64,000 nt of DNA. Source: Nitrosopumilaceae archaeon (GTDB taxonomy: Archaea > Thermoproteota > Nitrososphaeria > Nitrososphaerales > Nitrosopumilaceae). Made by a program: the position numbers and the translations under genes. The notes under the pieces were generated by a model. It was not told the origin of the DNA and searched no databases. It saw nothing but the letters and a program-made list of their open reading frames with translations. The stretch is from NCBI GenBank assembly GCA_030041535.1, contig JASHNR010000012.1, forward strand, positions 2,174 to 66,173, read 5' to 3'. This document shows, piece by piece, positions 1 to 64,000 of the stretch. Within the stretch, counting starts at the first letter, position 1, and every line of letters begins with the position of its first letter.

Positions 1-24
1 AAATAGGACTATATTGTACCGCTA

Positions 25-60
25 CCCCCTCGATTCGAACCTGTCATAATCTTTAGATTA
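25..60. repeat. Copy A of an imperfect ~35-40 nt motif with a T-loop-like core (CCYCG..TTCGAACCTGT...)
   Basis: cccctcgattcgaacctgtcataatctttagatta aligns by eye with copies at 1721-1763 and 4924-4963, at about 70 percent identity to copy B. The reverse complement contains GGTTCGAATC. Confidence 0.45.
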
Positions 61-107
61 TTATGAAATAACCAGAATGATTAATCGAAGAGTTGTGATT
101 ATAACTT

Positions 108-383
108 GTGACGATCAAAAAGGCCATCCAGTCAATAAAAGAAAATAACAAGCATCATTTGATGATGATTTATCTTTATGATAGAATTTTGGAAAGATAT
201 GAGGAATTAAACAGGACTGACCCTCTACACTTTGAACTCGCAAAAATGATGAGACAAGAATTCATAGATATGATAACTATGATTAAAAGATCAAGAGAAG
301 ACCAGGTACAATTTAACAAAAACATAATCGAGATGTTAACTAAAAAGAGATATTATCAAAACTTAAATTCTACAGTACTGTAA
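108..383 (+). CDS. hypothetical small protein (GTG start)
   Basis: 91-aa ORF with a charged helical composition and no recognisable motif. Confidence 0.3.
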   Translation: MTIKKAIQSIKENNKHHLMMIYLYDRILERYEELNRTDPLHFELAKMMRQEFIDMITMIKRSREDQVQFNKNIIEMLTKKRYYQNLNSTVL

Positions 384-484
384 TGGTACCGTGATTCAAG
401 ATACAAAGATCTTGGGTCTAAAAGACTGGCCAATGGAAAAATTTATTCCCGCGAACCCGCTACAAATAAGGTTCAAACAGCTCG

Positions 485-1463
485 CTATCCGAACCCATTT
501 TTCTCCAAAACTGCCTTTTCTGCAGACAAAGTCGCGATAAGTCTCCAGCCTCTTGACATCATATCCTCAACCTGATCAACTCTTGCTATTACCTGCATTT
601 GTTGTCTTGGCGCAGAATCGTATCGTGGAAGTTCAACGTTTGTTGGAATTTGCATTTCTTGTATCAATGGCGTGTTTGATTCTAGGTCCAGAAACTCTTG
701 GCTTCTCTTGAAAGCGCTTTTCATCTCATCCACTAGAGCATCTGGCAAAATTCTCTTGTTTGTGGTGTATCTTGCTTCTATGCTTCCCTTGTGACCCATG
801 AAAAATACCCTGAAATCATGAGCCATCAAGCTTCCCTGATGTCCCTTGTAATTCTGTTTGTTGGAAAGAACTTTTTTTTGCATTGTTTCCCCTGTATACT
901 GTGTAGTTTGGGTCAGGCGCTATCAGCGCTGAATCAGGTCCAAGCGCTTCTCCTCTTGCAAGTCTCTCGTTGAGGTATGCAACAAGTTCTTTGTTCCATT
1001 GGGTGTCAGGAATGTAAAGAACTGGTGCCTTGCCTTTGAGAGTGTGCTTCTAACCGTTATCCTTGGAGTATCTGATCTCGACGCTTTTTTCCTTGATTAT
1101 AATCTTGGAGATATCACGGATTACAAGCCAGTCTGTTCCGTTATGGTTTCCAAATACTTGGGGTCACAGTCCTGCCTTTGCGATAAGCTATATCGCAGTT
1201 GCGGTCCTAAGCGATGCCCTATCAAAGATCTCGGTTATCTGGGTTTTGTCTGGAACTTTCTCATTTTCAAGAGTTGGTGTGCTGTCTGGATTGGCTATCT
1301 TTATCCTTCGCTTGACCTCAATGTCAAAGTGCCTAAGCCATGACCTGAGCGCCGTTACTGTATTTTCTATAGCCCGGCGTGCATTCTTGCTTTTCCATCC
1401 ATGATACATGGTCCAAGATGAGATCCGTTGCGGTGCGTATGTTTCTTCCCGCAAGATCGACAA
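485..1463 (-). pseudogene. tyrosine recombinase / integrase, decayed (2 frameshifts plus 2 in-frame stops)
   Basis: Stitching the minus-strand frames gives ...WLRHFDIEVKRRIKI...RTATAI / LIAKAGL*PQVFGNHNGTDWLVIRDISKIIIKEKSVEIRYSKDNG*KHTLKGKAPVLYIPDTQWNKELVAYLNERLARGEALGPDSALIAPDPNYTVYRGNNAKK / VLSNKQ...AHDFRVFFMGHKGSIEARYTTN. The R, K, HxxR, GH and Y catalytic positions are recognisable. One frameshift sits in an A8/T8 run at 872-879. Confidence 0.65.
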
Positions 1464-1532
1464 ATTCCATTGGCGTGATGTTGTTCTTTTCGCAGAAGTA
1501 CGATAGCCTTCTTAGCCTCTGTATTTGAGGGA

Positions 1533-1727
1533 TTAACGTTCTACAGAAACAATGCGGGCAGTGTCAAGTATTCCATCTGTATTAATTTCATAAGGTACAA
1601 ATGTCTCTCTAGTAGTACCAGTTCCGCAACCAAGACCACAATTTGTATTGCTAATCTCTTCTGTTACTTCATAGCCGTCTGCACTAATTCCAGTGGGATA
1701 TGTTGTGCTTTCCGCATATGCCTCGGG
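1533..1727 (-). pseudogene. orphan C-terminal ORF fragment with no start codon, cut off at motif copy B
   Basis: The minus-strand frame reads AYAESTTYPTGISADGYEVTEEISNTNCGLGCGTGTTRETFVPYEINTDGILDTARIVSVER*. There is no in-frame ATG, GTG or TTG, and the open frame begins at the repeat at 1721. Confidence 0.3.
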
Positions 1728-1763
1728 TTCAGACCTGTGAGAATCTGAATCTTACAGGATTTT
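1721..1763. repeat. Copy B of the T-loop-like motif
   Basis: cctcgggttcagacctgtgagaatctgaatcttacaggattt. It contains a 7-bp hairpin (cctgtga/ttacagg). Its 3' half recurs at 45070-45093. Confidence 0.5.
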
Positions 1764-1859
1764 AATCGTTATCAGACTTGAGAATGAGAAGATCTTTTAA
1801 AAATTAAATTGCGTATTGTAAACGAAGGCAGAATGCCAAGAACAAAATGGTAAGAGAAA

Positions 1860-2237
1860 ATGTCATTGCATGAATCCTTTGATGTGTTATGTTGGTCTAT
1901 ATACAGTATTGACAAAAATATCAAATCTGTGGCAGTTATCAATAACAAAGGAAAAATAGTTGAAAAAATCCTAAAGCCAGAATTTGCAGAACAATTTCCA
2001 GATTATTTTAACGAGATATTTTGCATGCACCATGTATTGCAGATATCAATGGGAAGAGATTTTGACGATCATCATGGACCCGTTAATTATCACATATCTG
2101 AAAGGGCAAACCTTACAACACTTACTTTTCCCCTAAACGAAGATGTGCTGCTTGTGACAACGAGCAAAAATGTTTCACCTATAACATTGGCAAGAAAGAT
2201 TATTCCTCTAATAGAGAAACACAGGCAACCGGTATAA
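1860..2237 (+). CDS. small Roadblock/LC7-like protein (fold inferred); truncated paralog at 58847..59080
   Basis: 125-aa ORF. The N-terminal 65 aa align with the 77-aa ORF at 58847..59080 (NKNIxSVAVINNxGxxxEKI...MGR). It lies 80 nt upstream of the ATPase on the same strand. Confidence 0.5.
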   Translation: MSLHESFDVLCWSIYSIDKNIKSVAVINNKGKIVEKILKPEFAEQFPDYFNEIFCMHHVLQISMGRDFDDHHGPVNYHISERANLTTLTFPLNEDVLLVTTSKNVSPITLARKIIPLIEKHRQPV

Positions 2238-2317
2238 AGGCCAGCAATGATTTACTCCGCCTTGACCAGTACAGGTAAGATAAGTCTTGTATTGTTCCTT
2301 TACAAAAATAATGAGGT

Positions 2318-4765
2318 ATGATGACAAGTCAGGCTGGATCAATTACAGTAGATGAGATAAAAAAAGCTAAAATCGAAGATCTCTTTTCGTCTTTTTCTAC
2401 AAATGCGGAGGGTATAAGCACCCAAGAGGCACAAAAAAGATTGCAAGAATACGGATACAATGAGATAGAAGAAAAAAGAGTGAATCCGCTTCGAAAATTT
2501 CTCGGATACTTTTGGGGACCCATTCCATTTGTGATAGAAGTGGCTGCTGTACTTTCTGCTCTCATTTCTCACTGGGAGGATTTCTGGGTAATAATCGCAC
2601 TTTTATCTATAAATGGAGTTGTCGCGTTCTTCCAAGAGCATAAAGCAGACAATGCCATCAACCTCTTAAAGAAAAAACTAGCTTTACAAGTTAGAACTAT
2701 TAGGGACGGAAAATGGATGGAGATTTCCGCAAAGGAGCTGGTTCCCGGAGATGTGATAAGAGTCAGACTTGGTGACATTATTCCTGCAGATGTTAAACTC
2801 TTTGATGGAGAATATCTTCTTGTTGACGAGTCAGCACTTACGGGGGAATCTCTTCCTGTAGAAAAACACTTCTCGGATGTAGCATACTCTGGTTCAGTTG
2901 TGCAAAAAGGTGAGATGACCGCCTTAACAGTATTGACTGGCATGAAGACCTATTTTGGCAAGACTGCAAAACTTGTCGAGGAAGCAAAGACAAAAAGCCA
3001 TTTTCAAAAGGCGTTGATAAAAATTGGAAATTATCTCATTGCATTGGCAGTTGCCCTAATTGTGGTTGTTTTTCTTGTGGCAATGTTTAGGCAGGAGAGT
3101 CTTATTGAAACGCTCCAATTTGCCTTGGTTTTGATGATTGCTGCAATTCCTGCGGCCCTACCTGCGGTGCTTTCTGTTACAATGGCAGTTGGTGCTACCG
3201 TGCTTGCAAAAAAGCAGGCACTTGTCAGTAAGCTAGTAGCAATTGAGGAGATGGCAGGGGTAGATACCTTATGTGCTGATAAAACTGGAACTTTAACCAA
3301 AAATGATCTCAGTGTAGCTGAACTAGTCACATTTGACAAATTCGCAGAGTCTGATGTGTTATTGTTTGCAACTCTGGCATCAAGAGGAGAAGACAGGGAC
3401 CATATCGATAATGCGATAATTGCAAAATCCAGAAATTCGGATGTATTCAACCAAACAAAATCTTACAGGAAGATCTCTTTCAAGCCGTTTGATCCTGTGA
3501 TTAAAAGAGTTGAGGCAGTAATAGAGGATGCATCTGGAAACAAGTTCATGGTCTCAAAAGGGGCACCTCAGGTGATTCTTGCTTTGGTATTGAAGAAAGA
3601 CAACATATCAGAAAGGGTGGAAGAAAGCGTACGTAATCTTGCGTCCAAAGGATTCCGTTCTCTCTGTGTGGCAAAGACCAATTTGGAGGGCAACTGGGAA
3701 TTTGTAGGCATTGTTTCTCTCTACGACCCTCCACGAGAAGATTCCAAAGACACCATCAATATTGCCATGAAGATGGGAATCAGCATCAAAATGGTAACTG
3801 GAGATCACATAGAAATTGCAAAAGAGATTGCCAGAGAACTTGACCTTGGTACTAACATACTTACTGCATCGCAGATAATAGACAAGAGTGATGAAGAAAT
3901 TCAAAATACGGTAGAACGTTCGGATGGATTTGCTCAAGTCTTTCCGGAGCACAAGTACAAGATAGTAGAACTACTTCAATCAAAGGGTCATATTGTAGGA
4001 ATGACAGGGGATGGGGTCAACGACGCGCCTGCATTAAAAAAGGCAGACGTTGGAATTGCAGTTTTTGGTGCTACAGATGTAGCAAAATCAGCAGCACATA
4101 TTGTTCTCACACAGCCGGGTCTTTCCGTTATCGTTGATGCAATCAAGGAAAGTCGCAAAATATTTCAACGAATGAACAACTATGCAATATATCGCATAAG
4201 CGAGACAATCAGGATTCTCTTCTTCCTAGTTTCTTCAATACTGATCTTCAGTTTCTATCCCATAACGCCACTCATGATTGTCTTGCTGGCTATCCTAAAC
4301 GATATTCCAATCATGACTATTGCCTATGACAATGTACGCATATCAAACAATCCTGAACGATGGGAAATGCGGAAAGTCTTGGGAATAGCTACAGGACTTG
4401 GATTGATAGGTGTCGTTTCATCATTTACTTTGCTTTACCTAGGCATAAATATTCTCGACTTGAAAACAGGACCTTTACAGTCATTAATTTATCTAAAATT
4501 ATCGGTAGCTGGTCATCTATTGTTCTTTATAGCTCGAACACGGGGTCATTTCTGGACTGTCAAACCAGCTTTGCGTCTATTTTTAGCAATTATAGCAACA
4601 CAAACGATTGCAACTATAATTACTGCCCAAGGGATTCTGGTACCAGCAATAGGATGGTACAATGCTCTTTTCGTGTGGGCTTATGCGTTGGTGTGGTTTG
4701 TAATAACTGATTTTGCAAAGGATCCAATATACAAGCTATTAGAGAATGCAAAGCTGCATAGGTGA
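2318..4765 (+). CDS. P-type ATPase, type IIIA-like (plasma-membrane H+-ATPase family)
   Basis: 815 aa. Motifs: LTGESLPVEK (TGES), CADKTGTLTKN (phosphorylation site), KGAPQ, MVTGDH, GMTGDGVNDAPALKKADVGIAV. The N-terminus (GISTQEAQKRLQEYGYNEIEEKRVNPLRKFLGYFWGPIPFVIE) is typical of the PMA/AHA family. Confidence 0.9.
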   Translation: MMTSQAGSITVDEIKKAKIEDLFSSFSTNAEGISTQEAQKRLQEYGYNEIEEKRVNPLRKFLGYFWGPIPFVIEVAAVLSALISHWEDFWVIIALLSINGVVAFFQEHKADNAINLLKKKLALQVRTIRDGKWMEISAKELVPGDVIRVRLGDIIPADVKLFDGEYLLVDESALTGESLPVEKHFSDVAYSGSVVQKGEMTALTVLTGMKTYFGKTAKLVEEAKTKSHFQKALIKIGNYLIALAVALIVVVFLVAMFRQESLIETLQFALVLMIAAIPAALPAVLSVTMAVGATVLAKKQALVSKLVAIEEMAGVDTLCADKTGTLTKNDLSVAELVTFDKFAESDVLLFATLASRGEDRDHIDNAIIAKSRNSDVFNQTKSYRKISFKPFDPVIKRVEAVIEDASGNKFMVSKGAPQVILALVLKKDNISERVEESVRNLASKGFRSLCVAKTNLEGNWEFVGIVSLYDPPREDSKDTINIAMKMGISIKMVTGDHIEIAKEIARELDLGTNILTASQIIDKSDEEIQNTVERSDGFAQVFPEHKYKIVELLQSKGHIVGMTGDGVNDAPALKKADVGIAVFGATDVAKSAAHIVLTQPGLSVIVDAIKESRKIFQRMNNYAIYRISETIRILFFLVSSILIFSFYPITPLMIVLLAILNDIPIMTIAYDNVRISNNPERWEMRKVLGIATGLGLIGVVSSFTLLYLGINILDLKTGPLQSLIYLKLSVAGHLLFFIARTRGHFWTVKPALRLFLAIIATQTIATIITAQGILVPAIGWYNALFVWAYALVWFVITDFAKDPIYKLLENAKLHR

Positions 4766-4807
4766 TCACATTCTGTAGATTATCTCAATTGTAATTTTAA
4801 AATCTTA

Positions 4808-4923
4808 AATAAAAAATTTGGAAAGGAGTTTTGTAGCTACTCCAATTAGATTACTGCACATTTCAAATCAAAATTTTTTTCACAAAAATTCTGAGTTTTC
4901 GTATTGCCTGTCATCTTGAATAT
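4808..4923. repeat. R-module copy R1 (conserved non-coding module, also at 44938-45050 and 45503-45614)
   Basis: aaataaaaaatttggaaaggagttttgtagctactccaattagattactgcacattt... The first ~55 nt are roughly 85 percent identical to R3 by eye. It is followed directly by motif copy C. Confidence 0.6.
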
Positions 4924-4963
4924 CCCCGGGTTCGGACCTGTGAGGATTCTAATCTCATCCACC
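4924..4963. repeat. Copy C of the T-loop-like motif
   Basis: ccccgggttcggacctgtgaggattctaatctcatccacc. It ends in TCCACC, as the tRNA-Ala(CGC) 3' end does. Confidence 0.5.
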
Positions 4964-4996
4964 TAATTTTATATACTAAATAACCATAATCACGTC

Positions 4997-5207
4997 ATGG
5001 CACAAAGACAAGACTACAATATATTGATAAAAAAAGATGGCAAGTTTTATGTCGGATATTGCCTTGAAATTCCTCAAGCACGAGGACAAGGAAAATACCA
5101 AGGCAGAAGATATACAGGATACTAAGCAAGCGATAAAACTTTGCAAATCATATCTTGAAAGCAAAAAGAAAAGCTCTGCATCTAAACTGGTAACTGTTTC
5201 AGTTTGA
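4997..5207 (+). pseudogene. HicB-family (UPF0150) antitoxin-like gene with a frameshift near 5090
   Basis: Frame 1 reads MAQRQDYNILIKKDGKFYVGYCLEIPQARGQGK and then stops at 5126. The +1 frame continues ENTKAEDIQDTKQAIKLCKSYLESKKKSSASKLVTVSV*. Joined, they match the HicB N-domain pattern (Y..i...dg.y.....eiPga.gQGet.eEa....k.AI.l.le). Confidence 0.55.
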
Positions 5208-5303
5208 GTCTTCCTGTCATAGGCTGGAAAGCGCCTGGAGATAGATGGTCACAATATAGCCATGAAAATAGATTAAAAAAGAACACGTAACATTAACAGA
5301 ATA

Positions 5304-5483
5304 ATGAGTAATGATGTGGAAGCAAGTCAGTACGATATTGGAACCACTCATGTGAGATTAGTTCGTGTAGGTAACATGGTACAGTTATTGTTCAGCAGCT
5401 CACTTGAAGCAGGATTTCTTTACAAGGAATTGGCAGCAAAATATAAACGGGCGGAGGACCAATTAAAAGGTGCAGAGCGATGA
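5304..5483 (+). CDS. small hypothetical protein (59 aa)
   Basis: MSNDVEASQYDIGTTHVRLVRVGNMVQLLFSSSLEAGFLYKELAAKYKRAEDQLKGAER. It shares an ATGA stop/start overlap with the next small ORF. It is below the 60-aa cutoff of the ORF track. Confidence 0.3.
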   Translation: MSNDVEASQYDIGTTHVRLVRVGNMVQLLFSSSLEAGFLYKELAAKYKRAEDQLKGAER

Positions 5484-5605
5484 CCGATATCACTGAACAA
5501 AAAAAAGCTGAATTGAGACTTATTGCAGAACTTACATTAGATGCTACGCTTGCAGCGGAGGAGAAGATTTCAAAACTTGCTGCGAGAACCAAGACTACCT
5601 CCTAA
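5480..5605 (+). CDS. small hypothetical protein (41 aa), translationally coupled to 5304..5483
   Basis: MTDITEQKKAELRLIAELTLDATLAAEEKISKLAARTKTTS. Its helical composition is more protein-like than the antisense 66-aa ORF at 5392..5592. Confidence 0.3.
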   Translation: MTDITEQKKAELRLIAELTLDATLAAEEKISKLAARTKTTS

Positions 5606-5884
5606 CAATTTTTAAAGGCTGAACAATCCGCAGGAAAAATGGATTATAGTAAATCATTGTATATTTGTAAATTAAAAATAAAAAATTGGGTAAGAGATTG
5701 GGTTTCATCCAAATCACCTTATTATTTTACGGTGCGGAAAGCGATCTGTTTCAGCCATCTGTTAGGCGAGACACCCGCGAGCCCGCTATATTATAATTTG
5801 ACTAAGAATTCACATTATCTCAAAATTGTAAATTTCGCCTATAGTTCTCACTGCAAACTTCCCCTAAAAAGAAAGGAATTCTAA

Positions 5885-6097
5885 CTAGTGCAGATGTAAC
5901 TCTGGAAATTCTGCTTGTTTTATTCCCAAGTCATTCTGAAGGGTTCGTATTTTTTTGGCATATTCTGACATTTTGGCGTGATCACTTTGCACTTTGGCAA
6001 TTTTGTATCCTCGCCATGCCTTCTTCAAAGCTCCCCACGTCTGACCTGCAGTGTAGTTAGGTTTGTTGTCTGATTGTGGCTGTACGAATTGGTACAT
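5885..6097 (-). CDS. hypothetical small protein
   Basis: 70-aa ORF with balanced composition (…YAKKIRTLQNDLGIKQAEFPELHLH). No motif recognised. Confidence 0.4.
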   Translation of the reverse strand: MYQFVQPQSDNKPNYTAGQTWGALKKAWRGYKIAKVQSDHAKMSEYAKKIRTLQNDLGIKQAEFPELHLH

Positions 6098-6454
6098 ACT
6101 TGTTATCTCGTCGCAGAAATTTTTTATCTATAGCCATGTGAAGTAAAATCAATGAAAAAGTCAAGAATGCTCCATTAAAATCACGTCTTTATGTACCATA
6201 GTTTGCAAAAAATTTCAGTTAAACTTGGCTTTATCAATTTTTTGGGTTCTGTTATTTCTACGGACGGGTATGAAATGCAAATCTTGTTCAATTAGGATTC
6301 TTGTCACTTTAGTAATTACAGTATAACCACCTGTTAATATTCTCCACAATGATCTGTTGATAATCATAATTAGATCACGCATTTTCATTCGAACAAAATA
6401 TTCATGTATAATCATACTATAAAATTTAAATAATACTAATAGTATAATGTTCCT

Positions 6455-6652
6455 GTGAAGATTAAGTTGGATCCAACTGTGAAAAGAGAAACAACATCAA
6501 TCAAGATAGATCCCACAGTATGGAAGGAAGCAAAGAAAGATGCCATAGACAGAGATGTTGATTTGTCACAATTAGTAGAGATTGCATTAAAGACATGGTT
6601 AGAAGATGAGGATCCAAAAAGAGTAAAAAATGAATTAAAGGAGAAGGAATAG
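6455..6652 (+). CDS. ribbon-helix-helix (CopG/Arc-like) DNA-binding protein
   Basis: TSIKIDPTVWKEAKKDAIDRDVDLSQLVEIALKTWL fits a beta-strand/helix/helix RHH layout. GTG start. It is the first gene of a tightly packed three-gene unit. Confidence 0.55.
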   Translation: MKIKLDPTVKRETTSIKIDPTVWKEAKKDAIDRDVDLSQLVEIALKTWLEDEDPKRVKNELKEKE

Positions 6653-7024
6653 ATGCTTTATCCCATAGAATATAGACAGAATCTAAAAATCATAGGAGAT
6701 AAGGTACGCAAGTACTCTGATATGCTACATCAGTATGGTGATGAAGAAAACGACATCGATAAGAAAATACAATGGTATGCATTAGGCATGCTTTGTGAAT
6801 CAGTAGGCTATAACTATCAGCTTACCGTTAGTCATTTACAAGATCTTAACACCTTATCTAATGCCATAGAAAAATTACCAAAGAGTGCAGAATTTGATGA
6901 TCTCAAAGAAGCATTACGTAAAACAAGTGAAAGAGTAAAGCAAACGCTAGAGCCTATCAAAGAGGCTTATGACAGGGCAAAGGACTTTGAAAAAAGGATG
7001 ATAGAAAATGGTATCTATACATAA
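6653..7024 (+). CDS. hypothetical helical protein
   Basis: 123-aa ORF. Its ATG directly follows the stop of the RHH gene (tagATG). No known motif. Confidence 0.45.
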   Translation: MLYPIEYRQNLKIIGDKVRKYSDMLHQYGDEENDIDKKIQWYALGMLCESVGYNYQLTVSHLQDLNTLSNAIEKLPKSAEFDDLKEALRKTSERVKQTLEPIKEAYDRAKDFEKRMIENGIYT

Positions 7025-7349
7025 TCAGATCATAAGCGAAGAGACTTTGTCAAATCTAAAAGATTTACGCAAGGACTGCAAAGGTATGAAAGAAGCATTC
7101 CTAATGGAATCAACCCAACAATCAGATCCGTTAATTAAAACACTCTACAAATCCATTGCAGCCTCGTTTGTGAATGCGGAATTGATATCTTCATGGGTAG
7201 AATTATCGTTTGTCGCAATTAATAAACTGGGTAAGACAATCGACAAATTACCTAATAACCAGAGACGCTATACCCCAAGAAAAGAACAAGGGAATCAAAA
7301 AAAGAGAACCAGTACAGGACTAAAAATCATTCAAAAGAACAAAAAATAA
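7008..7349 (+). CDS. hypothetical protein with a basic C-terminal tail
   Basis: 113-aa ORF that overlaps the previous gene by 17 nt. It shares an (I/A)xKLPxx segment with the previous gene. Confidence 0.4.
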   Translation: MVSIHNQIISEETLSNLKDLRKDCKGMKEAFLMESTQQSDPLIKTLYKSIAASFVNAELISSWVELSFVAINKLGKTIDKLPNNQRRYTPRKEQGNQKKRTSTGLKIIQKNKK

Positions 7350-7411
7350 CAAGCATTGATCTTACAGTACATAACAAACTAGAGCATCTGCAAACTAAAT
7401 TTAGAGTCTAA

Positions 7412-8887
7412 CTAACGTTGACTTTTATTTTTTATCAATGACAATACCTTACTATTCAACACGTCAATAGCTTCTCTTACCTCATTAGTCCTTTTATTGG
7501 TGCCTGTAATGTAGGCTTGGACTTTGCGTTTCCTGTCAGCAATCATGCGTTGTTGTTCGTGTTTTCCTGCAGAGCCTTGTGATTTCCTAGTTTCAAGTGA
7601 AGATTCAGGTGTTGTGGATTGGATTATTTTATACAATTCCCTTTGGTCTATGTCATTATTTGAGATCACATTTTTTATCTCATTGGCAGAAAGGGCAGAG
7701 AGCGGTTTTTTTGAATTGGAAGCAATTTGGACCAGATGACCAACAATTTTGTGTGCAGTCCTGAAAGGAATTCCTTTTCTTACCAGAGCTTCTGCAATAT
7801 CAAGAGATATTGAATATCCGCCATCTATTGCTTGGCGTAATTTCTTTTCATTTACTTTCATAGTCTTAAGAAGGGAGTTTGCAACCAAGAGTGACGATAT
7901 TATTATTTTAGATGTTGGCCATATTGAGACCTTGATTTGTTGCAAGTCCCTATTGTATCCAGACGGCAATCCCTTGAGATTTGACAATACTGCCATCTGG
8001 TACCCAATTACCTGGGATGTCTTTCCACGAATCAATTCCAGTACGTCTGGGTTTTTCTTTTGTGGCATCACGCTAGAAGTTGAAGTAAATCTATCAGAGA
8101 GTTCAATGAAAGAAAACTCTGATGTAGACCAGATGATAAAGTCCTCTGCCATTCGGCTCAGGTTTGTCATCAATATTGCCGCGTTTCCAAGATATTCAGC
8201 AACAAAGTCACGGGAAGTTGTTGCGTCAATAGAGTTTTCTATCAAGCCCCTAAAGCCGAGCATCTTGGCAGTAGATTGCCTATCAATAGGAATACTAGTT
8301 CCACCTACAGGACCTGCCCCTAGTGGAGACTCGTTGACTCGTCCGTATGCCACGTAGAACCTATCAAGATCCCGAAAGAGTGCATCTGCATATGCAAGAA
8401 GAAAGTGTGAAAATAGACCTACTTGGGCCTGTTGTGTATGAGTGTACAATGGCATTATAACACGTTGGTTCTTTTCTGCCAGATCAATGAGGGTCTCTAT
8501 TGTTTGATTCAGACAAAAGCAAACCATATTGATATCATCGCGGATCTTCATTCGAATATCAAGTGCCACTTGATCATTTCTTGATCTTGCCGTATGCATC
8601 TTTCCTCCAGCTTCCTTTCCTGCTTTCTTTATAACAAGAGACTCTATGAGCTCGTGAATATCTTCGGCTTCAGATTTTTCTGAAATATCCTCTTTTTTTA
8701 ATTTCTCAAGTGCGCTTAGAATCTTGATTGCCTCTGCCTTGATGATAATTTTATTTTCTAAAAGCATCAGTGTGTGAGCTTGGCTTCCCAAAATATCATC
8801 CGACTTGATTACAAAGTCATCAGAGATTGATGAGAGAAATTCTAATGTGACATCGTCTAACTTTCCGTCTAATCTAGACCTGTACAT
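7412..8887 (-). CDS. argH: argininosuccinate lyase
   Basis: Fumarate-lyase signature TSSVMPQKKNPD and ARSRNDQVALD. ATG at 8887, with an in-frame TTG at 8890. Confidence 0.9.
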   Translation of the reverse strand: MYRSRLDGKLDDVTLEFLSSISDDFVIKSDDILGSQAHTLMLLENKIIIKAEAIKILSALEKLKKEDISEKSEAEDIHELIESLVIKKAGKEAGGKMHTARSRNDQVALDIRMKIRDDINMVCFCLNQTIETLIDLAEKNQRVIMPLYTHTQQAQVGLFSHFLLAYADALFRDLDRFYVAYGRVNESPLGAGPVGGTSIPIDRQSTAKMLGFRGLIENSIDATTSRDFVAEYLGNAAILMTNLSRMAEDFIIWSTSEFSFIELSDRFTSTSSVMPQKKNPDVLELIRGKTSQVIGYQMAVLSNLKGLPSGYNRDLQQIKVSIWPTSKIIISSLLVANSLLKTMKVNEKKLRQAIDGGYSISLDIAEALVRKGIPFRTAHKIVGHLVQIASNSKKPLSALSANEIKNVISNNDIDQRELYKIIQSTTPESSLETRKSQGSAGKHEQQRMIADRKRKVQAYITGTNKRTNEVREAIDVLNSKVLSLIKNKSQR

Positions 8888-8907
8888 CAATTTAGGAAAT
8901 AGAATGG

Positions 8908-10077
8908 TTATATATAGAGTTCTGGTGCTGTTTTGGCCGTGCCAAAATGCAACTCACTTGCATCGACTTTCAGGTTTTCTACTAGTGCAGATTTCTGTAC
9001 CATTGCTTCACTTGCAAGCGCGTCGGGGACGAACCGCATCCCTCTAGCTAAAATGTTTCTGGCTGCATTGACATCACGATCAATGTATAAACCACATCTG
9101 GGACAAGACACGATTCGTCTCTCTTCGAGGACCTTTGCCTCACATATTGAGCACTTTGAGCTCGTTCCCTTTGGGTTTACATAAATTACCGAAAATCCAT
9201 TTTGCCATTTTGACTTGTAGTCCACCATTTTATGCAGTTTGAACCTAGACCATGAATTAAGGAGGAATCTAAACCTTCTACCTTGTCCGTTTCCTTTTTT
9301 GTACAATTTTTTCATGCCGTTAAGGTTCTCCAAGATAATCTGCTTTCTTGATGACACTGCCTTGTTCGATTCTTCGTGCAAAAAGGCATCTTCTTTGTTC
9401 TTTTGTTTCTGACCATATTTTATTTTCAGTTTTTTCTGTATTCTGACATCATTCCTTGTAAAATGCGATAATATCTCTCTATATCTAATCTTCATTGCCA
9501 CAATCTTTGACATATCAATTACTGAAACTTTACCTGTGTCATCAACACATGTTGAATTCTTTAGATTTGTATCAATTCCAATGAATCCAGCAGATATTCT
9601 TTTTTCGACCTGTTTTGACAATGATATGGAGATTTTATTCTTGGTAAGCGTAATGTTGCCTAGCTTAAGACCCTTTTCTGATAGGACTTTTGCCACATAG
9701 TCATTGAGAGGTATGATCACAAATTCTCTTGGCCTTGTTGGTATTTTGATATGATTGTATGATATTTTATAAATATAAGAATCAATTATGAGGAAATTTT
9801 TAGAGACGTATGGTTTTTTTGCGCAAGGATTCGTTCTCAATGCCCTTCTATAGGATTTTAGCAGTGCATGTGACTTGAAAACGGCCATGCTGATATAGCT
9901 GGTATGGAATTCATTCTTGAATCTATGATACAACTCGTTTCTTAGTTTTATCTTTGATGTGATTTTTTTATCAATCCCTACTCTTATGGCCTCATTTACC
10001 ATATGTCTGAATTCATCCATTAGTGTTACAAATTCTGTACAACGGTGAGACTGGTTGACTGATTTTAACGCAATCAA
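8908..10077 (-). CDS. tnpB: TnpB / IS605 OrfB-family RNA-guided endonuclease-like protein
   Basis: 389 aa. RuvC-like D (GFIGIDTN), E (QIILENLNGM) and D (DRDVNAARNI), plus a zinc ribbon (CSICEAK...CPRCG). Confidence 0.85.
   Translation of the reverse strand: MIALKSVNQSHRCTEFVTLMDEFRHMVNEAIRVGIDKKITSKIKLRNELYHRFKNEFHTSYISMAVFKSHALLKSYRRALRTNPCAKKPYVSKNFLIIDSYIYKISYNHIKIPTRPREFVIIPLNDYVAKVLSEKGLKLGNITLTKNKISISLSKQVEKRISAGFIGIDTNLKNSTCVDDTGKVSVIDMSKIVAMKIRYREILSHFTRNDVRIQKKLKIKYGQKQKNKEDAFLHEESNKAVSSRKQIILENLNGMKKLYKKGNGQGRRFRFLLNSWSRFKLHKMVDYKSKWQNGFSVIYVNPKGTSSKCSICEAKVLEERRIVSCPRCGLYIDRDVNAARNILARGMRFVPDALASEAMVQKSALVENLKVDASELHFGTAKTAPELYI
8931..8947. repeat. perfect 7-bp stem / 3-nt loop hairpin inside the tnpB 3' end
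   Basis: ttttggc cgt gccaaaa. It could be part of the right-end or omega-RNA scaffold. Confidence 0.35.
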
Positions 10078-10128
10078 TGAGAAAAAAGTGTCGTATTTTC
10101 ATAATAAAAATTGAAGGTAATTTCATCA

Positions 10129-10169
10129 TCACCAATTGTATTTAGAAGCAAAAAGAAACCAACTGGTGA
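10129..10169. repeat. imperfect inverted repeat (9/10 bp, 21-nt loop) upstream of tnpB; candidate left-end hairpin
   Basis: tcaccaattg ... caactggtga, in the 124-bp gap between tnpB and the DUF59 gene. Confidence 0.35.
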
Positions 10170-10201
10170 GAATATATATAGCATAGACGCTTTTTTGATT
10201 T

Positions 10202-10522
10202 ATGGCGCAGGCATCTACAGATTTGAGAAGACAGATCTTCGATGAGTTGACAAAAGTAGTTGATCCAGAAATCAATGTCTCAATAATGGAGCTAGAATTG
10301 ATAGATAACATTGACATTGTAGGTCCAGATGTCAAAGTAGATTTGCACCTTACCAGTCCTTTCTGTCCTGCAATATTTGGATTTAAGATTGCCCAAGACG
10401 TTCATGATAACTTGTTGAAGATAGATGGGGTAAGCGATGTCAAAGTGAATGTCTCAAATCACTTTATGGCAGAGGCCATCAACAATCAGGTAAACTCTAG
10501 TAAAAACCCTAAAAAGCCTTAG
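10202..10522 (+). CDS. DUF59/MIP18-family Fe-S assembly protein (SufT/PaaD-like)
   Basis: LTKVVDPEINVSIMELELI ... LTSPFCP is the typical DUF59 pattern. Confidence 0.7.
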   Translation: MAQASTDLRRQIFDELTKVVDPEINVSIMELELIDNIDIVGPDVKVDLHLTSPFCPAIFGFKIAQDVHDNLLKIDGVSDVKVNVSNHFMAEAINNQVNSSKNPKKP

Positions 10523-10530
10523 AGAGAATT

Positions 10531-11313
10531 CTATGTTCTAAATCCTAACAGATATCCTCTGAGTAGTTGTATTGCCATTGCCGGGTCCACTCCCTTTGGA
10601 CATACGTTACTACACGAGCCGGCAAAATGACATCTCCATATTCCATGAGACTGATCAACTATTTTGAGCCTCTCCTTTTTTCCTTGATCTCTATTATCTA
10701 CAGTGTATCTGTAGGCTTGGGCAAGGCCTTGCGGTCCAACAAATGACTTGTCTGTTGCCATGGTAGGACAGGCAGAGTTGCATAAACCACATTTTATGCA
10801 ATATGAAAATTGCAAAAACTTTTCAAGATCTTGTGGAGTCTGGACAAATTCCTTGGTACCAGGCAATACCTCTGATTCCTCATTTACAATGAATGGTTTC
10901 ATCTTTTTATGGGTAGAGAAGAGCTGTTTGAAGTCAACTGCCAAATCTCTGATTATAGGAAAATTGTTCATTGGCTCTACTGTAACAACATTTGATTCAA
11001 GTTCAGAGATCTTGGTATAACAAGCAAGGCGAGGCTTGCCATTAATTTTCATCCCACATGAGCCACATGATGCTTGCCTACAAGAGTATCTAACAGCAAT
11101 TGAATGATCAAGGTTCTGTTTTACATATAGAATTGCCTCAAGTACAGTGGTCCATTTTTGTACTGGGATCTTGAACTCTTCAAACTTTGTTTCTGCATTC
11201 TCTGATGGGTTAAACCTAGATATTCGAAGTGTTATTGTCTTTGGCGTTGACTGTGTAGGAGCTGGAATAGTTGATTCTGCTTTTTTCTCCTGCGGAACTT
11301 CTACTGTTGCCAT
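10531..11313 (-). CDS. sdhB: succinate dehydrogenase iron-sulfur subunit
   Basis: Cys clusters CRQASCGSCGMKINGKPRLAC, CIKCGLCNSACP and CHFAGSCSNVCPKGVDP. Confidence 0.9.
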   Translation of the reverse strand: MATVEVPQEKKAESTIPAPTQSTPKTITLRISRFNPSENAETKFEEFKIPVQKWTTVLEAILYVKQNLDHSIAVRYSCRQASCGSCGMKINGKPRLACYTKISELESNVVTVEPMNNFPIIRDLAVDFKQLFSTHKKMKPFIVNEESEVLPGTKEFVQTPQDLEKFLQFSYCIKCGLCNSACPTMATDKSFVGPQGLAQAYRYTVDNRDQGKKERLKIVDQSHGIWRCHFAGSCSNVCPKGVDPAMAIQLLRGYLLGFRT

Positions 11314-11315
11314 CG

Positions 11316-11660
11316 TTACGAATGCCCCATTCCAGCCATCAATATAGTTCTTGAACCATAGGCTACTAAAGCAGCCATTGCCACAATCGAACCATAGTTA
11401 ATCGCTCTTTCATATGTAGCACCTTGTTTTAGCTCCAATAGAATAACCCGCAGTCCATTGAATCCATGTACAGATAACAAGACCAGTATAACTTCAAGCA
11501 TAAGCGCATATGGTAGAAAGTGATAATTTGCAATTACATTTTGATATTGTAACGAATCAGAGAATTTCTGTGACAGTCTCATGAGTATGTGTACAGCTAC
11601 TAATGCCACTGCTCCAAGCGCAGTTCCATAATGTATCTTCATGATTATGCTTTCTCGCAT
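11316..11660 (-). CDS. succinate dehydrogenase membrane subunit (SdhD-like)
   Basis: Three-TM small protein between sdhC-like and sdhB. The start is moved to the ATG at 11660, one nt after the upstream stop. Confidence 0.6.
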   Translation of the reverse strand: MRESIIMKIHYGTALGAVALVAVHILMRLSQKFSDSLQYQNVIANYHFLPYALMLEVILVLLSVHGFNGLRVILLELKQGATYERAINYGSIVAMAALVAYGSRTILMAGMGHS

Positions 11661-11661
11661 C

Positions 11662-12096
11662 TTAATCACCAAATAATACTCCAGCACCATACATCATTGC
11701 CAATGCTGCAAGTGCTATAGATACCCAAATGCAAAGCCTCTGCTTGGAGTTCAGCGAAGAAGCGCGATACGGATATTCAGGTTGTCCAGGCTTTCCTACG
11801 CCCTTTCCACCTTCGCTTATCATAAGTCGTATTCCATTTCCCGTATGAAAAACACACATTCCTATTACAAGTACAAGTACCATATGACCCCCTGGAGTCT
11901 CCGTTAGTGACAGCATATTGTTCCATGCTGCCTTTCCGTTAAGAATTGTACTTGTTTCGTAAATGTGGCCAATCAGATATGCAAGCAGGCCAAGCCCACT
12001 TAGTCTTTGCATCCAATATGCAACTCTGTGTAACCCATAACGAGTAGGATTTATCATTCCCTTGATGCCTTCGCGGTTGGAGAATTGTTCGGTCAT
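11662..12096 (-). CDS. succinate dehydrogenase cytochrome b-type membrane subunit (SdhC-like)
   Basis: 144-aa hydrophobic protein with conserved His residues. It overlaps the sdhA stop. Confidence 0.65.
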   Translation of the reverse strand: MTEQFSNREGIKGMINPTRYGLHRVAYWMQRLSGLGLLAYLIGHIYETSTILNGKAAWNNMLSLTETPGGHMVLVLVIGMCVFHTGNGIRLMISEGGKGVGKPGQPEYPYRASSLNSKQRLCIWVSIALAALAMMYGAGVLFGD

Positions 12097-13808
12097 CAGT
12101 ATTTTCTCTCCACTGGCTTGTATTTAGTAATAGTGACAGGATGAGTCTTGATAACTGGTTCTTTTGTGTCATAGTAAACTAGAGTATGAGCCAAAAAGTT
12201 CTTGTCGTCTCTGTCAGGATAATCGGTTCTTGCGTGAGCCCCTCTAGATTCTTTTCTCCAAATTGCACCCATCAAAATTACTTCAGATACACGAAACATG
12301 GAATCAAGTTCCATCACGTTTGTAAAGTTCGTATTGTACTCTTTAGCTTTGTCGTCTACATGTTTCCATGTTTTTTGCCTTAATTCTCTTACCAACTTGA
12401 GGCCATCAACAAGATCAGTTTCATTTCTAAAAACGTAAGACTTGTTATTCATTATCTCTGTTAGTTCCTGTTTAACCTCGTATGGATTTACACTGCCTGT
12501 ACCTCGAAATATTCCATCATAGATCCTTTTTTCCTCAGTAGCAACCAAATGCAATGGAAATGGTGTATAGGATGTTTCTTCTAAAATGTATTTAGCGGCA
12601 AGCTCGCCTGTAATTTTACCCCACACAAGACACTCGGCAGTAGAGTTTGCACCTAACCTGTTTGCTCCATGAACGCTATTACATGCAGCTTCACCTGCTG
12701 CCCATATACCTTGAATTTCAGTTGCCCCGTCTATGTTACTGTGAATACCGCCCATCATGTAATGACATACTGGCCTGACATCTACTGGCTCATTAGCCGG
12801 GTCAATTCCTGAGAATTTCAGTGATATCTCGCGTATTGCAGGAAGTTTTCTTATAATCAATTCCTTTCCCAGATGCCTCAAATCTAGTTTCAGACAATCC
12901 ACGCCAGTATCGTGTTTGAAGCCATGTCCTTGGTTGATTTCAGTAATCATGGCACGCGATACAACATCTCTTGATGCAAGCTCTAGTTTGCTTGGAGCAT
13001 ATTTTTTCATAAAACGCTCTCCCTTGTTGTTAAGAAGATACCCACCTTCCCCTCTGGCACCCTCAGTAATCAAAATTCCAGAAGGCAGTATGCCAGTAGG
13101 ATGGAATTGAACAAACTCCATATCCTTTAGCGCCATTCCAGCCCGGTAGGCCATATCCAGACCATCAGGAGTTGAAGCTAACGCATAAGTTGAAAAACTG
13201 TATACCCTTCCTGCTCCGCCGGTCGCAATAATCAATGCCTTTGCCTTGAATGTATAGAAAGTGCCACTTGACATCTCTATGGCAGTAATGCCACAAAACC
13301 TTTGGCCATCATGAACTATTGACGTAACAAACCATTCGTTATAGAACTCGATGTTATCAAATTTTTGGCATGTGTCATACAAAGTCTGCATTTCGTAAAA
13401 TCCTACTTTGTCTTGAGCATATGTTGCCCTTGGAAAGCTATATCCTCCAAAGTTTCTCTGGCCAATCCTCCCATCATCTCTCCTTGACCATGGCATTCCC
13501 CAATGTTCAAGTTGATAGACCTCAGATGGCATTTCATTGACAAGTCTCTCAATTACGTCTTGATCACCAAGAAAATCACTTCCTTTTACAGTATCATAAA
13601 CATGAGACTCTATTGTGTCACCATCTTCAGGATATAGAACTGCTGCAGTACCACCTTCAGCAGAAACAGAATGTGAACGCATAACTTGCAGTTTTGAGAT
13701 AACGGCAATTTTGATATGCGGAGCAATCTTTGCTGCCTGAATCGAGGCTCTCAGTCCAGCAAGACCAGAACCTACGATTAGAAGATCACTGTCAATACTG
13801 TTAACCAT
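12096..13808 (-). CDS. sdhA: succinate dehydrogenase flavoprotein subunit
   Basis: VGSGLAGLRASI dinucleotide fold and RSHSVSAEGG (FAD-attachment His region). 570 aa. Confidence 0.92.
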   Translation of the reverse strand: MVNSIDSDLLIVGSGLAGLRASIQAAKIAPHIKIAVISKLQVMRSHSVSAEGGTAAVLYPEDGDTIESHVYDTVKGSDFLGDQDVIERLVNEMPSEVYQLEHWGMPWSRRDDGRIGQRNFGGYSFPRATYAQDKVGFYEMQTLYDTCQKFDNIEFYNEWFVTSIVHDGQRFCGITAIEMSSGTFYTFKAKALIIATGGAGRVYSFSTYALASTPDGLDMAYRAGMALKDMEFVQFHPTGILPSGILITEGARGEGGYLLNNKGERFMKKYAPSKLELASRDVVSRAMITEINQGHGFKHDTGVDCLKLDLRHLGKELIIRKLPAIREISLKFSGIDPANEPVDVRPVCHYMMGGIHSNIDGATEIQGIWAAGEAACNSVHGANRLGANSTAECLVWGKITGELAAKYILEETSYTPFPLHLVATEEKRIYDGIFRGTGSVNPYEVKQELTEIMNNKSYVFRNETDLVDGLKLVRELRQKTWKHVDDKAKEYNTNFTNVMELDSMFRVSEVILMGAIWRKESRGAHARTDYPDRDDKNFLAHTLVYYDTKEPVIKTHPVTITKYKPVERKY

Positions 13809-13877
13809 GATTCGACATCTTCCTTTTCACACTTCATAAATATGTCTTGTGAAGGACGATGTGAGAATCGTTAATAT

Positions 13878-13893
13878 ATATCGCTAGCGATAT
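13878..13893. promoter_or_regulatory. perfect 16-bp palindrome in the sdhA/padR divergent promoter; candidate PadR operator
   Basis: atatcgctagcgatat overlaps an AT-rich TATA-like stretch (ttaatatata), 6 nt before the padR-like start. Confidence 0.45.
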
Positions 13894-13898
13894 CACTA

Positions 13899-14411
13899 GT
13901 GATGATTTCAGATTGGTTTCAAAGAGTAGGAAGTTCAATCCCCAGAGGATTTTCAAGATACTTTATTTTAGAGGCACTAAAGAAGAAACCAAGTACTGGA
14001 AAGGAGATAATAGATGTGGCCACTGCCCAAAGTGGAGGAAAGTGGAAGCCCTCTCCTGGACTGATTTATCCTCTACTGGGAAGACTGCTAGACGAAGGGC
14101 TGGTAGAGGAAACAAAAGACGGTAAATATCAGATAACCAAGAAAGGAAGAATAGTTTCAGAAGACCTTGAGGCTTTGGATAAGATAGTCAAGAACCAACT
14201 TGATGTAATTTTTAGGATAGGGGATGTTGGCAAATTTGTAGCCATGGATCTGATAGAACGAATCAATACAATTGGGAACTCGCTTAGTTCAAACGTTTCA
14301 TACATGACCAAGGATGAGACCCAACGATACAGGAAATTCCTAGAATCTGAGCTGCGAAAGATGGAATCTGCTGAAAAAAAGTATCAGGGCAAGGAAATTA
14401 GGATCAATTAA
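13899..14411 (+). CDS. PadR-family transcriptional regulator
   Basis: ILEALKKKPSTGKEIID...WKPSPGLIYPLLGRLLDEGLVEE is the typical PadR winged helix. Confidence 0.75.
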   Translation: MMISDWFQRVGSSIPRGFSRYFILEALKKKPSTGKEIIDVATAQSGGKWKPSPGLIYPLLGRLLDEGLVEETKDGKYQITKKGRIVSEDLEALDKIVKNQLDVIFRIGDVGKFVAMDLIERINTIGNSLSSNVSYMTKDETQRYRKFLESELRKMESAEKKYQGKEIRIN

Positions 14412-14444
14412 GCAATAAATAATTGTAAAACATTATAGCGACAG

Positions 14445-15308
14445 TTGAAAAGCATTAAAAAATTAGTATATGACAAGTCAAAGCCTCTTGTTTTTCCCGG
14501 CGTTTATGATGCAATTACGGCCAGAATAGCCCAAAAAGCAGGGTTTGATGCCATGTTTCAAACTGGATATGGAACTTCAGCCGCGTTGCTTGGAATGCCC
14601 GATTATGGTTTTATTGGATCTACGGAAACCATTGAAAACGCAAGACGAATTTGCAAATCTGTTTTGGTTCCAGTAATAGTTGATGCCGATACAGGTTATG
14701 GAAACCCTTTGAGTGTATGGAAAGTTGTTAACGAATTAGAAGCAGTTGGAGCCGCCGGTATTTTCCTAGAAGATCAGAAATGGCCAAAGAGATGCGGGCA
14801 CATGTCAGGAAAGGAAGTAATTGCCAAGGAGGAATATAGTGAAAAACTCAGGGCTGCAGTAGATGCTAGAAAAAGTAATGACTTCATAATAGTAGCAAGG
14901 ACCGATGCTCGCGCAACCGAGGGCTTGGATGCTGCAATTGAGCGAGGCCTTTTGTACAAGGATATCGGAGCAGATGCCATATTTGTAGAAGCCCCCAGAT
15001 CAGTTGATGAGATGAGAAAGATAGGAAAATCGATAAAGGCACCATTGGTGGCAAACATGATAGAAGGAGGAGCTACACCGCTACTTTCTTCAAGCGAGAT
15101 ACACAAGATGGGGTTCAATCTCATTCTTTATCCACTATCCGTATTGTATGCCAATACATTTGCAACGATACAAATTCTAAAAGAGTTAAGAAAGAGTGGA
15201 ACTACTGCAAAGCTAAAAGACAGGCTTGTTGATTTTGATCAGTTCAATGAAATTGTAGAATTATCGAAATTCAAGAAGATGGAAGACAGGTACGAAACAA
15301 AGTCATAG
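14445..15308 (+). CDS. isocitrate lyase/PEP mutase superfamily enzyme (methylisocitrate lyase / carboxyPEP mutase-like)
   Basis: VIVDADTGYGN and EDQKWPKRCGHMSGKEV signature. TTG start. Confidence 0.8.
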   Translation: MKSIKKLVYDKSKPLVFPGVYDAITARIAQKAGFDAMFQTGYGTSAALLGMPDYGFIGSTETIENARRICKSVLVPVIVDADTGYGNPLSVWKVVNELEAVGAAGIFLEDQKWPKRCGHMSGKEVIAKEEYSEKLRAAVDARKSNDFIIVARTDARATEGLDAAIERGLLYKDIGADAIFVEAPRSVDEMRKIGKSIKAPLVANMIEGGATPLLSSSEIHKMGFNLILYPLSVLYANTFATIQILKELRKSGTTAKLKDRLVDFDQFNEIVELSKFKKMEDRYETKS

Positions 15309-15344
15309 AAAATAACAAAAAAGAAAGAGTTCCGTCAAGGTTTC

Positions 15345-15626
15345 CTAAGAGTTTCTCTTTACTTCTATGTCTATTGTAGAGACATTCCTAGAGCGTCCAT
15401 CTTGTGATTGAAGTTGTTCTGATCCAATCTTGATGTTTCCTATTGAGTAACCAACATTTTCTGTCTTTCGTGCAATTATTTGTGCTACGTCAACTGCACG
15501 ACCAATGCTTAGCCCTCTTGCCTTGATAGATATTCTTGGTTGATTTGCCAACTGTATGAGCGAAGAAGTAACGTACGCCATCAGTGGCTTCTTGCCGATG
15601 TAGATAGTTTCTCTAGATTCGGACAT
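15345..15626 (-). CDS. albA: Alba chromatin/RNA-binding protein
   Basis: 93 aa. IYIGKKPLMAYVTSSLIQL...ISIKARGLSIGRAVDVAQII. Confidence 0.85.
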   Translation of the reverse strand: MSESRETIYIGKKPLMAYVTSSLIQLANQPRISIKARGLSIGRAVDVAQIIARKTENVGYSIGNIKIGSEQLQSQDGRSRNVSTIDIEVKRNS

Positions 15627-15679
15627 GTGTTCCCTATCTCTTGGGATAATTTAAATCTAAGAATGCAAGAATTGCAACA

Positions 15680-16087
15680 ATGAAGTTTCTCCTCGTATTA
15701 CTTTTTGTTCTTGCAATAATTGGAATTAATTCGGCATATGGATATGGCGAAGTTTCCGTATCTAATTTCAAGGTAGTTAATTCTCTTGGAGAAGAGATCA
15801 ATTCTCCGGTAGTAGACCAACAACTTAACTTACAAACATCGCTGCAAAATGTGAGTCAAAACGAGGTAGACTGGGCGTACGTTGTTCAGGTAATAGATTC
15901 AAGCGGAGCTATATCAGATCTAAATTATGCTACAGGTTCACTTGTTGCCAATCAAACTCTTACTGCAGCTCTTTCTTGGACTCCACATACAAGCGGAACA
16001 TACGAAATTCAGATACTGGTTTGGGATAATTTGCGCGATATAGATCCGCTTGCACCTGTGTCAACATTTAACATGACCGTAACTTAA
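15680..16087 (+). CDS. secreted beta-rich protein (domain related to the repeats in the large surface protein at 61511..)
   Basis: N-terminal signal peptide MKFLLVLLFVLAIIGINSAYG. The body resembles the two internal domains of the 815+ aa protein. Confidence 0.55.
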   Translation: MKFLLVLLFVLAIIGINSAYGYGEVSVSNFKVVNSLGEEINSPVVDQQLNLQTSLQNVSQNEVDWAYVVQVIDSSGAISDLNYATGSLVANQTLTAALSWTPHTSGTYEIQILVWDNLRDIDPLAPVSTFNMTVT

Positions 16088-16098
16088 TTTTTAAAAAG

Positions 16099-16172
16099 TG
16101 GACCGGGTGGGATTTGAACCCACGATCTCACCCATGCCAAGGGCGTATCCTACTAGGCTAGACGACCGGCCC
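16099..16172 (-). tRNA. tRNA-Ala (anticodon GGC)
   Basis: Hand-folded cloverleaf: acceptor GGGCCGG/CCGGTCC with G3:U70, anticodon loop TTGGCAT, T-arm GTGGG-TTCAAAT-CCCAC. Confidence 0.85.
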
Positions 16173-16304
16173 GATTTTAATCAGAGTAGGAATCTGATTT
16201 GCATTAACTTTTTTTGTGAGGTTATTAACGTTTAGCGTGATTTGGAAAATTAGCTTGACCAAAATAGCATAAGATATTTAACTATCAAGAATGGAATTCT
16301 TCGC

Positions 16305-17144
16305 GTGGTAGTAGAAAATAAAGCAATAATTTCCTATATTCAAATTCAAAAAGAAGATTTAGCAGTTTTCAGATTTAAACCAAAAGAAGGAGAACTGCCC
16401 CAATACAAGTCAGGCCAATTTTTAACTCTAGGTGCCCATATACAATCAGAGAATAAGGTAATCAGAAGAGCTTACTCGATTGCCTCAAATCCAGAAAACA
16501 GAAAGTACATCGAACTATACATAAGATGGGTCAGAAAGCCTCTTCCTGGTCGCCTTACAACAGTTTTGTTTAGCGCAAAAGAAGGAGACGAAATTACTTG
16601 GATAAAGCCTACCGGGGCCTTTACCATTGAAGAAAAGAAACCCAACGGAGACCCAGACGACAGAAGAATTGTTTGTTTGGGGGGCGGTACAGGTTTAGCC
16701 CCGTTTGTCAGTTATGCACGTCATCTTCATGATACTGGAAGCAATAGAGAGATAGTTGTTTTGCATGGGGCAAGCTATGTAGATGAGCTTGGCTACAGAG
16801 AGGAACTGACTAAACTTGAAGAAGAAAGTCTAGACCGAGGCAAAGACAAGTTCAACTTTAGTTATAGATCAGCCATCAGCCGACCCGATGAATGGTTCAA
16901 CAGAACTTGGAATGGGCAAAAAGGAAGAGTAGAGACTTTCTTGCAGTCAAAAAATGGAGAGATGTCTCCACTTGAGAAACTGGTTGGAGAGAAAATTACC
17001 AAGGATAATACCGTATTTTTCATTTGTGGTTGGCAGGGAACCATAGATGGATGTCTTGATGTGTTGACTCCAAAAGGATTTGTAACTGAGAGAAACAAGA
17101 GACCCGACAAAAGCTTTGAGATAAAATACGAGTCCTACGGATAG
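16305..17144 (+). CDS. ferredoxin-NADP+ reductase-family flavoprotein
   Basis: RAYSIAS (FAD-binding RxYS) and GGGTGLAPF (NAD(P) binding). GTG start. Confidence 0.8.
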   Translation: MVVENKAIISYIQIQKEDLAVFRFKPKEGELPQYKSGQFLTLGAHIQSENKVIRRAYSIASNPENRKYIELYIRWVRKPLPGRLTTVLFSAKEGDEITWIKPTGAFTIEEKKPNGDPDDRRIVCLGGGTGLAPFVSYARHLHDTGSNREIVVLHGASYVDELGYREELTKLEEESLDRGKDKFNFSYRSAISRPDEWFNRTWNGQKGRVETFLQSKNGEMSPLEKLVGEKITKDNTVFFICGWQGTIDGCLDVLTPKGFVTERNKRPDKSFEIKYESYG

Positions 17145-17191
17145 TCAAATTAATTTGAAAAGATAATATTCTATCATTCTGGCCAGACTAC

Positions 17192-17265
17192 GGGGACGTA
17201 GGTTAGCTTGGCAGACTGCCAGCCTCGGGCGCTGGATGTCGTGGGTTCAAGTCCCATCGTCCCCA
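17192..17265 (+). tRNA. tRNA-Pro (anticodon CGG)
   Basis: Acceptor GGGGACG/CGTCCCC, anticodon stem CCAGC/GCTGG with loop CTCGGGC, T-arm GTGGG-TTCAAGT-CCCAT. Confidence 0.85.
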
Positions 17266-17314
17266 TTTTCTACAAATTGCAATATTTTAATCAAATTCAA
17301 TCAAGGATTGAAAT

Positions 17315-17935
17315 ATGCCAGATAAATATAGAAGGCAATTGACAATCGCAATCTACCTTGCTCATCTCAATCCTGTTACCAAAGCTCACGTTGAAATCAT
17401 CAACGAATTAAAAAATGGCAACGAGGTAAGGGTTCTTCCAGTCATATTCAGGATTGATGGCAGTGAAGTCAACAGTAAAAGTTTTCCATTCAGTTATGAG
17501 TTGAGAAAAAAAATGCTTGAATCAGTGTTTGGAGACTCTATATCTATAGTATCAAATTACACATTTTATTCACCATTTTCAAGATACATGCCTCCATTAC
17601 TTTCACCCTATTCGTGGAACATCAAAAAGCAAATTTTGGACGAAATTAAAACAGATTACTTTACGTATACTGGAGACAAGGCAGAAGCCTTTGTGCTAAG
17701 GCTTTATGGATTGAATCCAAAGGTGGGTCAAAGAAAAGAAACGTCAGCTTCATTTGTAAAACAAAAAATGTTTGAATCTGCAATGGGAAAGGATACAGAC
17801 TGGGAACAGTACGTGGAACCTGAAATTGTAAAGATAATACACGAGAATTGGGATGTTGTGAAGAAATTTGCAAATTTGCCTGACCTAACATATAGAGTAC
17901 TTGGCATGAAATTTCCAAGTACTGGGTTTTGGTAG
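17315..17935 (+). CDS. nucleotidyltransferase-fold protein (NadM/cytidylyltransferase-like, non-canonical HxGH)
   Basis: LAHLNPVTKAH sits in place of (H/T)xGH, and SASFVKQKM in place of ISSTxxR. The assignment is tentative. Confidence 0.4.
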   Translation: MPDKYRRQLTIAIYLAHLNPVTKAHVEIINELKNGNEVRVLPVIFRIDGSEVNSKSFPFSYELRKKMLESVFGDSISIVSNYTFYSPFSRYMPPLLSPYSWNIKKQILDEIKTDYFTYTGDKAEAFVLRLYGLNPKVGQRKETSASFVKQKMFESAMGKDTDWEQYVEPEIVKIIHENWDVVKKFANLPDLTYRVLGMKFPSTGFW

Positions 17936-17964
17936 AAATAGATTAATTATAGGCAGAATGGGTT

Positions 17965-18888
17965 TTGTATATGAAAACTTTTGCTCACAAGTTTGTTTGG
18001 TTTGATGGCAAGTTTGTAAAGGATGATGAAGCGAAAGTTTCGATAATGACACATGCAATTCATTATGGAACTTCTGTTTTTGAGGGATTACGAGGTTATT
18101 GGAATTCAAAAAACCTTAACATTTTCAGATTGCAGGATCATATCAAAAGATTTAGGAATTCGGGAAGGGTGTACTCCATTTCACTAAGATTTACAGACAA
18201 ACAAATAGCTGATGCAATAACAGAACTCTGCAAGAAAAACAATGTAAGAGAATCATGCTACATACGACCATTTTATTTTGTAGGACGATATGGAATAAAT
18301 CTTCATGTGACAGAAAGCAGTCCAACTCACGCGGCAGTTGTGATGTTTCCCTTCGGCGATCTATTCAATAAAAATGGAATTAGTGCAGGTATTTCATCAT
18401 GGAGAAGAATTCATGACATTTCTACTCCTCCCCTTGCAAAGATGGGTGGTAATTATTTGAATTCAATATTGGCAACCCAAGAGTGTAAGAGAAATGGATA
18501 TGATGAAGCAATCCTATTAGATCATCTTGGAAACATCAGCGAAGCTCCCGGCGAGAACATATTCATTATAAGAGATAAGAAATTACTAACACCATCTTCT
18601 AGTTCTTCGGCATTAGAAGGAATTACAAAAGATTCTGTGATCAAAATAGCAAAAAACCTTGGCTACGAAACAGTAGAACGCGACATTCCAAGAACAGAGA
18701 TTTATTTTGCTGATGAAGTGTTTTTGACTGGCACCGCAGCCGAGATAACACCTATTGTTTCAGTCGATGGCAAAGGTGTTGGAGATGGCAAAGTTGGAAA
18801 AATAACACAGAAACTACAGAGAACATATTCAGAAATTACGATGGGAAGAAACAAAAGGTATTCCAGATGGATAACACCGGTGTATTAA
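17965..18888 (+). CDS. ilvE: branched-chain amino acid aminotransferase (fold type IV)
   Basis: FVWFDGKFV...HAIHYGTSVFEGLRGY, EAPGENIFII, LEGITKDSVI, FLTGTAAEITPI. Confidence 0.85.
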   Translation: MYMKTFAHKFVWFDGKFVKDDEAKVSIMTHAIHYGTSVFEGLRGYWNSKNLNIFRLQDHIKRFRNSGRVYSISLRFTDKQIADAITELCKKNNVRESCYIRPFYFVGRYGINLHVTESSPTHAAVVMFPFGDLFNKNGISAGISSWRRIHDISTPPLAKMGGNYLNSILATQECKRNGYDEAILLDHLGNISEAPGENIFIIRDKKLLTPSSSSSALEGITKDSVIKIAKNLGYETVERDIPRTEIYFADEVFLTGTAAEITPIVSVDGKGVGDGKVGKITQKLQRTYSEITMGRNKRYSRWITPVY

Positions 18889-18889
18889 A

Positions 18890-19825
18890 ATGAAAATTGT
18901 ACAAATAGGAGTGGGAGGTTTTGGCAAGAACCATACACGAATTCTTTCCCAACTTGGAGTTCTTTCAGCAATTTGTGATACAGACTTATCAAAAGCCAAA
19001 GAATTTGGAACAAAGTATTCTGTTAATCACTACTCCAGCATTGATTCCCTTTTAGGATCAGAGCAATTTGATGCTGCCTTTGTTTGTACTCCCACCTCAA
19101 CTCATTTTGAAATCGCCAAAATGTTGCTACAAAAGAAGAAAAACGTATTTGTAGAAAAACCCATGACATATCTCTCGCGTGAGGGCGATGAACTGCTAGA
19201 ATTAGCAAAGAAGAACAAGGCAATCCTAACATCAGGATACATTGAGAGATTTAACCCAGCAGTCTCGCTTGTAAAGGAATACGTCAAGACAAAAAAATAC
19301 GGAGAGTTGATAATGTTAGAATTTCATCGAGAAAATAGAATGCCACCCCACATCAAAGATGTTGGTATAATTTATGACACTTCAGTTCACGATATAGATA
19401 CGGCCATGTGGCTTTTTGATGATGTTCCAGAGGTGGTCTTTGCAAGATCTGGCAGAATAAGACACGAACATGAGGATTTTGCTACAATAATGCTAGGTTT
19501 TAGAGAAAACAAAGTAGCCATTATTTCATCAAACTGGATAACTCCAATTAAAATTAGAAGATTCAATGCTGTTTGTGGCGATGCAATAATTTCCTCTGAT
19601 TTTATCACACAAGAAGTAAAGATAGAAACCAATTCAGGGGCTGAGATTCCACGAAAAGATGTAGAAGAGCCACTTCTTTTGGAAATTAAAAATTTCATTG
19701 CTGCATCAGAGGGTAAAGAAAACATACGGGTAAGGCCAGAAGATGCACTAAATACAACAAAGATAGCTGAGGCAGCACTTTTATCTAGTCACAAAGGGAC
19801 TCCAATTTATCTAGATCTCAAATGA
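18890..19825 (+). CDS. Gfo/Idh/MocA-family NAD-dependent oxidoreductase (sugar-nucleotide dehydrogenase-like)
   Basis: N-terminal Rossmann motif IGVGGFGKNH and the EKP motif (VFVEKPM). It starts 2 nt after the ilvE stop. Confidence 0.75.
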   Translation: MKIVQIGVGGFGKNHTRILSQLGVLSAICDTDLSKAKEFGTKYSVNHYSSIDSLLGSEQFDAAFVCTPTSTHFEIAKMLLQKKKNVFVEKPMTYLSREGDELLELAKKNKAILTSGYIERFNPAVSLVKEYVKTKKYGELIMLEFHRENRMPPHIKDVGIIYDTSVHDIDTAMWLFDDVPEVVFARSGRIRHEHEDFATIMLGFRENKVAIISSNWITPIKIRRFNAVCGDAIISSDFITQEVKIETNSGAEIPRKDVEEPLLLEIKNFIAASEGKENIRVRPEDALNTTKIAEAALLSSHKGTPIYLDLK

Positions 19826-20091
19826 ACAAGAAAATGATGGAAATTCTTGCATGTCCAATAGACAAACATTTCCCACTTGATATTTTCGAGATTTTATCAA
19901 AAGAAGACATTATTTCAGAAGGCGCGATATTTTGTTCCAAGTGTTCTAGGTTTTACCCCATAATAGATGAGATTCCCATTATGCTACCAGATGAACTAAG
20001 AGACAAAAATCAAGAGATAGAATTCTTGAAAAAATACAAAGACAAACTACCAGAAAAGATTGTCAACAAGAGCTCTCCTTGGCATTTGTGA
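19822..20091 (+). CDS. Trm112/UPF0434-like zinc-ribbon protein
   Basis: LACPIDKHFPL...CSKCSRFYPIIDEIPIML. Confidence 0.65.
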   Translation: MNKKMMEILACPIDKHFPLDIFEILSKEDIISEGAIFCSKCSRFYPIIDEIPIMLPDELRDKNQEIEFLKKYKDKLPEKIVNKSSPWHL

Positions 20092-20097
20092 TAAAAA

Positions 20098-20574
20098 ATG
20101 GTTACAAATTTTGTATCAGAGAAAGCAAAGTTGGGCAAAAATGTGAAAATATGGCATTTTGCATACGTGGGTGATAACGCAGAGATTGGAGACAATGTAA
20201 AGATTGGTTCTCTTGCTCATGTGGATTACAATGTAAGGATTGGTGACAATACAATGATAGAAGGCATGGTATACATACCTCCTCTTTCCAGAATAGGAAA
20301 AAATGTTTTCATTGGACCTGCTGCGGCTCTGACAAATGACCCATATCCGGCAAGTAAGAAAATGATTGGAGTTACCATAGAAGACGGTGCTGTGATAGGC
20401 TCAAGGGCTGTCATCAAAGCTGGAGTAACAATTGGAAAAAATAGCGTTGTGGCAATGGGGGCAGTAGTTATCAAAGATGTTCCTGCAAATACAGTAGTTG
20501 CTGGAGTTCCAGCCAAAATCAAGTATTCTCGCAAAGAATACGACAAAAAGAAGAAAGATTGGGAAGACGGCTAA
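20098..20574 (+). CDS. left-handed beta-helix (hexapeptide repeat) acyl/acetyltransferase
   Basis: Repeated [IV]G-x-x-x-x-I hexapeptides throughout (IGDNVKIGSLAHV, IGDNTMIEG, IGSRAVIKAGVTIGKNSVV). Confidence 0.8.
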   Translation: MVTNFVSEKAKLGKNVKIWHFAYVGDNAEIGDNVKIGSLAHVDYNVRIGDNTMIEGMVYIPPLSRIGKNVFIGPAAALTNDPYPASKKMIGVTIEDGAVIGSRAVIKAGVTIGKNSVVAMGAVVIKDVPANTVVAGVPAKIKYSRKEYDKKKKDWEDG

Positions 20575-20801
20575 TTTCTGATTTGCTTGTGAAATATCCA
20601 ATTCTTTATCTTGGACATTATAAAGATCCAGAGCACTACAAGAAAGATAGCGATAATTGCTTTTATGCCTGAATCTAAAAATTCACTATATTTTCCAAAA
20701 CCTTGTATTGAGATATGGGCAATTGTTAAAACAAGAAGGCCTCCACCGGCTAGAATCATTAGCCACATTATGAAGACATATACAAAAATCTGCCCTTTCA
20801 T
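20571..20801 (-). CDS. small two-TM membrane protein
   Basis: 76 aa with two long hydrophobic helices. It overlaps the stop of the upstream GT4 gene by 4 nt. Confidence 0.5.
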   Translation of the reverse strand: MKGQIFVYVFIMWLMILAGGGLLVLTIAHISIQGFGKYSEFLDSGIKAIIAIFLVVLWIFIMSKIKNWIFHKQIRN

Positions 20802-21793
20802 ATCTTAATACCTGTCATAAATGCCGTGATGATTGCAAGTGCAGCTGAAAATATTGCTAGCTTGAAAATTGTAAATCCTACCTCTTTTTCTGTCATAGGT
20901 CCATTAGCTAAAATTAAACGCACCAATGTGACTGGAGCGTCTTTGTGTTCAGTAGCTTTGAGTTTGAAATCTTCTGTATGTTCTACGGGATTTGATTTTA
21001 GTTGCCTGTGCTCAACTATTCGTTTTACGCTTGACAGAAATAGAAATGAGTTTATCACTGCTGGCAACAAAGCAACTGCGGCAATTATTTCTACATGACC
21101 TACTATAGCAATTGTTCCATACATGGCACCTAAGGTGAGTGCTCCAGAATCGCCAGGAAATATTCTGCTAGGAAACTTGTGATATTTGTAAAAAGCAAGA
21201 GATACAAAACCTAGAGGCAAACTTGCTATAGCTATATCATAATGATGAACGATAAATAATGATATCGTGAGTGCAAAACTAGCAATTGTCATAAATCCAC
21301 TTGCAACACCATTTAGTACATCAATGGAATTTACCGTATTTCCTGTAATTGGAATCATGAGAACTATCAAGGCCAGATACAATTCAGGAATGTGAACAGG
21401 ACCAAATAGTGGAAAGTCCAAATGTGTACCATGTGCTCCTAACAAAATTATTGGGATTGCAGTAGCTGCTAGAGCAAGAGGTTTGAACCACCCACCCAAT
21501 ACTTTTCGGTCATCTGCCAAACCTACAAGAAATGCCAGAAAAGTGGTAAGAATTATTGCCAATACATCTACTGAAGAAAAGAACGCATAAAGAACAAGTT
21601 CTGAAACTAGGATCCCTGCAAGAATGGATGGACCTCCAGGCCTTGCTACCATTGCACCTCCAACTCTATTGTAATCTTTGACTACAAGTTTTCTTTTTTC
21701 TAGGTTTTTGATAAGAATTGGAGTAATGGCGTAAACAGTAACAAATGCTATGGCTGAAACTACTATAGCCGCTATTGTTTTATCAAACATCAT
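20798..21793 (-). CDS. glycosyltransferase family 4 polyprenol-phosphate HexNAc-1-P transferase (AglH/WecA/MraY-like)
   Basis: Polytopic membrane protein with LVGLADDRKVLG and NSIDVLNG motifs. Confidence 0.8.
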   Translation of the reverse strand: MMFDKTIAAIVVSAIAFVTVYAITPILIKNLEKRKLVVKDYNRVGGAMVARPGGPSILAGILVSELVLYAFFSSVDVLAIILTTFLAFLVGLADDRKVLGGWFKPLALAATAIPIILLGAHGTHLDFPLFGPVHIPELYLALIVLMIPITGNTVNSIDVLNGVASGFMTIASFALTISLFIVHHYDIAIASLPLGFVSLAFYKYHKFPSRIFPGDSGALTLGAMYGTIAIVGHVEIIAAVALLPAVINSFLFLSSVKRIVEHRQLKSNPVEHTEDFKLKATEHKDAPVTLVRLILANGPMTEKEVGFTIFKLAIFSAALAIITAFMTGIKI

Positions 21794-23916
21794 CTTATCT
21801 TTTTGAGGTGTGTCTTTATGTTTTCTGCAATTCCAGGCCCAATCTTATCAATTTTGGCAAGTTTTTCAACAGGAATCAATGCTAATTCGTCTAGATTTTT
21901 GATTCCATTTTTGTACAGAATTCTTGCACGTATTCTTCCAATGCCCCGTACTTTGACAAGATCAACGAGTTCTTCCTTTATTCCATATGCCATTCTAGTT
22001 CGTAAGGTGTCTAGTTCGTCCATTACGTTATTTGACTTTTCAAGATTTGCAAGCTCATAGAATGCATGAATGAGCCAGTCTGCTGTTTCAGACATCCTAT
22101 GCATATCTCCTGATTCTATACCAAGATTATCAGAAAGAGAGATCTCGCTTGATTCAGTGATCCAAGCATGCATTGCAAGTAGGCTTCGATTGCAATCATA
22201 TTCTGAGATGCTTTCAATCAATTGATCAGAATAGTTTTCAAGAAGCGTACTGATTATCTCATAATCCTTGTTCCTTAATGAAAACTTGGGGAAAAAATCT
22301 TCACAGCTTGTGATAATATGTAATATCCCAAGAGTATGTTTCCTGCCTTTTGAAATTTGCTGAAGTGCTTTTCTGAAATAAACAGCTGTTAGAGGATCTA
22401 TGTATAAAGTTGAAGTCTTTTTGCCAAATTCTGTTGCGATGAATCTACCCCCTTTTTGTTTCAAGAGTTCTTCCAGTTCAAGATAGCGTAATGCTATCTG
22501 AATCTTGAATTTTATAGTTGATTTTCTTTCCTGAGATCCCGAAAGCGTTTTTGAAAAAAAATCAACAATTTCTTCATTTTTTATTCCAGGAGTAGTTGAA
22601 ACCAAGCTCAATATGTGAATTCGTAGTGCCTTGTCATCTGTAAGTTTTGAAGAAATTGGCTCCGGCAGCCCATTAATGTAATAATCAAAGAGATCATCAC
22701 TGTTAGAACTTCCAACGATAATAGATTCTCCATATTCATCATACTGAGGCCTCCCAGCTCTTCCAGAAAGCTGTTTGTATTCAAGAACGCTTATGGGTTT
22801 GTTGACTCCATATTTTCCGTCATATCTATTGATGCTAGAAATTATTACTCTTCTTGCTGGAAGATTTACTCCAGCAGCCAATGTCGGCGTAGAAGCCAGG
22901 ATCTTTATTCTTCTATTCCTAAATTCTAACTCGATAATATCTCTGCAATTCTGGTTCAGCCCTGCATGGTGAAATGCAACACCTTTTTTCACTAACGTTG
23001 CTAGATTTCTAATGAGTTCTGTATGTTCATTGTCTTCAAGAAGTCTTTGCGAGATTTGTTCTAGAATTTTCTTCTCTTCTTCTGTTATATGTTTTGAAAC
23101 TGCGTCAGATGCCTTTGTTGCAAGAGATACAGAGCGTGCTCTAGTTTCAGCAAACAGGATTGCTTGGCCTCCATTTTTGAGAGAATCCAAGCCCAAGTCA
23201 ACTGGTGCTCCCCTAATGCTTGTCTCAACTTGGAAATTCTTCTTGTTCTGCATTGTTACCATACCCTGATCGTAAACCCCTTCCCAGAGAGGAACTGGCC
23301 TCCAGTTGCTTTCCACAAGTTTGCAACCAAGCCATTTTGATATCTCATCAGCATTAGTTACTGTTGCACTAAGTGCAAGTATCTGCGGTTTTTTCTGGAG
23401 TGACATTAGTTTGGTGAGTACGATATCAAGGGTTGGTCCCCTATCCTCATCCCCCAGTAAATGGACTTCGTCTGCAATAACAAGACTGATTTCATTTAAC
23501 CATTCAGCGCCTTGCCTCATGACAGAATCCATCTTCTCATTAGTAAGAACAAGAATATCATTTGATTCTAGATTTTTATCAGTCTGATCATAATCTCCTG
23601 TTGAAATCTGGATCTTAATTTTTTTATCAAGGTCTACAGATTCTAATTTTTTAAATTCAGAAAATTTTTCAGAAGCTAGTGCTTTGAGAGGACTAAGATA
23701 CACTACTTTGCCCTTTTTCTCAGAGATGTGCTTTATTATGGCAAGCATGGCAATTAGCGTCTTTCCGCTTGCAGTTGGAGCAGAGACAAGGATGCTTTTT
23801 CCATCTAATAGCCCAGCCTTTACACTCTTTTCTTGCGGTGGATAAAGAGTAACAAATCCACTATCACAGAGAAATTTGATTGCAGTTTTGGGGATATCTA
23901 GTTCCGATACTTTCAT
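21790..23916 (-). CDS. Hel308/Ski2-like DNA helicase
   Basis: Walker A SAPTASGKT, ADEVHLLGD box, 708 aa, C-terminal HhH (VRGIGRIRARILYKNGI). Confidence 0.88.
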   Translation of the reverse strand: MKVSELDIPKTAIKFLCDSGFVTLYPPQEKSVKAGLLDGKSILVSAPTASGKTLIAMLAIIKHISEKKGKVVYLSPLKALASEKFSEFKKLESVDLDKKIKIQISTGDYDQTDKNLESNDILVLTNEKMDSVMRQGAEWLNEISLVIADEVHLLGDEDRGPTLDIVLTKLMSLQKKPQILALSATVTNADEISKWLGCKLVESNWRPVPLWEGVYDQGMVTMQNKKNFQVETSIRGAPVDLGLDSLKNGGQAILFAETRARSVSLATKASDAVSKHITEEEKKILEQISQRLLEDNEHTELIRNLATLVKKGVAFHHAGLNQNCRDIIELEFRNRRIKILASTPTLAAGVNLPARRVIISSINRYDGKYGVNKPISVLEYKQLSGRAGRPQYDEYGESIIVGSSNSDDLFDYYINGLPEPISSKLTDDKALRIHILSLVSTTPGIKNEEIVDFFSKTLSGSQERKSTIKFKIQIALRYLELEELLKQKGGRFIATEFGKKTSTLYIDPLTAVYFRKALQQISKGRKHTLGILHIITSCEDFFPKFSLRNKDYEIISTLLENYSDQLIESISEYDCNRSLLAMHAWITESSEISLSDNLGIESGDMHRMSETADWLIHAFYELANLEKSNNVMDELDTLRTRMAYGIKEELVDLVKVRGIGRIRARILYKNGIKNLDELALIPVEKLAKIDKIGPGIAENIKTHLKKIR

Positions 23917-25994
23917 ACCCGGTTATAATGACCGGGTTTTGATTCATAAATAGCTGACTCTCGTTGCAATTTCTTGATGTATTTTCTTGCTTCTTCTTCA
24001 GTGAATTTGCCTGTCTTGACTAGTTCTTTTACGAATGTTTTTTCTTCAACAGGTCTTTTCTCATCTCCTTCCAATGATTTCATCACATCCATGAATAGTT
24101 GCATCTTTGAGACTTCGCTGTGAGGCCTACCTTGAAGAACCCCAAGGTCCACCTTTCCAGTGTTTACGTCTACTCCTGCGTCTTGGAGCATGCTTTGTAT
24201 TAGAAATATTGCCCTTTCTGCATCTTCGCTCTCAACTTGTGTCTTCATCAATAGCCTTGCTCTAGCAGTGGCTAATCTCACAAGTCCTTCTAATTGTCTT
24301 GGAGTTACTGTAATCATTCCCTCAGATTCTACGTTTCTCATTGTCATATAATATTCCAGAATCTTCTCCTCTGCTTCTGATGTAAGTATAGGATCAAATC
24401 TTTTCGTATATGTTAGATATTTTGTAAGAATATCTACGTCAATTAGTGATTTAATGTCAGTTCCTGAAGTTCGGTGTAAATTCAATATGTGCCGTGCTAT
24501 TCTTGTATCTCTTTCTTTTGATGGGATATCCCTAACTACAAAGATGAGATCAAAACGTGTTAAAAGTGGGACTGGCAGGTTAACATTTTCCGTTATGTTC
24601 TTGAATGGATCATATTTTCCATACATTGGGTTGGCAGCAGCCAAAATTGAGGTTCTTGCGTTCAACGTTGCAACAATTCCACCTTTTGCAATGCTTACGG
24701 ATTGTTGTTCCATGGTTTCATGTAGTGCACTTCGGTCTTCTGGTTTCATTTTATCAAACTCGTCTATACAAACAAGGCCTTGATCTCCCAAAACTACCGC
24801 GCCTGCTTCGAGCATCATAATTCCTATTTTGTCCCGTACAACTGCGGCTGTGAGCCCTGCTGCAGTAGAACCTCTTCCTGATGTATAAAGTCCCCTTGGA
24901 GCAATTCTTGCACAAAACTTTAGCATCTCACTTTTTGCCGTACCAGGATCACCCACCAAAAAGACGTTAATATCTCCACGAATTTTAGCGCCGTCGGCAA
25001 GAAGTTTTTGAGTAGAACCTACAATTAACAATAAAATTGACTCTTTGATTATATCATGGCCATGAACGTGAGGAGCAAAAGAAGCTACGAGCCTGTCGTA
25101 AATGTCTGCATTTTTTCCAAGCGATTTGATTATCTTCTCTTCGTCTGGAGAGATTTCTTCCCTTTCAGTGCTTCTAGAGCTCTTGTTTCCTCTACCGCCC
25201 AGAAACTCTATATTATTTCCCTGAATTCTTAATCTGTAAATCCCACTCTTTCCTCTCATAGAAGGTATGTGCTCTTGTTCAATCCTTACGATTCCCGTAA
25301 GAATTACACGGTCTCCAGGTCTTGCGTTGTCAACCAAGTCTTGAAGCACTGTAACATCAAGATAGTGAGGTAATTGACCAGGAGGCAGATCTTCAGGTAA
25401 TTCTTGGAGTCGTACCATTTGAAAATCAATGAATTTGCTTTGTTCAGGATTTAATTCTAGATCTCGGTGAGTACATTTTCCATTATCACATTTTAGTGGT
25501 TCCTTGAATTCAAGACCTTTTTCCTGAATTCTTTTAGTCTGATGCCCATCTGGACAGATGTAAACTAGTTCTTTTGCAAGCGGTTTAATCTCAGAAGATC
25601 TTACAACCATTCCCGAAACGCTTATCATTTTTCCTATAACCTCTGCATTTACTTCGCGCAGACTTCGCTGTGCTGGATAGTTTGAAATCCTGACTCTAAT
25701 ATCATGGCGGATTTTTTCGGCATATTGTGGGAATCTTTCCTTGAGGATATCCTTGATTGCCCCGCTGAAAGCATGAAGAATTTCATCTGGATCCATATTG
25801 AAAACAGATTCAATTTCGTGGTATGATACCAGTTCGTTGTAATCTACCACAATGTATTGAATTTTCTTTGCCATCATCTGGTCAATTTCGTCAACATACT
25901 TGTATGAACCTGATTTGTCTTTGAATTGACTTAGGAATTCTCTTACCTGATCCTGAAGCTTGCTTGATGAAATAGATTCAGACTGTGCGGTCAT
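23913..25994 (-). CDS. mcm: MCM replicative helicase
   Basis: Zn motif CPDGH...CDNGKC, Walker A GDPGTAKS, Walker B CIDEFDKM, SILAAANP, arginine-finger region. 693 aa, no intein. Confidence 0.95.
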   Translation of the reverse strand: MTAQSESISSSKLQDQVREFLSQFKDKSGSYKYVDEIDQMMAKKIQYIVVDYNELVSYHEIESVFNMDPDEILHAFSGAIKDILKERFPQYAEKIRHDIRVRISNYPAQRSLREVNAEVIGKMISVSGMVVRSSEIKPLAKELVYICPDGHQTKRIQEKGLEFKEPLKCDNGKCTHRDLELNPEQSKFIDFQMVRLQELPEDLPPGQLPHYLDVTVLQDLVDNARPGDRVILTGIVRIEQEHIPSMRGKSGIYRLRIQGNNIEFLGGRGNKSSRSTEREEISPDEEKIIKSLGKNADIYDRLVASFAPHVHGHDIIKESILLLIVGSTQKLLADGAKIRGDINVFLVGDPGTAKSEMLKFCARIAPRGLYTSGRGSTAAGLTAAVVRDKIGIMMLEAGAVVLGDQGLVCIDEFDKMKPEDRSALHETMEQQSVSIAKGGIVATLNARTSILAAANPMYGKYDPFKNITENVNLPVPLLTRFDLIFVVRDIPSKERDTRIARHILNLHRTSGTDIKSLIDVDILTKYLTYTKRFDPILTSEAEEKILEYYMTMRNVESEGMITVTPRQLEGLVRLATARARLLMKTQVESEDAERAIFLIQSMLQDAGVDVNTGKVDLGVLQGRPHSEVSKMQLFMDVMKSLEGDEKRPVEEKTFVKELVKTGKFTEEEARKYIKKLQRESAIYESKPGHYNRV

Positions 25995-26506
25995 TTCTTA
26001 TCACCGATAACTTGTTTTTTAAATTCTGCACTGTTATCATGAATATAATCAAATAGAGCTCGCTCTTCAACTGTCAATTTCTTTGCTAATTCAGTAGCCA
26101 TCTTGGATGAATCCGCTAATCTAATGATCTTTCCTTGTCTTTTACGAACAAGGGAATTTAGCATGCTTTCTATTTTATCACGGTCTTGCTGGGGCAGTCT
26201 TTGCATGAATAAGTTCATTTTTATGTAAAACTCTGGCTCAAGTGTAGAAAGATCAAAATCTCCCTGTACATTTTCTTTCACAATAGCTTGCTTCAAAGCT
26301 ACCACCATATCGGTATCCTGTACTTCAGCAAGCTTTTCTAACGATAATACCTCAGCTACCCATCGTGGTATACTCAAAATTTCACCATGTTTGGCATCAA
26401 TTGATACTTCGGGTGCATCTATTTTGAGATCATACCCAAAGTTGACTTTGACGTCCTGTAGGCGATATCCTATACTATGCATCTGTATTAGTTCTAAGAT
26501 GTCCAA
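25991..26506 (-). CDS. GINS subunit-like protein (Gins23-like by synteny upstream of mcm)
   Basis: 171-aa helical plus beta protein that overlaps the mcm start by 4 nt. Gins23-mcm linkage is known in Sulfolobus. TTG start, or an internal ATG. Confidence 0.5.
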   Translation of the reverse strand: MDILELIQMHSIGYRLQDVKVNFGYDLKIDAPEVSIDAKHGEILSIPRWVAEVLSLEKLAEVQDTDMVVALKQAIVKENVQGDFDLSTLEPEFYIKMNLFMQRLPQQDRDKIESMLNSLVRKRQGKIIRLADSSKMATELAKKLTVEERALFDYIHDNSAEFKKQVIGDKK

Positions 26507-26793
26507 TTTACTTCATGATCCTCCATTAGGTATCTAAGGGATCGATCGATCAATTCTGTTAACCATTTACTCTGATCATTTGATCTAGTTATTCGGGTAT
26601 TGCTTTCTCTCATGATGGGTTCTTCCTATTTAATATGGGATTCATTTGGTGATCGCCTAGAAATGATATATTTTTGTTAATCTTAATAGATAGTTATTCT
26701 GTTATTACCCACAAACGCTCAAGTTACACAGAAATCACTTCGGCACAAGATCGCAGACTTAATTTTATTAGTAGGGCAAAGAGGTAGGACCAT

Positions 26794-27747
26794 ATGACCG
26801 AATCCTCCATGTGGGTTGAAAAATACCGCCCAATGAAATTATCATCCATAATAAACCAGAAAGAGATAGTAGGCAGCCTGAAATCTCTTTTGAAAAATAC
26901 ATCCGAGATGCCACACTTGATGTTCTCGGGATCTGCAGGGGTTGGCAAGACCACCACTGCCCTATGTCTTGCAAGAGAAATCTTGGGAGAGTCATGGAAA
27001 GAATACACCCTAGAGTTGAATGCGTCAGACGAAAGAGGAATAAACATGGTAAGAGACAGGGTAAAAAAATTTGCAAGGTTCTCAGGACTTGACACCAAAA
27101 TACCATTTAAGCTTGTCATACTAGATGAAGCAGATGAAATGACCTCTGACGCTCAGACTGCCCTTAGGAGAATCATAGAGGATACAGCTAGTCATTGCAG
27201 ATTCATCATGATTGCAAATAATATATCAAAAATTATAGAACCGCTTCAAAGTAGATGTGCCGTATTCAAATTCACCAGAATCGCAGAAGAAGATGTAATA
27301 GCATATCTGGAAGAAATTTGTAAAAAAGAAAAAATCAAGTACAATAAGGAAGGCCTGAAATCATTATATTCGTATTCAGAAGGCGACATGCGCCATTCTA
27401 TCAATATGCTACAGGCAACTGCAAGTCTTGGAATAATAAGTGAAGATAATGTAAAAGAATCTGCTGGGCTTACAAAGATTAGTGATGTGGGCGATATCTT
27501 GAAGATTGCACTAGCTGGAAAGTTGACAGAGGCAAGAAACAAGATGGTTGAACTCATCAAGATATATGGAATGTCAGAATCTGATTTCCTGAAATACCTT
27601 AACGAAGAATGCTACAAACTAAAGACAGATAATCTTTCGGATATTTTGGAATCCATCGCCAAATACGATTATCGACTCATAATAGGAGCCAATCCCGAGA
27701 TTCAACTTTCTGCCCTTTTAGCAGAGCTAGGAAAAATAGGTAAATAA
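26794..27747 (+). CDS. rfcS: replication factor C small subunit
   Basis: WVEKYRP, GSAGVGKTT, ILDEADEMT, QSRCAVFKF (SRC motif). Confidence 0.93.
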   Translation: MTESSMWVEKYRPMKLSSIINQKEIVGSLKSLLKNTSEMPHLMFSGSAGVGKTTTALCLAREILGESWKEYTLELNASDERGINMVRDRVKKFARFSGLDTKIPFKLVILDEADEMTSDAQTALRRIIEDTASHCRFIMIANNISKIIEPLQSRCAVFKFTRIAEEDVIAYLEEICKKEKIKYNKEGLKSLYSYSEGDMRHSINMLQATASLGIISEDNVKESAGLTKISDVGDILKIALAGKLTEARNKMVELIKIYGMSESDFLKYLNEECYKLKTDNLSDILESIAKYDYRLIIGANPEIQLSALLAELGKIGK

Positions 27748-27831
27748 CGCAGAGAGAGGGATTTGAACCCCCGCGTGCTTGCGCACATAGGCTCTCAAGG
27801 CCCACGCCATGCCGGGCTAGGCGACCTCTGC
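27748..27831 (-). tRNA. tRNA-Ser (anticodon TGA)
   Basis: Acceptor GCAGAGG/TCTCTGC, anticodon loop CTTGAGA, long variable arm, T-arm GGGGG-TTCAAAT-CCCTC. It abuts the rfcS stop. Confidence 0.8.
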
Positions 27832-27952
27832 AATACTTTTTCAGAAAAGACTTGTTAAAATTTGTTTAAGAACAAACACTATCTGGCAAATAACAAGTAT
27901 TTGTACAATATATCATAGTAATTATTAAGAAAAATAAAAAAGTCGAAAAATT

Positions 27953-28510
<558 letters not shown>

Positions 28511-28536
28511 TTAAACCTAGACAAAGTTAGTTTAAA

Positions 28537-28983
28537 CTAAGATAGGTTAGCGAACTCTTTTTCGTGAATTTCTTGATTTGCCTGATCAACTTTGATTGCT
28601 TTTGTGGGACAGACTTCTATGCATGCCATGCACCAAATGCAATGAGCTTCATGTACAGGACTTGCCTTATCAGTAAAGTCCTTTCTATCGTTTCTGCCTG
28701 TCTCTCCTGGATTTTTGTACCACTCAAATACTTTTACTGGACAAATCACTAGACATATTCCGTCAGCAACACAAGAATCCCAATCTACTGCAACATATGT
28801 TCCATGCACTCCCATAGGTTTGATCTCTTCTCCTGCTGCCTTGTAATCAGCTACGACTTTTGGATCTGATGCCGCCTCTGCAAGATGTCCAGGTCCCCAA
28901 ACGAGATGATAACTCTCACTTAATGGATCCTTGAATTTTTCTTCTACTTTGTGGTTCTTGGGAAAATTTGGATCTATTGGCAT
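28537..28983 (-). CDS. zinc-containing dicluster ferredoxin-like protein (paralog)
   Basis: CVADGICLVICPVKVFEWY and CIWCMACIEVCP. Collinear with the neighbouring paralog. Confidence 0.75.
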   Translation of the reverse strand: MPIDPNFPKNHKVEEKFKDPLSESYHLVWGPGHLAEAASDPKVVADYKAAGEEIKPMGVHGTYVAVDWDSCVADGICLVICPVKVFEWYKNPGETGRNDRKDFTDKASPVHEAHCIWCMACIEVCPTKAIKVDQANQEIHEKEFANLS

Positions 28984-29142
28984 GATATTGTAGGAATATT
29001 TCTACTTATTTAAAGTGTGTACAAGAATACGGGCAAAAGCAATCTGCCGAGTCAGGGGGTCAAGTCAGGCGGTAAGTTCATGTTCCCATAATTTGCTACT
29101 CATGCAAGATAAATTCATATCTTTCAGAAATTGGTTGTAAGC

Positions 29143-29814
29143 ATGGGAATTTTCAAGTATGATGTGTATCGCAGCCCTAATGTAGGCATTTATGCAAAAT
29201 GTAATGACACTTTTGTCTTTATTCCAAATGGTTTTGCCATAACAAAAGTTAAAAATTTGTGCGAATTTCTCAAAACCGATCATGTCTTCACATCAGTAGC
29301 TAACACTAGACTTCTTGGAGTTCTGATGGTGATGAACAACAATGGAATATTGTTGCCGCGAAATTCTCTTGAGGAGGAGGTAGTTCATCTAAAAAAATCG
29401 ACTGGCCTTAATGTAGACATACTTGATACAAAACACACAGCCATAGGCAATCTGCTATGCGTAAATGATAAAGGCGGAATAATGTCACCTCTAATTCCAT
29501 CTGAATATGTAAAAAAAGTCGAAGATGTTCTAGGAATAGAGGTTATAAGGAAAAAAGTTGCCGGATACTATCAAGCCGGTGCCATGGCAAAGGCTAATTC
29601 TCACGGCGGAATCATACATCCTGAAACCGAAGAAGAAGACATCAGAGCTGTATCCCAAGTTTTAGGCGTGGAGCTTGAACCTGCTACCATCAATGGTGGA
29701 TCTCCTTTTGTCTCTTCAGGGATACTTGCAAACAACAAATCTATGGTAGTGGGCTCACTTACAAATGGTCCTGAGCTAGTAATGCTTACAAAAGCATTCA
29801 AAGTTGAAGACTAG
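29143..29814 (+). CDS. eif6: translation initiation factor 6
   Basis: MGIFKYDVYRSPNVGIYAKCNDTFVFIP... with five-fold repeat architecture. The ATG at 29143 is preferred over the TTG at 29131. Confidence 0.88.
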   Translation: MGIFKYDVYRSPNVGIYAKCNDTFVFIPNGFAITKVKNLCEFLKTDHVFTSVANTRLLGVLMVMNNNGILLPRNSLEEEVVHLKKSTGLNVDILDTKHTAIGNLLCVNDKGGIMSPLIPSEYVKKVEDVLGIEVIRKKVAGYYQAGAMAKANSHGGIIHPETEEEDIRAVSQVLGVELEPATINGGSPFVSSGILANNKSMVVGSLTNGPELVMLTKAFKVED

Positions 29815-31081
29815 ATCGTGGATCATTTAGAAGAGAATCGAGTTTAACCTGTTTCTCAGAGCCATCCCTCATATTACGAATTAAAACTGATTTTTCACTA
29901 TACTCCTTTGGGGCTATTATTATCACGTACTTGGAATTTGATGCCATGTCCATTTGTTTTCTAAGTGACCTACCTGCCAAATCCATCTCAGATGGGATAC
30001 CTTTGAGCCGGAGGGTAGATGCAACGCTGATGGCAATTTTCTTCATTTCATCGTTTACAGATGCTATCCACACATGTTCTTCATTATTTGACAAATTTGT
30101 AATTCCTTGTTTTTCCAAGGAATTTACTATGCGCTCCACACCACCTGCCGCACCAGTTGCACCCATGTCGTCTCGCCCAAACGCTTTTGTTAGTGTGTCA
30201 TAACGACCGCCACCAACAAGTGCTCCCAGGTCTGAGCTGCTGTCAAATACCTCAAAAACAATTCCAGAGTAATAATCAAGGCCTCGTACAATACCAAAGT
30301 TTACTCTGACATTTTCTACGCCTCTATTTTTTAGTGATTCAAATAATTGAAGTATCTTATCCCAGTTTTTGAGCTGGCCCGTATCAATCATTTTCTCAAT
30401 TTCTTGTGGAATTCCTTTCATTTGAGAAAATTCCAAAATTAGATCCAAGTCAGAGATAGAATATCCCTTTTCTTGATATTCCTTGATTATTTCCTGTTTT
30501 CTCTTCTTTTGTATCTTATCTACAGCTCTTAGAATATCGCCTATTACACCAGATGAATCAGTCTTGAAAATGCTTTTTACATATGATTCAACTAGTCCTC
30601 GGTCGCAGATATCAATTACAATGTTTTCAAGTTTGAGGTTTGAGAAAAACTTTGAAGTAAAATCTATTATTTCTGCGTCAGATTCGGTATTTGGTTCTCC
30701 ATATATTTCCACGTCCCATTGATGAAAGAATCTGTATCGTCCTTTTTGTGGCTCGTCATATCTCCACACCCCCCCAAAAGTACAGAACTTTGCAGGAAGC
30801 CTCATTGATTTTTGGGAGGCGGCATATCTAGTAAGACCGATAGTAAAGTCAAAGCGTAGAGCAACTTCTCTGTCTCCCTTGTCTATAAAATAGTAGATTT
30901 CATTTCTTATAGAAGGTCCACTCTTTGTTTCTATCACGGAGACAAGTTCTATTGGAGATGGATCCATGAATTGAAATCCAAATAGGTTTGATGTTTCTAT
31001 GAATTTTTGTCGTATGTATTCTATTGTGGTAGATTCCTTGTGTTCTATATCCCTCATCCCACGTGGTAAGTCCAAATTCAA
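29798..31081 (-). CDS. hisS: histidyl-tRNA synthetase
   Basis: PRGMRD, motif 2 FGGVWRYDEPQKGRYRFFHQWDVEIYG, motif 3 GGGRYD. Confidence 0.92.
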   Translation of the reverse strand: MNLDLPRGMRDIEHKESTTIEYIRQKFIETSNLFGFQFMDPSPIELVSVIETKSGPSIRNEIYYFIDKGDREVALRFDFTIGLTRYAASQKSMRLPAKFCTFGGVWRYDEPQKGRYRFFHQWDVEIYGEPNTESDAEIIDFTSKFFSNLKLENIVIDICDRGLVESYVKSIFKTDSSGVIGDILRAVDKIQKKRKQEIIKEYQEKGYSISDLDLILEFSQMKGIPQEIEKMIDTGQLKNWDKILQLFESLKNRGVENVRVNFGIVRGLDYYSGIVFEVFDSSSDLGALVGGGRYDTLTKAFGRDDMGATGAAGGVERIVNSLEKQGITNLSNNEEHVWIASVNDEMKKIAISVASTLRLKGIPSEMDLAGRSLRKQMDMASNSKYVIIIAPKEYSEKSVLIRNMRDGSEKQVKLDSLLNDPRSSLQL

Positions 31082-31180
31082 GACTCACTTTTGTTCCAAT
31101 GCATTTAGACTTTCTGATTTTACAAAATTACAATTGTGATAAATTAATAACACAAGTAAAACCTACCAAAGATCTACCAT

Positions 31181-31597
31181 ATGACATATCGCTATTTAGA
31201 ACACATGACAGATGCGTTGATTGAGGTAACTGGACAAACCTTGGAAGAAGCCTTTGAAACAGCTGGAATGGCGGTGGTTGATACAATTTTTGATATCAAA
31301 TTAGTTGGAAAAAAAACTGAAAAAAAAATTGAGATAAAGACAAGGGATCTGAACAACTTGTTGTATAGCTGGCTAGAAGAGATAATCATACTTACGATAA
31401 CAGACGGATTTGTTGGATCCAGCTTTAAAGTTTGCATAACTAGACCAAACGAATATGTTCTAAATGCAACAATAGGTGGAGAAGAGATTGATTTTCAAAA
31501 ACACCACTTTAAATTAGAAATCAAAGCTCCCACTTTTCATCTCATGGAGATAAAACTGGAAAAACCAGTTGTGATGAGATTTCTTCTTGATCTCTAG
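31181..31597 (+). CDS. archease
   Basis: YRYLEHMTDALIEVTGQTLEEAFETAGMAV is the typical archease N-terminus. 138 aa. Confidence 0.85.
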   Translation: MTYRYLEHMTDALIEVTGQTLEEAFETAGMAVVDTIFDIKLVGKKTEKKIEIKTRDLNNLLYSWLEEIIILTITDGFVGSSFKVCITRPNEYVLNATIGGEEIDFQKHHFKLEIKAPTFHLMEIKLEKPVVMRFLLDL

Positions 31598-31636
31598 TAC
31601 AAATTATTAAATACTATCCGAATTCATTTTATCAAG

Positions 31637-32020
31637 TTGGTAGACGAGGAAATAGAAAAGATAATGAAAAAGAAGTTGGCTGAGATGACTTCGCACAAGG
31701 AACAGGAAATTTTAGAACTAACCGATACAAGTTTTGACAATGGAATAGCTGGTGACATTCCAGTAATAGTTGATTTTTGGGCCACATGGTGTGGACCCTG
31801 TCAGTTCATGTTGCCCATATTTACCAGAATGGCAAAAAAATACAAGAGCATCAAGTTTGCTCGCGTAAATGTGGATGAGGCACAAGGAATTTCCCAAAGA
31901 TACCAAGTGTATGCAATACCTACATTTTTAGTCTTCAAGGGAGGCAAACTTGTCGATAAAGCAGTAGGTGCAGTAGGAGAACCAGGCCTTCACATGCTTG
32001 CCCAGAAATACTCTCAGTAG
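31637..32020 (+). CDS. thioredoxin
   Basis: VDFWATWCGPCQ active site. The start is uncertain (TTG at 31637 or ATG at 31664). Confidence 0.85.
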   Translation: MVDEEIEKIMKKKLAEMTSHKEQEILELTDTSFDNGIAGDIPVIVDFWATWCGPCQFMLPIFTRMAKKYKSIKFARVNVDEAQGISQRYQVYAIPTFLVFKGGKLVDKAVGAVGEPGLHMLAQKYSQ

Positions 32021-33798
32021 CCGTAAACAGAATTTGATTTTCTCTGAAGCTCTATTATTTTCTGCAAGGTTTGAAGTTCCTCTGGATTCAATTTGTGCGA
32101 AAATTCCTTGAGTAAAAGCCTAGCTTCTCTAGATGGCGGCAATGAATAGAACACATCTTCTTCTGAAACCTGTCTTCCAACAGTGACATTTTGGATAGAT
32201 ATGGCTACCTCTTGGCCCCTCTTGGCAGAATCTATGCTCTTTCCATTATCCTGAAGCTGGTGAACAAGACCAATTTTTTTTCCATCGGCATTAATTATAG
32301 TAATTTTTTGTTTGAGTGTACCAACATCTACTCTAACTCCAAAAACAGCCGGGCTACTTTTTCTAAATATATATCCCTTCAGAAATGTTAGTTTGCAAAT
32401 AGGAGTTAGTTCCTGAAATATTGCATTTTCTTCATTGGCGGTATCCTCTTGAACCCAGTTGACATAATTATCAATCAAGCTGTATATGACTTGATCATGG
32501 AAAATTCTAATGTGATTTGCCTCCGCTTCTTCTTGAGCATCCTGTAAAATTTTTACGTTAAATGCAATCACTATTCCAAGATGCCTGTCATTTTCCTTTA
32601 TTGCAAGAGCTTCTACAACATCACGCCTAGTTACCGGACCTATGTCAGCCATTGATACTGGAACATTTTGTCGCTTTAACATGTCAGTTATGGCTTCAAG
32701 AGATCCAATAGTGTCACATTTTAGAATCACGCCCTTTTTGTCAGTCTTTACAAAGACTGACTTCATTTCAGACTCGATTAATTTTTTAAATTCTTCAATC
32801 TTTGATTCGTCAGCAGAGGCATAAACGGGACTTCCAGGTAAGACGCCTTCAAGGTCGGGAGATGCAATCTTAATTCCAGCAGCAGCATAGACTTCGTTTA
32901 CTGGTCTGAATTTGTCTCTTGGATCGCGCATTTCATCCAATGGTTTTGGCAAAAGTATTGCCTTGGGTTTTGTAATTACTACAGAGTCTCTTTTGGCAAG
33001 AACTATAGAGTCACTCTTTTTAAGATTACCATCAATCAAAATAATGTTGGCAGTTACTCCAAGTCCAGTCTCTTCTTTTACTTCAAGAACTATGCCTCTT
33101 GTGGGTTTCTCTGTCTGGTCAAGTTTCTTTTGTAGATATTGTTGAGTAAGACCTACAAGGACTGCTAGCAGTTCTGGAATTCCTTCTCCTGATCTAGCGC
33201 TAACGGGAACAATTGAAACTTCTTTTGTAAAATCCTTGACTCTGTAAAATGCTTCAGAACTGAAGCCAAGTATGGATAACGTTCCTACAACATTATACAG
33301 AAGCTCATCCAGTGAGGTTTGCACGAAAGGATCTTGTTCTTTTATAGATTGAGTGATAAACTGTGTTGTTGGATTCTTTTTCCAGCCTGAAACCATATCT
33401 ACCTTGTTGAGAGCAATTACAAATGGAACCTTTCTACTCTGCAAGATTTTCAGGCTTTCATTGGTTTGCGGTTGAAAACCTCGATTTACGTCTACTACCA
33501 AAATAGCAATGTCTGCTGCAGAGCCTCCACGTGCCCTTAAATTTGTGAAAATTTCATGCCCTGGCGTATCAATAACTAACAATCCAGGAATTTCTTGACT
33601 GTCACCTGCCATTTTTGCAAACAGTGGTCCGCACACTTTCTTGATTGCATCAGTAGGAAGAAAACTAGCTCCTATGTGTTGCGTGATTCCCCCTGCTTCA
33701 CGGGCTTGTACACCTGTACCTCTTATCTTGTCTAATAGTGAGGTCTTACCAGAGTCTACATGACCTAGAACTGCCACTATCGGCTGTCGTATTTGCAA
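32014..33798 (-). CDS. infB: translation initiation factor aIF5B
   Basis: GHVDSGKTSLLD, DTPGHE, NKVD. 594 aa. Confidence 0.93.
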   Translation of the reverse strand: MQIRQPIVAVLGHVDSGKTSLLDKIRGTGVQAREAGGITQHIGASFLPTDAIKKVCGPLFAKMAGDSQEIPGLLVIDTPGHEIFTNLRARGGSAADIAILVVDVNRGFQPQTNESLKILQSRKVPFVIALNKVDMVSGWKKNPTTQFITQSIKEQDPFVQTSLDELLYNVVGTLSILGFSSEAFYRVKDFTKEVSIVPVSARSGEGIPELLAVLVGLTQQYLQKKLDQTEKPTRGIVLEVKEETGLGVTANIILIDGNLKKSDSIVLAKRDSVVITKPKAILLPKPLDEMRDPRDKFRPVNEVYAAAGIKIASPDLEGVLPGSPVYASADESKIEEFKKLIESEMKSVFVKTDKKGVILKCDTIGSLEAITDMLKRQNVPVSMADIGPVTRRDVVEALAIKENDRHLGIVIAFNVKILQDAQEEAEANHIRIFHDQVIYSLIDNYVNWVQEDTANEENAIFQELTPICKLTFLKGYIFRKSSPAVFGVRVDVGTLKQKITIINADGKKIGLVHQLQDNGKSIDSAKRGQEVAISIQNVTVGRQVSEEDVFYSLPPSREARLLLKEFSHKLNPEELQTLQKIIELQRKSNSVYGY

Positions 33799-33804
33799 CC
33801 GCTT

Positions 33805-34206
33805 TCACTTGAATATTACAGCTACCTCTTTTTCAAAACTTTCCTTAGAATCGGAGGCATGAATTATGTTATCTGATATTCCAAGTCCAAAGTCGCCCCT
33901 AATTGTTCCCGGAGCTGCCTCAAAGGATTTGGTAGAGCCTATCATGAGTCTTGTTGTAGTAATAGCATTATTTCCTTCAATCACTGCTGCAACAACTCTT
34001 CCTGATGTAATAAAAGAGACAAGCTCGCCAAAAAATGGCTTTGATTTGTGGTCTGAGTAAAATTCTTCTGCCATTTGTTTTGTAAAAGTAAACATCTTTA
34101 GTTTTACAATGTGAAAGCCTTTCTTTTCAAATCTTGAAATAATTTTTCCTGCAATCTTTCTTTCTACACCGTCAGGTTTTACTATAAATAATGTCTGTTC
34201 AGTCAT
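33805..34206 (-). CDS. ndk: nucleoside diphosphate kinase
   Basis: [12 protein letters not shown] and NIIHASDS (active-site His). Confidence 0.92.
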
Positions 34207-34207
34207 T

Positions 34208-34411
34208 TTACTTTTTGACCCTTATTCCGCCTTTGACGTATTTGTTTGTCCACTTGAGTCTTCTAGGATCACGCTTGAGAACAAGCATGTTCTTTTTGCA
34301 TTTAGAAGAACAGAACCAAAATACTGTACCATCATTTTTTACAAGCATGGTACCAGATCCCTTTGCTACTGGCCTATTACAAAAACTACATGGCTTAACT
34401 AGAACGCTCAA
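34208..34411 (-). CDS. rpl24e: 50S ribosomal protein L24e
   Basis: [34 protein letters not shown]. Confidence 0.92.
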
Positions 34412-34418
34412 TTTCTAA

Positions 34419-34625
34419 TCACTTTATCTTCCTTGCTTCACGCTCTGTTTCACGTAACATGAGTATATCTGACATTCTAACAGAGCCCTTTACATTTCTT
34501 GTCAGAACTCTGCCTTTGTCTTTTCCATCCAATATCTTTACTCTAACTTGTATAACCTCTCCTGCAATGCCTGTTCGGCCAACAATTTGTATTACTTCGG
34601 CTGGAATGGGTACTTCAGAACTCAT
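34419..34625 (-). CDS. rps28e: 30S ribosomal protein S28e
   Basis: [53 protein letters not shown]. Confidence 0.92.
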
Positions 34626-35017
34626 TTGCTAGCTTGACCACCTTTTATCTGCGCCAGCGATGCCACAATTTGGTCAACTATGTGTTGAGCATCTCCTGAA
34701 TCTATTATCGCAGCTGCCGCAGAGGTGACATCGATTCCTAATGCCTTGCCCAATTCTTGTCTGCTTGGTACAAAGCTATACGGTAGGCTATGTTCCTCAC
34801 AGAGTATTGGCAGATGTGCAACTACCTCTGGTGGTTCAACATCCTCAGCTATAACTACGAGTTTACTTATTCCTCTCTCGATTGCCTTTGTGACTTCGTT
34901 TGTACCTTTCTTTACTTTACCACTCTGATGAGCAACCCTCACTGCTTCGTAGATTGGGCTAACTAGGTCAGCGGGGACTTGAAACTTTACGTAATAAGCC
35001 TTAGTCATAGGTATCAC
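34622..35017 (-). CDS. rpl7ae: 50S ribosomal protein L7Ae
   Basis: [42 protein letters not shown]. Confidence 0.92.
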
Positions 35018-35069
35018 CCATTGGGATCATTTCCATTCCTTTTGGTGCTTTCAATTGGTTTTAAAAGTG

Positions 35070-36416
35070 TTATCTGCCAGCTGTCCGCTTTATTTTTGAC
35101 ATGTATTTATCAAAAATTTCATCCAAATTATCTTCAGTGTTAGATTCAGCATATATTCTTGCTATTGGTTCAGTCCCACTCAGCCTAACCATAACCCATC
35201 TTGATTTATCAAGAAAAATCTTTATTCCATCAGTAAGATCTTTTTTGTATGGTTCATTTTTTAGTTCTTGAAGTATTTTTTTAAAACTATCTTTGGAACA
35301 TGCTATCTTACCCTTTGTAGTAAATGACTGAGGTAAGCTGTTCATCTCCTCTGACAAGACCTTGTTAGTTTTTGACAACAGATCAAGTGCCAGAACCATG
35401 GTCATTGAGCCATCTCTGACTTGATTGTGTTTTCCATACATGAATCCACCATTTTCCTCAAATCCTACTAGTGCTTTTTCTTGAACCATTTTACGTGAAA
35501 CTTCAACACTTCCTACCCTTGTCCTTAACACTTTTGACTTGGTTTGTGCTGCTATTTCCTCAATTGCCAAAGTGGAGTTGAGTGTTGTCACAACCTTTGA
35601 TTGCGGATATTTATTCAAAAGGAACTTGGAAATGAGAAGTGCCGACCTGTCACCTGTGAGAATCTTGCCCTTCTCATCACAAAAGATGCTCCTATCGCCG
35701 TCTCCGTCAAATGCGATACCAAAATCAGCTTTTGATTTTACTACGGCTTGTGATAATTTGTTCAAGTTTTGTGGCGTTGGCTCTGAGCCTCGCCCCGAAA
35801 ATGCGCCATCTATGGTATCATTTATGGCAACTACTTCACATCCAAGCTCTTTGCAAAGAAGAGGAGCTGCTACTGCCTGTGCACCATTTCCCAAGTCAAG
35901 TGCAACCTTGAATCTACTAGATCTTATTTTCTTGACATTTACCTGAGACTTGATTCCATCAAGATATGTTCGAATAGATCTGATTTCGTTTCCAATTGAA
36001 CCAATTTTATTTGAAGTATTCCATCTTTTTTTAAAATAAATATCTTCTACTTTGAGCTCATCTTCTCTTGAGATCTCAACGCCATCTCTTGCAGTGGGTT
36101 TTAGCCCGTTATACTCTGGAGGGTTGTGCGAAGCAGTTATCATTATCCCTCCACAGTAGCCTAGTTTTTTTGTGGCAAACTGTAGACACGGGGTAGGCAC
36201 CAGACCGCATACAGAAGAATCAAGCCCTATCGCACTAAGAGATGAACATACTACTTTGGACATTATTACACTTGATTCCCTACCATCATATCCAACAAGT
36301 ATTGGGCCTTTTCTGAAGAAAGTTCCAAGCGACGATGCAATATCTGAAACAAAGTCTAGGGTTAGACTCTCGCCGAAGACTCCTCTAATCCCATTAGTGC
36401 CAAATAATCTTGCCAT
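35070..36416 (-). CDS. glmM: phosphoglucosamine/phosphomannomutase-family enzyme
   Basis: LFGTNGIRG, ITASHNPPEYNGLK (phospho-Ser), FDGDGDR. The ATG at 36416 is preferred because the 36455 start would sit 8 nt from tRNA-Leu. Confidence 0.88.
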   Translation of the reverse strand: MARLFGTNGIRGVFGESLTLDFVSDIASSLGTFFRKGPILVGYDGRESSVIMSKVVCSSLSAIGLDSSVCGLVPTPCLQFATKKLGYCGGIMITASHNPPEYNGLKPTARDGVEISREDELKVEDIYFKKRWNTSNKIGSIGNEIRSIRTYLDGIKSQVNVKKIRSSRFKVALDLGNGAQAVAAPLLCKELGCEVVAINDTIDGAFSGRGSEPTPQNLNKLSQAVVKSKADFGIAFDGDGDRSIFCDEKGKILTGDRSALLISKFLLNKYPQSKVVTTLNSTLAIEEIAAQTKSKVLRTRVGSVEVSRKMVQEKALVGFEENGGFMYGKHNQVRDGSMTMVLALDLLSKTNKVLSEEMNSLPQSFTTKGKIACSKDSFKKILQELKNEPYKKDLTDGIKIFLDKSRWVMVRLSGTEPIARIYAESNTEDNLDEIFDKYMSKIKRTAGR

Positions 36417-36462
36417 TGATACCTCAACAATAGATAAATTTGTCTTAAAAGTCATGGTTCAT

Positions 36463-36547
36463 GCGGGAGTTGCCAAGCCTGGTCAAAGGCGCAGGGCTTA
36501 GGACCCTGTCTTTTAGGAGTTCGTGGGTTCAAATCCCACCTCCCGCA
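36463..36547 (+). tRNA. tRNA-Leu (anticodon TAG)
   Basis: Acceptor GCGGGAG/CTCCCGC, anticodon stem CAGGG/CCCTG with loop CTTAGGA, long variable arm, T-arm GTGGG-TTCAAAT-CCCAC. Confidence 0.85.
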
Positions 36548-36550
36548 TTT

Positions 36551-36736
36551 TTAATGAATTATGCAAAGTTGCATTTCTTTATGACCGTGAAAATGAGTGC
36601 TACAAAAGTCATTTGAGCATTCGTAACAATGCCAGTCACCAATTGTAGAGCAAACCCTACAGGTCTTCACTGGATTGTTATGATCATAACTATTTACTCT
36701 ACCACGACTTTTGTTAGAATTTTTTGATCTATCCAT
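36551..36736 (-). CDS. small Cys/His zinc-finger protein
   Basis: 61 aa. CRVCSTIGDWHCYECSNDFCSTHFHGH. Confidence 0.5.
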   Translation of the reverse strand: MDRSKNSNKSRGRVNSYDHNNPVKTCRVCSTIGDWHCYECSNDFCSTHFHGHKEMQLCIIH

Positions 36737-36889
36737 TATTTTGCCTCAGAGTATAAAATTGAAAAATCTTCTTCCATTCAATCACTCATTACAGAATTGA
36801 GATATCTAGTTCTACTAGCATTTGATAATACGCTATATTTCAAAAGGGTATTTAAGCATTAATAAAGCGCGAAATACGTACCAATTAAA

Positions 36890-37747
36890 ATGGAGAAAAC
36901 AGTTGTAGAGATCACAATAGTTGGAAGGGACCATGAGGGAGTGGTCGCAGGTTTTACTAATTTCATTTTCCAAAATGGCGGAAACATTGAGAAAATAAAT
37001 CAAAACGTGATTAAAAGCCTGTTTGGCATGTACTTGGAAGCATCTTTTACCAGAAAAATTGATACTGTAAAATTCAATCAAGAAGCAGAAAAGCTAGCAA
37101 AGAGTCTGAGAATGGAAGTCAGTATACACTATGAAGTATCAAAGAGAAAAAGAGTTGCAGTAATGGTAACAAAAGAGCCTCACTGTCTAGAAGCAATATT
37201 GGATGCCAGAGCAAAAAACCAGCTAAGGGGCGAGATTACCGTAATTATCGGTACAGAAAACACGTTATCAAAATTGGCCAAGAAAGCAAAGATTCCCTTT
37301 GTGCTTGTTAGCGAAAAAGAACAGAGCGGAGCAGAAGAGAAAATAATTTTGATTTCAAAAAAATACAATGTTGACTTGATAGTACTTGCAAGATACATGA
37401 GAATACTTTCTCCAAACTTTGTATGGAGATATCCAAATAGGATAATCAACATACATCCTTCCCTATTACCTGCGTTCCCTGGAGCCTTTGCATACGTTCA
37501 AGCATATGAGCGGGGCGCAAAGATTGTAGGCTGTACCGCACATTACGTCACGGAGGACTTGGATCAAGGTCCAATAATATTCCAAGATGCTTTTGCAATT
37601 GATGAAGACGAGACTCTAGAATCCCTGAAAAGAAAGGGCCAGAGGCTGGAAGCAAGAACACTCCTTGAGGCAGTAAAGATGCACCTAGATGGCAGACTTG
37701 AAGTGTATTGGGGTAAAGTGCATGTCAAGCCAAGACGATCTAAATGA
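36890..37747 (+). CDS. purU: formyltetrahydrofolate deformylase
   Basis: N-terminal ACT domain plus formyltransferase core (IINIHPSLLPAFPGA, GCTAHYVTEDLDQGPII). Confidence 0.88.
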   Translation: MEKTVVEITIVGRDHEGVVAGFTNFIFQNGGNIEKINQNVIKSLFGMYLEASFTRKIDTVKFNQEAEKLAKSLRMEVSIHYEVSKRKRVAVMVTKEPHCLEAILDARAKNQLRGEITVIIGTENTLSKLAKKAKIPFVLVSEKEQSGAEEKIILISKKYNVDLIVLARYMRILSPNFVWRYPNRIINIHPSLLPAFPGAFAYVQAYERGAKIVGCTAHYVTEDLDQGPIIFQDAFAIDEDETLESLKRKGQRLEARTLLEAVKMHLDGRLEVYWGKVHVKPRRSK

Positions 37748-38472
37748 TAGCAAGAGATCTCTCAAATTCGCATCTTATCAAGCAAATAAGAAAGAAGCCT
37801 GTTGCCATAATACCGGTTGGATCTACTGAGCAGCATGGACCACACTTGCCTGTGTCAACTGATTCGGATATTGTATCTTTCATAGCAGAAAAGGTATCAG
37901 AAAAAACAGGCTTTCTTCTTCTGCCTACCATTGAGTATGGGGTATCGTTTGAGCACCATCCTTTCTTCAACTTGAGTGTAACATCAGGCACACTACAAAA
38001 GTATCTCATTGAGATATGTGCATCACTTTGGAAAAACAAGATAAGAACAATCATAATCCTCAATGGTCATCACGGCAACCAGAAAGCGCTAAAGGAGGTA
38101 CCATCCAAAGTTGTCAGAATTCATGGCATCAAGCCAAAAATCTTGGTCTATTCCTATTGGCATTTTATGAAGCAAAGATTTGATCATGCAGGATTTGTCG
38201 AGACTTCAATTATGCGTGCCATATCAAGGCAGGTAGACATGAGCAAGGCAGAAAAGGGACTAGTCGAAGACGGATTGTCAAAAAAGGAGCTATATAGACT
38301 AGGCAAGACAGCAAACAAGTCCTTTATTGCAGTAACAAGAAATGGTGTCTGGGGAGACCCCACCCAAGCCACTGCAAAAGATGGAAGAAAGATTTTAGGC
38401 AAGATCATTGCATCAATCGTAAAAGAGAGTCAAACTTGCCTTACCGGAGAAAGCCGAAAATTACACCAATGA
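37744..38472 (+). CDS. creatininase-family amidohydrolase
   Basis: AIIPVGSTEQHGPHLP and ILNGHHGN. Confidence 0.8.
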   Translation: MIARDLSNSHLIKQIRKKPVAIIPVGSTEQHGPHLPVSTDSDIVSFIAEKVSEKTGFLLLPTIEYGVSFEHHPFFNLSVTSGTLQKYLIEICASLWKNKIRTIIILNGHHGNQKALKEVPSKVVRIHGIKPKILVYSYWHFMKQRFDHAGFVETSIMRAISRQVDMSKAEKGLVEDGLSKKELYRLGKTANKSFIAVTRNGVWGDPTQATAKDGRKILGKIIASIVKESQTCLTGESRKLHQ

Positions 38473-38517
38473 AATTTTAATATATACCCTCGATAGAGTG
38501 GGTAATAAGTGAAATAA

Positions 38518-38748
38518 ATGTCAGTAGACATGGCAGTAAAAGTACTTGATGAAAGCCTCAACAAGGTTGTTCTTATCAAGCTCAAAGGGGGCAAAGTGAT
38601 AAGAGGAAACTTACATGGCTTTGATCAACACATGAATCTGCTACTTGATTCTTCAGAGGAGATCCCTTCTGAAGGAGAGACAAAGAGTCTAGGAACCATA
38701 GTAGTTAGAGGAGATAACGTGGTTATCATATCTCCTCCGCCAAAGTGA
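38518..38748 (+). CDS. Sm-like archaeal protein (LSm/SmAP)
   Basis: Sm1/Sm2 motifs: [26 protein letters not shown] ... [12 protein letters not shown]. Confidence 0.9.
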
Positions 38749-38755
38749 AAGTACA

Positions 38756-38923
38756 ATGACTAAAGGCACAACCTCCATGGGAGGGTATACCAAAAAACAT
38801 GTCCACGTAAGATGTAGAAGATGTGGAAAGAATTCTTTTCATGCAAGACATAACAGATGTGCAAGCTGTGGTTATCCAGAGGCAAAAATAAGAAAGTACA
38901 ACTGGATCAAATGGTATACATAA
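38756..38923 (+). CDS. rpl37e: 50S ribosomal protein L37e (55 aa, absent from the ORF track)
   Basis: Hand translation gives [55 protein letters not shown]. The LSm-L37e pairing is classic. Confidence 0.9.
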
Positions 38924-38924
38924 A

Positions 38925-39947
38925 TTGGAAGAAATAGCTCTTGTTTTTAGTTCTCTGGCGGGCGCTTGTACTGCAGTTGCTTTAGATAAAATTCCAAAAC
39001 GAAAATACAAACAAACCATTACAGTAAGTTCTGTAGTAGAGGATCAATTACATTCCTTGAAAATTGAAAAGGACATACTAACAAAAACAATTACAAGGCT
39101 CCACCACGAAGAATCAAATGTTTCAAGTGTTCAGCGAGACAAACTGCTCATTATATATCAGCATCAACTTGGAACTACAATTGCCAAGATAGAAAAACTA
39201 GAGACTGCAAGCAAATATCAGGATCTTGGACCCATAGGCGACAGCTTGGTAACCTTGATGGACAACAAATTATCAAAAATGGACCAGAGATTGCATGAGA
39301 TCTCCTCCAAGATATCAGTAAATACGGTCCAGCCTCCGGTGCAGACAATCGTACAACCTGCTCAAGTCAAGCAACAAGAGCAACCAAAGCAGATAGTGCA
39401 GGAAAGGCCACGAGTTGAAAAGATTGAGCCAAAAATAGAGTATCAGCAAGAAAGAATCGAGGTTCAAAAGGAAGTGATCGAGATTCCAAAAGTAATCGAA
39501 GTTCCAAAAGAAAACATTCTTCCACCAATTGATATTCCTGTACAGGCAAGGCGCAGATCAATTGAGCTTAGCACATTGACAGAGATCCCAAATAGGATGC
39601 CAGACTTTCCATCAGAGATAACAATGCCTCAGAAAACCACAGAGCCTGAAAAAATTATCGAGCCAGTCAAGGAAATACTAGAGATTCCACAATCAATCAT
39701 TCCAGTAGAGCCTACTTCTCTTGTACCAAAAGAGGAGATTGTAACAATAGACGTACCAAAGCCTCAAGTTGTAACGGAGATATCAAAGCCTGATGCAGTA
39801 GTACAGGTTGAAAAGAAGATACAGCTTCCAACTCCGATAAAAATACCAGAGGAAGAAAAAATTGAAGACGATGACAAGGATTTAGATAAAATAAAAAGCG
39901 AGATAATGAAAGCTCTATCCAAACTAGAACAAGTAGAGGTAGAATAA
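38925..39947 (+). CDS. membrane-anchored coiled-coil protein with a long P/E/V/I/K-rich low-complexity tail
   Basis: TTG start, N-terminal hydrophobic segment, then coiled coil, then about 200 aa of xPxxIxEVPK-like degenerate repeats. Confidence 0.55.
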   Translation: MEEIALVFSSLAGACTAVALDKIPKRKYKQTITVSSVVEDQLHSLKIEKDILTKTITRLHHEESNVSSVQRDKLLIIYQHQLGTTIAKIEKLETASKYQDLGPIGDSLVTLMDNKLSKMDQRLHEISSKISVNTVQPPVQTIVQPAQVKQQEQPKQIVQERPRVEKIEPKIEYQQERIEVQKEVIEIPKVIEVPKENILPPIDIPVQARRRSIELSTLTEIPNRMPDFPSEITMPQKTTEPEKIIEPVKEILEIPQSIIPVEPTSLVPKEEIVTIDVPKPQVVTEISKPDAVVQVEKKIQLPTPIKIPEEEKIEDDDKDLDKIKSEIMKALSKLEQVEVE

Positions 39948-40622
39948 TTGACAGTGGATGATGCCATAAAGGCATTATCGCCCCAAGCGCTAAAAATGGT
40001 AAAGAACAACTATATCATAGGTCTTGGCAGCGGCAGGGCTGCAACTGCAATTGTTAGGTTATTATCATCACATCTGAAGAAAAACTATCTTTCTGTCAGA
40101 GCTATTCCAACATCGCTGCAAATCAAGATGGAGGCAGAAAGGGGAGGCATATCAATAATCGAGCCTGATCAGATTGATCATGTAGATCTAGTTTTTGACG
40201 GAGCTGATCAAATAGACACAAAAGGCAACATGATAAAGGGTGGAGGAGGTGCACTCCTTCGGGAAAAAATACTAATTAGTATGGCAAAAAAAGTTGTAAT
40301 CATAGCTGATGAATCTAAATTTGTAAAACAACTAGACCGTAGTGTACCAGTAGAGGTACACCAGTTTGCAAGAAACATGGCTACAATTCAAATTAAAAAA
40401 CATGGAGGCAGGCCACACATACGATTGTTAGAGCGTGGATATCCATATGTAACCGAAAATGGAAACATCATACTTGATTGTGAGTTTGGCACAATTTCTA
40501 ATCCCAAAGGATTGGCAGCAAAAATAATAGCAATCCCTGGTGTCATAGAGGTTGGAATATTTTCAAAACCAGACATTATTTACAAAGCAAAAGAAAACGG
40601 CAAGTTTGAGATATTACGCTGA
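39948..40622 (+). CDS. rpiA: ribose-5-phosphate isomerase A
   Basis: IGLGSGRAAT, FDGADQID, KGGGGALLREK. Confidence 0.9.
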   Translation: MTVDDAIKALSPQALKMVKNNYIIGLGSGRAATAIVRLLSSHLKKNYLSVRAIPTSLQIKMEAERGGISIIEPDQIDHVDLVFDGADQIDTKGNMIKGGGGALLREKILISMAKKVVIIADESKFVKQLDRSVPVEVHQFARNMATIQIKKHGGRPHIRLLERGYPYVTENGNIILDCEFGTISNPKGLAAKIIAIPGVIEVGIFSKPDIIYKAKENGKFEILR

Positions 40623-42008
40623 CACAGGCCTTTGGATGAATTTTCCATATCCCGGTTTTTCTATTACTTTGAAATCTTCAGCAACAACTGTTCCTCTGAC
40701 AAGAGTTTTCACGGGCCATCCCTTGAGATTCCATCCATCATATACAGTATAGTCAGAGTAGCCACTCAAGAGTTCAGGACTAACCTTCTTTTCTGCTTTC
40801 ATATCAACTAGTACAATATCAGCGTCAGAGCCCTTTTGGATTATTCCTTTCTTTGGGTACATTCCAAATATTTTTGCAGTGTTCAGGCTGGTAAGATTTG
40901 ATAACTGTTGCAGAGTTATTCTGCCTTTATTGACACCTTCACTTAGCAATATGGGCATCATTGTTCCTATCCCTGGAAATCCTGCCAAGGCATCCCAGAC
41001 GGTATCTCCTCCAAGCTTCAAGCCTAGTCGGTTTGCCACATGATCGGTGCCAATCGTGTCAACATTGTTGCTCTGCACCTCCTGCCATATTCTTGCTGTA
41101 TCGTTTACTGATCTAATTGGAGGCATTACTTTTGCAAGATATCCTTTCTGTGATTCGTATGACAAGGTCAGATAATGTGGACATGTTTCCACAAAAATTG
41201 TAGTACCATTTTTCTTTTCTCTTGAGATTGCATCCATTGCTGCCTGTGAACCAATGTGCACAAAATAGAGCCTGCATCCTGCCTTTCTTGCCATGTCAGA
41301 TGCAGTAGTTATCGATTTGACTTCAGACTCTGCCGGCCTACTTTCCGACCAAGCTCCAAGTCCATTTTTGTTGTTGTGCTTTGCCTCCCGTATACCACAG
41401 GAACACATCTGGTAATCTTCTGCATGGACAAGTACTGTGCATCCAAGCCGTGATGCGTTATAGATAACCCGTTCGACAATTTTTTCATTAACCTCTACTT
41501 TTTGCTCTACAAGCAGATTCTTGCCAGGCTTCATGTCCATGTATACATGGCCAACCTCATCTCCCAGATTCATGTACAACTTGAATGATGTGATTCCTTT
41601 TTTTGTACAAAATTCCATCTCGTCAACCTGGCTTTCCTCAAGGATTGATGCATGAATTGAATAATCTACATAGTGAGACCGCGCACTCTCGATAAGATGG
41701 GAGTCAAGATTTCTTTTGTATGACCCGCCAAGACGCAACATTCGCATCATGGTAGTGATCCCCCCAACTGCTGCGACTCGAGATTCTGTTACTGCAGCTT
41801 GCTCTATTGGTGAATAGACGCCATAATGTACGTGTGGATCAATTACACCAGGTAACGCAACTAGACCCCTACCATCAATCTTTGTATCGCATTGAGGGGT
41901 GTCATTTGTTAGACTGACAATTTTTCCCTCATCCATTACAATATTTTTATCGACTGTACCACTTGGCAGAACAACATGTGAATTCAGTATTACAGCATCA
42001 AAAGTCAT
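40614..42008 (-). CDS. cyclic amidohydrolase (dihydroorotase / hydantoinase-dihydropyrimidinase family)
   Basis: GVIDPHVHY metal-binding HxH and 464 aa. The start is set at ATG 42008 because the longer ORF runs into tRNA-Ala. Confidence 0.8.
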   Translation of the reverse strand: MTFDAVILNSHVVLPSGTVDKNIVMDEGKIVSLTNDTPQCDTKIDGRGLVALPGVIDPHVHYGVYSPIEQAAVTESRVAAVGGITTMMRMLRLGGSYKRNLDSHLIESARSHYVDYSIHASILEESQVDEMEFCTKKGITSFKLYMNLGDEVGHVYMDMKPGKNLLVEQKVEVNEKIVERVIYNASRLGCTVLVHAEDYQMCSCGIREAKHNNKNGLGAWSESRPAESEVKSITTASDMARKAGCRLYFVHIGSQAAMDAISREKKNGTTIFVETCPHYLTLSYESQKGYLAKVMPPIRSVNDTARIWQEVQSNNVDTIGTDHVANRLGLKLGGDTVWDALAGFPGIGTMMPILLSEGVNKGRITLQQLSNLTSLNTAKIFGMYPKKGIIQKGSDADIVLVDMKAEKKVSPELLSGYSDYTVYDGWNLKGWPVKTLVRGTVVAEDFKVIEKPGYGKFIQRPVSA

Positions 42009-42085
42009 CGAGAACTTTGCCAAAATCCTAGTATTATTCTTTGAGTAAAAATGAATAAAAGCAGATGCCATTCTTGATAACAAAA

Positions 42086-42158
42086 GGGCCGGTAGTCTAG
42101 TGGTAGTGATGCCTCGTTCGCAACGAGGATGTCGGGGGTTCAAATCCCCCTCGGTCCA
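42086..42158 (+). tRNA. tRNA-Ala (anticodon CGC)
   Basis: Acceptor GGGCCGG/TCGGTCC with G3:U70, anticodon stem CCTCG/CGAGG with loop TTCGCAA, T-arm GGGGG-TTCAAAT-CCCCC. Confidence 0.88.
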
Positions 42159-42307
42159 CCTCTATAGCGGTTTGGAACCCGTGGTCAAGTCTTAACATTT
42201 TTCACTTTTAATTTCATTCAAACGGCAAACAAAATTTGATGTATTTTACCAATCATTACAAGATCGTAGATCTTATTTTTATACAACTTTCTAATAGTTT
42301 TTCCAAG

Positions 42308-43675
42308 TTATTTTTTTAACTTTAAAGGGAATATCTTACCAATCGTCTTGTCGTATTTTCTTAGTGTGCGGAATACAAAACTCTGCTGAATTTCTGCTAT
42401 AAATTTTTTATAATTTTTTATTTCTGCGTCTTGCTCAGCAATAGTATTTTTATAATTTTTTATTTCTGCGTCTTGCTCAGCAATAGTATTTTTATAATTT
42501 TTTATTTCTGCGTCTTGCTCAGCAATAGTATTTTTATAATTTTTTATTTCTGCGTCTTGCTCAGCAATAGTATTTTTATAATTTTTTATTTCTGCGTCTT
42601 GCTCAGCAATAGTATTTTGGCAATCTGATAGCTTAAGAAACCTATCATGGAAAAGCGTTTTTTCTAGTGATAAATCTCCGTTCAATTCATATGGATTAAT
42701 TACATCATGGCTTTGCTCTTGTTCATTCAAACGTGAAGATATTTCTGAAATTAATGGTTGAAATCCTGCTTTTATATAATTATGAAATATATGAGAATGA
42801 ATAGAATGCAACATAACAAACTCTTTAATTTCTATCATGAACCTACAGGCAATAACTATTTTATCTTTTGAGTAGAAATTCGAAAATTCTCTCAACGCTA
42901 ATAAACAATATTTATCTTCTATATCTGCATGTAAGATTTCATAAAGATATTTGTTAGGAAGTGCATATTGAATTCTAAAAAATTTAAACCAATCTAGAAA
43001 ATACAGATGCGTTTCTTCTGCAAATTCGAAATCAATTATTTTAATCATAGAATTATTTACAATTAAATTTCTAGGTGTAAAATCGTCATTAGAAAGTCTC
43101 TTGTAAATTTTCTCATTTTTAAAATGTTTCAGCAATATTAAAATACACTCATTAATAGCTGAAAGTTCTTTGTCATTTGGACAGTATGATTTAATGAATT
43201 TATCAACTATAATCTTTATTTCTTTTTCAAATTCATCGTGAGTTGATAGTTGCTGTATCTTTTCCATTGAAGCATAAACCTTAAACAGGTTTTTCATAAC
43301 AGATTGAATTTCATTTTTAAATGGGTTATCATAAAAATATCTCTCTAGACTTTTTCCCACATATGCTTTTTCTATCATTATTTCAAAATTATTCACATGT
43401 AGAATCTCGATTGGCTCTGAAATGATATCAGCACATTTCTCATACATAGTTTTCTGGATATTGAATTCTCTTCGTATCATGTTATTGCCTAACTTGTAAA
43501 ATTTTAATAATAACTTAGGTTCATTTCCAAGTAATATCAAAAACATAATTTTTCCCTTCTCGTAAGCTCTATAGTACCCAGTACTTAGCATAACAACCGA
43601 CATCTTTTCCTTTGAGTTAAAGATGTGATTATATTTTGAATCATTTTTTAATTTATTCAGGATAGATTGAAGCAT
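42308..43675 (-). CDS. kinase-like (APH/choline-kinase/protein-kinase fold) protein with a C-terminal tandem-repeat coiled coil
   Basis: Catalytic-loop-like LSNDDFTPRNLIV and IIDFEFA (metal-binding Asp). The C-terminus is (NTIAEQDAEIKNYK)x5 followed by a basic amphipathic tail, FRTLRKYDKTIGKIFPLKLKK. Confidence 0.6.
   Translation of the reverse strand: MLQSILNKLKNDSKYNHIFNSKEKMSVVMLSTGYYRAYEKGKIMFLILLGNEPKLLLKFYKLGNNMIRREFNIQKTMYEKCADIISEPIEILHVNNFEIMIEKAYVGKSLERYFYDNPFKNEIQSVMKNLFKVYASMEKIQQLSTHDEFEKEIKIIVDKFIKSYCPNDKELSAINECILILLKHFKNEKIYKRLSNDDFTPRNLIVNNSMIKIIDFEFAEETHLYFLDWFKFFRIQYALPNKYLYEILHADIEDKYCLLALREFSNFYSKDKIVIACRFMIEIKEFVMLHSIHSHIFHNYIKAGFQPLISEISSRLNEQEQSHDVINPYELNGDLSLEKTLFHDRFLKLSDCQNTIAEQDAEIKNYKNTIAEQDAEIKNYKNTIAEQDAEIKNYKNTIAEQDAEIKNYKNTIAEQDAEIKNYKKFIAEIQQSFVFRTLRKYDKTIGKIFPLKLKK
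42410..42619. repeat. five identical tandem 42-bp units (in-frame, coding)
   Basis: The unit ataattttttatttctgcgtcttgctcagcaatagtattttt repeats at exact 42-nt spacing: 42410, 42452, 42494, 42536, 42578. Confidence 0.95.
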
Positions 43676-43680
43676 AAAAA

Positions 43681-44703
43681 TTATTTTTTAGACAGTATTG
43701 AATATGCCGGATAGAGATTTATTAATTCTTCACCGGAAAAAATTTCGTATAGATTCTTCAATTTTTCATTATATTTGCTGACATTTCCGTGTACCCAATC
43801 GTATTCATCAACAAAATCAAGATTTTTAACCACAAATGAAGGTGCATGACCACTCGACAAATCCACAATGGTGTGTAAAAATTTGTAATCTGGTAGGTCG
43901 CCAAAAAATTTTATGTCTTTAAAACCCGCTTGCATGAGCATCTCTTCATATTCCTGTTTGCTATAAGTTAAAACCTTTAATTTTTTGCCAGTTTCAGCCT
44001 CAAAAATTGATTTTGCAATTTCCTTTTTCAGATAAACATGATCTGACAGACCAGTATGATCATTCTTTTCGCCCAGCAAATACTTTAGGCCGTATTTGTT
44101 TTCTATTCCAATATAAAGAACTCCTTCTGGTTTTAATAGATTATGAGCCTCACATAATGCATCATTTAGTAGTGTTGTTGGGTCAGTATTTCTAAAAAGC
44201 TCTAACCATTCAGGTATGCTGTTAAAAATAATTAAATCAAATTGATTGTGCTCGAAAATTTTATCAGAAATATCGGCTACTACAAATTGCATATTATTTT
44301 TGTTTTCTTGTTTAGCAATTTTCTTCATGATTTGAATTTTTTCTAGATTGGCGTCAATTGTAACTACATTACAGAATCGTGACAATTGTATTGCCACTTG
44401 ACCCCATCCAGCTCCAACCTCTAAAGCCAGCATCTCTTTTTTTATATCTAATAAGAAAATAAAATCGGATCTATTTTGATTAGTTATATTCTTAAAAAGC
44501 CAAGGATTGTCCTTGGCATAGAGTTCTGCAGTAACTTCTTGCCAATTTTTTTTATCCAGTTCTTCATTGAATGACCTAAGTTGTTCTATGTCCGTGCCAG
44601 ATAATTTGCTTCCTTGTAGTTCATTAAAGTATACGTATGTAATATCGTCTATTTTTTGTAGGTTTTTTTGATTTTTAAATTTTAGGATTGAATAATTTTT
44701 CAA
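43681..44703 (-). CDS. class I SAM-dependent methyltransferase
   Basis: Motif I LEVGAGWGQVAIQL, acidic post-I residue (VVTIDAN) and ADISD. It ends 5 nt before the kinase-like gene. TTG start. Confidence 0.75.
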   Translation of the reverse strand: MKNYSILKFKNQKNLQKIDDITYVYFNELQGSKLSGTDIEQLRSFNEELDKKNWQEVTAELYAKDNPWLFKNITNQNRSDFIFLLDIKKEMLALEVGAGWGQVAIQLSRFCNVVTIDANLEKIQIMKKIAKQENKNNMQFVVADISDKIFEHNQFDLIIFNSIPEWLELFRNTDPTTLLNDALCEAHNLLKPEGVLYIGIENKYGLKYLLGEKNDHTGLSDHVYLKKEIAKSIFEAETGKKLKVLTYSKQEYEEMLMQAGFKDIKFFGDLPDYKFLHTIVDLSSGHAPSFVVKNLDFVDEYDWVHGNVSKYNEKLKNLYEIFSGEELINLYPAYSILSKK

Positions 44704-44937
44704 AATTTTACCACCAATTTTTCATATTAATATCCAATTGATTTGCAACAAAGTATTAATTGTTAACAATTTAAATCTTAAGACACGCTCTTTCAAATAA
44801 AATATCAGAATATTATTGCATGAATCATTAGACGAAAGTTGCTGTCGGATTATATACCGCCTTAATTAACAATTATTGGCAGACTGTAAGGATTTAGAAA
44901 TTTTCTGGCCGTATTTTGACGAAATCAAAAATATTCA

Positions 44938-45050
44938 ATAATAAAAAATGGAGAAGGGAATTTTGTAGCTACTTCGATAAGCTTACCGCCTATTTGTACG
45001 AAATTTCTCTAACAAAACCGCAAATCCAAATCCTCTGGGCGCAAGAAACC
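44938..45050. repeat. R-module copy R2
   Basis: aataaaaaatggagaagggaattttgtagctacttcg...aaatttctctaacaaaaccgcaaatccaaatcctctgggcgcaagaaacc. About 75-80 percent identical to R3 by eye. Confidence 0.6.
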
Positions 45051-45069
45051 CAACAAACAACATGATCAG

Positions 45070-45093
45070 CGAATGTTAATCTTACAGGATTTG
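45070..45093. repeat. half copy (D) of the T-loop-like motif (3' half only)
   Basis: cgaatgttaatcttacaggatttg compared with copy B gagaatctgaatcttacaggattt. Confidence 0.4.
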
Positions 45094-45179
45094 ATAGTTC
45101 TAATTATTTTGTAATTTTTTATAAAAATTTTTTAAATATTTTCAATTGTCCGGGATCAACGATAAATAGATCTAGAACA

Positions 45180-45413
45180 ATGTTGTGTTCATACATGGAA
45201 TTTCTAGAAGGCAATAAGCACTGGGATGTAGATGAAGTAAAAAACGACATAACCAAAAGACTAGGACCTCTACTAGATCATATCGGCAAGTTACAGCCGC
45301 CTAATCTTGAGCTCAGCGAGGTTGATGTTACCTTTGACATAGAAGGAAACATACTAGTAGTAAAGGCTGATGGCAGTGTTACCCTAAAATTCTCCAAGCC
45401 AGCAAAGAATTAA
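45180..45413 (+). CDS. hypothetical small protein
   Basis: 77-aa ORF between R2 and R3 with balanced composition. Confidence 0.4.
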   Translation: MLCSYMEFLEGNKHWDVDEVKNDITKRLGPLLDHIGKLQPPNLELSEVDVTFDIEGNILVVKADGSVTLKFSKPAKN

Positions 45414-45502
45414 CATTAAATAAAAACCCTGTCTTATTTTTTTAAATCAAGCGATATCACTAATAACACAAAATTTGACATCGACTAAATTCTTAATACT
45501 TC

Positions 45503-45614
45503 AAATAAAAAATTTGGAAAGGAGTTTGCAGCTACTCTGGTTAGTTTACTGCCCATTTTGTATGAAATTTCTCTGACAAAACGTCGAATCCAAATCCTCT
45601 AGGCTGAAGAAACC
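45503..45614. repeat. R-module copy R3
   Basis: aaataaaaaatttggaaaggagtttgcagctactctggttagtttactgcccattttgtatgaaatttctctgacaaaacgtcgaatccaaatcctctaggctgaagaaacc. It is followed directly by the 17-nt tRNA-Ala repeat. Confidence 0.6.
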
Positions 45615-45615
45615 T

Positions 45616-45632
45616 CTCGGTCCACCTCTATA
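45616..45632 (+). repeat. attR-like 17-nt duplicate of the tRNA-Ala(CGC) 3' end
   Basis: Exact match to 42150-42166. Confidence 0.65.
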
Positions 45633-45739
45633 TACATCAAAATGATTTTACTGACCAGCAAGTGAAAAACAAAAACAAGTAAAAGGCTAGAAAATCAAAT
45701 ATATTCTACTTTCAAGTACTTCAACCATTAACATTTGTT

Positions 45740-46150
45740 CTAATGTGTACAAAATCTGTTTACTGTGTTCATGATTTTGTTCATATTGATTGGTTTTTCA
45801 AGAATTGCTGTTGCGTGACATTTGTCTAGTTTTTTCTCAATATGAGCAGAACCAGTTACCAAAAATACTATTGCATTAGGATCACATTCCCTGATCTTTT
45901 CAAGTCCATAAAATCCGTCATATTTGGGCATTAGCGCATCCATGAAAACAACATCTGGATGAAATTTCAGATATAATTCAACTGCATCTTTTCCATTAAT
46001 ACCACTGCCTATCACATTAATTCCATGGACTTGGAGTAATTCCACAAAAACGTCCAGGAGGTCTTTATTGTCATCTATAACTATGGCATTAGTGCCATTA
46101 TGGATATTGTGGGCTTGGGTTACCATAGTTTTGTTCCCGGACAATTTCAT
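45740..46150 (-). CDS. stand-alone response-regulator receiver domain protein
   Basis: CheY-like: VIDDNKDLL, DVVFMDALMPKYDG (phospho-acceptor Asp), VFLVTGS. No output domain and no kinase nearby. Confidence 0.8.
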   Translation of the reverse strand: MKLSGNKTMVTQAHNIHNGTNAIVIDDNKDLLDVFVELLQVHGINVIGSGINGKDAVELYLKFHPDVVFMDALMPKYDGFYGLEKIRECDPNAIVFLVTGSAHIEKKLDKCHATAILEKPINMNKIMNTVNRFCTH

Positions 46151-46327
46151 ATTAGATCGGCTGTGTTTTTTTCAAACAAGCTAGAAGTAGCATGCTATTG
46201 CAATATGTAAATGCAATACTTTGCAATCATTAGTGTTGATTAATTTTACTATCACTATTTTGGTTTATTATCTGTCTACTAAAATGGTTAAACGTAAATA
46301 TTCGTTTTTAGAAATAGAGTTTAACAA

Positions 46328-47008
46328 ATGATCCGCAAAGCAGTTTTAACTATACTACTGGTTGCCATATTTGCCGCAGGGCTATCAGCCACAAAGGCAA
46401 CATATGCAGATTCTCAATATCAAATTAATGTACATGTAACAAACTCTCTAACCGGCTATGCCGAGCCTGGTTCCACATGCGCGTTTACCTTCAATCCATC
46501 TGGAAACATTGTTACCAATACGACTGATTCAAGTGGTGCAACACAAGCTACAGATTCTACCACGTATGATACTACAGTAGACGTTAGATGTATCGGTACT
46601 GATGGCAATGTGGGGACTGTAATAGATACACCATTGAATATGCAGCAGGGAAATGCCGTACAGATAACGTTATCCAAGTTAGTTGCACCGTCCCAGGTCC
46701 AGGATGTACAGGCAGGTGCTGCATCGTTTGGGACAGGTCCTATCACATTGACTTGGCAGGCACCATCTTCTAATGGTGGCTCACCAGTGCGAGACTATTA
46801 CATCTACAGAGGAACAACACAAGGAACAGAGACATTTTTTGCCCTAGTACCTAGCAATACTCTGACATACCTAGATGACTCTACAAGCCCAGGCAGTTCT
46901 TACTATTATTATATCACTGCTGCAAATGCAGCAGGATCATCACAGCCCTCAAATGAGGTTTCAGTAGCTGTTAGCTGCTTTGGAGACGGCGGCGCCTTTT
47001 GTAATTGA
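46328..47008 (+). CDS. secreted protein with a fibronectin type III domain
   Basis: Signal/TM segment ILLVAIFAAGLSA. FN3-like ITLTWQAPSSNGGSPVRDYYIYRGT...YYYYITAANAAGSSQPSNEVSV. Confidence 0.7.
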   Translation: MIRKAVLTILLVAIFAAGLSATKATYADSQYQINVHVTNSLTGYAEPGSTCAFTFNPSGNIVTNTTDSSGATQATDSTTYDTTVDVRCIGTDGNVGTVIDTPLNMQQGNAVQITLSKLVAPSQVQDVQAGAASFGTGPITLTWQAPSSNGGSPVRDYYIYRGTTQGTETFFALVPSNTLTYLDDSTSPGSSYYYYITAANAAGSSQPSNEVSVAVSCFGDGGAFCN

Positions 47009-47088
47009 ATATCTGGTACAACTAGTAGAGACGCACTTAGATTACCACACAAAAAACAATATACAACCATTGCAAATAGCCAACAGTA

Positions 47089-47457
47089 ATGAAAATATTC
47101 AATGCAAAATCTGCCGCAGAAGATTACATGTCAAATCATACTCTGACTTTTTCCACACCAGAAATGACTCTAATGAGATTTGCATCCTGGCTTGGCGATA
47201 TGGTACCAGACGCCAAAAATCCCGGACAGCAGGTGCCACGAATTATGGTTTTTGTCGAAGAGAAAGACTTTGCGCCAGTTCCCATAATAGATGATGACGT
47301 GTTTGTTCCAACAGGAGCTGTAAAGGCCATCAATAGTGATCTATACGGAAGTGTAAATACAGAGGCAGGTTCAAGTTCAAAATTCTGTTCTGAATGTGGC
47401 ACAAAACTTTCGACAAATGCCAGATTTTGTACAGAATGTGGCGCAACCCAGGACTAG
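47089..47457 (+). CDS. protein with a C-terminal double zinc ribbon
   Basis: KFCSECGTKLSTNARFCTECGATQD. Confidence 0.55.
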   Translation: MKIFNAKSAAEDYMSNHTLTFSTPEMTLMRFASWLGDMVPDAKNPGQQVPRIMVFVEEKDFAPVPIIDDDVFVPTGAVKAINSDLYGSVNTEAGSSSKFCSECGTKLSTNARFCTECGATQD

Positions 47458-47467
47458 CTTTGTTTTA

Positions 47468-47989
47468 CTAAATTTTATTTCCGCACTTGGTACAAAACTT
47501 GGATGTTGCTTTCACTTGTAAGCCACAAGAACTGCATGTTGGTCCCACTGAAGACCCTTTTGGCAAAAGAGACGGATCTGGCGGAGGTAGGACTCCAGGT
47601 GTTGAGAAAGCCGCTGCTGCAGAAATGATAGATGGAGGTTGACCAGCACCTGGCAATGTAGCAGCTGTCACGCGAGATGCCTGCTGACCTCCAAAGCTCA
47701 TTCCGCTTGGCATTGTACCACCACTTTGTCCACCCAAGGCCTGACCACCAGCAATTTTGTCAAGTGCCTTTTTTAATTCAAAAATCACTTTAATGGAGAG
47801 AAATTCTAGTGCCGAGTATGCAACAACATAATCACCCAATTTTTGGAAAAATTCCTTTTCAGATAATTTTCCTTGCTTATACAAACCGTTGGTATCAAGA
47901 AATGATTCATAGTAACCTTGAGTATCGTTGAGTAGGTTTTGCAATTTATCAAATAATAAAGTAAGAGTATCTACTTCGCCAAATGACAT
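47468..47989 (-). CDS. helical protein with a G/Q/P-rich linker and a C-terminal double zinc ribbon
   Basis: CSSCGLQVKATSKFCTKCGNKI. It is convergent with 47089..47457, with only 10 nt between the two ORFs. Confidence 0.55.
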   Translation of the reverse strand: MSFGEVDTLTLLFDKLQNLLNDTQGYYESFLDTNGLYKQGKLSEKEFFQKLGDYVVAYSALEFLSIKVIFELKKALDKIAGGQALGGQSGGTMPSGMSFGGQQASRVTAATLPGAGQPPSIISAAAAFSTPGVLPPPDPSLLPKGSSVGPTCSSCGLQVKATSKFCTKCGNKI

Positions 47990-48055
47990 GTGGACTGTTG
48001 ACTCTGACCCGGTATTAATTATTTTAGATTAAAAAGATAGGTGAGATTTTTGTCT

Positions 48056-48397
48056 CTAGGCTTTTTGAAGAGCCTTGTCTATCATGTTCTTATAGGACGA
48101 CTTTGATGCGGCACCCACCTGTTGTGCAATAATCTGACCTTTATTGAAAAGAGCCAGAGTCGGAATGCTAAACACGTTATACTTTGATGCAAGTTCGTTG
48201 CTTTCGTCAACGTTTACCTTTACAAAGCTAACCTTGCCTGCATATTCACCTGCAAGTTCCTCAACAACAGGACCTACCATTCTGCATGGGCCACACCATT
48301 CAGCCCAAAAATCTACAAATACAGGAACCTGAGAATGCATTACCTCGGTTTCCCAATTTTTTTCGTTAACAGGTTTTGCTTTATCCATACCTATCAA
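48056..48397 (-). CDS. trxA: thioredoxin
   Basis: VDFWAEWCGPCR. Confidence 0.9.
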   Translation of the reverse strand: MIGMDKAKPVNEKNWETEVMHSQVPVFVDFWAEWCGPCRMVGPVVEELAGEYAGKVSFVKVNVDESNELASKYNVFSIPTLALFNKGQIIAQQVGAASKSSYKNMIDKALQKA

Positions 48398-48429
48398 AAG
48401 ATGATATCCCTAAATATATTGAACGATTT

Positions 48430-49716
48430 TTACCAACGGCTTCTCAAGCCGTAATAGTTGTTCCTATCACCATATCTTCGCCTTCCGTCGCCTCTTGCTT
48501 CATGTCTTCCTTCATATTTTCTTCCACGGTTTTGGTGTTCATATCTGCCACCTCCTCTTCTGTGGCTTATTTCCCGCTTCAATGGATCGGGTATATTTAC
48601 CACAATTCCAAGCTCCTTGTTTAGATCTTTCATGGCTACCTTGGTTTGGCTCGATATTACCTTAAAATCGCCAATTGAAGAATATGATACTAGAGTAATT
48701 GCCCTGCCCTTTGCTCCAGCCCTTGCGGTCCTTCCTATCCTATGGAAATAAACCAGATCATGGCTTGGCACATCATAGTTTACAACCAACGCTACTTCTG
48801 GAACATCAATTCCTCTTGCTGCCACATCGGTTGCAACAAGAATGTCGGCTTTTCCTTTTCTAAACATGTACATGGCTTTATCTCGCCTAAACTGCGACAT
48901 ATCACCCTGAATTGATACTACATTGAATCTCTCTTTTTCAAGATCGTGTGCAACTCTTCTTGTTCGCTCTTTTGTAGAACAAAAGACAATAGTTTGACCT
49001 GTGGTATTTTCTTTGATAAACTTTAAGAGGAATTCCATTTTCTCCCTGTCTCGTATTACTAGGAAGGCTTGCTCTATTCCCTCGCCGCTGAGGTCATCTG
49101 CGTCAATAAAGATTTTCTGTGGACTACGCATGTATTTTTCTGCCAGCATGAGTATTTCGGGAGGCATTGTTGCAGAAAATAATGCCGTCAAGTGGTCTTT
49201 TGGGACAAGGTCCAAGATGAATCTTATATCATCAATGAATCCCATGTCAAGCATCGTATCAGCCTCGTCGAGCACAACATACTTGACATTTTTTAGCTTG
49301 ACTGAACCGCGTTTTATGTGATCTATGAGTCTACCAGGGGTTGCAACAACAATTTCTACTCCTCTATCGAGTTCATTGAATTGTACATTGATGCTTTGGC
49401 CGCCATAGATAGTTACGTATCTAACATGAGAATTCTTTGAAAACTTTTGAATTTCTCCTGTTATCTGTACTGCAAGTTCTCTTGTTGGTGCAAGTATCAA
49501 TGCCTGTATTCCACCTTTTGGAACAATATTTTGTATTATTGGTAGCGAAAATGCTGCAGTCTTTCCTGTACCAGTATGTGCTTGCCCTATAACATCTTGT
49601 CCCGACAATAGTACAGGTATAGAAGCTGCCTGAATTGGAAATGCTTCATGAAATTGTATCTCACTTAGCGCTGTCAGTATGGGATTCTTTATCCCTAATT
49701 CTTCAAATTTTGTCAA
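48430..49716 (-). CDS. DEAD-box RNA helicase with an Arg/Gly-rich C-terminal tail
   Basis: Q motif FHEAFPIQ, AHTGTGKTAAF, VLDEADTMLD, SAT, HRIGRTARAG. The tail is RRGGGRYEHQNRGRKYEGRHEARGDGRRRYGDR. TTG start. Confidence 0.9.
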   Translation of the reverse strand: MTKFEELGIKNPILTALSEIQFHEAFPIQAASIPVLLSGQDVIGQAHTGTGKTAAFSLPIIQNIVPKGGIQALILAPTRELAVQITGEIQKFSKNSHVRYVTIYGGQSINVQFNELDRGVEIVVATPGRLIDHIKRGSVKLKNVKYVVLDEADTMLDMGFIDDIRFILDLVPKDHLTALFSATMPPEILMLAEKYMRSPQKIFIDADDLSGEGIEQAFLVIRDREKMEFLLKFIKENTTGQTIVFCSTKERTRRVAHDLEKERFNVVSIQGDMSQFRRDKAMYMFRKGKADILVATDVAARGIDVPEVALVVNYDVPSHDLVYFHRIGRTARAGAKGRAITLVSYSSIGDFKVISSQTKVAMKDLNKELGIVVNIPDPLKREISHRRGGGRYEHQNRGRKYEGRHEARGDGRRRYGDRNNYYGLRSRW

Positions 49717-49942
49717 GTTTAATCATCATCTTTTTTTATTGAAATGACAGAGAAGACTGTTATTAATTTCCGTCATTATTTTTGTTTAGCTTTCCAGTCT
49801 GGCTCTATTAACTCTTTCCAAATTATTGAAAAAAAATGCATTATTTTTTAAAATTGTATAATCTGTTACGTCTGTACGTAGTAGAGATTTGACCAATTGA
49901 TATCATATACATACTTAAATGACTTTTTGATAGACTAAAGTC

Positions 49943-50665
49943 ATGAGTAGTGAATTGCGCTTGAAAAAACTCAGAGGGTCTGGAGGGTACATCATGGCAA
50001 ATGTCAATGACGACCAACAAAGAAAAGGGAGTCTTGGCGGGCCGGATCTGTTCTTGGCACCTGTAGGCCGTCTGGATTCTGAAAAGATTACAAAATATTA
50101 TTGCAACACTTGTGAAAAAGAATACGAAGGCGGCCCCAAGATTGATTTTGAAACACCAAATGAGGTAGTGGCAGAAAACCTAGTTCTTTTGGAAAAAGGG
50201 CAATACATATGCACCACTTGCGGATCAGTTCTTGCAGAATATAGAAACTTTAGCAAGCCAGACGAAAAAGCAGAGGTGGGTGCAGCAAAACCAGAGTTGG
50301 CTACTCAAGACACATACTTGCCTCCAACAAGTTCTGTTTCACAACAATCATTTCAAACGACTACTGATCCTGTAGTAAAGCCGTTTAATTCAATTGCAGG
50401 ACTTGTGGTATATGATTTAGAAGCAAGAAGAGTCGGTGTTGTAAAAGAGATTGGCGTCCATCCAGGGCAATCTGGAATAGTTCTTGTTGTGACAAAAAAC
50501 AACAACACAGATGTCACAATAAAGTGGGAAGAGGTCAGAAAGATAGGTGAGGTCGTTCTTCTTGGTGGACAGGTAACTGACAATGATTCCAAGTGCACCA
50601 AGTGTGGAAATACCAACATTGCAGGCTCTAAATTCTGCGAAAGTTGTGGCAATAAACTAAAGTAG
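49943..50665 (+). CDS. protein with an N-terminal zinc ribbon, a PRC-barrel-like middle region and a C-terminal double zinc ribbon
   Basis: YYCNTCEKEY...YICTTCGSVL; GLVVYDLEARRVGVVKEIG...VTIKWEEVRKIGEVVLLG; KCTKCGNTNIAGSKFCESCGNKLK. Confidence 0.55.
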   Translation: MSSELRLKKLRGSGGYIMANVNDDQQRKGSLGGPDLFLAPVGRLDSEKITKYYCNTCEKEYEGGPKIDFETPNEVVAENLVLLEKGQYICTTCGSVLAEYRNFSKPDEKAEVGAAKPELATQDTYLPPTSSVSQQSFQTTTDPVVKPFNSIAGLVVYDLEARRVGVVKEIGVHPGQSGIVLVVTKNNNTDVTIKWEEVRKIGEVVLLGGQVTDNDSKCTKCGNTNIAGSKFCESCGNKLK

Positions 50666-50717
50666 AAATACAATGTTAAGCAAGATTTATCTTACGAGTT
50701 TAAAGGACGAAATATAA

Positions 50718-51359
50718 TTGAAGAAAAACTCTGTTACGTCAGGTTTTGTAAAAGATATCATAATTGTGGTAATAGGAATTGCAATAATATGGATTGGATT
50801 GAGAGTTACGCTAGGTACTGAAAATCCATTTTATGTAGTATCTAGTGGAAGCATGATTCCAAACCTAAACATATTTGATGTGATTGTTGTTAATGGAAAT
50901 ATTCCTTTTGACCACCTAAAGATAGGAGACATTATTGTTTTCCATGCGCCATCAGAAGACTTGGTCATAGTTCACAGGGTAGCTGAGGTACTCAATCAGA
51001 ATCCTCTCACAATTAGAACAAAAGGTGATGCAAATCCTGGCTCCATACCAGGAGTTGACTTTCCAATAACACAGAGTAATTACATTGGAAAGGTAGTGTA
51101 TGTTGTTCCCCAGATAGGCTATGTTACCAGAATTCTTACTCCGCCCATCAATTACATCATAATAGCGGTAATAGTCGGAATAATGATTGTAAAGCAATTT
51201 GGAAAATCCAAAACCAATACGGTGGGTGTTCTTTCAAGTGAGGATTTGCCACCAAGCTCTGACAATTCAAGCGCTTCAGCTGAGACGAGAAACTTGGCTG
51301 ACAAGGAATATTTTATGCCCGATAAAGACCAAAAACCAGAAGAAAAGAAAGAGGAATAG
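50718..51359 (+). CDS. signal peptidase I (archaeal/Sec11 type)
   Basis: VSSGSMIPNL (Ser nucleophile), VHRV, RTKGDAN. N-terminal TM segment. TTG start. Confidence 0.85.
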   Translation: MKKNSVTSGFVKDIIIVVIGIAIIWIGLRVTLGTENPFYVVSSGSMIPNLNIFDVIVVNGNIPFDHLKIGDIIVFHAPSEDLVIVHRVAEVLNQNPLTIRTKGDANPGSIPGVDFPITQSNYIGKVVYVVPQIGYVTRILTPPINYIIIAVIVGIMIVKQFGKSKTNTVGVLSSEDLPPSSDNSSASAETRNLADKEYFMPDKDQKPEEKKEE

Positions 51360-51365
51360 ATTTTA

Positions 51366-52874
51366 TTATTTTCTGGTGCTTACCTTAAAGACTCTTTGGA
51401 AATAGTCAGATGGTTCTGGCGTAGATTCTGCATCCTCTTTTACATTTGCTAGACTCTTGGCAAGTTGTTTTTTATATTCTAGTTGCATCTGTCTTGCAAT
51501 GTTAATTCTTTGTGCTTGTGGCGAGCCTGCTCCGTGCATGGACTCTGTGAGATATCCTACTGCATTTCTTCCAAGAGTCATGTTCTCTATCAACCTCAAG
51601 ATTCGCATTCTATTTTCAACGTCAACACCTTTGCGGCCCTTTAGGTATTTTTTCAGCAGAGTGCCTGTTTCTGGATTTCTAAAGTCTTTTTCAGACGGGA
51701 GTGTAACCATGAGTCCTCCAGCAATGTCTTGTGCAAGTCTTCCTATCTCATATGGGAATCTTGTGACATTGTGCTTGCATACGTTTGCCAACATATCGTC
51801 ATTTAGCCAGTTACCAGACTTTGTACGATGGGCTTGATATGAAGATGCCACGCCTGCTGCGTATATTGTCTCGTTTAGATGAGTCATCTCTACTAGCTTG
51901 TCTCTAATATGAGATACATGTGGCACTCCATTATAATCAGCAATTGCTGCAGATGCCCCAATCAGTACATCACCGAGGCCTGTCTTGCAGACATAGCTTC
52001 TTCTATGGTAACAAGTGAACCTCTCTACCAGCATTGACGCAAATTCATACTCTCCGTTCATGAATACATTTTCCCATGGAACAAAAACATTATCAAAAAT
52101 TATCATTGCTTCCTGGCCTGCAAACTTGGAATTGCCTGAATCAAGGTCGCCTTCTTCCATGCTTCGCGTGTCACATGACTGTCGGCCGTAAATGTATGTT
52201 ATACCTGGTGCATCTGCTGGCACGGCACCAACCACTGCATAGTCACGATCGTTTTCTTGCAGCCTCATTGTTGGCATGAATATTATCCAATGCGAATTGA
52301 TACAACCTGTTTGATGCGCCTTGGCACCTTTGACAATAATTCCTTTGTCATTTTTTTCAACAATATGCAAAAAGACATCTGGGTCTTCTTGTTCAAATGG
52401 AGCCTTACTCCTGTCTCCCTTAGGATCTGTCATGGCACCACCGATTACAAAATTTTCTTTTTGTGCCATCTTGATGAATTCTACTAGTCTTTTGTGATAG
52501 TCTGTCTTGTATTTTTCATCAATTTCAAAAGTAACAGAATATAACGAATTGATTGCGTCCATTCCCACACATCTCTGAAAACATGTGCCTGTAAGTTGAC
52601 CCAACTTTCTCTGCATCTTGTTTTGGTTTACCAAATCGTCTGCGCTCTCTACTATATGCAAAAACCTGTTTACTTGCTGACCGCTAAGTGATGATTTTGC
52701 ACTTGCAAGCTCGCCTTCTTGTACTGCCAGATCAAAAGTTTCGGCCACAGCGTTAATTGATGGGCGAATCATTGGGTGGTCAACAGGTTCTGATACAAGC
52801 TCGCCAAAAAGATAGACCTTCATCTTTCTACCTCGGAGGCTTTGTATGTACTCGGCACCTGTCCTAATTGGCAT
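51366..52874 (-). CDS. 4-hydroxybutyryl-CoA dehydratase / vinylacetyl-CoA isomerase
   Basis: 502 aa. The N-terminus TGAEYIQSLRGRKMKVYLFGE and overall layout fit the 4-BUDH/HpaB-fold family. It is adjacent to an ADP-forming acyl-CoA synthetase, as in Nitrosopumilus. Confidence 0.82.
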   Translation of the reverse strand: MPIRTGAEYIQSLRGRKMKVYLFGELVSEPVDHPMIRPSINAVAETFDLAVQEGELASAKSSLSGQQVNRFLHIVESADDLVNQNKMQRKLGQLTGTCFQRCVGMDAINSLYSVTFEIDEKYKTDYHKRLVEFIKMAQKENFVIGGAMTDPKGDRSKAPFEQEDPDVFLHIVEKNDKGIIVKGAKAHQTGCINSHWIIFMPTMRLQENDRDYAVVGAVPADAPGITYIYGRQSCDTRSMEEGDLDSGNSKFAGQEAMIIFDNVFVPWENVFMNGEYEFASMLVERFTCYHRRSYVCKTGLGDVLIGASAAIADYNGVPHVSHIRDKLVEMTHLNETIYAAGVASSYQAHRTKSGNWLNDDMLANVCKHNVTRFPYEIGRLAQDIAGGLMVTLPSEKDFRNPETGTLLKKYLKGRKGVDVENRMRILRLIENMTLGRNAVGYLTESMHGAGSPQAQRINIARQMQLEYKKQLAKSLANVKEDAESTPEPSDYFQRVFKVSTRK

Positions 52875-52927
52875 ATGTGCTATTCCCTCTCAAAGTAATA
52901 TAAATATTATAACCAGTGTGTAAAGCC

Positions 52928-55033
52928 CTAAGAGAGGCCAATTCTTACATCAACCACTTTGCAGCCCTTGCCCTTTTCAAACACGAGTACTGGATTCAAG
53001 TCGAGCTCTTTTATTTCCTCAAAATCAGTCACAAGCTGAGAAATTTTCTGAATGCACTCCGATAATTTTTGCACATCAGATGGTTTTTCTCCTCTTACAC
53101 CCTGCAGCAACTTGTGGGTCTTGATAGACGATACCATTTCATCTGCTTCAAGATCAGTGGTTGGTGTTATTCTAAAAGTAACATCTTTGAGAACTTCGAC
53201 ATATATTCCTCCCATTCCAAACATCACAACTGGTCCAAATCCTGGCTCTTGTTTTGATCCAACAATTGTTTCCTTTCCTCCCTTTACCATTTCTTGGACC
53301 AAGACTCCTTTGATTATTGCCTTTTTGTCGTATTTCTTTGCATTCTTGATTATCTCCCTAAATCCTGCCTTTACTTCTTGAGGAGTCTTCATCCCTACCT
53401 TTACTCCACCGGCATCAGACTTGTGAATAATTTGTGGTGATGCAATCTTCATTACAACAGGATATCCAATTTTCTTTGCTGCAAAGAGCGCTTCTTTTTC
53501 TTTGGTGGCCAAAATGCTTTTTGGAAGAGGTACGCCGTAGGCCTTTAGTACCTCTTGTCCTTCCTCTTCTAGCAGGTTCTTTCTTCTGTCTGACCTTACC
53601 TTGGCAAAAATTTGTTCCACTTTTTTCTTGTTTGCCTTGAACTGATGTACCTTGCCCTCAGAGGCCTGGGACCACTGGGTAAATCTTAGCATCGCCTTCA
53701 GTGACCTGATTGCACTTTCTGCATATTTGTAATGAGGAATACCACCTTCGGCAAGTATCTCCTTGTTCTTTATTCCCTCATCAAGTCCCATCAGACTTGC
53801 CAAGACAGTTTTGTTGTGTTTCTTTGAGACGTTTACTATGACTTCTGCTAGCTTGTTGTAATCAAGTGTCGCAGAAGGTGTACACATTGTAATTACAGAG
53901 CCTACATTTTTGTGGGCAAGAACTAGATTTAGGACGTGATCAAACCTGTTGTAATCCGCATCGCCTACAATATCAACTGGATTTCTTGATGTTCCCCACG
54001 GTGGAATAACTGCATTAATTTGAGGTCTAATATCTTCTATGTTTGCCATCTTTATGCCAAGCTTTGAGCATGCATCTGTTGAAATGATTGCAGGTCCTCC
54101 TGCGTTTGACACAATCACTAGATCCCCTTTTGTTGGAAGCGGTTGCTTTGAAAATGCTGTGGCATAGTCAAACAACTCCTCCATGGTATCAACCCTAATT
54201 GCACCTGCCTGCGTGAGTAAAGCGTCATAGATCTCGTCAGAGCCCATAAGTGCCCCAGTGTGAGACATGGCAGCCTTTGCGCCCTCTGGACTTCGTCCTG
54301 ACTTTAAAACAAGAACCGGTTTTTTAGCTTGGCCTAGTCTTGTGATTTGTTTGCACACTTTGAGAAATTCTTTCCCATTTGCCATGTCTTCAAGATACAT
54401 GACAATCACCTTGGTTTGATCATGCTCTGCTAACATTTTGAGCATGTCGACTTCGTTTAGGTCTACTTTGTTTCCCATGCTGATTACAGCTGAAAATCCT
54501 ATTCCTTGTGCACTGGCATCTTCTACCAGTGCAGCGCAAATAGCACCGCTTTGTGAAACTAGTGCAATCCCGCCAGACTTGGGCGTTACCTTTAGAAAAG
54601 TAGAATTCATCATTGTCTGTGGAGCAAGGTTCATGACTCCAAGGCAGTTTGGTCCTATTATCCTAATGTTGTATTGTTTTGAGATCTCTGCTAACTTTTG
54701 TTCAAGCTTTGCCCCCTCTTCGTTTACTTCTTTGAATCCAGCAGTGATCACAATTGCACCCTTGATTCCCTTTTTTCCGCATTCCTCAAGGACAGAAGAC
54801 ACTACGTCATTTTTTGTAACCACAACTGCAAGATCTATTCCCTCTTGGACATCTAGAACGCTCTTGTAGGCTTTTTTATCAAAGACTGTTTCACGAGTTG
54901 GGCTTATTGGAAAAATTTTACCAGTGTAACCCTTGAGAATGTTTGATGTGATTGCTCTGCCAACACTGCCTTCTTTGTCTGATGCACCAATTATGGCAAT
55001 TGATTTTGGAGAGAGGAAGAGAGAATTAGTCAT
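52928..55033 (-). CDS. ADP-forming acyl-CoA synthetase, fused alpha-beta (candidate 4-hydroxybutyrate-CoA ligase)
   Basis: 701 aa. CoA-binding N-terminus SIAIIGASDKEGSVG, phospho-His loop AAMSHTGALMGS, C-terminal ATP-grasp domain. Confidence 0.82.
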   Translation of the reverse strand: MTNSLFLSPKSIAIIGASDKEGSVGRAITSNILKGYTGKIFPISPTRETVFDKKAYKSVLDVQEGIDLAVVVTKNDVVSSVLEECGKKGIKGAIVITAGFKEVNEEGAKLEQKLAEISKQYNIRIIGPNCLGVMNLAPQTMMNSTFLKVTPKSGGIALVSQSGAICAALVEDASAQGIGFSAVISMGNKVDLNEVDMLKMLAEHDQTKVIVMYLEDMANGKEFLKVCKQITRLGQAKKPVLVLKSGRSPEGAKAAMSHTGALMGSDEIYDALLTQAGAIRVDTMEELFDYATAFSKQPLPTKGDLVIVSNAGGPAIISTDACSKLGIKMANIEDIRPQINAVIPPWGTSRNPVDIVGDADYNRFDHVLNLVLAHKNVGSVITMCTPSATLDYNKLAEVIVNVSKKHNKTVLASLMGLDEGIKNKEILAEGGIPHYKYAESAIRSLKAMLRFTQWSQASEGKVHQFKANKKKVEQIFAKVRSDRRKNLLEEEGQEVLKAYGVPLPKSILATKEKEALFAAKKIGYPVVMKIASPQIIHKSDAGGVKVGMKTPQEVKAGFREIIKNAKKYDKKAIIKGVLVQEMVKGGKETIVGSKQEPGFGPVVMFGMGGIYVEVLKDVTFRITPTTDLEADEMVSSIKTHKLLQGVRGEKPSDVQKLSECIQKISQLVTDFEEIKELDLNPVLVFEKGKGCKVVDVRIGLS

Positions 55034-55106
55034 TTTAACGAGATGGTTTCAAATTGTTATGTATAATAAGTTTATCCAAGATCCTTTAGTTGTCTAGCGG
55101 TGAGGT

Positions 55107-55460
55107 TTAGCTTCCAAGCATTTTTCCTGCCATGTTTTTCTCTCGTGGAATCCACGTTATCTTCAGATTCTTGAATTTTGCAACAAGTCCCCAGGCCTCC
55201 ATTGCAAGTAGTCGTAGTTGGCTGTTGTTTATTGCAAACTCGTGGTTTAGCTGAGATACAGTGTTTTTGGAATCGCTGTATATTACAATCTCATCTTGCA
55301 AGTTGTGATATTTTTTTAGTGCAGCAATTATTGCCATGTATTCAGCTTGATTATTTGTTATGCCCAATTCCTTTTTGTAAAATGACTCCCCAGTCTCCTT
55401 AACAAAGAATCCAAAACCCGAATCTGGTCCGCCAGAACCGTCGACAAATATGCTAAGCAT
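55107..55460 (-). CDS. rnhA: ribonuclease HI
   Basis: IFVDGSGGP, NNQAEYMAIIAAL, IYSDSK, PREKNMAGK (DEDD arrangement). Confidence 0.8.
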   Translation of the reverse strand: MLSIFVDGSGGPDSGFGFFVKETGESFYKKELGITNNQAEYMAIIAALKKYHNLQDEIVIYSDSKNTVSQLNHEFAINNSQLRLLAMEAWGLVAKFKNLKITWIPREKNMAGKMLGS

Positions 55461-55902
55461 TCTTGTACAATCTCATTAGTTTGACGCTCAAATTTATTGT
55501 TACCATGTAGATGCAAGTTGAGATAGATTGTGATGCAAGAGATGCAATATATGCTTCATATGAATTTGTCAGCAAGTAATATTGCAGCGACCATCTTGTA
55601 ATTGTATATATGACTTCACCTATTCCAAGCGAGGAGATTATTTTTATTAGATCTCTTCTCAGAGATGCCCTGTCAACCTCACCTGACTCTAGCATGTACT
55701 TTTTTTTGTTGTCGAAATAAAACAGGGCACCAAAAGTTGTGAAATATACGATATAATCAACAACAAGAGTTATTGTTGTGTTAACATAGCTTTGTTGGTT
55801 TGACAGAGACTGGGCTACAATGGCAGAAATTACAATGGATGCAGAAAATCCAAGCAGAATATTTTTGTTAAGCTTCAGATATTCTTTGTATTGCTGTTTC
55901 AC
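55453..55902 (-). CDS. integral membrane protein (4 TM)
   Basis: 149-aa hydrophobic ORF that overlaps the rnhA start. Confidence 0.5.
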   Translation of the reverse strand: MKQQYKEYLKLNKNILLGFSASIVISAIVAQSLSNQQSYVNTTITLVVDYIVYFTTFGALFYFDNKKKYMLESGEVDRASLRRDLIKIISSLGIGEVIYTITRWSLQYYLLTNSYEAYIASLASQSISTCIYMVTINLSVKLMRLYKNA

Positions 55903-55937
55903 GGATTGACTTTGTTCTAGTTACAAATAAACTGAAT

Positions 55938-56222
55938 CTATTGCAGTGTTATTTTCAAAAGTATTAAGATTCCTGCAAGTTCTGCCGTATGCACTGCCAA
56001 AAGATATGGCAGAAGAGCCACTGCATAAAGTTCCATCATTGAGAAATATGCATAAACTGTGATTACATTGTGCAAGAAGAGTAGACCTGAGAAAAATATC
56101 ATACCTAGCGGAAGCTGTGCCTTTGTTTTTGAATACATCTTACCAAAGACTCCCATTAGTATTCCCAACACTACCATGTTGGCACTTGAGACAATTGTGC
56201 TTGCAGTCATTATGGGTTCCAT
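55938..56222 (-). CDS. small integral membrane protein (3 TM)
   Basis: 94-aa hydrophobic ORF downstream of the wHTH regulator. Confidence 0.5.
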   Translation of the reverse strand: MEPIMTASTIVSSANMVVLGILMGVFGKMYSKTKAQLPLGMIFFSGLLFLHNVITVYAYFSMMELYAVALLPYLLAVHTAELAGILILLKITLQ

Positions 56223-56249
56223 TTGTAAAAAACTTCAGCCTCACAGAGC

Positions 56250-56552
56250 TTATTTACTTTTTTCCAATTTGGCTACAATTTCATCAAATGCCACCAAGTT
56301 GACCTCCAAAAATGTAGATATGAAATAGGTGGTGCCATATTTTTCCCCTACACGTGTTATGAGATTGTTTTTTTCAAGTACGCCGATATGATGCTGTATT
56401 GCCTTGTAGTCTAAATCCAACTCTTTTGCCAGTTGGTTTGCATTAAGAGGCCTTTCACGTATAACAGAGATGATTCTCATACGGTTCAATCCACCTTTTG
56501 AGCCCATGAACACAAACCAGAGAAGGCGCTTTGCATAAGGGTCTGCAGGCAT
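56250..56552 (-). CDS. ArsR-like winged-helix transcriptional regulator
   Basis: RMRIISVIRERPLNANQLAKELDLDYKAIQHHIGVLEKNNLI. Confidence 0.7.
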   Translation of the reverse strand: MPADPYAKRLLWFVFMGSKGGLNRMRIISVIRERPLNANQLAKELDLDYKAIQHHIGVLEKNNLITRVGEKYGTTYFISTFLEVNLVAFDEIVAKLEKSK

Positions 56553-56734
56553 TGATGCCTTCCTGTACCCCTACTAATTAAAACATCTTTGGGGGTTTTT
56601 TAACAATTGTAAAGTTCAGGCATTAAGTAATGATAAATTTGTATCAGAAAGATAGGGACATTTGTTTGGAACAATATCATGAAACATTCTTACATTTGAA
56701 GAAACTTCTTTTTTGTAGAATTTTACATAGATAA

Positions 56735-58837
56735 CTATGAAAGACCAATCCTGGCATCTACTACCTTGCATCCCTTGCCTTCTTCAAAAACTACGGTAGG
56801 ATTCAAATCAAGTTCCTTTATTTGGGGAAAATCTGTTGCCAACTGTGATATTCTCTGTATGCATTCGGCCAATTTTTTGATATCTGACGGTCTCTCACCA
56901 CGTACCCCATGGAGAAGTTGATTTGTTCTAATTGAGGATACCATGCAGGAAGCCTCCACATCCGTGATTGGTGCAACCCTGAAAACAACGTCTTTTAGGA
57001 ACTGGACGTAAATTCCGCCCATTCCAAACATCACTACTGGGCCAAATCCTGTCTCTTGCTTGGAACCAATTATTGTCTCCTTGCCACCAGCGACCATTTC
57101 CTGCACAAGAATCCCTCGGATCTCAACGTTTGAGTTGTATTGCTTGGCATTTTTTATTATTTCCACAAAGGCATCTCTTGTTTCTTTCTCGGTTTTTATA
57201 TTTACTCTTACTCCACCTGCATCTGATTTGTGCAATATTTGAGGTGATGATATTTTCATTACTACTGGAAAACCCACATCTTTTGCTATCGTTGCAGCCT
57301 CATCTTCAGTCTTGGCAATTTTACCTAGTGGAATTGGAAGACCATAAGCTTTCAAAACTTGCATCCCTTCCTCTTGAAGCAGCGTAAACCTTCCCTCGTC
57401 TCTTGCCCTTCTTAGCAACTCCTCAACCTCGTTTTTGTTTACTTCAAATTTTGTAATATTCCCTTCAGGAAGTTTCAGCCATTCAGCAAATTGCAACATG
57501 GCCTTGAGTGATCTTATTGCTTCCTCGGCGTAATTGTAGTACGGTATGTTTCCATCTGCCAGAATCTCTTTATTTCTAGGGCCTTCATCTTGCCCCATCA
57601 GACTTGCAAGCATTGTCTTGCCATATTTTTTTGACAGTGTAATAATTACTTCAGCAAGCTTGTTGTAGTCAAGTATTGCAGTAGGCACACATATTGTTAC
57701 CACAGATCCCACATTTGGATGAGCAAGAACAAGATCTAGTACATTTTTGAAGCGTTCATGATCTGCATCGCCTACTATATCTACGGGATTCCTGGAACTG
57801 CCCCACGGCGGTATCACGGCATCGATATTTGGCCGGATATCTGAAATATCAGCTATCTTTATGCCAAACTTCTCGCATGCATCAGTTGATATTATGGCAA
57901 GACCTCCTGCATTAGATACAATTACCATATCTCCTTTGATAGGTATTGGTTGTTTTGCAAAAGCTGTAGCGTAATCAAATAATTCTTCCATGTCATCAAC
58001 TCGTATCGCACCTGCCTGCCTTAGGACTGCATCATAGACCTCGTCTGAACCCATGAGTGCACCTGTGTGTGACATTGCAGCCTTTGCGCCACGCGCACTA
58101 CGACCAGATTTTAAGACCAGAACTGGTTTTTTGATATCATTACGTTTTGTTATCTGCTTGCAAATGTCAATAAACTTGTTACCGTCATGCATGTCCTCAA
58201 GATACATTACTATAACTTTAGTCTGAGGATGCAAAGATAGTATTTCAAGTATCTCAACCTCGGTTTGGTCAACCTTGTTTCCCATACTTACCACTGCAGA
58301 AAATCCCACATCTTCCATACTTGCATTTTCAATCAAGGCAGCACATATAGCACCGCTCTGAGATACCAGTGCTATATTTCCTGTCTTGGGAATGCTTTTG
58401 AGAAATGTCGCGTTCATCATCACCTTTGGATCTAAATTCATTATTCCAATACAGTTTGGTCCTATCACTTTGATGCCATATCTCTGGGCTATGGTTCTTA
58501 CTTCGTCTTCAAGTTTTGCTCCCTCCTTGCCGGTTTCTTTGAAACCCGACGTGATTATGATAGTCCCTTTCACCTTTTTTATTCCGCATTCCTCCATTAT
58601 TTTTGGAACAGTTGTATTCCTTGTTACTATAATGGCTAGATCAATTTCCTGCGGAATGTCCACTACACTTTTGTATGTTTTCATACCAAAGACAAAATCT
58701 TTGGCAGGATTTACTGGAAAAACTGATCCTTTAAAGTCTTTTATAATATTTGAGGTTATCGCGTGACCAACACTTCCTTCCTTGTCTGTAGCACCTATTA
58801 CTGCAATAGATCCTGGGGAGAGAATAGAATAGCTCAA
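56735..58837 (-). CDS. ADP-forming acyl-CoA synthetase, fused alpha-beta (paralog; candidate 3-hydroxypropionate-CoA ligase or second 4HB ligase)
   Basis: 700 aa. Collinear with 52928..55033 and roughly two-thirds identical by eye. Same SIAVIGATDKEGSVG and AAMSHTGALMGS motifs. Confidence 0.82.
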   Translation of the reverse strand: MSYSILSPGSIAVIGATDKEGSVGHAITSNIIKDFKGSVFPVNPAKDFVFGMKTYKSVVDIPQEIDLAIIVTRNTTVPKIMEECGIKKVKGTIIITSGFKETGKEGAKLEDEVRTIAQRYGIKVIGPNCIGIMNLDPKVMMNATFLKSIPKTGNIALVSQSGAICAALIENASMEDVGFSAVVSMGNKVDQTEVEILEILSLHPQTKVIVMYLEDMHDGNKFIDICKQITKRNDIKKPVLVLKSGRSARGAKAAMSHTGALMGSDEVYDAVLRQAGAIRVDDMEELFDYATAFAKQPIPIKGDMVIVSNAGGLAIISTDACEKFGIKIADISDIRPNIDAVIPPWGSSRNPVDIVGDADHERFKNVLDLVLAHPNVGSVVTICVPTAILDYNKLAEVIITLSKKYGKTMLASLMGQDEGPRNKEILADGNIPYYNYAEEAIRSLKAMLQFAEWLKLPEGNITKFEVNKNEVEELLRRARDEGRFTLLQEEGMQVLKAYGLPIPLGKIAKTEDEAATIAKDVGFPVVMKISSPQILHKSDAGGVRVNIKTEKETRDAFVEIIKNAKQYNSNVEIRGILVQEMVAGGKETIIGSKQETGFGPVVMFGMGGIYVQFLKDVVFRVAPITDVEASCMVSSIRTNQLLHGVRGERPSDIKKLAECIQRISQLATDFPQIKELDLNPTVVFEEGKGCKVVDARIGLS

Positions 58838-58846
58838 GTCTTAGAA

Positions 58847-59080
58847 TCACTCCCTGTATTTCTTAATTAGGTCAGCAATCTTTCTTCCCATTGACACATG
58901 TAAAGCATAGCTCATACAAGAAAGTTCGTTCAAGTGGTCAGTATATTGCTTTGTAAACTGTGATCTTGAAATTTTTTCCATTGTCCTTCCCGGATTATTG
59001 ATAACTGCAACAGATTGGATATTTTTGTTCAAACTAAAGACGGAATTACACAATGATTTAAGGTAAACATGAGACGACAT
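58847..59080 (-). CDS. truncated paralog of the Roadblock-like protein at 1860..2237
   Basis: 77 aa. NKNIQSVAVINNPGRTMEKI...HVSMGR aligns with the N-terminal half of the 125-aa protein. It stops 9 nt before the ACD paralog start. Confidence 0.5.
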   Translation of the reverse strand: MSSHVYLKSLCNSVFSLNKNIQSVAVINNPGRTMEKISRSQFTKQYTDHLNELSCMSYALHVSMGRKIADLIKKYRE

Positions 59081-59356
59081 TAGATCACGCCTTATGCTGA
59101 AACATAACTTCTTTTAACAATTCGGGTAATTCTCAATGCTAATAATGAAATTGAAAATGATCGCATCAAAAATAATGCTATACTCTTCAACTATTGATTA
59201 AATTCAACCCCCAACTTGTAGAGAATAAAATCTTCTGGTAAGACATAATAGAACCTACGTACCAATATGGTGCCAATATCTTTTTGCCATCAAGACGGAA
59301 ATGGTATAACGCCTAAAGAATAACTGATAAATTGGATTGCAGTATGGCTGATCTTG

Positions 59357-60235
59357 ATGCTAGACTATGATTACCCTTTGTACAGGCCGCCATCGGAGGG
59401 CAAGTCACTTATTTTTCAGGTAACACTTGGGTGCTCGTTTAACAAATGTTCGTACTGTGACATGTATAGAACAAAAGAATACCAAGAAAGACCATGGGAT
59501 GAGATAAAGATGGAAATTGATCTTGCTTCAAAACACATGCCAGGAACATCAAGAATATTTCTTGCAGATGGCGATGCGCTGAATCTGTCAACAGAGAGAA
59601 TGTTACAGATTTTAGATTACATACAAGACAAGTTTCCAAATCTTGAGAGAATTTCGTGCTATGCCATGCCAAAAAACATTTTGGAAAAATCTACAGAGGA
59701 CCTGAAAAAACTTTATGGCGCAGGGCTTACCATGTTCTATATTGGTATAGAGACCGGTTCTGATATCATACTGAAAAAAATTACAAAGGGTGCAACTAGC
59801 CAGACAATCATCAAGGCATGTCAAAAGGCAAAGGACTCTGGCTATACCATATCATGCATGGTGATTCTGGGCCTTGGCGGAAAAAATTACTCAAAGCAAC
59901 ACATTGAAGATACTGCAAAGATTCTCAGCGTAACCTCCCCTCATTACGTGGGAGCTCTAACTTTGCATCTGGACAAAGGAATACGCGAAGAATTTCTTAC
60001 CAAGTTCAAGGAACCTTTTCTGGCAATTGACGATTCTGATGCGCTAGATGAGCTAGAGTCTCTTGTGAGCAAGATGGAACCCAAGACTCCGGTAATTTTT
60101 CGAGCCAACCATGGTTCCAATGCATATCCAATAGGCGGTACATTTCCACAGGAGAAGCAGCAGATGCTGGAAAAAATTACATATCTTAGAGAACATCCAG
60201 AATTGTGCAGACCAGTAGGTTTTAGGGCATTCTAG
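59357..60235 (+). CDS. radical SAM domain protein
   Basis: GCSFNKCSYCDMY (CxxxCxxC), IFLADGDAL, IGIETGSD. Confidence 0.8.
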   Translation: MLDYDYPLYRPPSEGKSLIFQVTLGCSFNKCSYCDMYRTKEYQERPWDEIKMEIDLASKHMPGTSRIFLADGDALNLSTERMLQILDYIQDKFPNLERISCYAMPKNILEKSTEDLKKLYGAGLTMFYIGIETGSDIILKKITKGATSQTIIKACQKAKDSGYTISCMVILGLGGKNYSKQHIEDTAKILSVTSPHYVGALTLHLDKGIREEFLTKFKEPFLAIDDSDALDELESLVSKMEPKTPVIFRANHGSNAYPIGGTFPQEKQQMLEKITYLREHPELCRPVGFRAF

Positions 60236-60384
60236 AATTATTTTTCAGCTAACAACTAATGCAATTATGGATGCAATTTGCCAGAAATGTCAATGCGTAA
60301 GATATAGTAATTTTCTCACAATGGTGCTAATTCATCGGTCACATAAAAAAACCAGTGCAGATTTTCTAGGGTACAGTAATGATA

Positions 60385-61017
60385 TTAGCTTGTTGAATTG
60401 GTAACTATGAAATGATTTATCGAGAGATGGCCCCACTCATCATCTCCCACTAAGGTATACACTCCTGGCGTGAGTGTCTGGAATTTCTGTCCCTGATAGT
60501 ATCCATCAAATGCAATATGATACTGCATCGTGACCCGATAGTTTGTTGAATTGTAGGTTTCAATTACTGCTTTGTTGCTAGAGGGCTGGAAGACATAGTC
60601 TACTATACCAATTGTTTTACACATGTAGACACCGCTCCGATAAAACGGTAGATGTTTACCTTCAGTCATGTTCTCCACTGAATAGTTTCCCTCAAACAAG
60701 GCCATGCCATAGGGCAGATAGAATTGACAGGGCAATATACTCCATTGTCTTACAGGCCAATTATGTTGTGGACGTAGTGTAAGTACATTTGGCGATGTAT
60801 TGTCAAGTACAATATCCATTGCAATCCCTTGCCCTACCTTTATTTGAGTGGAATTCACAGATACATTAAACGAAAGCATGGACTGCGGTGTATTTTCAGA
60901 GATTGGTTGATAGGGCTGGTTTTGATTGAATATATGAGAGAACGATACAATTGCTCCAAATGCTACAATTGCTCCAATGCTTATTGCTGTAATGATGTAA
61001 AGAGTTAGTGACTTCAT
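60385..61017 (-). CDS. N-terminally anchored extracellular protein
   Basis: TM segment LYIITAISIGAIVAFGAIV and several N-x-S/T sequons. It shares a 4-nt overlap with the upstream gene. Confidence 0.55.
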   Translation of the reverse strand: MKSLTLYIITAISIGAIVAFGAIVSFSHIFNQNQPYQPISENTPQSMLSFNVSVNSTQIKVGQGIAMDIVLDNTSPNVLTLRPQHNWPVRQWSILPCQFYLPYGMALFEGNYSVENMTEGKHLPFYRSGVYMCKTIGIVDYVFQPSSNKAVIETYNSTNYRVTMQYHIAFDGYYQGQKFQTLTPGVYTLVGDDEWGHLSINHFIVTNSTS

Positions 61018-61508
61018 ATTCCTCCACCCAATTTTATGCTGTTCCCTCGATTAGATATTATTCCATAAAAAATAAGTAGCGCTGCAATGCTTGCTGCAAG
61101 TACAATCCCAGATGCTGGAAACTCTGGTACAGGAGTTGTTGTACCTGTACTTTGGGTGATAGAAAATCCGTCAATTTTTGCACTAGCCGTTATTTTCAGG
61201 TTACCCGGAGAGGCAGTAGGTGGCATCTTGAACTGAAGATTAAAGCTTCCATTCTGATCTGCCTGTATAGTTCTGATCAGAAGCAGGTTTCCCTTTGCAT
61301 CATTTACTTGTATAGCAATAGATTGGCCAGGAGTTACGTCATTGACCAAACCTGTGATGTTTACTATGTCCCCTGGACCATATGCACTCTTGGATGTGTT
61401 AATAGTAATTGATTCATTGCCTAGCTGTGCATAGGAGCTTGGTATAGCAAGCGCTACCAGAGACAAGGCAACTATTGCAAGTAGTGATGAGATTTTCAAT
61501 TTGCCCAT
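61014..61508 (-). CDS. secreted Ig-like/MG2-like domain protein with a PEF-type C-terminal sorting-signal-like tail
   Basis: Signal peptide, then a beta domain (YGPGDIVNITGLV...NGSFNLQFKMP), then PVPEFPASGIVLAASIAALLIFYGIISNR. Confidence 0.6.
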   Translation of the reverse strand: MGKLKISSLLAIVALSLVALAIPSSYAQLGNESITINTSKSAYGPGDIVNITGLVNDVTPGQSIAIQVNDAKGNLLLIRTIQADQNGSFNLQFKMPPTASPGNLKITASAKIDGFSITQSTGTTTPVPEFPASGIVLAASIAALLIFYGIISNRGNSIKLGGGI

Positions 61509-61510
61509 AC

Positions 61511-64000
61511 CTACAAGAGTCCTACAAAATATGATAATTCATGTGATTCTGGTGTGCCTCCTTGATTTGGCCAAGCAGTTAATACGTTAGCGTATATGCT
61601 GGCAAGACCTGCCGAGGCCTGTGTAGGCACATAATATGGAATTACTACCTCCGAAGTACCAGGGTTTAGCGTGTATTGTACTGAGCCTGTTCCCAATGTA
61701 TCAAGGTTTGAATCAAGAAGGTCTATAGTTACAAGTGTTGGAACAGTATAGTTTGATGAAATATTTACCCTGACATAGCCGTTCTGGCCTCGGGTAAATG
61801 TTGAGACTGGGTTTCCATTTTGGTCAGTTGGTTGGACTGACGTTATCTGGATACCACTTGAATTGGTAGAGTTGTCCTCCAAGTTTGCAATGCATGGGTT
61901 TGTCCCATTAACAACTGTCAGATCTCCATTGCTGTCAAAACATGACTGTACATTGCTGTTTGCAAGACCATACTCTACGTTGAGATTGTTGTTTATCTGT
62001 ACGACTTGTTCACGGTTTACTGCTGCATAGCTGTCAAATGTTTGCATTGCTTGGGCCAAGCTTCCACCATTATCAAGTACGTTTTGCATAGCAGCATTTG
62101 CAGCAGCTACTCTTTGCTGCATAAAGTCAAACTCTCCCTCATAGACTCCCTGTGTACTGTTATTTGATATCGTAGAGAGGAAAGAAGAATAAGCTGCACT
62201 AGGAGTGGTGGAGGCAGTAGATTGTTGAAGCGCTGTCAGGTCTTGTTTGAGCTGGCTTGCAGCAGCTACTCTTTGCTGTTGTACCAATTCATTGTTAACT
62301 GTTGTAGCTGTTTCATTTCCAAGTATGTTTGCCACTTGTTGCTTTGAGACCTGAATCTCTTGCAAGATCTTTTGTGCCATAGGATCATTTTGGAGAGATG
62401 GACCGACAAGAGTGGTAAACTGGGTGACATTTCCAGAACTAGTTAGATTGGATGCAGCGCCTGTCGAGTTGAGTGCGGTAAGATTGAGGTTTACTAGTGC
62501 AATTGATTGGTCACCAGTATTTGCCGCAGTACCATTTTGATATGCAAGTGCCAAAAGTTGTGCTTGGGTAGGACTCATAAACGTCATGGTATCATTTTGT
62601 ATGGCAACACCCAACATAGTCTGTGCTTGAGCATTTGTCATCTCGGCTGATGCAGTAGATACTAGAGTTGTTCCAGTCAGGTTTTGCGGCTGCTGCGTAC
62701 AAGTTTGCGGAGGAGTTGGTTGATACGAAACTGGGAGTGTAGCAGGATTCTCTAGACTAGCTGAGAGGCATGATTCTGGAGTAAGAGGAGTGCCTCCATT
62801 GCTTGGCCAATTAGAATATGCGTCAGTGAATATGTCTGCTGTTCCCACTTGAGTATTTAGAGGTATGAAAAATGAGAGCGTCATCTGTGAGTTACCTGGG
62901 CTTATTGTAGAGTTAATTGATGCCGTACCTATACTGCTCTGGTTTGCGTCAAAGAGATTCAAAGTAAGAAGCGCAGGCATTGTCTCGCTAGAAGAAACTG
63001 AGACCTGGACAAAGTTGTTCTGACCTTCCTTTAACATAGAGACTGGATTGCCCTGTTGGTCAGTTAGCTGTACTGAATTTATCGATATTCCATCTGTTTT
63101 GATTACATTAAATGTTGTAGCATTGGTATAGTTTCTCCCATCAACTAGTGCTGTTGCGATATCTTGATAGACTCCTGTCTGAAAGTTTGATGGAATCTTG
63201 AATTGTAACTCACCTGTACCGTTTTCGTCTGTAGTTACTGTTCTTGATACAATGTCATTTCCCGTAGGATCTGAAACTACAATTGCAATATTCTGAAGGC
63301 TTAGGCCAGGCAATGCTACCTGCAGTGTTACAACATCACCATAAGCATAGTATGCTTGGTCGTTGGTTAGCAAGAGCGCAGGGGGTAAGATTGGAGCACC
63401 AGTATAGGCTGTTGCAGAAGACGCTGCACTGGAGTTACTTGTAGCACTTGAATTACTTGTAGCACTTGAATTTGTTATGCCTGAGATCGCAATAGTTGGC
63501 GACTCTTCTGATTCATTGCTAGCCGAGGTTTCTGTACTAGTTGTTGTAGGAGCAACTATTGTTATCGAGTCAGAACCCAAATCACCGCCACCTGATGACT
63601 CTTCTATCGGTGCCGGAGTAGATGATTCTGAGCTTGCCTGTGAAGGAGGTACATTAGTAAAGTTTGGAGAAGGAATTACACTGTTGGGTGCGGTGTAGCA
63701 TCTATTATCTGAGTGAAGATATGGATATCCGGCATAAACTCCTATACCGCATTCAGGTGCAGCGTAACATCTATTGTCTGAGTGAAGATATGGATGATTC
63801 AAGTCACACTCTAGTACATTGCCTGTCACATTACCTCTTTCTTGCGTGTTGTTAGTCTGATTGAATCTAAAGTGTGAGTAATAATAAGGCAAAGTTGATG
63901 TGATATTTCCTGAGGTGTTGTTAGTCTGATTGAATCTAAAGTGTGAGTAATAAGGCAAAGTTGATGTGACATTTCCTGATGTGTTGTTAGTCTGGGTAGG
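61511..64000 (-). CDS. very large secreted/S-layer-like glycoprotein, 5'-partial (the frame stays open to the window edge)
   Basis: More than 829 codons. It is rich in N-x-S/T sequons and has two homologous ~105-aa domains, an MG2-like domain, Ser/Thr/Asn linkers and N-terminal tandem repeats. The M at 63958 is an internal TTG. Confidence 0.7.
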   Translation of the reverse strand, partial: PTQTNNTSGNVTSTLPYYSHFRFNQTNNTSGNITSTLPYYYSHFRFNQTNNTQERGNVTGNVLECDLNHPYLHSDNRCYAAPECGIGVYAGYPYLHSDNRCYTAPNSVIPSPNFTNVPPSQASSESSTPAPIEESSGGGDLGSDSITIVAPTTTSTETSASNESEESPTIAISGITNSSATSNSSATSNSSAASSATAYTGAPILPPALLLTNDQAYYAYGDVVTLQVALPGLSLQNIAIVVSDPTGNDIVSRTVTTDENGTGELQFKIPSNFQTGVYQDIATALVDGRNYTNATTFNVIKTDGISINSVQLTDQQGNPVSMLKEGQNNFVQVSVSSSETMPALLTLNLFDANQSSIGTASINSTISPGNSQMTLSFFIPLNTQVGTADIFTDAYSNWPSNGGTPLTPESCLSASLENPATLPVSYQPTPPQTCTQQPQNLTGTTLVSTASAEMTNAQAQTMLGVAIQNDTMTFMSPTQAQLLALAYQNGTAANTGDQSIALVNLNLTALNSTGAASNLTSSGNVTQFTTLVGPSLQNDPMAQKILQEIQVSKQQVANILGNETATTVNNELVQQQRVAAASQLKQDLTALQQSTASTTPSAAYSSFLSTISNNSTQGVYEGEFDFMQQRVAAANAAMQNVLDNGGSLAQAMQTFDSYAAVNREQVVQINNNLNVEYGLANSNVQSCFDSNGDLTVVNGTNPCIANLEDNSTNSSGIQITSVQPTDQNGNPVSTFTRGQNGYVRVNISSNYTVPTLVTIDLLDSNLDTLGTGSVQYTLNPGTSEVVIPYYVPTQASAGLASIYANVLTAWPNQGGTPESHELSYFVGLL
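63848..64000. repeat. tandem 66-69 bp coding repeats (LPYY(Y)SHFRFNQTNNT...), at least 2.3 copies, continuing off-window
   Basis: gttgttagtctgattgaatctaaagtgtgagtaata... recurs at 63848 and 63917; a partial third unit begins at 63983 and runs off the window. Confidence 0.85.

What the first reader, a model, noticed from the sequence alone, without database searches (positions are those of the whole stretch)
42308..44703. Methyltransferase plus kinase-like protein with a perfect 5 x 42-bp coiled-coil repeat: a split WbdD-like glycan chain terminator/ruler on an archaeal islet?
Seen in sequence: two minus-strand genes lie 5 nt apart. The first is a class I SAM methyltransferase (LEVGAGWGQVA). 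The second has a kinase-type catalytic loop (NDDFTPRNLIV ... IIDFEFA). It is followed by (NTIAEQDAEIKNYK)x5, which is two heptads per unit, and by a short basic amphipathic tail. The five 42-bp units are identical at the nucleotide level, which implies recent expansion or ongoing slippage. Established knowledge: E. coli O9a WbdD has the same order (methyltransferase, kinase, coiled coil, C-terminal membrane/partner-binding region). It caps the growing O-polysaccharide, and the length of its coiled coil sets the chain length. Inference: this pair could be a split archaeal analogue that caps a surface glycan, with repeat copy number tuning a molecular ruler. I know of no such system described in Thaumarchaeota.
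Basis: partly seen in the sequence, partly recalled or inferred. Interest (0 to 1): 0.72.

Follow-up and report, generated by a model that had tools for sequence, protein, structure and literature searches.

The report
Split archaeal glycan chain-terminator with repeat ruler
Two adjacent genes in an ammonia-oxidising archaeon most likely encode a two-part enzyme that caps a growing cell-surface sugar chain; its stalk has been lengthened by five identical 14-residue repeats, so it is a natural test of the idea that stalk length sets sugar-chain length.

Summary
A 340-aa class I methyltransferase (MT) gene lies 5 nt upstream of a 455-aa gene. That gene encodes a kinase-fold domain, a 96-residue heptad helix containing 5.1 perfect 42-bp repeats, and a basic amphipathic tail.

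The functional interpretation holds, but the named relative changes. Neither protein is a WbdD homologue. The MT family is a full-length homologue (hhalign 99.9%, E 4e-36) of the MT module of Klebsiella pneumoniae O7 ORF6. ORF6 is a second, experimentally proven methylphosphate chain terminator. The kinase has an aminoglycoside-phosphotransferase (APH/AmiN) fold, the same structural neighbour reported for the ORF6 kinase, with its catalytic residues intact.

In 17 of 17 Nitrosopumilales-type loci the MT directly precedes the kinase gene. In 8 related loci the kinase gene (with the MT in 7 of them) sits beside glycosyltransferases, rhamnose genes and a Wzm/Wzt ABC exporter. Longer relatives fuse the kinase and coiled coil to GT2 modules.

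Repeat number varies between relatives: 1 copy at 77% identity, at least 2 at about 93%, and 5 here. About 10% of family members have their own repeats, mostly with periods that are multiples of 7.

In this genome the pair sits alone on a 3.5-kb low-GC islet bracketed by tRNA-Ala att-like repeats. Capping chemistry, ruler function and the exact copy number remain untested. I rate it a new variant of a known kind.

The parts
43681..44703 (-). Class I SAM methyltransferase, 340 aa. It is the separate-polypeptide counterpart of the MT module of ORF6(O7)-type terminators.
   Evidence: Pfam Methyltransf_31 E 4.5e-15. The family profile A5 against the ORF6(O7)-N alignment gives hhalign probability 99.93%, E 4e-36 (MT part alone) and 7e-36 over 307 columns against the full N-terminal alignment, with window MT 9-340 aligned to ORF6 3-312. 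Shared motifs are IENKxGLKYxxGxxDH and PDYK.
42725..43675 (-). Kinase domain (residues 1-317) of the 455-aa protein. It has the APH / small-molecule kinase fold with catalytic D198, N203 and Mg-binding D215.
   Evidence: AF2 model pLDDT 91.5. Foldseek against PDB: APH(4)-Ia E 4e-9 with TM 0.62-0.67; also APH(2''), APH(3'), corramycin phosphotransferase and AmiN 6sui. Profile against PDB: APH(2'')-Id E 5.7e-9. Near-invariant residues are listed.
42674..42724 (-). Flexible linker (residues 318-334) between the kinase domain and the helix.
   Evidence: This is the only internal low-confidence stretch of the model, with 10-residue block pLDDT of 53-56.
42386..42673 (-). Continuous coiled-coil-type helix (residues 335-430, about 140 A if straight).
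   Evidence: DSSP helix 335-430 with pLDDT 81-96. The heptad register is unbroken, with Ile at every 'a' position and Q/Y at 'd'.
42405..42618 (-). Perfect tandem repeat, 5.1 x 42 bp, encoding (NTIAEQDAEIKNYK)x5. Each unit is two heptads, about 21 A.
   Evidence: TRF: 100% matches, score 428. The copies are in register. There is one copy in L004/P0002 and at least two in L013.
42311..42385 (-). C-terminal basic amphipathic tail (residues 431-455) carrying the family motif S-x-x-[WF]-[KR].
   Evidence: Hydrophobic moment 0.69, charge +4. The motif is in the last 60 aa of 35/92 family members against 3.3% of background windows. In fused relatives the same motif sits between the coiled coil and the GT2 modules.
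42086..42160 (+). tRNA-Ala(CGC), the proximal boundary of the islet.
   Evidence: ARAGORN.
42150..42166 (+). att-like direct repeat, proximal copy (tRNA 3' end plus 6 nt).
   Evidence: CTCGGTCCACCTCTATA occurs exactly twice in 64 kb, with 0.00 expected from shuffles. The extended match is 19/20 (family D16).
45616..45632 (+). att-like direct repeat, distal copy, at the end of a decayed tRNA-Ala 3' half.
42161..45632 (.). Low-GC islet of about 3.5 kb. It holds the gene pair, about 480 nt of non-coding DNA, two decayed tRNA-half repeats (44940-45050 and 45504-45614) and a 77-aa ORF (45180-45413). It has no integrase.
   Evidence: GC is 25-33% inside against about 40% in the flanks. Repeats. Contigs from near-identical strains break at the repeats. 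The flanks are core AOA genes.

Best explanation
The two genes encode a split, two-polypeptide version of the coiled-coil chain terminators that ABC-transporter-dependent polysaccharide pathways use.

Proposed mechanism:
1. The kinase-fold domain phosphorylates a hydroxyl on the non-reducing terminal sugar of a lipid-linked glycan that is growing at the cytoplasmic face of the membrane.
2. The partner methyltransferase methylates that phosphate, as in K. pneumoniae O7 ORF6. This stops polymerisation and marks the chain for export.
3. The kinase is held away from the membrane and polymerase by a heptad helix whose base is an amphipathic, basic S-x-x-[WF]-[KR] tail. The length of the helix therefore sets how long a chain grows before it can reach the capping site.
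4. In-frame gain or loss of 42-bp units (14 aa, about 21 A each) changes that length without disturbing the heptad phase.

What is shown: the MT is homologous to a proven terminator MT; the kinase has an APH fold with intact catalytic residues; the helix and tail anatomy; the conserved pairing; linkage to Wzm/Wzt, GT and Rml genes in relatives; copy-number differences between relatives.

What is inferred: the acceptor sugar, the methylphosphate product, the oligomeric state, membrane or polymerase docking, and the ruler effect.

In this genome the cassette arrived on, or was stranded in, a tRNA-Ala-linked islet. It must act with a glycan pathway encoded elsewhere.
For: MT:
- hhalign probability 99.93%, E about 4e-36, covering the full length and ending exactly at ORF6's MT/kinase junction.
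- BLASTP 43-77 bits to six ORF6 orthologues, against 29 bits or less to any MT of solved structure with the single sequence.

Kinase:
- The high-confidence model matches APH(4)-Ia, APH(2''), APH(3') and AmiN.
- The profile hits APH(2'')-Id at E 5.7e-9.
- D198, N203, D215 and E217 are near-invariant.

Family architecture:
- Of 37 long relatives, 14 carry GT2, 8 carry GT1/GT4, 4 carry WsaF and 1 carries a Wzx-like flippase.
- P0061 and P0097 read APH - linker - GT2 - GT2, and P0151 has the same layout with the kinase domain detected by the family profile.
- The linkers of P0061 and P0151, which were read, end in SxSWKxTxPLR.

Context:
- The order MT, kinase-coiled coil, GT4, GT2, Wzm, Wzt, RmlC/B occurs in Nitrosopumilus sp. 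b2 and in several MAGs.

Repeats:
- Copy numbers are 1, at least 2, and 5.
- 16 of 166 family members have tandem repeats. All lie after the kinase domain, and 13 of 16 have periods that are multiples of 7.
- The five units here are identical to one another but differ from L013's unit at 3 of 42 nt, so the expansion is recent or the units are homogenised.

Helix and tail metrics.

Established knowledge: coiled-coil length sets chain length in WbdD and WbbB, as stated in PMC11231755.
Against: - There is no biochemical evidence of any kind, and the glycan of this organism is unknown.
- Within the 64-kb window there is no Wzm/Wzt, polymerising GT or rml gene, so function in this genome depends on unseen loci, or the cassette may be idle.
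- Homology of the kinase half to the ORF6 kinase is only weakly suggested. hhalign probability is 2-8%; the score is 22.3 against a shuffled null of 12.9 +/- 2.3.
- The 'd' positions of the heptads are Gln/Tyr, a weak core, and the oligomeric state is unknown.
- The short ABC ATPases (241-250 aa) in most related clusters lack the C-terminal cap-binding module that couples capping to export in E. coli O9a.
- A more distant clade has the kinase without the MT.
- The copy number of 5 rests on one assembly.
Confidence: 0.62

Rival explanations
1. The pair is a soluble small-molecule modification system. An APH / choline-kinase-type enzyme phosphorylates a metabolite or antibiotic, or ethanolamine, and the MT then methylates it (for example phosphoethanolamine to phosphocholine). 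The coiled coil would only be an oligomerisation handle.
For: The best structural and profile matches are aminoglycoside, corramycin and amicoumacin kinases and choline kinase. The best PDB sequence match of the MT is phosphoethanolamine N-methyltransferase (E 6e-6 with the single sequence, 1e-15 with the profile).
Against: The PMT match covers only the generic Rossmann core (positions 79-161). The whole MT matches the ORF6(O7) terminator MT at E 4e-36. The kinase family is fused to GT2, GT1 or WsaF modules in many long relatives and sits inside Wzm/Wzt/Rml clusters. A helix of about 100 residues plus a membrane-type amphipathic tail is not a feature of resistance or choline kinases.
Confidence: 0.08
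2. The assignment as a glycan-modifying pair is right, but the coiled coil is only a tether or oligomerisation stalk, not a ruler. The 42-bp array would be neutral replication slippage in AT-rich DNA, or partly an assembly artefact, with no effect on chain length.
For: The DNA is 25-33% GC and slippage-prone. No data on chain length exist. Only about 10% of family members show repeats. Short-read contigs break inside the array (L013), which shows that copy number is hard to assemble.
Against: The repeat periods across the family are overwhelmingly multiples of 7 and lie only in the stalk, so only phase-preserving length changes survive. In fused relatives the stalk separates the kinase from the polymerase modules, as in proven rulers (PMC11231755). 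Stalk length differs widely between orthologues.
Confidence: 0.2
3. In this genome the cassette is a stranded, functionless remnant. It would be a fragment of a glycosylation island carried in by an integrating element at tRNA-Ala and now decaying.
For: The islet is bracketed by a 17-nt perfect att-like repeat and has no integrase. It contains two decayed tRNA-half scars and has low GC. No partner glycan genes lie within 64 kb. Assemblies of near-identical strains break at the islet border.
Against: Both ORFs are intact and the same length as their orthologues. The SAM loop and all kinase catalytic residues are kept. The 5-nt coupling junction is conserved. A strain about 93% identical keeps the pair intact as far as its contig reaches, at 93.7% DNA identity. 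A perfect in-frame array with no frameshift argues against decay.
Confidence: 0.1

Closest known systems
Klebsiella pneumoniae O7 ORF6 (N-terminal methyltransferase-kinase terminator; PMC11231755)
   Same: The MT module is homologous over its full length (hhalign 99.9%, E 4e-36). The kinase that follows is an APH/AmiN-like small-molecule kinase fold that standard sequence searches do not recognise. Both have a D-x-x-P-x-N catalytic loop (FIDAVPQN in ORF6, DDFTPRN here), followed by a coiled coil. Related clusters use rhamnose genes and an ABC exporter. Some relatives of the window's kinase family carry two GT2 modules after the coiled coil, like ORF6.
   Different: Here the MT and the kinase-coiled-coil are two polypeptides, split exactly at the domain junction. 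There is no CBM and no GT modules: the protein ends at the amphipathic tail. Sequence homology of the kinase halves is not established. The host is an archaeon, not a proteobacterium or cyanobacterium. The stalk contains a perfect tandem repeat.
E. coli O9a / K. pneumoniae O3 WbdD (PMC3482155)
   Same: The order of functions is the same: methyltransferase, kinase, long coiled coil, then a C-terminal membrane or partner region. Both belong to Wzm/Wzt-dependent glycan assembly. In WbdD the coiled coil acts as a molecular ruler.
   Different: WbdD is one 708-aa chain. Its kinase is a eukaryotic (Src-like) protein-kinase fold, not APH. Neither window protein retrieves WbdD in sequence, profile or structure searches. 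This is analogy, not family membership.
Aminoglycoside / amicoumacin phosphotransferases (APH(4)-Ia, APH(2''), AmiN; Pfam PF01636)
   Same: The fold and the catalytic motifs are shared. Both phosphorylate hydroxyl groups of sugar-like substrates.
   Different: APH enzymes are soluble and free-standing, with no coiled coil, membrane tail, MT partner or glycan-cluster context. The window protein itself scores below Pfam's APH threshold.
K. pneumoniae O12 WbbB and Geobacillus S-layer glycan enzymes (WsaE/WsaF)
   Same: A terminating activity is separated from the polymerising GTs by a coiled coil (WbbB, described in PMC11231755). WsaF-type domains occur fused to this kinase family, which is compatible with S-layer glycan synthesis.
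   Different: WbbB terminates with a Kdo residue, not with a kinase and MT. No homology to the window proteins was found or tested.

Membership tests
WbdD family (E. coli O9a type terminator) | Detectable sequence or structure homology to WbdD (solved structures are in the PDB) | tested here: not met
   WbdD is absent from the phmmer hits, from the best 60 profile hits for the kinase and for the MT, and from the best 50 Foldseek hits with the pLDDT 91.5 model.
WbdD family (E. coli O9a type terminator) | Kinase domain of the eukaryotic protein-kinase (Src-like) type, fused to the MT in one chain | tested here: not met
   The fold is APH-type. The MT and kinase are separate ORFs 5 nt apart. The WbdD features are taken from PMC3482155.
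WbdD family (E. coli O9a type terminator) | Long C-terminal coiled coil followed by a membrane or polymerase-binding region | tested here: met
   Helix 335-430 with an unbroken heptad register, and an amphipathic +4 tail. Polymerase binding itself cannot be tested with these tools.
ORF6(O7)-type MT-kinase terminator (K. pneumoniae O7) | MT module homologous to ORF6 residues 1 to about 312, including the SAM loop and the post-core motifs | tested here: met
   hhalign 99.93%, E 4e-36 to 7e-36, up to 307 columns. BLASTP 43-77 bits. The sequences were reconstructed from OCR text of SI Fig. 9.
ORF6(O7)-type MT-kinase terminator (K. pneumoniae O7) | An APH/AmiN-like kinase domain directly after the MT, with a catalytic Asp in a D-x-x-P-x-N loop | tested here: inconclusive
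   The fold class and loop motif agree. Profile-profile homology is weak: probability 2-8%; score 22.3 against a null of 12.9 +/- 2.3, with 0 of 60 shuffles reaching it. The published alignment text stops at the catalytic loop.
ORF6(O7)-type MT-kinase terminator (K. pneumoniae O7) | Single polypeptide with a coiled coil and C-terminal GT2 polymerase modules | tested here: not met
   The window protein ends after the tail. The paper notes that some ORF6 orthologues also end after the coiled coil, and some relatives of the window kinase carry GT2-GT2.
ORF6(O7)-type MT-kinase terminator (K. pneumoniae O7) | Makes a methylphosphate cap on the terminal sugar | not testable with these tools
   This needs enzyme assays or NMR/MS of the glycan.
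ABC-transporter-dependent glycan assembly locus | Wzm/Wzt genes and polymerising GTs linked to the terminator | tested here: inconclusive
   The feature is met in 8 related loci (L005-L010, L020, L023). It is not met within this 64-kb window. The rest of the genome was not available.
APH / choline-kinase-like phosphotransferases (PF01636) | Bilobal kinase fold with a beta3 Lys, a catalytic Asp...Asn loop and a metal-binding Asp | tested here: met
   Foldseek E 4e-9, TM 0.62-0.67. Consensus VAK / HGDFxPxNI / IDxEF. The window protein has N in place of the Brenner His. It does not reach Pfam's own threshold, although relatives do.
tRNA-linked integrated genomic islet | tRNA gene at one end, a direct repeat of its 3' end at the other, deviant composition, and an integrase | tested here: inconclusive
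   The tRNA-Ala, the 17-nt perfect repeat (0.00 expected) and the GC dip are present. There is no integrase or any mobile-element gene, and no PHROG hit.

The most novel reading that the evidence does not exclude
The 42-bp array is a heritable 'rheostat'. In-frame slippage adds or removes two-heptad units of about 21 A from a molecular ruler. Populations of ammonia-oxidising archaea would then vary the chain length of a capped surface glycan from strain to strain, for example to escape viruses or to tune the cell envelope. The two-gene terminator would also be a portable cassette, able to move via tRNA-linked islets and plug into resident ABC-transporter glycan pathways. This would be the first terminator-ruler system in Archaea and the first natural allelic series of ruler lengths.
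Probability: 0.25. Interest if true: 0.8.

Novelty: new variant of a known kind. Interest (0 to 1): 0.6.

Why it matters
Coiled-coil terminators that both cap a polysaccharide and measure its length have so far been described only in bacteria, mainly for O-antigens. PMC11231755 calls the strategy widespread 'across the bacterial kingdom'.

Marine ammonia-oxidising archaea carry large, strain-variable glycosylation islands whose specific functions are stated to be unknown (bioRxiv 10.1101/2024.04.23.590705). This finding assigns a concrete, testable role to a conserved gene pair in those islands. It extends the ORF6(O7)-type methylphosphate terminator to Archaea in a split form. It also defines a sparse kinase family (343 cluster representatives at E <= 1e-3 among 1.84 billion) that Pfam did not detect in the window protein or most of its close relatives.

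The family supplies natural length variants of the stalk: 1, at least 2 and 5 units here, and independent 7-, 14-, 21- and 28-residue repeats elsewhere. Those variants could test the ruler model without any engineering.

A phosphate-bearing cap on AOA surface glycans would also bear on phosphorus budgets and virus-host recognition in a globally abundant group.

Tried and rejected
- Single-sequence Pfam, NCBIfam and PDB searches of the kinase-like protein returned only coiled-coil noise. A 6-sequence profile against PDB also failed.
- The first AF2 model, built from a 6-sequence alignment, was poor (pLDDT 56.7). Its Foldseek hits pointed to APH but with TM below 0.3. It was superseded by the 83-sequence model.
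- An exact look-up of the window's own kinase protein found no indexed contig, so I could not read beyond the window.
- The genome-contig scan used very strict peptide patterns and returned a single locus, a Nitrosomirales MAG.
- A metagenome scan for the unit-to-unit junction of the repeat found nothing, so there are no population data on copy number.
- Rfam found nothing credible in the islet's non-coding DNA; the best hit was ToxI at 24 bits against a threshold of 50.
- PHROGs gave no viral signal for the 77-aa ORF.
- I tried to show homology of the kinase half to the ORF6(O7) kinase using OCR-derived sequences. The result is weak and inconclusive.
- My crude coiled-coil scorer did not flag the window helix, because Gln/Tyr sit at the 'd' positions. 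The register analysis and the AF2 model are the basis for calling it a heptad helix.
- I rejected the phosphocholine-pathway reading and the antibiotic-resistance reading (see the rival explanations).
Full report
OBSERVATION

The window has two minus-strand ORFs, 43681-44703 (340 aa) and 42308-43675 (455 aa). They are separated by 5 nt.

Tandem Repeats Finder reports a single array at 42405-42618: period 42, 5.1 copies, 100% matches and no indels. It encodes (NTIAEQDAEIKNYK)x5 at residues 354-423. A decayed sixth unit follows the array.

The first ORF passes Pfam's thresholds for several class I methyltransferase models (Methyltransf_31, E 4.5e-15). The second ORF gives only coiled-coil noise in Pfam, NCBIfam and PDB sequence searches. 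So the 'kinase-like' reading needed testing.

The observation itself is confirmed.

THE KINASE-LIKE DOMAIN

A word-indexed search of 5.8 billion proteins found only six relatives. A profile of the domain, scored against 1.84 billion cluster representatives, found 343 at E <= 1e-3 and 13 at E <= 1e-30. The family is real but sparse.

An 83-member alignment has the consensus VAK / HGDFxPxNI / IDxEF. D198, N203, D215 and E217 are invariant or nearly so, and all are present in the window protein.

That profile hits APH(2'')-Id at E 5.7e-9. Next come the ACAD11 kinase domain, corramycin phosphotransferase, protein kinases and choline kinases.

With the same alignment, AlphaFold2 gives a confident model (mean pLDDT 91.5, pTM 0.73). 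It has a globular domain at 1-317, a short floppy linker, one helix at 335-430, a kink, and a helix at 433-448.

Foldseek against the PDB returns these matches:
- APH(4)-Ia: E 4e-9, TM 0.62-0.67 normalised to the target
- APH(2'') and APH(3')
- Corramycin phosphotransferase
- Amicoumacin kinase AmiN (6sui, E 4e-7)

WbdD, whose structures are in the PDB, appears in none of the displayed lists. According to PMC3482155, WbdD's kinase is a Src-like eukaryotic protein-kinase fold. The window protein is therefore a kinase with the APH (small-molecule / sugar-hydroxyl kinase) fold. It is not a WbdD homologue.

THE STALK AND THE TAIL

In one heptad register Ile fills every 'a' position across all five units without a break. 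The 'd' positions alternate Gln and Tyr. The 7-residue periodicity dominates the hydrophobicity spectrum.

The last 25 residues contain SFVFRTLRKYDKTIGKIF, with a helical hydrophobic moment of 0.69 and net charge +4.

Across the family, S-x-x-[WF]-[KR] followed by a basic amphipathic stretch occurs in the last 60 residues of 35 of 92 members. It occurs in only 3.3% of control windows. In long relatives the same motif (TSFSWKVTSPLRFLRR, SSTSWKWTKPLR) closes the coiled coil just before the glycosyltransferase modules. The motif therefore marks the polymerase- or membrane-proximal base of the stalk.

WHAT THE FAMILY DOES ELSEWHERE

Of 37 long relatives, 14 carry GT2 domains, 8 carry GT1/GT4, 4 carry WsaF-type rhamnosyltransferase domains, and one carries a Wzx-type flippase. 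P0061 and P0097 read APH-like kinase, a linker of about 500 residues, then GT2-GT2. P0151 has the same layout, with its kinase domain detected by the family profile. The linkers of P0061 and P0151, which I read, end in the motif.

The methyltransferase family has 53 relatives, which their sources name as Nitrosopumilaceae or Thaumarchaeota.

In Nitrosopumilus sp. b2 and several MAGs the gene order is: MT, then (overlapping) a Pfam-less protein of 428-476 aa, then GT4, a 595-aa GT2, ABC2_membrane, ABC_tran, RmlC and RmlB. Further GTs, FkbM- and DUF4214-type methyltransferases and a PMT_2 (GT-C) protein lie upstream.

The Pfam-less proteins are homologues of the window kinase (phmmer E 1e-53 to 8e-70) and have the same layout.

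With eight additional metagenomic loci, the MT directly precedes the kinase gene in all 17 Nitrosopumilales-type loci that include the upstream DNA. Wzm/Wzt genes are in the cluster in eight loci. A more distant clade (L012, L021, L023) has the kinase without the MT, but still among rhamnose, GT and ABC genes.

THE CHARACTERISED RELATIVE

I reconstructed six ORF6-N orthologue sequences from the OCR text of the paper's SI Fig. 9.
- The window MT aligns to them at 43-77 bits.
- The 43-member MT family profile aligns to the MT part of the ORF6-N alignment with hhalign probability 99.93% and E 4e-36. Against the full N-terminal alignment it gives E 7e-36 over 307 columns, with window MT 9-340 aligned to ORF6 3-312.
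- The alignment includes the motifs IENxxGLKYxxGxxEDH and PDYKLP.
- It ends exactly where ORF6's kinase begins.

By contrast, MTs of solved structure match only the generic Rossmann core, and WbdD is not in the top 60.

The kinase halves show only weak, colinear similarity. hhalign probability is 2-8%. The score is 22.3 against a column-shuffled null of 12.9 +/- 2.3, and 0 of 60 shuffles reach it. The text alignment stops at the catalytic loop (FIDAVPQNIIL in ORF6, NDDFTPRNLIV here). I rate homology of the kinase halves as inconclusive.

THE REPEAT AS A LENGTH VARIABLE

P0002 is 77% identical and was read through on a k141 contig. It is exactly 56 aa (4 x 14) shorter, with one unit before the same tail.

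L013 comes from a strain about 93% identical. It has the same gene pair and the same 5-nt gap. Its contig ends one unit plus 11 nt into the array, so it has at least two copies. Its unit differs from the window's at 3 of 42 nt.

The window's five units are identical to each other yet differ from L013's unit. So the array either expanded after the strains split or is being homogenised.

Across 166 family proteins, 16 have recognisable tandem repeats. All lie downstream of the kinase domain. The periods are 14 (eight proteins), 28 (three), 25 (two), and 21, 7 and 11 (one each). Orthologues carry unrelated repeat units: YIEKIIREKNE x3 in Nitrosopumilus sp. b2, and HDELRDEVSKLRTx about 3.4 times in L006.

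Stalk extension that preserves the heptad phase is therefore a recurrent, independent event in this family. A 42-bp unit is in frame, so slippage changes length (about 21 A per unit) and never the reading frame.

GENOMIC SETTING

tRNA-Ala(CGC) ends at 42160. The 17 nt CTCGGTCCACCTCTATA that span its 3' end recur exactly at 45616-45632, with 0.00 occurrences expected by chance.

Between the two copies GC falls to 25-33%, against about 40% outside.

The distal repeat is the end of a decayed tRNA-Ala 3' half. A second, more decayed copy lies 564 nt upstream. Together they bracket a 77-aa ORF.

Contigs from 99-100% identical strains end exactly at these repeats.

No integrase or phage-like gene is present.

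The flanks are core thaumarchaeal genes: MCM, Hel308, aIF5B, HisRS, SDH, 4-hydroxybutyryl-CoA dehydratase and ADP-forming CoA ligases. tblastn with the cluster proteins of the relatives finds no Wzm/Wzt, polymerising GT or rml gene in the 64 kb.

The pair is therefore a detached two-gene cassette on what looks like a tandem integration scar.

MECHANISM AND RIVALS

The best-supported reading is a split ORF6(O7)-type terminator:
- The kinase phosphorylates the non-reducing terminal sugar of a lipid-linked glycan.
- The MT methylates the phosphate.
- The stalk, anchored by its amphipathic base near the membrane or polymerase, sets the chain length at which capping occurs.

Shown: MT homology, kinase fold and catalytic residues, stalk and tail anatomy, conserved pairing, cluster context in relatives, and copy-number differences.

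Inferred: substrate, product, oligomeric state, docking and the ruler effect.

The rivals are:
- A soluble small-molecule kinase/MT pathway. This is disfavoured by the full-length MT match, the GT fusions and the cluster context.
- A stalk that tethers but does not measure, with neutral slippage. This cannot be excluded.
- A stranded, idle remnant in this genome. This is disfavoured by the intact ORFs and motifs, and by conservation in a sister strain.

NOVELTY

Searches of the held literature found no description of a coiled-coil terminator or ruler in Archaea. AOA glycosylation islands are described as being of unknown specific function.

This is a new variant of a known kind, for four reasons. 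It occurs in Archaea. It is split at the MT/kinase junction. It has a naturally repeat-extended stalk. Here it sits on a tRNA-linked islet.

I score interest at 0.6. The kind of system is known and horizontal transfer of glycan genes is unsurprising. But the natural allelic series of stalk lengths makes the ruler model directly testable, and it gives function to conserved genes in AOA surface-glycan islands.

Noticed in passing
window 42086-42166 and 45613-45632: tRNA-Ala(CGC) abuts the islet. The 17-nt tRNA 3'-end sequence CTCGGTCCACCTCTATA recurs exactly 3.47 kb away (0.00 expected by chance). The two copies bracket the low-GC segment that holds the gene pair. No integrase is present.
   Followed up: yes
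window 44940-45050, 45504-45614 (and weakly 4793-4887): A repeat of about 110 nt occurs in two copies, with a 58-nt core at 86% identity. The copies look like decayed tRNA-Ala 3' halves (T-arm, a 16-nt insert, then the acceptor end). Contigs from 99-100% identical strains terminate exactly at these copies. A third, diverged copy may exist near 4.8 kb. Rfam finds nothing.
   Followed up: partly
window 40614-42143 (-): The mechanically listed TTG start of the amidohydrolase (hydantoinase/dihydroorotase-like) ORF overlaps the tRNA-Ala gene. The real start is probably the downstream Met (MTFDAVILN...).
   Followed up: no
L001 2220-4187, L002 8028-9995, L018 2579-4402: In one clade the MT partner is 608-655 aa long. 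It has an N-terminal extension of about 320 aa of unknown function, and its SAM glycine loop is lost (VVDADLGQ instead of LEVGAGWGQ). It may be a catalytically dead MT kept as a scaffold.
   Followed up: no
P0003-P0005; L001, L002, L005, L006, L018 neighbours: In some orthologues the amphipathic tail is replaced by a DUF4214 domain. DUF4214 also decorates neighbouring GT2, MT and polyketide-cyclase-like proteins in the same clusters. This suggests that DUF4214 is a docking module that assembles the complex, an alternative to the tail.
   Followed up: no
L012 10001-11083, L021 8001-9104, L023 8001-9083: A more distant clade of the kinase (361-368 aa, about 31-34% identity; one locus is from a Nitrosomirales MAG) lacks the MT partner. 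It follows an NTP-transferase gene within rhamnose/GT/ABC clusters. It may add a phosphate-only cap.
   Followed up: partly
L010 5847-7619: One related cluster has a 590-aa ABC ATPase with a TPR-rich C-terminal extension, next to a sulfotransferase, YfhO and GtrA genes. The other clusters have short ATPases of 241-250 aa. The extension could be a cap-recognition module analogous to the Wzt C-terminal domain.
   Followed up: no
L003 1400-2737: An Orc1/Cdc6 gene lies directly upstream of the MT-kinase pair in L003. That is another non-glycan context for the cassette and hints that it is mobile.
   Followed up: no
window 8908-10077 (-): A TnpB / Cas12f-like protein (PF07282, E 1e-18), which is a marker of IS200/IS605-type elements.
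   Followed up: no
window 61511-63958 (-): An 815-aa protein has sub-threshold hits to the Wzt C-terminal carbohydrate-binding domain (28.6 bits against a 30.4 cut-off) and to MG2. It may be a large surface or glycan-binding protein.
   Followed up: no
window 17965-21793: A small set of sugar-modifying genes lies about 21 kb from the islet: a class IV aminotransferase, a GFO/IDH/MocA oxidoreductase, a hexapeptide acyltransferase, and an AglH-type Glycos_transf_4 (polyprenyl-phosphate HexNAc-1-P transferase).
   Followed up: partly
window 14445-15308 (+): A protein of the PEP-mutase / isocitrate-lyase superfamily (PF13714, E 1.9e-47) sits next to succinate dehydrogenase. I did not examine whether it relates to phosphonate synthesis.
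   Followed up: no
P0001 (window 42308-43675): The database's precomputed annotation lists a Pfam accession, PF28256.1, for this protein. That accession is not in the Pfam copy available here, so I could not see what it covers.
   Followed up: no
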